This document shows, piece after piece, positions 1 to 19,947 of a stretch of 19,947 nucleotides of DNA. Each line of letters starts with the position of its first letter. Position 1 is the stretch's first letter. A program made the translations under genes and the position numbers. Origin of the DNA: Candidatus Eiseniibacteriota bacterium. Its GTDB lineage: Bacteria > ARS69. The stretch spans positions 1 through 19,947 of the forward strand of contig JBQTGV010000050.1 of NCBI GenBank assembly GCA_052390515.1. Direction: 5' to 3'. The notes under the pieces are model-generated. The model had not been told where the DNA came from. It saw only the letters and a list, made by a program, of their open reading frames with translations, and did not search any database.

Positions 1-1184
1 CAAGGCCCCGACCCCAGCGCGATGAGCTCGCGGAAGAGCGGCTCGGCCGCGGCCACGTCGCGCCGTCCGTCGCGCAGGATCCGCCCGGTCTCCAGCCGCG
101 CGGCGAGCCCGTAGTCGGTCTCGGCGAACTCGGCCGTGAGGCGACCGTACGCCGCGAGCGCCGCGTCCCAGTTCGAGAGCGCCGCCCAGCTCCGCGCGAT
201 CTCGGTGAGCGCGGCCGGAACGAGACGCGCGTCCCCGGGCCGCTCCACCAGGTGCTCGAACACGCGGATCGCCGCGGTGTGCTTGCCGTCGGTCTGGCAG
301 CGCTTGCCGAACGACAACAGCGAACCGAACTGCCCGGGGACCTCGTCGGCGATGCGGAAGTAGTGCTCTCCGGCGCGCTCGTGATCGCCGGCCTCGAGGT
401 ACAGGTCGCCGAGGAGCTTGCGGAACACCAGCGCGGACGGGTTCGCGGCCGAGCCCGGCTCCTCCTCGGCCTCCGGCCCGCTCGGACCGCCTGCGGCGAG
501 CCACTGCTCGACGCGCCCGATCACGGCTCCGAGACCATCCTCGGTCTCCCCCATGCGCAGGAGCCGGCCTTCCACGTAGGACAGGGCGGTCGGGCGCTCC
601 TTCAGGAAGCGCAGGTACTCCGCCGTCGCCTGGGTGAAGTCGAACTGCAGCTCGTGCAGCTCGGCCTTCTGTTGCGTGAAGCGTCCCGGATGGACGGCCT
701 CCGCCTCCACGTACACGGCCAGCGCCTCGTCGAGCATGCGGCTACGCTTCATCAGCTCGGTGACCATCGAGTAGGCGCCCGCGGATCCGCCCTGCACCTC
801 CAGGATCCGCCGCCACCAGCGCACCGCTTCCTCGCGCTCGCCGCGCTGTGCCGCGACCGTCCCCAGCTCGGAGAGCAGCGCGGGATCGTCCGGGTCGCGC
901 GCGAGCTCCCGCTCCAGGATGACGGCGAGCTCGTCGTGCAGCTTCAGCTCCAGGAGACACTCCTTCAGGCCGCGCGTGATGCGAGGGTCGCCGGGGTCCG
1001 CCTCGTAGATCTCCCGGTAGAGCGCCAGCGCTTCCTCGAAGCGCCGCTCCCGTTGCAGCTCGGTCGCCAGGTGCAGGCGGGACCGCACCACGGACTGGGG
1101 CGAGGCCGGAGGCTGAGCGCTCACGCCCTCCGGCGCGGCCCACGCGGAGAAGAGCACGACGAGACCGAGCAGAACGCGGCTCAA
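1..1184 (-). CDS. Exported tetratricopeptide-repeat (TPR) protein; C-terminus runs off the left edge
   Basis: Absent from the ORF track because it has no stop in the window; translated by hand. TTG at 1184-1182 overlaps the TGA of the upstream gene (TTGA), with GAGG upstream. Reads MSRVLLGLVVLFSAWAAPEGVSAQ (signal-peptide-like), then TPR-like helices such as RFEEALALYREIYEADPGD, LLSELGTVAAQRGEREEAVRWWRRIL and LLGDLYLEAGDHERAGEHY. The frame is open to the window edge. Confidence 0.85.
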   Translation of the reverse strand, partial: MSRVLLGLVVLFSAWAAPEGVSAQPPASPQSVVRSRLHLATELQRERRFEEALALYREIYEADPGDPRITRGLKECLLELKLHDELAVILERELARDPDDPALLSELGTVAAQRGEREEAVRWWRRILEVQGGSAGAYSMVTELMKRSRMLDEALAVYVEAEAVHPGRFTQQKAELHELQFDFTQATAEYLRFLKERPTALSYVEGRLLRMGETEDGLGAVIGRVEQWLAAGGPSGPEAEEEPGSAANPSALVFRKLLGDLYLEAGDHERAGEHYFRIADEVPGQFGSLLSFGKRCQTDGKHTAAIRVFEHLVERPGDARLVPAALTEIARSWAALSNWDAALAAYGRLTAEFAETDYGLAARLETGRILRDGRRDVAAAEPLFRELIALGSGP

Positions 1185-3862
1185 CTCGGCGCCTCGAGAC
1201 CCAGCTCGCGCGCCTTGGCCTCCAGATCCTTGGTCCATGGCTCGCCCTTCGCCCGGCCGAGGCTCCGCGCGAGATAGGTCTTCGCCTCGTTCTGCCGGCC
1301 CAGCGTCATGAGCACCACTCCGATGTGATAGTCGTTCTCGGCCAGCATGGAGACGTCGTCCAGCGGCAGCTCGCGCTCCGACTCCTGCAGCAGTCCGAGC
1401 GCGCCCTGTGCGTCTCCCCGGCGGAACCGGACCCAGCCGAGCGTGTCCTTCCAGTATGCGGCGAGCCCGGGATCCAGCTCGAGCGCCTCACGGGCGAGCG
1501 TCTCCGCGGTCGAAAGGCTGTCCCCGGAGATGGCGAAGACGTAAGCCAGCGCGTTCCTCCCCGCGGCGCTCTCCGGATCGAGCGCGAGCACCCGCCGGAA
1601 GGCCTCCGCCGACTCCTCCACCCGACCCAGGCGAAGCAGGCCGTAACCGAGACCGTACGCAGCCTCCAGGCTCTCCGTCGAGCCCTGGTAGACCTCGCGG
1701 TACAGCTCCGCCGCGCGCTGCGCGTCGCCACGCTCCAGGTACCTTTCGGCGAGTTGCAGGGTTCCCTGGACCGTCGCCGGCTCGACCGCCCGCCGGGCCT
1801 CGAGAAGCCCCGCTTCGCCCCCGATCTCGATTCCGCGTCTCACCGCATCGCGGAGCTGGACCGCCGGACCGAAGTCCCCCTCGAGCTCGAGGGCCTTCCC
1901 GGCGGACTGCTCCGCCTCCTCCAGCCGCCCGGCCAGCACGAGTTCGATCCCGCGGTTCAGCCACACTTCGGCGTACTTCGTGCCCTGCTCGACGATGCGG
2001 TCGAACCACTCGATCGACTCCTCCACGCGATCGGTGCGCGCGCACAGGATGGCCATGTTGTACAGCGCGTCCTCGTCGTCCGGCTCCAGCGCGAGGGACT
2101 CGAGGAAGCGCGCCTCCGCGGTCGCGGTGTCGCCGAGGAGCAGGTGCTCGAGTCCGAGGTTGCGCAGCAGCGCGGGGATCTCCCGCCCGACCTCCGCCGC
2201 GGCGCGCAGCCTGGCATCGGCCTCCTGCGGGCGCCCCATGCGGGAGAGCCAGCGGCCCTCGCGGAAGAGCACCGCGCCGGCCAGGTGGGACTCCAGATAG
2301 TCCTGCGGATCGATCGGCGGCATCTCCAGCAGCGAGTGCCGCACCGGAGCCGGCGCCTCGCCGGGGCGCAGCAGCTGCGCGACGAGGCCCGCGGGCATCA
2401 TGCGGCATCCGCCGAACATCTCGAGTCCGAACTCCTCGGTGGAAAAGACCGGCAGGTCCTGCCGGGAGAGCGCCAGCTCCACCTCGCGCGCGGGCGCCTT
2501 CGCTTCGCGCTCCACCCTCGACATCGCCGGGAAGTCCTCCCCGTACGCCTCGAGGAAGAGGTTCAGCGTCCGGTCGGCCAGCGTCACGTCGGGGCGAAGA
2601 CCCGCGACGCGCTGGAAGTAGGCGAGCAGGAAGACCGCGTTGTCTCCCCCCGCGTAGAGCCGGGCGTGCGACGGGAGCTCCGCGAGAATGCTCTCCGCGT
2701 ACAGCCGTCCGAGCGTGGAGCGGCTCTTGTCGCAGGCGGCGGCGTTCCGCTGCATGAGCACGGCGGGCGGCAGGACGGCGAGCAGCGCGGTGGCGAGCAC
2801 CGCGACGCGCGGCTCTCCGGCGAGCTTCCCGCGGACCAAGCGGTCGAGCGCGGCGATGCCGACGCCCGCCGCCAGGAACGCCGAGGCCACCGCCGGCCCG
2901 AAGTACACCGCGGCCACCGACCGATCCAGGAAGGTGTCCTCGAAGCGCACGGCCGCGGCCACCAAGGGACCAGTGGCGACGAACAGCAGGAGCAGGAGAG
3001 CGGCCGTCCAGCGGTCAGCCCGCAGTGCACGCGCCGCGCCGACCAGGGCGAAGGCGAGCACGAGCCCGGTCGCGCTTGCGGCCAGCAAGCCCGCGAAGAC
3101 GGAGAGCCGCAGCGCGAACGTGGTGTGCGCGGCGGCCTCGCCGAGCCCGCCGTACTGCGCGCGCGTCACGTGGTCCCAGAGATCGGAGGCGGAGCGGATG
3201 CCGCCCCACACCATCTCCGGACCGGACGCCCAGCGCACCGGGAGGTAGAGGTACGCGCTCAGCCCGAGCACGAACAGGGCGAAGGCTCCGAGCAGCCGGC
3301 GCACGGCGCCGTCCGGATGCGTGCGCGCGAGATCGATGGCGATGCACAGGACTGCCGGTCCGGCGGCGAGCACGAGCGGGTGATTCGCCGCGCCGAGCCC
3401 GAGGAGGTAGGCCGAGAGCGCGATGAGGCCGGGCCGCTGCCGCGCGGCGACTCCCGCGGCGACCACGCCCGCGAACATCAGCAGGTTCAGCGAGTACACC
3501 TCGGTGATCGTCGCCTGGGACCACACCCCGCGCGAGAGCGCGAAGGCAAGCCCGATGCCGGCGGAGACGAGCGGCCGGCCGGTCAGCGCCGCGAGGATCC
3601 AGGTGAGCAGCGCAGCGGCACCCGCGGCGAAGAGCGCGGAGCTGGCGTTGAGCGCCTCGATCGGGGAGGCCGAGGACACGAGGACGGCCACGCGGCCGCA
3701 GATCGTCCACAGCGGATAGCCGGGCTGATGCGCGATGCCGAGCGACGATGCCGCCCAGGCGAGCTCGCCCGAGTCCCCGGCATACACCGTGGGGCACAGC
3801 GTTCTCAGATAGACGGCGAAGGCACACAGCCCCACGGCGAGCGTGGCGGCGGCGTTTCTCAT
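1181..3862 (-). CDS. DUF2723/TMEM260-like GT-C glycosyltransferase (putative protein O-glycosyltransferase) with C-terminal TPR array, 893 aa
   Basis: N-terminal YLRTLCPTVYAGDSGELAWAASSLGIAHQPGYPLW matches the DUF2723/TMEM260 GDSGE...G(I/V)AHPPGYP signature. Also TEVYSLN, GLGAANH and YLYLPVR...WG. Many hydrophobic helices in the first ~370 aa and multiple TPRs in the last ~370 aa (e.g. ALYNMAILCAR, AAYGLGYGLLRLGRVEESAEAFRRVLALDP). Confidence 0.88.
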   Translation of the reverse strand: MRNAAATLAVGLCAFAVYLRTLCPTVYAGDSGELAWAASSLGIAHQPGYPLWTICGRVAVLVSSASPIEALNASSALFAAGAAALLTWILAALTGRPLVSAGIGLAFALSRGVWSQATITEVYSLNLLMFAGVVAAGVAARQRPGLIALSAYLLGLGAANHPLVLAAGPAVLCIAIDLARTHPDGAVRRLLGAFALFVLGLSAYLYLPVRWASGPEMVWGGIRSASDLWDHVTRAQYGGLGEAAAHTTFALRLSVFAGLLAASATGLVLAFALVGAARALRADRWTAALLLLLFVATGPLVAAAVRFEDTFLDRSVAAVYFGPAVASAFLAAGVGIAALDRLVRGKLAGEPRVAVLATALLAVLPPAVLMQRNAAACDKSRSTLGRLYAESILAELPSHARLYAGGDNAVFLLAYFQRVAGLRPDVTLADRTLNLFLEAYGEDFPAMSRVEREAKAPAREVELALSRQDLPVFSTEEFGLEMFGGCRMMPAGLVAQLLRPGEAPAPVRHSLLEMPPIDPQDYLESHLAGAVLFREGRWLSRMGRPQEADARLRAAAEVGREIPALLRNLGLEHLLLGDTATAEARFLESLALEPDDEDALYNMAILCARTDRVEESIEWFDRIVEQGTKYAEVWLNRGIELVLAGRLEEAEQSAGKALELEGDFGPAVQLRDAVRRGIEIGGEAGLLEARRAVEPATVQGTLQLAERYLERGDAQRAAELYREVYQGSTESLEAAYGLGYGLLRLGRVEESAEAFRRVLALDPESAAGRNALAYVFAISGDSLSTAETLAREALELDPGLAAYWKDTLGWVRFRRGDAQGALGLLQESERELPLDDVSMLAENDYHIGVVLMTLGRQNEAKTYLARSLGRAKGEPWTKDLEAKARELGLEAPS

Positions 3863-3875
3863 GGCGGACCCGGGC

Positions 3876-6800
3876 TCAGGGCAGATCCGGAACCGGAGCC
3901 TCGTCGGAGAGCGACCGGAAGTACCGGCGGATCAGTTCCTCGTACTTCGGAGGATAGCGGCGCTCCAGCGCCTTGAGAAGGTCCTCGCGGAGGTCGCGGT
4001 CGGGGTCGTCCAGCCCCTCGGGCAGCGCTCCGGGAGAGTCGAGGTCGGCGATCTCCTCCCCGGTGGTGGAACGCCGCTCGCGCCCGAAGTCCCGCTCGCG
4101 GATGGACCGCTGCGAGTCCAGCAGCCGCGTCAGCGCCCAGTCCTGCTCGCGGAGCGTCTCCTCGTCGAGGCGCCCCTCGCGCAGCCGCTTGGCCACCTCG
4201 TCGAGCTTCTCGGTCACCTGATCGAGGCGGCCGAGCAGGTCCTTGCCGGATCCGGCCTCGTCGAGCAGGCGCTGCAGTTCGTCCTTGAGGCGCTGCTGCT
4301 CCGCGGCGAGCGAGCGCATGCGGCCGTCGAGCCGCCGGTCCTGCCCGGAGCCGTTCTTCAACATCTCCTTCAACGCCTCGTTCAGCTTCTGCTGGTCGCC
4401 GGTCATCTCCTGCAGCTGCTGCATGAACCCCGACATGGGCATACCCGAGGCGCAGCTGCTCATGCTGCTCGCCGTCTCCAGCAGCGCGATGATCACCGCG
4501 TTCAGATCCTCGACCGCTTGGTCTCCGTCGTCCCGCGCCACCTGCACCGCGCCGTTCTCCAGGCCGTGCGCCGCTTCTTTCATGGCACGGATTCCGCCCT
4601 TCAGGCGCTCGCCGACCGCGGAACCCATCAGCGGCGTGTCCTTCGCCACCTCTTCCAGCATCTCCTCCACCCGCTCGGTCCCCTGGATGAGCAGGTGCTG
4701 CTCGTCGGCGAACGTGCGCGTCGCGGAGTTCGTGTTGCGCGGCATCTCCTCGAGATTCTTCGCCAGGCGCTCCTCGTCGCCGGAGACGGAAAGGAGGTCG
4801 CGGACGGCACGGTTGATCGCCGCCTGGTTGATCTGCGCCATGCGCATGGCCATCTGCTGCTGGCCGGAGGAGAGCTGCGTGAGCATGCGCTCCAGCTTGG
4901 TGAGCGCGTCCTCGCCCTTCTCCTGCGCCTCGGGCGAGTTTCCCTGCGACATCTCCTTCGCCGCGTCATCCATCGTCTCGGGAATCTCGCTCGACTCCAT
5001 CTTCTCGGAGAGCCCCTGCATCATCTCCTGGTCGTTGGAGTCCCGGAGCTCCTGCGTCATCTCCGCGATCTCCCGAAGCTTCTTCTCGAACGCGCGGGTC
5101 TCCTCGGCCAGCGCCTTCTCCTGCTCCGCGAGATTCTCCATGGGGTCGCGCTTCTCGGAGGGACCGCGCTTCTCCGAGGGAGACTTCTGCTCGGAGGCCG
5201 ACTCCTCGGCGCCCTCCTCGGCACCTTCCTTCTCGGCGGTCTCCTGGTCAGCGGCTTCCTGCTCGCCGCTCTTCTCGCCGGCGCTCTCCTTCTCGGCGCC
5301 CTCGTCCTCCGACTCGGAGCCGTCCTTCTCGTCGGCCTCCTCGCCCGTCTCCTCGCCGCTCTCCTCCTCGCCGGTCCGGTTCTCGTCGGCGTCCTTCCGC
5401 TCGTCGTCGGACGCGTCTTCCCGGGCCAGCTCCTCGTTCACTCGCTCCTGCTTTGCCGCGAGCTCCTCGAGCTGCCGCACCGCCGCCTTGAAGTTCTCCT
5501 CCAGGCGGAACTGCTTCAGGTTCTCGAGGATGCGGTCGAGCTGCTCGCGAAGCTCCTCCTGGGACATCTGGAACTCGGCGAGGTCCTCCTGCATGCGGCG
5601 CGGGTTGGCCTGCTCGAGCGCCTCGCGGAGCTTCTCGAGGGCCTCCTTCATCTCATCCGTCGCCACCTCGTCGAGCAGCTTGCGGATCTGCTCCATCTTC
5701 TGCACGGCCTCGAGCGTGGCGAACTCGGACTCGGCCAGCTCGCCGAGGTTGGACTCGATCTCCTCCTGCACTCGCTCGAGCTCCTCGGCCAGCTGCTCCT
5801 GCGCGGCGAGAGCGCGCTCCACTTCCTTGCGGTTCTCCCAGGAGGACTCGCCCTGCTTGAGGATCTCGCGGGAGATCTCCTCGACCTGTTTCTCCACGCG
5901 CTCGGCCTGCTCGGCGACTTCCTTCAGCTCCTCGAGCGAGGTCTCCTGCTCCTCGTCGATCTCCGCGTAGATCTCGCCCAGCGTCGGGAAGCGCAGGACG
6001 TAGTCCCGCGTGCGCGCCGTGGAAGGTCCGTCGACCGCGTTCGTGTCGGTTACCTCGAGCCGGTACACGACCGTGTCGCCGGGCAGGAGGTCGAGGGAGG
6101 CGAGACTCCACTCGAAGCGCTCGCTCACGTCGGTGACCCGGGACGGCGGGGTGAAGATGCGCAGCCGCTGCGTCTCGCCGGGCCGGCGGCTCGCTTCGAA
6201 GACGAGCTGGACCGGTCCCAGTCCGAAGTCGTCGACCGCGGAGAAGCGCAGGCCCACGCGCAGGCTCTCGTCCAGATCGCTGTCCTCGCCCGGCTCGATC
6301 AGGCGAATGAACGGCGCCTCGTCGGCGAGCGCGCGGATCCCGTAGGTGAGCGGATTCAGGTTCACGAGGCCGAGCGTGTCCTCGACGTGCAGCCGGTAAG
6401 CGTCCTGCGCGAGGATCGGCACCTCGGCGCGGAGCGGCCCGTCGTCCACCCGTGCGAGCTCCAAACGCGTGCCGCTGTCCAGCGCGAGCCACGCGGCGCG
6501 CACCTCGTTCGTGCAGCGCACCGAGAGCTCCGCGACGGTCCCTTTGACTGCCGCGAGGTCGCCGGCGCCGTCGCGCACGGAGCGGACCGGAAGACCGGTG
6601 TACTCCGGATAGCGGTAGCGGACTTCTTCGATCATCAGGCTCGGATGCGGGACGGCTTCCACCGAATGCTCGGCCGAACGCCGGCCGGCGTGCGCGAAGC
6701 GGTAGCGGAACGACTCGCGAACGTCGGAGAACCGGTGGCGGAAGCGGGCTCCGTCCTCCCGTTCGCGCTCGCCCTCGAGCTTCACTTCGGTCCACGGCGC

Positions 6801-7520
6801 CTGCTCGTTCGTGCGCCATTCGAGCACGGCTTCGGCCTCGCCGCCCGCGAGCCGGGCGTGCTCGACGACGGCGGCGAGCGTGACGTTCGTGCCGCGGGGG
6901 ATGGACACGTCGCCGGGGACGACGATGAAGGTGGCGGCCGGGCCCGGTCCGAGCTCGGCGAACGAACCGGCGAGCCGCAGCACGGAGTGCCCGGCGCGCT
7001 GCGGCCCGAGCGCGAGCGCCGCCAGCAGCGCCGTGGCGGTGCCGGCGGCGGCGATGGCAGCTCCTCGACGGAGTCGTGCGTTGTAGGGCAGCGTCGCCGG
7101 GCGAACCCGCTCGGCGATGGCGGCGGTGTCGTCCACGAACGCATCGACCAAGTCGGTGGAGTAGCCGGTGCGGCCGTCGTCGCGCACGTCGAGAACTTGC
7201 AGCGCCGGAACGAGCCGCTCTCGAAGATCCGCGGATTCCACCTCGGTCCGCCGCGCTGCCGCTTCGAGGTCCCGGAGCGCGGGCAGCAAGCGAAGGAGCG
7301 CGCGGCCGAACAGCACGGCGGGAAGCGCCACGGTCAGGGCGAAGCCTGCCGCGCGGACCGCGGCCGGCAGCGGAACGATGCGGTCGGCGATGACCAGGAC
7401 GGCGAGCCAAGCCACGGCGAGGCCGAACGCCCGGGCAGCGGCGGCCAGGAGCACACGCGTCACCTGGTGCGTCGAGAGACGCGCCGCCGCCGTCTTGAGC
7501 CTTCGCCCGCCCTGGGTCAT
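3876..7520 (-). CDS. DUF4175-like large membrane-anchored protein (N-terminal TM helices, beta-rich domains, long Glu/Gln-rich coiled coil), 1214 aa
   Basis: ATG preceded by GAGGAG. Three hydrophobic segments, L+ERLVxAL motif, YRYPEYTGLP...GDLAAVKGT, DEAPFIRLIEP, DDFGL, LLPGDTVVYRLEVTD, heptad-rich C-terminal half, LTRLLDSQRSIRER, and terminal YPPKYEELIRRYFRSL, all typical of this family. Confidence 0.8.
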   Translation of the reverse strand: MTQGGRRLKTAAARLSTHQVTRVLLAAAARAFGLAVAWLAVLVIADRIVPLPAAVRAAGFALTVALPAVLFGRALLRLLPALRDLEAAARRTEVESADLRERLVPALQVLDVRDDGRTGYSTDLVDAFVDDTAAIAERVRPATLPYNARLRRGAAIAAAGTATALLAALALGPQRAGHSVLRLAGSFAELGPGPAATFIVVPGDVSIPRGTNVTLAAVVEHARLAGGEAEAVLEWRTNEQAPWTEVKLEGEREREDGARFRHRFSDVRESFRYRFAHAGRRSAEHSVEAVPHPSLMIEEVRYRYPEYTGLPVRSVRDGAGDLAAVKGTVAELSVRCTNEVRAAWLALDSGTRLELARVDDGPLRAEVPILAQDAYRLHVEDTLGLVNLNPLTYGIRALADEAPFIRLIEPGEDSDLDESLRVGLRFSAVDDFGLGPVQLVFEASRRPGETQRLRIFTPPSRVTDVSERFEWSLASLDLLPGDTVVYRLEVTDTNAVDGPSTARTRDYVLRFPTLGEIYAEIDEEQETSLEELKEVAEQAERVEKQVEEISREILKQGESSWENRKEVERALAAQEQLAEELERVQEEIESNLGELAESEFATLEAVQKMEQIRKLLDEVATDEMKEALEKLREALEQANPRRMQEDLAEFQMSQEELREQLDRILENLKQFRLEENFKAAVRQLEELAAKQERVNEELAREDASDDERKDADENRTGEEESGEETGEEADEKDGSESEDEGAEKESAGEKSGEQEAADQETAEKEGAEEGAEESASEQKSPSEKRGPSEKRDPMENLAEQEKALAEETRAFEKKLREIAEMTQELRDSNDQEMMQGLSEKMESSEIPETMDDAAKEMSQGNSPEAQEKGEDALTKLERMLTQLSSGQQQMAMRMAQINQAAINRAVRDLLSVSGDEERLAKNLEEMPRNTNSATRTFADEQHLLIQGTERVEEMLEEVAKDTPLMGSAVGERLKGGIRAMKEAAHGLENGAVQVARDDGDQAVEDLNAVIIALLETASSMSSCASGMPMSGFMQQLQEMTGDQQKLNEALKEMLKNGSGQDRRLDGRMRSLAAEQQRLKDELQRLLDEAGSGKDLLGRLDQVTEKLDEVAKRLREGRLDEETLREQDWALTRLLDSQRSIRERDFGRERRSTTGEEIADLDSPGALPEGLDDPDRDLREDLLKALERRYPPKYEELIRRYFRSLSDEAPVPDLP

Positions 7521-7615
7521 CGCCTGCTCCTCTCGCCCTCTCGTCCCCTCGCCCGTCTTCGCCCTCTCGTAGCTTCGCCCCTGCTTCTGCCCCTTCTCCT
7601 GCTTCCGCCCCTTCT
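7521..7615. repeat. Pyrimidine-rich (plus strand) intergenic low-complexity tract with short direct repeats
   Basis: 18-bp tandem CCTGCTTC(T/C)GCCCCTTCT at 7580-7597 and 7598-7615; exact 12-mer TCGCCCTCTCGT at 7533-7544 and 7559-7570; only one A (7571) in 7521-7613. Confidence 0.75.
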
Positions 7616-8282
7616 AACGGGTCATCGCGTAGGCGACGACGTTGACGGCCATCCTAAGGGCCTGCTCGCGGACGTCCGGTGGGTCCTCGTGCACCTCGGG
7701 ATCCTCCAGGCCGTCCCCGATGTCCGTGTTGTAAGAGTAGAACACGACGAGGCGTCCCTCGTGAAAAATCCCGTATCCGCGCGGGGCGCCGCCGTGGTGC
7801 TCGTGGATCTTGGGGACACCCTTCGGGAAGTCGTATACGGCGTGATAAATGGGGTGATCGAAGGGGAGCTCCACGAGCTCCGCCTCCGGAAAGAGCTTGC
7901 GCAGCTCCGGCCTCAGCGACTCATCCATGCCGTAATTGTCATCGGCGAAGAGGAAGCCGCCGTGAATCAGGTACCAGCGAAGCCGCTCCGCCTCCTCCGA
8001 GGTGAAGCGGACGTTGCCGTGCCCGGTCATGTGGATGATGGGGCACGCGAACAGCTCGTCGTCCAGCGGAGCCACGCGCGCCTCCTCGATCACGACCTCC
8101 ATCCCGAGCCTGTCCTGAAGCGCCTTGGCCAGGTTCGGGAGGGAAGTGGGGTTGGCGTACCAGTCGCCGCCGCCGCCGTAATGGAGGCGACCCAGGCGGA
8201 CGGAGGCGGCGGGGCCGTCCGGCAGGGTGGCGGCCAGCAGGAACGCGGAAGCGAGAAGAGAGGTCACCACGACGGCAATCAC
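7614..8282 (-). CDS. DUF4159 family protein, probably exported, 222 aa
   Basis: Signal-like N-terminus; motifs LHYGGGGDWYANPTSLPNL, PIIHMTGHG, YLIHGGFLFADDNYG, LPFDHPIY, PKIHEH and NTDIGDGLED characteristic of DUF4159. The GTG start lacks a clear SD, so the exact start is uncertain. Confidence 0.88.
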   Translation of the reverse strand: MIAVVVTSLLASAFLLAATLPDGPAASVRLGRLHYGGGGDWYANPTSLPNLAKALQDRLGMEVVIEEARVAPLDDELFACPIIHMTGHGNVRFTSEEAERLRWYLIHGGFLFADDNYGMDESLRPELRKLFPEAELVELPFDHPIYHAVYDFPKGVPKIHEHHGGAPRGYGIFHEGRLVVFYSYNTDIGDGLEDPEVHEDPPDVREQALRMAVNVVAYAMTR

Positions 8283-8333
8283 CCCCGGAGGCGGGTGCGG
8301 TTCCCGAGAAGGTCGGCGTGGCGGCGGTGAAGG

Positions 8334-8918
8334 TCAAGTCGCGTCCCGCCCTTCAGCGAGCGCCCGACCGAGCAGGTCCCGGACCCCCAGCGACTCCGCC
8401 GCGGCACCCAGGTAGCTCGTGTCCAGGGCGGGTCCCTGGACGCGGATGATGCCCAGCGCGTCTCGCCACTGCCGATCCGAGCTCTCGCCCCCGAGCCGGT
8501 ACCAGCGGAGCTTCTGCAGGAGGATGTCCTCCGCGGTGTATACGTACAGATAGCGATCCGGGTCGCGCGAGACCTGCACGCGCTCCCGGCGGCGCAGCTG
8601 TTGAGCGTCGAGCGGCGTCCCACCGGCGACGAAGAGGTCGACCTTCGTGGAGCTCGGCTGATGAATGAGATTCGCGCTCGACTTCGCGCGGACCGCCCGT
8701 CGCAGTGCCGCAGGGTCCGCGTAGAACTCTTCGCCGAGCGCCGCGACGAACGGACCGACCTGCTCCTCGGACAAGGCGACGAGCAGATCCACGTCCAGCG
8801 TGGAGCGCGGCTCGCCGGCGATCGAACTCGCCAGCGACCCACCGACGACGTACTGCACGCCACCGCTCTCGAGGGCCGCCGCTACGCGGAGCGCGACTTG
8901 AATGGGCTCGTCGACCAA
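8334..8918 (-). CDS. Nucleotidyltransferase-fold protein (DUF1814/AbiEii/MenT-like putative toxin), ~194 aa
   Basis: C-terminal part of ORF 8334..9188; likely start TTG at 8918 just after the small upstream gene. Pol-beta-superfamily motifs [38 protein letters not shown] and SDRQWRD. Confidence 0.8.
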
Positions 8919-8932
8919 GGTCCCGGACCGCT

Positions 8933-9172
8933 TCAGCGAAGGGGGTCGCGCGGGTAGGCGCAGCGGTAGAGAACAGGGCCGAGCTTCAGGTGCGCGAGCC
9001 GCAGCGCGCACTCGCGCTCGGACGCTGCCGGATGGCGCCGGCGGATGCCGGCCAGCGCCAGCTCCTGAACAGTACGCGACAGACCGCCGACCAGCCGCGC
9101 CTTCTGCAGCGGCGTCATCCGCCGCCAGAGTTCGATCTGCAGGCGCGTCGCCTCGGGGGAAGTATCGTTCAT
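8933..9172 (-). CDS. Small helical protein, putative MenA1-like antitoxin, 79 aa
   Basis: ATG at 9172 with GGAG 5 nt upstream (9181-9178). [54 protein letters not shown]. Lies directly upstream of the NTase gene with a 14-bp gap. Confidence 0.75.
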
Positions 9173-9190
9173 GGCCACTCCGCTGCACGG

Positions 9191-9196
9191 ATTATA
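9191..9196 (-). promoter_or_regulatory. Consensus sigma70 -10 hexamer upstream of the antitoxin-like gene
   Basis: Plus-strand ATTATA equals TATAAT on minus, 18 nt upstream of the ATG at 9172, and conspicuous in very GC-rich DNA. It overlaps the TAA stop of the upstream gene. No convincing -35 (TCCCAC at 17-bp spacing). Confidence 0.55.
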
Positions 9197-10610
9197 ACCG
9201 CGGCGTTCCCCCGGTGGGATCGAGCTCCGCCACTCGCATCGCCGCCCACTCGCGCTCCGCTTCCAGCCCCTGCGGCGTCACCTTCGGGAACCCGCGGTAG
9301 ACGCTGTCCGACGAGAGCGCCCGCCGCTCGTCGGCGAGGTGCTCAGCGTACGCTCGAACACCGTCTGCGTACATTCGCGCGGCCGGTAGCTCGAGCCCGC
9401 CGAGCCGATACAGCGCCGCGTGGTCCCGGTCCCGGAACTCGGTGAAGAGGAAGCGCTGCGAATTGCGGAAGCGCTCCACCGGAAGCCCGCGCGGCGCCGC
9501 CCAGTCGAGCCGGTACAGGTTGTCGCGGACGGCGAAGGTCCTCCACGCCGGCAGCACCATTGCCGCGACGAGCAGCGCGCAGGCGATGTTCGCCCCGCGC
9601 GGCACCGACGCCGCCACGCCAGCGGCCAGCGGCAGGAAACACAGCAGCGACAGATCCGCCCACCAGAACTCTCCCTTCGGGCTCGACGCCAGCGAGAAGA
9701 AGAGGAACGTCCCGAAGCCGAGCACCTGAAGCACGCGCGCGCGTCCGGAGCGCAGCACCACGAGGCTGGCGAGCGCGCCGGCGAGCACGAGACATCCCGG
9801 CAGCGTCGTCATCGCCGGATACTCGGAGATGGATGGCTCGACCTTGTGGAAGTAGAGCGGCCTGACGTAGAGCGCCATCGGCCCGAAGCTCCATGTGCCG
9901 GGACGAAGCTTCTCGAGTTGATAGGCGAAGCCGAGCTCGGCCTCGTCCGCGGCCAGCGCTGCCGCCGGCGCGCGCAGATTCCAGATCACGTCGGGCATCA
10001 CGCACACGAGGGCGACCGCCGCGGCGATCCACGGCCCCCGCGTCCTGAGCAGCGCCGCCCGCCCGCCGAGAGCGAACACGGCCACGGCGAGCGGCGGCAC
10101 CCACAGCGCGAGCGACTGCTTGGTCGCGAGCCCGAGCCCGAGGGCGAGACCGAGCGCGGCGAAGCGCGACGACGTCGGCTTCCGCGCCACCTCGTCCGCC
10201 AGCAGCAGCGTGAACGCCGCGAACGCGAGGTAGTTCTTCTCCGTGGCGAGGTGCGAGGCGCCGAGGTGGTACTCGTTCAGCGTGAGGAGCCACGCCGCCG
10301 TCACTCCGGCTACCGGCCCGGCCAGCCGCCGACCCACCTGCCACACGGCCCACACCGTCGCCGCGCCGAACAGGAGGGAGAGCAGCCGGTAGCCGAGGAG
10401 GTTCTTGCCGCAGACCAGCGTCCCCAACGTGCTCCACCACACCTGACCCGGCGGGTGCTGGTGTCCGTGCAGCAGATCGCCGCGGTCGGCGATGCGCATC
10501 CACCACAGCTCGTCGTACACCGGTGCCGCGGACACGGCGAGGACCGCCCGCGACGCGAGCGTCAGGAGAACGGCCGCGACGACGAGAGCGCGTTCAGATG
10601 CGCTGGGCAG
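9192..10610 (-). CDS. ArnT/PMT-like (GT39/GT83-type) GT-C membrane glycosyltransferase
   Basis: Motifs PVYDELWW, HQHPPG, YRLLSLLFG, LGLGLATKQS and PDVIWN with many TM helices. The ORF track starts at GTG 10535, but the open frame continues upstream through a hydrophobic helix (ALVVAAVLLTLASRAVLAV) to CTG 10610, preceded by GGAGG at 6-nt spacing. Confidence 0.78.
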   Translation of the reverse strand: MPSASERALVVAAVLLTLASRAVLAVSAAPVYDELWWMRIADRGDLLHGHQHPPGQVWWSTLGTLVCGKNLLGYRLLSLLFGAATVWAVWQVGRRLAGPVAGVTAAWLLTLNEYHLGASHLATEKNYLAFAAFTLLLADEVARKPTSSRFAALGLALGLGLATKQSLALWVPPLAVAVFALGGRAALLRTRGPWIAAAVALVCVMPDVIWNLRAPAAALAADEAELGFAYQLEKLRPGTWSFGPMALYVRPLYFHKVEPSISEYPAMTTLPGCLVLAGALASLVVLRSGRARVLQVLGFGTFLFFSLASSPKGEFWWADLSLLCFLPLAAGVAASVPRGANIACALLVAAMVLPAWRTFAVRDNLYRLDWAAPRGLPVERFRNSQRFLFTEFRDRDHAALYRLGGLELPAARMYADGVRAYAEHLADERRALSSDSVYRGFPKVTPQGLEAEREWAAMRVAELDPTGGTPRL

Positions 10611-11991
10611 CCTTCGCCTCCCGGATGGCGTCGAGCGCCGCTTCGACTCCGAGGATCTTCTCGCGCACGCGGCCCTTCGCCGCGCCGCGCTCCACCTCGA
10701 TGGCGTCGAGCAACTTCCAGTCGTCGAAGGTGACGAAGCGAACGCCGCGCTGCTCCAGCAGGCTCATCAAGTCGGGGCGATCGCCCGCGCCGTCGAGCGA
10801 CGGCAAGTCCTCCAGCATCTTGTCGACCGTGGACTGGGAATCGCCCTTGTTCGTACCGATCAGGCCGCTCGGTCCGCGCTTCGCCCATCCGACCACGTAC
10901 TCGCCGGGGAGCGGCGCGCCGTCCGAGCTCGTCACGCGTCCCTCGTCGTTGGGGATGATTCCCCACGCGTCGTGGAACGGCACGCCCGGGATCGGAACAC
11001 CGCGGTAGCCGATGGCGCGGACGACCATACCGACGTCGAGCACCTCGGTCTCGCCCGTACCCTTCGCGCGCATTCCCCCGCGGCCGTCCGGCTCGAGCTT
11101 GTTCTTCTCGATGCGCACACCGGTCACGCGTCCTTCGTCGCCGAGCAGCTCGACCGGCGAGGCCAGGAAGCGCAGCCGCACCTTGCGCGGATTCGTTCCC
11201 TCGCCTTCCCCGGCCTTGGCCGCCAGGTACTCGACGTTCTTGAGCTCGGGCGAGCCCTTCTCGAGCGTCGGATCCCCGCGGTCCACCTGCGCGGGATCGA
11301 CGACGAGATCCACCCCCGCGAGCTTCCCGACCTCCTCGATCTCCTTGGGCGTGAACGCCGCCTGGGACGCCCCGCGACGGCCGATCAGGTACACGTCGCG
11401 GATGCGGCTCGTGTGGCGCAGAGCGTCGAGCGCGTAGTCGGCGATGTCCGTCGGCGCGAGCTCCTCGAGCTTGCGCAGCAGCACGCGCACCACGTCCATG
11501 GCGACGTTACCGACGCCGAACACCGCGACCTTCTCCACCGCGAGATCCACCGCGAGGTCGCGATGATCGGGATGCCCGTTGTACCAGCCGACCAGCGCGG
11601 TGGACGAGAGGCCGTTGGCCAGGTCCTCGCCGGGCACGCCGAGCCGCTTGTCCGTCTCCGCACCGACGGCGTAAATGATCTGGTCGTAGTGCCGGCGAAG
11701 GTCGTCCACGGTCACGTCCTTGCCCAGCTCGACGTGGCCGAAGAAACGGAACTCCGGGCGGGCCGCGGTCTTCTCGTAGGTCTTGATGACCGCCTTCATT
11801 TTCTGGTGGTCCGGCGCCACCCCGTAACGAACGAGCCCGTAAGGGCAGGGCAAGCGGTCGATGACGTCCACCCGGACGGCGACCTCGGGCCGCCGGAAGA
11901 GGGCCTCCGCGGCATAGAAGCCCGACGGCCCGGACCCGACGATGACGACGCGGAGCGGCCGCCCCGGGGTCCCGATCTCGTTTCCCTGCAT
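10594..11991 (-). CDS. fprA: Ferredoxin--NADP+ reductase, FprA/adrenodoxin-reductase family, 465 aa
   Basis: ATG at 11991 with GGGAGG upstream. FAD motif VVIVGSGPSGFYAA, PYGLVRYGVAPDH, GWYNGHPD, NADPH motif GVGNVAMDV, GRRG...FTPKE, AIGYRG and GWAKRGPSGLIGTNK. Confidence 0.92.
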   Translation of the reverse strand: MQGNEIGTPGRPLRVVIVGSGPSGFYAAEALFRRPEVAVRVDVIDRLPCPYGLVRYGVAPDHQKMKAVIKTYEKTAARPEFRFFGHVELGKDVTVDDLRRHYDQIIYAVGAETDKRLGVPGEDLANGLSSTALVGWYNGHPDHRDLAVDLAVEKVAVFGVGNVAMDVVRVLLRKLEELAPTDIADYALDALRHTSRIRDVYLIGRRGASQAAFTPKEIEEVGKLAGVDLVVDPAQVDRGDPTLEKGSPELKNVEYLAAKAGEGEGTNPRKVRLRFLASPVELLGDEGRVTGVRIEKNKLEPDGRGGMRAKGTGETEVLDVGMVVRAIGYRGVPIPGVPFHDAWGIIPNDEGRVTSSDGAPLPGEYVVGWAKRGPSGLIGTNKGDSQSTVDKMLEDLPSLDGAGDRPDLMSLLEQRGVRFVTFDDWKLLDAIEVERGAAKGRVREKILGVEAALDAIREAKAAQRI

Positions 11992-12008
11992 GACCTGCCG
12001 CCCTCCCG

Positions 12009-12045
12009 TCGAAATCCCGACGTTCGCGTCGTAGATTACGGCGAA
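12009..12045. promoter_or_regulatory. Putative divergent promoter region for nifJ and fprA
   Basis: Plus strand: TCGAAA (12009-12014), 17 bp, TAGATT (12032-12037). Minus strand: TAATCT (12038-12033). Both -10-like hexamers sit inside an imperfect palindrome TTCGC-GT-CGTA-GAT-TACG-GCGAA (12023-12045). Confidence 0.4.
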
Positions 12046-12096
12046 GCCGCTCCCGGGTCGAGGCCCGACGGGCCCCCCGGTCGAAGGGAGGACGCC

Positions 12097-15774
<3,678 letters not shown>

Positions 15775-15782
15775 GAGGCGGT

Positions 15783-16781
15783 ATGGACCTCACCACGCAC
15801 TATCTCGGGCTCGAACTTCGCCACCCGTTCATGCCGGGCGCTTCGCCCATGGCCGACGATCTCGGCATGGTGCGGCGGCTGGAGGACGCGGGCGCTTCCG
15901 CCATCGTGCTGCGTTCTCTCTTCGAGGAGCAGATCATCGGGGAGCAGCTCGCTTCGCATCACTCCCTGGACCACCATGGTGACTCCTTCGCCGAGGCGAT
16001 GACCTACGCGCCGGATCCGGAGGAGTTCTCGCTCGGGCCGGAGGAGTACCTGGAGCAGGTACGGCGCATCAAGGAGGCGGTGCGGGTTCCGGTGATCGCG
16101 TCGTTGAACGGGACGACCGTCGGCGGCTGGCTGGAGTACGCGCAGCTCATCGAGGACGCCGGGGCGGACGCGCTGGAGCTGAACGTGTATCAGGTGGCGA
16201 CGGATCCTGCGCGGACCGCGGCGGACATCGAGTCCGACGTCCTGGAGATGGTGCGTTCCGTCGTCGGCGAGGTGGAGATCCCCGTGGCGGTGAAGCTCTC
16301 GCCGTTCCACACCGCGCTGACGAACTTCGCGCGGCAGCTCGACCGGGCGGGCGCGCGCGGGCTCGTGCTCTTCAACCGCTTCTACCAGCCGGACATCGAT
16401 CCCGAGGAGCTGGAGGTGGTGCCCGCGCTGCAGCTCTCCGACTCGCGGGAGCTGCTGCTGCGGCTGCGTTGGCTGGCCATCCTGTCGAACCGCGTCGTGG
16501 CGTCCCTGGCGGTGACCGGCGGCGTGCACACCGGGATCGACGCGGTGAAGGCCGTCATGGCCGGCGCGCACGCGGTGCAGATCGTGTCGGCGCTGCTGAT
16601 GCACGGGCCGAAGCAGCTCACCAGGATCCGGGATGACGTCGGGCGGTGGCTGGAGGAGCGGGAGTACGCGTCGCTCGCGCAGGCGCAGGGCAGCATGGGA
16701 TTGCTGCGCTGCCCGGATCCCAAGGGCTTCGAGCGCGGGAACTACATGCGGATCCTGCAGAGCTGGCGACGGTTCGTGTGA
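15783..16781 (+). CDS. Dihydroorotate dehydrogenase-like FMN flavoprotein, 332 aa
   Basis: ATG at 15783 after GGAGG, 8 bp after the nifJ stop. MDLTTHYLGLELRHPF, LRSLFEEQI, PVIASLNG, GADALELNVY, IPVAVKLSP, LFNRFYQPDID and TGGVHTGIDAVKAVMAGAHAVQIVSAL. Confidence 0.92.
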   Translation: MDLTTHYLGLELRHPFMPGASPMADDLGMVRRLEDAGASAIVLRSLFEEQIIGEQLASHHSLDHHGDSFAEAMTYAPDPEEFSLGPEEYLEQVRRIKEAVRVPVIASLNGTTVGGWLEYAQLIEDAGADALELNVYQVATDPARTAADIESDVLEMVRSVVGEVEIPVAVKLSPFHTALTNFARQLDRAGARGLVLFNRFYQPDIDPEELEVVPALQLSDSRELLLRLRWLAILSNRVVASLAVTGGVHTGIDAVKAVMAGAHAVQIVSALLMHGPKQLTRIRDDVGRWLEEREYASLAQAQGSMGLLRCPDPKGFERGNYMRILQSWRRFV

Positions 16782-16978
16782 GGTGGATTCGATGGGGAGT
16801 CGAGGTCCGATCGACAGGCAGAAGGTGCCCGAGATTCCGTTGTAGTCAAGTACGCAGTGTTGAAGCACGTCGCGGCCGATGGACCCGGGACTGGCGCGCG
16901 AACGCCGCGGCCCTCCCGCATGAGAGCGCACTTCCCGCCGCGCCATCACAGCGCGGTGCGGCGCCCCTCCTGCTCGGC

Positions 16979-18787
16979 TCACTCGCCCAACGCCTCCCAC
17001 TGCCCCCTCGCCACCGGGTCCGCCGGGTTCCAAGCCAACGCACGCGCCAGCTCGTCCCGCGCGCGCTCGACATCGCCCAGCCGCATGGCCGTCACGCCGG
17101 CATACGTCGCCATCTGCGCCGCATAGCCCCGCGCAGCGTCCGCCCACGCGCCACCTTCTCCCGGCGGCGGGAGATCCGGCCACGGCGCCGGAGCACCGAG
17201 CGCCGCCGCCCCCTCCGGCGGCTCGAGCCGGAAGAGCAAGCCGTCCGGCACGCGCACCCACGCCGTCCCGATGCCGGCCTCCACCTCCTGCGTCACGTAA
17301 GCGCCGCCGCGCTGCATGCCCTTCGCCAGAATGCCGTCGATCAGCGTCTCGAACGCCGCCTGGATCTCCGCCGCCTCGTACGGCTCGCCGCGCTCGAAGC
17401 GCAGCACGAGCCGGTGCAGCTCGTCGGCCTCCTGCTCCAGTCCCTCGAGCAGATCCGCGTGATGTCGGCGGAGGCTCGGCACCTTCCACGATCTCCGGAA
17501 GTGCTCCTGATCCAGCACCGCGAGATCCGGCCGCACTCCCTCCACGTGCTGCAGGTAGAGCGCCGGCGACATCAGCACGTCCCAGTGCCGGTTGAGCACG
17601 ACGGCGTTGGGCGCGGGCGTCTCCAGGAACGAACGCGCCATCGCCTCGATGGTCGCATCCCGCGAGCGGTCGGCTGCGCGCCATCCTCCCACCAACGGCA
17701 CGACCGGCAGCAGCACGACCGCGGGCAGCACGCGCCGCGCCGCCGTCCATTTCGCCAGGGGACGCCACGCCGCAGCCGCCTCCGCCACCCACGCAGTCCC
17801 CGTCCCGATCCACACCGCCGCCACGAGGAACGCGGGCAGGAAGTACGTGGCGATGTCGTGGATCGTGTACCCGAGCGGGTACGCTGCCGACAGCGCGAAC
17901 ATCGCCAAAGTGCCGCCGGCCAGCCCCGGCACGCGCCGCGCGCTCCACAGACCCGCCGCGGCCAGCGCGAGCAGCGGCCACGAGAAGCGCGCCATTCCGG
18001 CGCCGAGCTCGCGGAGGTTCGCCGTCACGCCCTCGCCCGACGAGAACATCCACACGCGGTACTGCGCTCCGCTCACGTGCCGCATGAACGACTCGAACGT
18101 GTCCGGCGATCCCCAGTCGAGCAGCGGCTCCTGTGCGGAGCGCACCGGCAGCACGAGGTAGAACGACGCGCCGAGGACGGCGAGCAGTGCCGCGCCGGCG
18201 ACGACCGCCGGCCGCAACTCCCGGCGCCGCCGCCACGCGCCGAGCGCCACCCCCGGCAGGAGCAGCGCCGACGTCAGGTGATTCGAGAGACACAGCCCCG
18301 CGAAATACCCCGCGCCGAGGAAGGCCGGCTCCCGCACCGGCCCACGTCCCCACAGTCCCGCGCGCACCACTGCGTGCAGCAGCGCGGCGTCCAGGAACAT
18401 CTGCAGCGCGTGCACCTCGGTGACGGTCGCCACCGACCAGAGAGTCCCGTGGAAGGCGAAGGCCGCCGCCCCCGTCACCGCCCCGACCTGCCGCCACCGC
18501 CCCAGCCTCTCCGGCAGCACGTCGGCGATCACCCGGCAGACCAGGAACGCCGCGCCCGCCGCCAACACCGCCGACAGCACGTTCACCCACGTGATGATCC
18601 GCATCGGTGCGGCCAGCACCCACGTCCGCCCGAGCACCGCGAAGAGCGGATACCCCGACGGGTGCGCGATGCCGAGCGTCGCCGCGACCGTGGCCAGCTC
18701 CCCGCTATCGATCTCGGTGATTCCCGGCGCGAGCGTCCGCAAGTAGACGCACAGCGCCACCACCGCCACCGCGAGCGCCGCCCTCAC
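16979..18787 (-). CDS. Second DUF2723/TMEM260-like GT-C glycosyltransferase with a short C-terminal TPR, 602 aa
   Basis: YLRTLAPGITEIDSGELATVAATLGIAHPSGYPLF, TEVHAL, GLCLSNH, YLVLPVRSAQEPLLDWG and YLQHVEGVRPDL; ends with a TPR-like GVTAMRLGDVERARDELARALAWNP. Confidence 0.88.
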   Translation of the reverse strand: MRAALAVAVVALCVYLRTLAPGITEIDSGELATVAATLGIAHPSGYPLFAVLGRTWVLAAPMRIITWVNVLSAVLAAGAAFLVCRVIADVLPERLGRWRQVGAVTGAAAFAFHGTLWSVATVTEVHALQMFLDAALLHAVVRAGLWGRGPVREPAFLGAGYFAGLCLSNHLTSALLLPGVALGAWRRRRELRPAVVAGAALLAVLGASFYLVLPVRSAQEPLLDWGSPDTFESFMRHVSGAQYRVWMFSSGEGVTANLRELGAGMARFSWPLLALAAAGLWSARRVPGLAGGTLAMFALSAAYPLGYTIHDIATYFLPAFLVAAVWIGTGTAWVAEAAAAWRPLAKWTAARRVLPAVVLLPVVPLVGGWRAADRSRDATIEAMARSFLETPAPNAVVLNRHWDVLMSPALYLQHVEGVRPDLAVLDQEHFRRSWKVPSLRRHHADLLEGLEQEADELHRLVLRFERGEPYEAAEIQAAFETLIDGILAKGMQRGGAYVTQEVEAGIGTAWVRVPDGLLFRLEPPEGAAALGAPAPWPDLPPPGEGGAWADAARGYAAQMATYAGVTAMRLGDVERARDELARALAWNPADPVARGQWEALGE

Positions 18788-18851
18788 GCCTTCGCCCTCA
18801 CGCCCTCGCCCTCACGCCGTCACCCCTTCGCCCTCACCCTTCGCCTTCACG
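18781..18851. repeat. 14-bp tandem repeat CCCTCACGCC(T/C/G)TC(G/A) x3 plus degenerate copies
   Basis: Units at 18781-18794, 18795-18808 and 18809-18822; degenerate copies at 18831-18843 and 18844-18851. The array fills the whole kinase/DUF2723 spacer. Confidence 0.85.
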
Positions 18852-19947
18852 TCTCCGCCGGGAAGACGAGCGTCACCGTGGTGCCGTTGCCGGGCCGGCT
18901 CTCGATGTCGATGGTCCCGCCGTAGTCCTGCATGATGGCCTTGCAGATCGGCAGCCCGAGTCCCGCGCCGCCCGTCTTCGTGGAGAAGCTCGGCTCGAAG
19001 ATCCGCGCCAGGTTCTCCGCGGTGATGCCGGTCCCGGTGTCCCGGATCACCACGTGCGCGCTGCCGTTGTCCCCCCAAGCTTTCACGCTGAGATTGCCGC
19101 CGTCCGGCATCGCCTGGATGGAGTTCTCGATCAAGTTGATGAACAGCCGCATCACCTCGTCCTTGTCGACTCGCGTGAAGATGCGCCCTTCCGGCGCCTC
19201 CAGCGTGAAGTCCACGCTGCGGTCGTCCAGCGCGTAGAGCTTCCGCGCCTCGCCGAGCAGCCGGCCCAGATCCTCGCGGCGGATCTTCCGCCCGGGCATG
19301 CGCGCGTAATCCGAGAATTCCATGGCGATGCGGCGCAGTGCCTCGCAGCGGTCCACGATCGTCTCCGTGGACTCCTCCAGGATCTCGCCGAACTTGGGAT
19401 GCTTGTCCTTCCAGGCCTGCAGCACCTGCTGGGCGGAGAGCTTCATCGGCGTCAGCGGATTCTTGATCTCGTGCGCCACCTGTCGCGCCATCTCCGCCCA
19501 CGCCTTGATCTTCTTGGAGCGGATCAGCTCGGTGAGATCCTCGAACACGACGACCGCGCCCTGCGGCTTGCCGGCCCGGTCCACGAGCGGCGTCCCCACG
19601 AGGCGAAGCGTGTGCAGCTGCTCGTCGGCGGAGCCTTCCGCCGGCGCCACCTCGATCTCGTCCACCACCTCGGTGCGCTTCCCCTCGAGCAGCGGCCGCG
19701 CCGAGCCCAGCACGGCGGTGAGCGCGTCACCGCCCGCCGGATCCGCCGTCATCCGCCCGACCAGGTCCTCCGGCGCGCGCCCCACGATGCGCGCCGCCGC
19801 GTCGTTCACCGTGGCGATGCGACCGGAGGCGTCGAAGCTGATCACTCCGGAGCCGACGTTGCGGATGATCGCCTCGATGTACTCGCGGCGCTCGCGGTCC
19901 CGCGCCTCGGATTCCGCGAGCCGCCGCGACATCGAGTTGAACGAGCG
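18847..19947 (-). CDS. NtrY-like sensor histidine kinase (end of HAMP, PAS, HisKA, HATPase_c); N-terminus beyond the right edge
   Basis: HAMP end SFNSMSRRL; PAS (SGVISFDASGRIATVNDAAARI...VFEDLTE); H-box WAEMARQVAHEIKNPLTPMKLSAQ; N-box NLIENSIQAM; G1 DTGTGI; F IFEPSFSTK; G2 GAGLGL. Confidence 0.92.
   Translation of the reverse strand, partial: RSFNSMSRRLAESEARDRERREYIEAIIRNVGSGVISFDASGRIATVNDAAARIVGRAPEDLVGRMTADPAGGDALTAVLGSARPLLEGKRTEVVDEIEVAPAEGSADEQLHTLRLVGTPLVDRAGKPQGAVVVFEDLTELIRSKKIKAWAEMARQVAHEIKNPLTPMKLSAQQVLQAWKDKHPKFGEILEESTETIVDRCEALRRIAMEFSDYARMPGRKIRREDLGRLLGEARKLYALDDRSVDFTLEAPEGRIFTRVDKDEVMRLFINLIENSIQAMPDGGNLSVKAWGDNGSAHVVIRDTGTGITAENLARIFEPSFSTKTGGAGLGLPICKAIMQDYGGTIDIESRPGNGTTVTLVFPAET

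Follow-up and report, generated by a model that had tools for sequence, protein, structure and literature searches.

A TMEM260-family glycosyltransferase gene linked to a DUF4159/DUF4175-like envelope module in three bacterial phyla

The locus described here raises the question of whether a bacterial relative of the human protein glycosyltransferase TMEM260 works with the envelope genes among which it is encoded, and on what it would act. The window, by which we mean the whole 19,947-nucleotide stretch of DNA analyzed, is one complete contig in which four genes are read in succession from the minus strand: a DUF4159 gene (8282..7614), a DUF4175-like gene (7520..3876), a gene for a TMEM260-like protein with a TPR tail (3862..1181), hereafter GT3, and a TPR gene that starts with a TTG at 1184 and runs off the end of the contig, its last base in the window being base 3. 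The co-directional arrangement that the original prediction had described, with its two gaps (93 bp, then 13 bp) followed by a TTGA overlap, was confirmed. The 4-bp overlap between the GT3 stop and the start of the TPR gene exists only if the TTG start is chosen; this start gives a signal-peptide-like N-terminus, and the alternative ATG at 1238 would mean an overlap of 58 bp. Third-codon-position GC is 0.87 to 0.92 in the four genes (0.87 in the DUF4159 gene) versus 0.74 to 0.78 in the long plus-strand ORFs that overlap them. A scan for promoters and terminators gave no signal above shuffles.

All four products had been proposed to be exported or membrane anchored, and the hydrophobic segments predicted by a hydropathy scan bear this out. 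The DUF4159 protein (222 aa; PF13709, 229.3 bits, profile positions 1–202 of 202), encoded by the first gene of the module and the sole DUF4159 match in its genome, has a single N-terminal hydrophobic segment and is predicted to be exported. The DUF4175-like protein (1214 aa) scores 25.3 bits against PF13779 (cut-off 27.3), and its ortholog in locus L035 (56% identical) scores 39.5 bits over profile positions 193–394. Hydropathy places three membrane segments in it, two within residues 26–79 and one at 153–171. From its N-terminus, the protein is predicted to run through the first two of these segments, a cytoplasmic stretch, and the third segment into three Ig-like domains, which are followed by a coiled coil, an acidic low-complexity linker, and, at the C-terminus, a helical domain that is conserved. 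The extracytoplasmic part, which had been described only as beta rich, resolves in a predicted model of residues 175–540 (pLDDT 92.8) into three beta-sandwiches that match Ig-domain arrays. Nine DUF4175-like orthologs align over their full length with a mean column identity of 65%, and a pattern scan of the genome contigs with the DUF4175-like alignment returned close relatives only (11 loci).

The TPR protein, of which the window encodes the N-terminal 394 aa with TPR family matches, is about 600 aa long when complete and has one N-terminal hydrophobic segment resembling a signal peptide. The rest of its gene was found on contig C157 of the same assembly at 8–679, which matches residues 381–604 of the ortholog in genome G004, and the next module gene is also on this contig. 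We define the core module as DUF4159, the DUF4175-like protein, the TPR protein, and a GATase1-like protein of 415 aa, which is very strongly conserved, is predicted to be exported, and has an invariant Cys. In three loci the TPR and GATase1-like genes look fused, but the frames concerned extend from stop to stop and overlap the real TPR gene in a different reading frame, and we rejected them as artefacts; a downstream "conserved" cluster of 194 aa showed no match to the relatives' cupredoxin-like gene and looks like a spurious frame.

At the far end of the window, positions 18847..19947 of the minus strand encode the C-terminal 366 aa of a sensor histidine kinase (PAS, HisKA, and HATPase_c matches), a giant protein of about 1580 aa where it is full length in relatives. 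Its N-terminal part forms the end of contig C14, after secD-secF. Six of the seven related loci holding upstream DNA have an ortholog of this kinase upstream of DUF4159 on the same strand, directly upstream in five and with an intervening TMEM260-like paralog in L040; in the window, an insertion parts the kinase from the module. A secD-secF pair closely precedes the module in 11 of 43 sampled loci and also in the window's genome. A PMT_2-type GT-C gene sits two genes upstream in the window.

GT3 (893 aa) is a true TMEM260-family enzyme, as had been predicted, based on its alignment with the human protein and its conserved functional residues. It matches the family profile PF11028 at residues 30–174 with 77.2 bits against a cut-off of 24.2, and phmmer aligns its residues 8–434 with residues 30–468 of human TMEM260 (9rql_A; E 2e-26), an alignment that runs through the membrane domain and into the first part of the luminal domain. 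Its parts are a membrane domain, with about 10 membrane segments in residues 1–371 by a simple hydropathy scan, a luminal-type domain that holds the catalytic Asp, and about 360 aa of TPR tail, residues 530–893 matching many TPR families. By homology to the solved structure 9rql, GT3 is predicted to have the GT-C fold, which in this family comprises 11 membrane helices. The motif around Asp30, said in the original prediction to be intact, reads A-G-D-S-G-E-L.

Five of the six residues that mutagenesis showed to matter in human TMEM260 are kept in GT3. D30 and H45 align with D52 and H67 of the human sugar-recognition motif, R234 and Y237 with R264 and Y267 of the donor-loading loop, and D407, in a G-G-D-N motif, with the catalytic base D441 of the luminal Rossmann-like domain. 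Mutation of any of these five human residues is reported to abolish activity, D441 being the proposed catalytic base (10.64898/2026.03.17.711096). The sixth, R355 of membrane helix 10, aligns with Val319 in a low-confidence stretch, and a mostly conserved Arg, R314, lies five residues earlier. D30, H45, R234, Y237, and D407 are conserved in every one of the 11 clade-A sequences aligned from the window's phylum, and the five module-linked enzymes of two other phyla that are encoded behind a DUF4175-like gene have them as well; the G/D-D-N motif that holds the catalytic Asp is conserved in the orthologs and in the module-linked enzymes of the two other phyla. A second TMEM260-like paralog in the window has Gly where GT3 has R234.

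Lipids and glycans are substrates of GT-C enzymes that have a similar membrane core, those of the ArnT type among them. The acceptor of GT3 might accordingly be an envelope lipid or glycan (lipid A, a lipoglycan, peptidoglycan, or an exopolysaccharide), a reading with which the nearby PMT_2-type gene is consistent; moreover, we found no bacterial TMEM260-family enzyme with an assigned substrate in the literature searched. Against it, GT3 conserves the luminal Asp, which in the human enzyme is reported to activate the peptide hydroxyl, and has a long conserved TPR tail, the human TPR domain being reported to bind the extended acceptor peptide (10.64898/2026.03.17.711096). We consider a lipid or glycan acceptor decidedly unlikely; a protein acceptor for GT3 would follow by analogy from the human enzyme only.

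Linkage of the enzyme to the module, expected from the original prediction to be kept in relatives, was found throughout the window's small phylum: each of its 12 genomes, the window's own and 11 others, has a TMEM260-type gene within the module. In all 11 others this gene comes after the DUF4175-like gene, and the TPR gene follows the transferase in all eight loci holding downstream DNA. In family f197, from a second phylum, the DUF4175-like gene is upstream of the transferase in 9/9 loci and the TPR gene downstream in 7/9. A third, large phylum rich in T9SS carries a different TMEM260 clade in 149 of 151 genomes, with the module TPR gene directly upstream of the transferase in 27 of 30 loci. 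The order DUF4159, DUF4175-like, TPR, transferase was complete in 10 of 20 further loci (15 others were left out), and for a second paralog it was complete in one of five loci, with TPR then transferase in three more. Because its genomes encode 22 to 49 T9SS sorting domains each, this phylum is probably the Bacteroidota. The module-linked enzymes form two distinct clades, each with good support (99/96 and 100/100), and wherever a transferase is linked the TPR gene adjoins it, in both gene orders. Since enzyme and module are paired again and again in three bacterial phyla, a functional connection between the two is probable. We found no published report of a TMEM260–DUF4159/DUF4175 linkage in the literature searched.

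The wider distribution of the module bears on whether this linkage reflects function. We sampled 77 diverse DUF4159 loci (about 1.4 Mb, of 100 chosen; best-scoring matches, one per genome), which contained six TMEM260-like matches, all inside the module and on its strand; no TMEM260-like genes were found in the flanks outside the module. The module is widespread, mostly without a transferase, 38 of 43 sampled modules lacking an adjacent one. The family profile PF11028 was matched somewhere in 41 of 43 genomes with a DUF4159/DUF4175-like pair, in 30 of 30 sampled genomes where the DUF4159, DUF4175-like, and TPR genes are consecutive, and in 69 of 227 genomes without DUF4159, all counts uncorrected for ancestry. 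Long TPR-tailed TMEM260-like genes are present in genomes G052, G220, and G370, which have no DUF4159 match, and the control genome, Bacteroides thetaiotaomicron, has PF11028 and no DUF4159 match. TMEM260-like genes are also multi-copy, with three in the window's genome and up to nine matches per genome in the sample. The clade-B paralog of the window's genome adjoins genes that, from their N-terminal sequences, we take to encode a GDP-mannose dehydratase and a glycosyltransferase.

It could be argued from the many modules without an adjacent transferase, and from the copy number and other contexts of TMEM260-like genes, such as that of the clade-B paralog, that GT3 is an envelope glycosyltransferase of general or unrelated function, which neither acts directly on the module proteins nor binds them and whose gene was placed in the operon by shared regulation or chance gene order. 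This would leave unexplained why the linkage came about, or was kept, in three phyla, with two clades of the enzyme and in two gene orders, why TMEM260-like matches are absent from the flanks of the 77 loci, and why the family accompanies the three-gene module in every one of the 30 sampled genomes; we regard an unrelated enzyme as rather unlikely. The expectation that the two DUF families usually occur with MoxR, DUF58, and vWA genes did not hold in this sample: MoxR lies within 10 kb of DUF4159 in only 7/77 loci, these being the loci in which MoxR and DUF58 genes flank the module. No MoxR or DUF58 genes are present in the window, and its genome has three MoxR-DUF58 pairs, on contigs C14 (near 22–24 kb), C86, and C17.

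What had been proposed beyond the linkage itself fared less well: adjacency of enzyme and module recurs in three phyla and two clades, but the acceptor and adaptor roles assigned to the neighboring proteins were not supported. That proposal places the glycan on the Ig-like domains of the DUF4175-like protein and makes the TPR protein encoded downstream the enzyme's substrate adaptor. It draws on the three predicted Ig-like beta-sandwiches in the periplasmic part of the DUF4175-like protein, on reports that human TMEM260 glycosylates Ig-like IPT domains (PMC10214176; 10.64898/2026.03.17.711096), and on the adjacency of the TPR and transferase genes in both gene orders, with the 4-bp overlap in the window. 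However, comparison of the Ig-like region in 6 transferase-linked and 34 unlinked sequences revealed no Ser/Thr column specific to the linked loci, the best reaching 83% versus 26%, and the Ser/Thr and acidic content of the linker is no different between the two groups. None of the four proteins contains the sequon of human TMEM260; among all of the genome's open frames 100 aa or longer there is a single occurrence, and the Arg/Gly-rich frame in question is perhaps not a real gene.

The proposed adaptor role meets a similar difficulty. In 30 of 43 sampled loci the gene after the DUF4175-like one encodes a TPR homolog, and 25 of these 30 lack an adjacent transferase; the TPR protein is thus a core member even without an adjacent transferase, and an adaptor role is not needed to explain it. 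GT3 moreover has a TPR tail of its own. A complex prediction for GT3 residues 390–893 with TPR protein residues 24–394, using custom alignments, scored 0.01 against a mark of 0.32 and counts neither way. Taken together, we think it improbable that the Ig-like domains are the acceptor and the TPR protein the adaptor.

We instead favor, at about an even chance and from sequence-based evidence, that GT3 glycosylates exported polypeptides and works with the envelope module in which it is embedded. GT3 would be a periplasm-facing TMEM260-family glycosyltransferase that uses a polyprenyl-phosphate sugar and most likely O-glycosylates Ser/Thr of exported polypeptides while these are still extended. 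Around it, the module would supply the exported DUF4159 protein, the membrane-anchored DUF4175-like protein with its three Ig-like domains, coiled coil, and helical head, the exported TPR protein, and the conserved exported GATase1-like protein. These module proteins may be the clients of GT3, or partners acting with it on the same exported clients; the nature of the sugar, the identity of the acceptor protein, and a physical complex of GT3 with the module are all conjectural elements of this model. From the linkage, four conserved exported proteins emerge as the first candidate clients or partners of a bacterial TMEM260-family enzyme, and a widespread, unexplained envelope module is tied to a defined chemistry. 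The arrangement is found in a T9SS-rich phylum that probably includes cultivable species, and the idea is therefore experimentally testable.

Of the known systems, the closest to GT3 is human TMEM260 (CAZy GT117; PDB 9RQL/9RQM/9RQN), the ER protein O-mannosyltransferase for IPT domains. Both match PF11028, share the Asp and His of the sugar-recognition motif, the Arg and Tyr of the loop, and the luminal catalytic Asp, and end in a C-terminal TPR domain on the non-cytoplasmic side. In contrast to the human enzyme, GT3 has a TPR tail of about 360 rather than about 140 aa, Val319 at the position of R355, no IPT-type sequon in its neighboring proteins, and a gene embedded in an operon-like module; its donor must be a bacterial polyprenyl-phosphate sugar and not dolichyl-phosphate mannose. 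The module itself recalls the Bat-type MoxR/DUF58/vWA loci and cmdA-D (RL3499–RL3502) of Rhizobium leguminosarum, mutants of which are described as having envelope and cell-shape defects (PMC5700661, citing Vanderlinde et al. 2011). It differs from both in having no adjacent MoxR, DUF58, or vWA gene in the window and in adding TPR and GATase1-like proteins and, in some lineages, a TMEM260-type transferase; unlike in Bat-type loci, DUF4159 in the window stands alone, with no fusion to a BatA-type anchor.

The general O-glycosylation system of the Bacteroidota offers a further parallel. A 2025 review (PMC12871550) describes its core-glycan transferase as still undiscovered and proposes a search for homologs of eukaryotic O-mannosylation. 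The TMEM260 clade present in 149/151 genomes of the T9SS-rich phylum, beside the module TPR gene, fits this setting, whereas the window's organism belongs to another phylum and GT3 to another TMEM260 clade. In a bolder reading, which we hold to be a long shot, module and transferase would together form a Sec-proximal periplasmic machine that both glycosylates and matures exported proteins as they emerge unfolded, and the TPR-following clade would initiate the Bacteroidota O-glycan. If true, the long-sought initiating transferase for general protein O-glycosylation in the Bacteroidota would be found in this clade of the T9SS-rich phylum, and the machine would parallel, in bacteria, the glycosylation that takes place at the ER translocon.

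The TMEM260-type enzyme of the window, GT3, is embedded in a conserved envelope module. The window spans an entire contig of 19,947 bp from an assembly of 4.27 Mb with 70% GC, and the four genes in question are real on its minus strand, based on codon-position GC (third-position values of 0.87–0.92, compared with 0.74–0.78 in long plus-strand frames). They encode a DUF4159 protein (8282..7614), a DUF4175-like protein (7520..3876), GT3 itself, a TMEM260-like enzyme with a TPR tail (3862..1181), and a TPR protein (1184 to the contig end, its 3′ end missing). The spacings of 93 and 13 bp and the TTGA overlap described in the original prediction were confirmed, the overlap between GT3 and the TPR gene holding only with a TTG start for the latter. 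The coding strand of the 93-bp spacer between the DUF4159 and DUF4175-like genes (7521–7613) is strongly enriched in purines; the gap in relatives is ~8–40 bp. The window DUF4175-like protein scores 25.3 bits, just below the Pfam cut-off of 27.3, with an ortholog above it at 39.5 bits. Contig C157 of the same assembly continues the truncated TPR gene and carries the module gene after it, and contig C14 ends in the N-terminal part of the upstream histidine kinase, preceded by secD-secF. These gene fragments imply that the end of C14 (secD, secF, kinase head) is followed by the window (C50) in minus-strand orientation and then by C157 (TPR tail, GATase1-like gene).

Twelve species genomes, all of one family, make up the GTDB phylum of the window. 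In each of the other 11, a GT3 ortholog comes directly after the DUF4175-like gene; in G002 it is in pieces, and there is also a second, partial copy. Next comes the TPR gene in all loci with downstream DNA (8/8), and a giant kinase precedes the module in six of the seven loci with upstream DNA.

Between the kinase and DUF4159, the window carries an insertion that is mostly missing from relatives: a second TMEM260-like paralog, a set of pyruvate:ferredoxin oxidoreductase genes, a GT-C gene of the PMT_2 type and a pair of small genes. The paralog (16979–18787, minus strand; 602 aa; 92.9 bits to PF11028, the Pfam family for TMEM260-like proteins) has no TPR tail and has Gly where the donor-loop Arg stands; its ortholog in G006 is likewise located between kinase and DUF4159. 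Genes in the stretch 10594–16781 are those for a pyruvate:ferredoxin oxidoreductase, a dihydroorotate-dehydrogenase-like protein (15783–16781, plus strand) and, in opposite orientation, a pyridine-nucleotide oxidoreductase. The PMT_2-type GT-C membrane glycosyltransferase gene (9192–10535, minus strand; 447 aa; PF13231, 78 bits) is two genes upstream of DUF4159 on the same strand and gave no match in the related loci. Two ORFs without Pfam matches lie just upstream of DUF4159 on the minus strand: one of 81 aa (8933–9178) and one of ~190 aa with an unsettled start (8900 down to 8334), which by its sequence looks like a nucleotidyltransferase-type protein. Three loci of related assemblies (L033, L034 and L036) have their contig start just upstream of DUF4159, which suggests a repeat or variable insertion at the site of the window's own insertion.

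DUF4159 was found in 174 genomes of a 401-genome sample and PF11028 in 189. Outside the window's phylum, 100 DUF4159 places were chosen in score order, one per genome, and neighbor counts rest on 77 of these loci with 10-kb flanks and profiles built in this analysis. The DUF4175-like gene is directly 3′ of DUF4159 in 43 of the 77; among these 43, the module TPR gene follows in 30, and a GATase1-like gene is present in 22 and a TMEM260-like gene in five. One locus has a TMEM260-like gene directly after DUF4159, and the 77 loci gave no further TMEM260-like matches. Upstream secD/secF were seen in 11/77, every one within the 43, and MoxR ≤10 kb from DUF4159 in 7/77. Based on these counts, the core module is DUF4159, DUF4175-like, TPR and GATase1-like genes, and the transferase is an accessory joining in some lineages, most modules having no adjacent TMEM260-type enzyme. 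Plain genome counts outside the window's phylum, which ignore shared ancestry, place PF11028 in 108 of 162 genomes with DUF4159 versus 69 of 227 without, in 41/43 with the DUF4159/DUF4175-like pair, and in 30/30 with the pair plus the TPR gene. TPR-tailed TMEM260-like genes also occur in genomes without a DUF4159 match, and the control Bacteroides thetaiotaomicron has a PF11028 match and no DUF4159 match.

In a maximum-likelihood tree built from 45 TMEM260-like domains, with four rows excluded (a duplicate, two fragments and a near-copy), the GT3 orthologs and the family f197 enzymes cluster together (support 99/96), joined by a long-branch sequence whose position is doubtful. The f197 loci have the order DUF4175-like, transferase, TPR: the first is upstream in 9/9 and the last downstream in 7/9, the other two comprising one locus that ends at a contig end and one without a TPR match in its 1.5-kb flank. 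That phylum has just one further family, represented by a single genome (G077), which carries the module and no enzyme. The three enzymes encoded 3′ of the TPR gene fall in a separate clade (100/100), which also includes the third TMEM260-like gene of the window's own genome (contig C75, 15358–18678; ~1100 aa with a TPR tail). Judging by N-terminal sequences, it is preceded by putative GDP-mannose 4,6-dehydratase and glycosyltransferase genes.

The genomes with the three TPR-following enzymes of the 100/100 clade belong to one large phylum with 22–49 T9SS sorting domains per genome (five genomes), which is therefore probably Bacteroidota. Homologs of this clade's enzymes were found in 149 of its 151 genomes, and the module TPR gene is directly upstream of the enzyme in 27 of the best 30 loci. 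In a tally that does not include another 15 loci, 10 of 20 further loci from eight families show the full order DUF4159, DUF4175-like, TPR, transferase (f280, 5/5; f178, 4/4; f278, 1/2, the other f278 locus ending at a contig end) and nine lack it (f275, f276, f285 and f288). Five second-paralog loci in such families show the full order once, TPR then transferase three times and neither once.

Residues 175–540 of the DUF4175-like protein, modeled from 40 diverse sequences (pLDDT 92.8), are predicted to form three beta-sandwich domains and, C-terminal to them, a long helix. Foldseek matches to the model were arrays of Ig domains (best E 1.5e-9); their TM-scores are low, which fits a flexible three-domain piece. 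The GATase1-like gene follows the TPR gene (C157, 754–1944, plus strand) and encodes a protein of ~415 aa without a Pfam match. It shares 59% identity between G004, of the window's phylum, and a distant family, and 23 sequences across phyla have 69% mean column identity, with an invariant Cys (within F-x-M-C), several invariant His and a run H-L-H-H-E-D. This protein is among the most conserved seen in this analysis. In its model (pLDDT 90.6, pTM 0.91), it is similar to class I glutamine-amidotransferase-like proteins such as STM3548, PuuD, SpuA and ThuA-like proteins (best E 3.8e-6, TM 0.52 on the target). A protein atlas automatically names its look-alikes “asparagine synthetase B”, which appears doubtful given the export signal and predicted fold.

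The original prediction was that GT3 may belong to this module, with beta-rich domains of the DUF4175-like protein as a possible acceptor or scaffold and the TPR protein as substrate adaptor. The idea of a linkage is partly supported, and the linkage reaches further than the original prediction could show. The acceptor and adaptor roles are unsupported: nothing points to the acceptor, and comparison of Ser/Thr columns, linker composition and the human-type sequon gave no identifying signal. Literature searches on DUF4159/DUF4175 gave no paper on this module, and the papers listed for DUF2723, GT117 and TMEM260(-like) included none on the function of a bacterial member. A 2023 study placed TMEM260 in family GT117 and mentions bacteria only as having “distant homologs” (PMC10214176). 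A 2025 review describes the Bacteroidota O-glycan transferase as still undiscovered (PMC12871550), and a Rhizobium cmd operon with envelope defects is described in PMC5700661.

A hydropathy scan of GT3 found ~10 membrane segments in residues 1–371 and none beyond, and residues 530–893 match TPR families. We infer a GT-C fold from homology to human TMEM260, whose solved chain 9rql_A aligns over residues 30–468 with GT3 residues 8–434 (E 2e-26). According to a preprint (10.64898/2026.03.17.711096), the human activity requires D52, H67, R264, Y267 and D441, the last, in the luminal Rossmann-like domain, being the proposed catalytic base, and R355A leaves ~20% activity. R355 falls opposite Val319 of GT3, where the alignment is weak. 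The five required residues correspond to D30, H45, R234, Y237 and D407 of GT3, and are kept in all 11 aligned sequences of the GT3 clade from the window's phylum and in five module-linked enzymes of other phyla, those encoded 3′ of a DUF4175-like gene.
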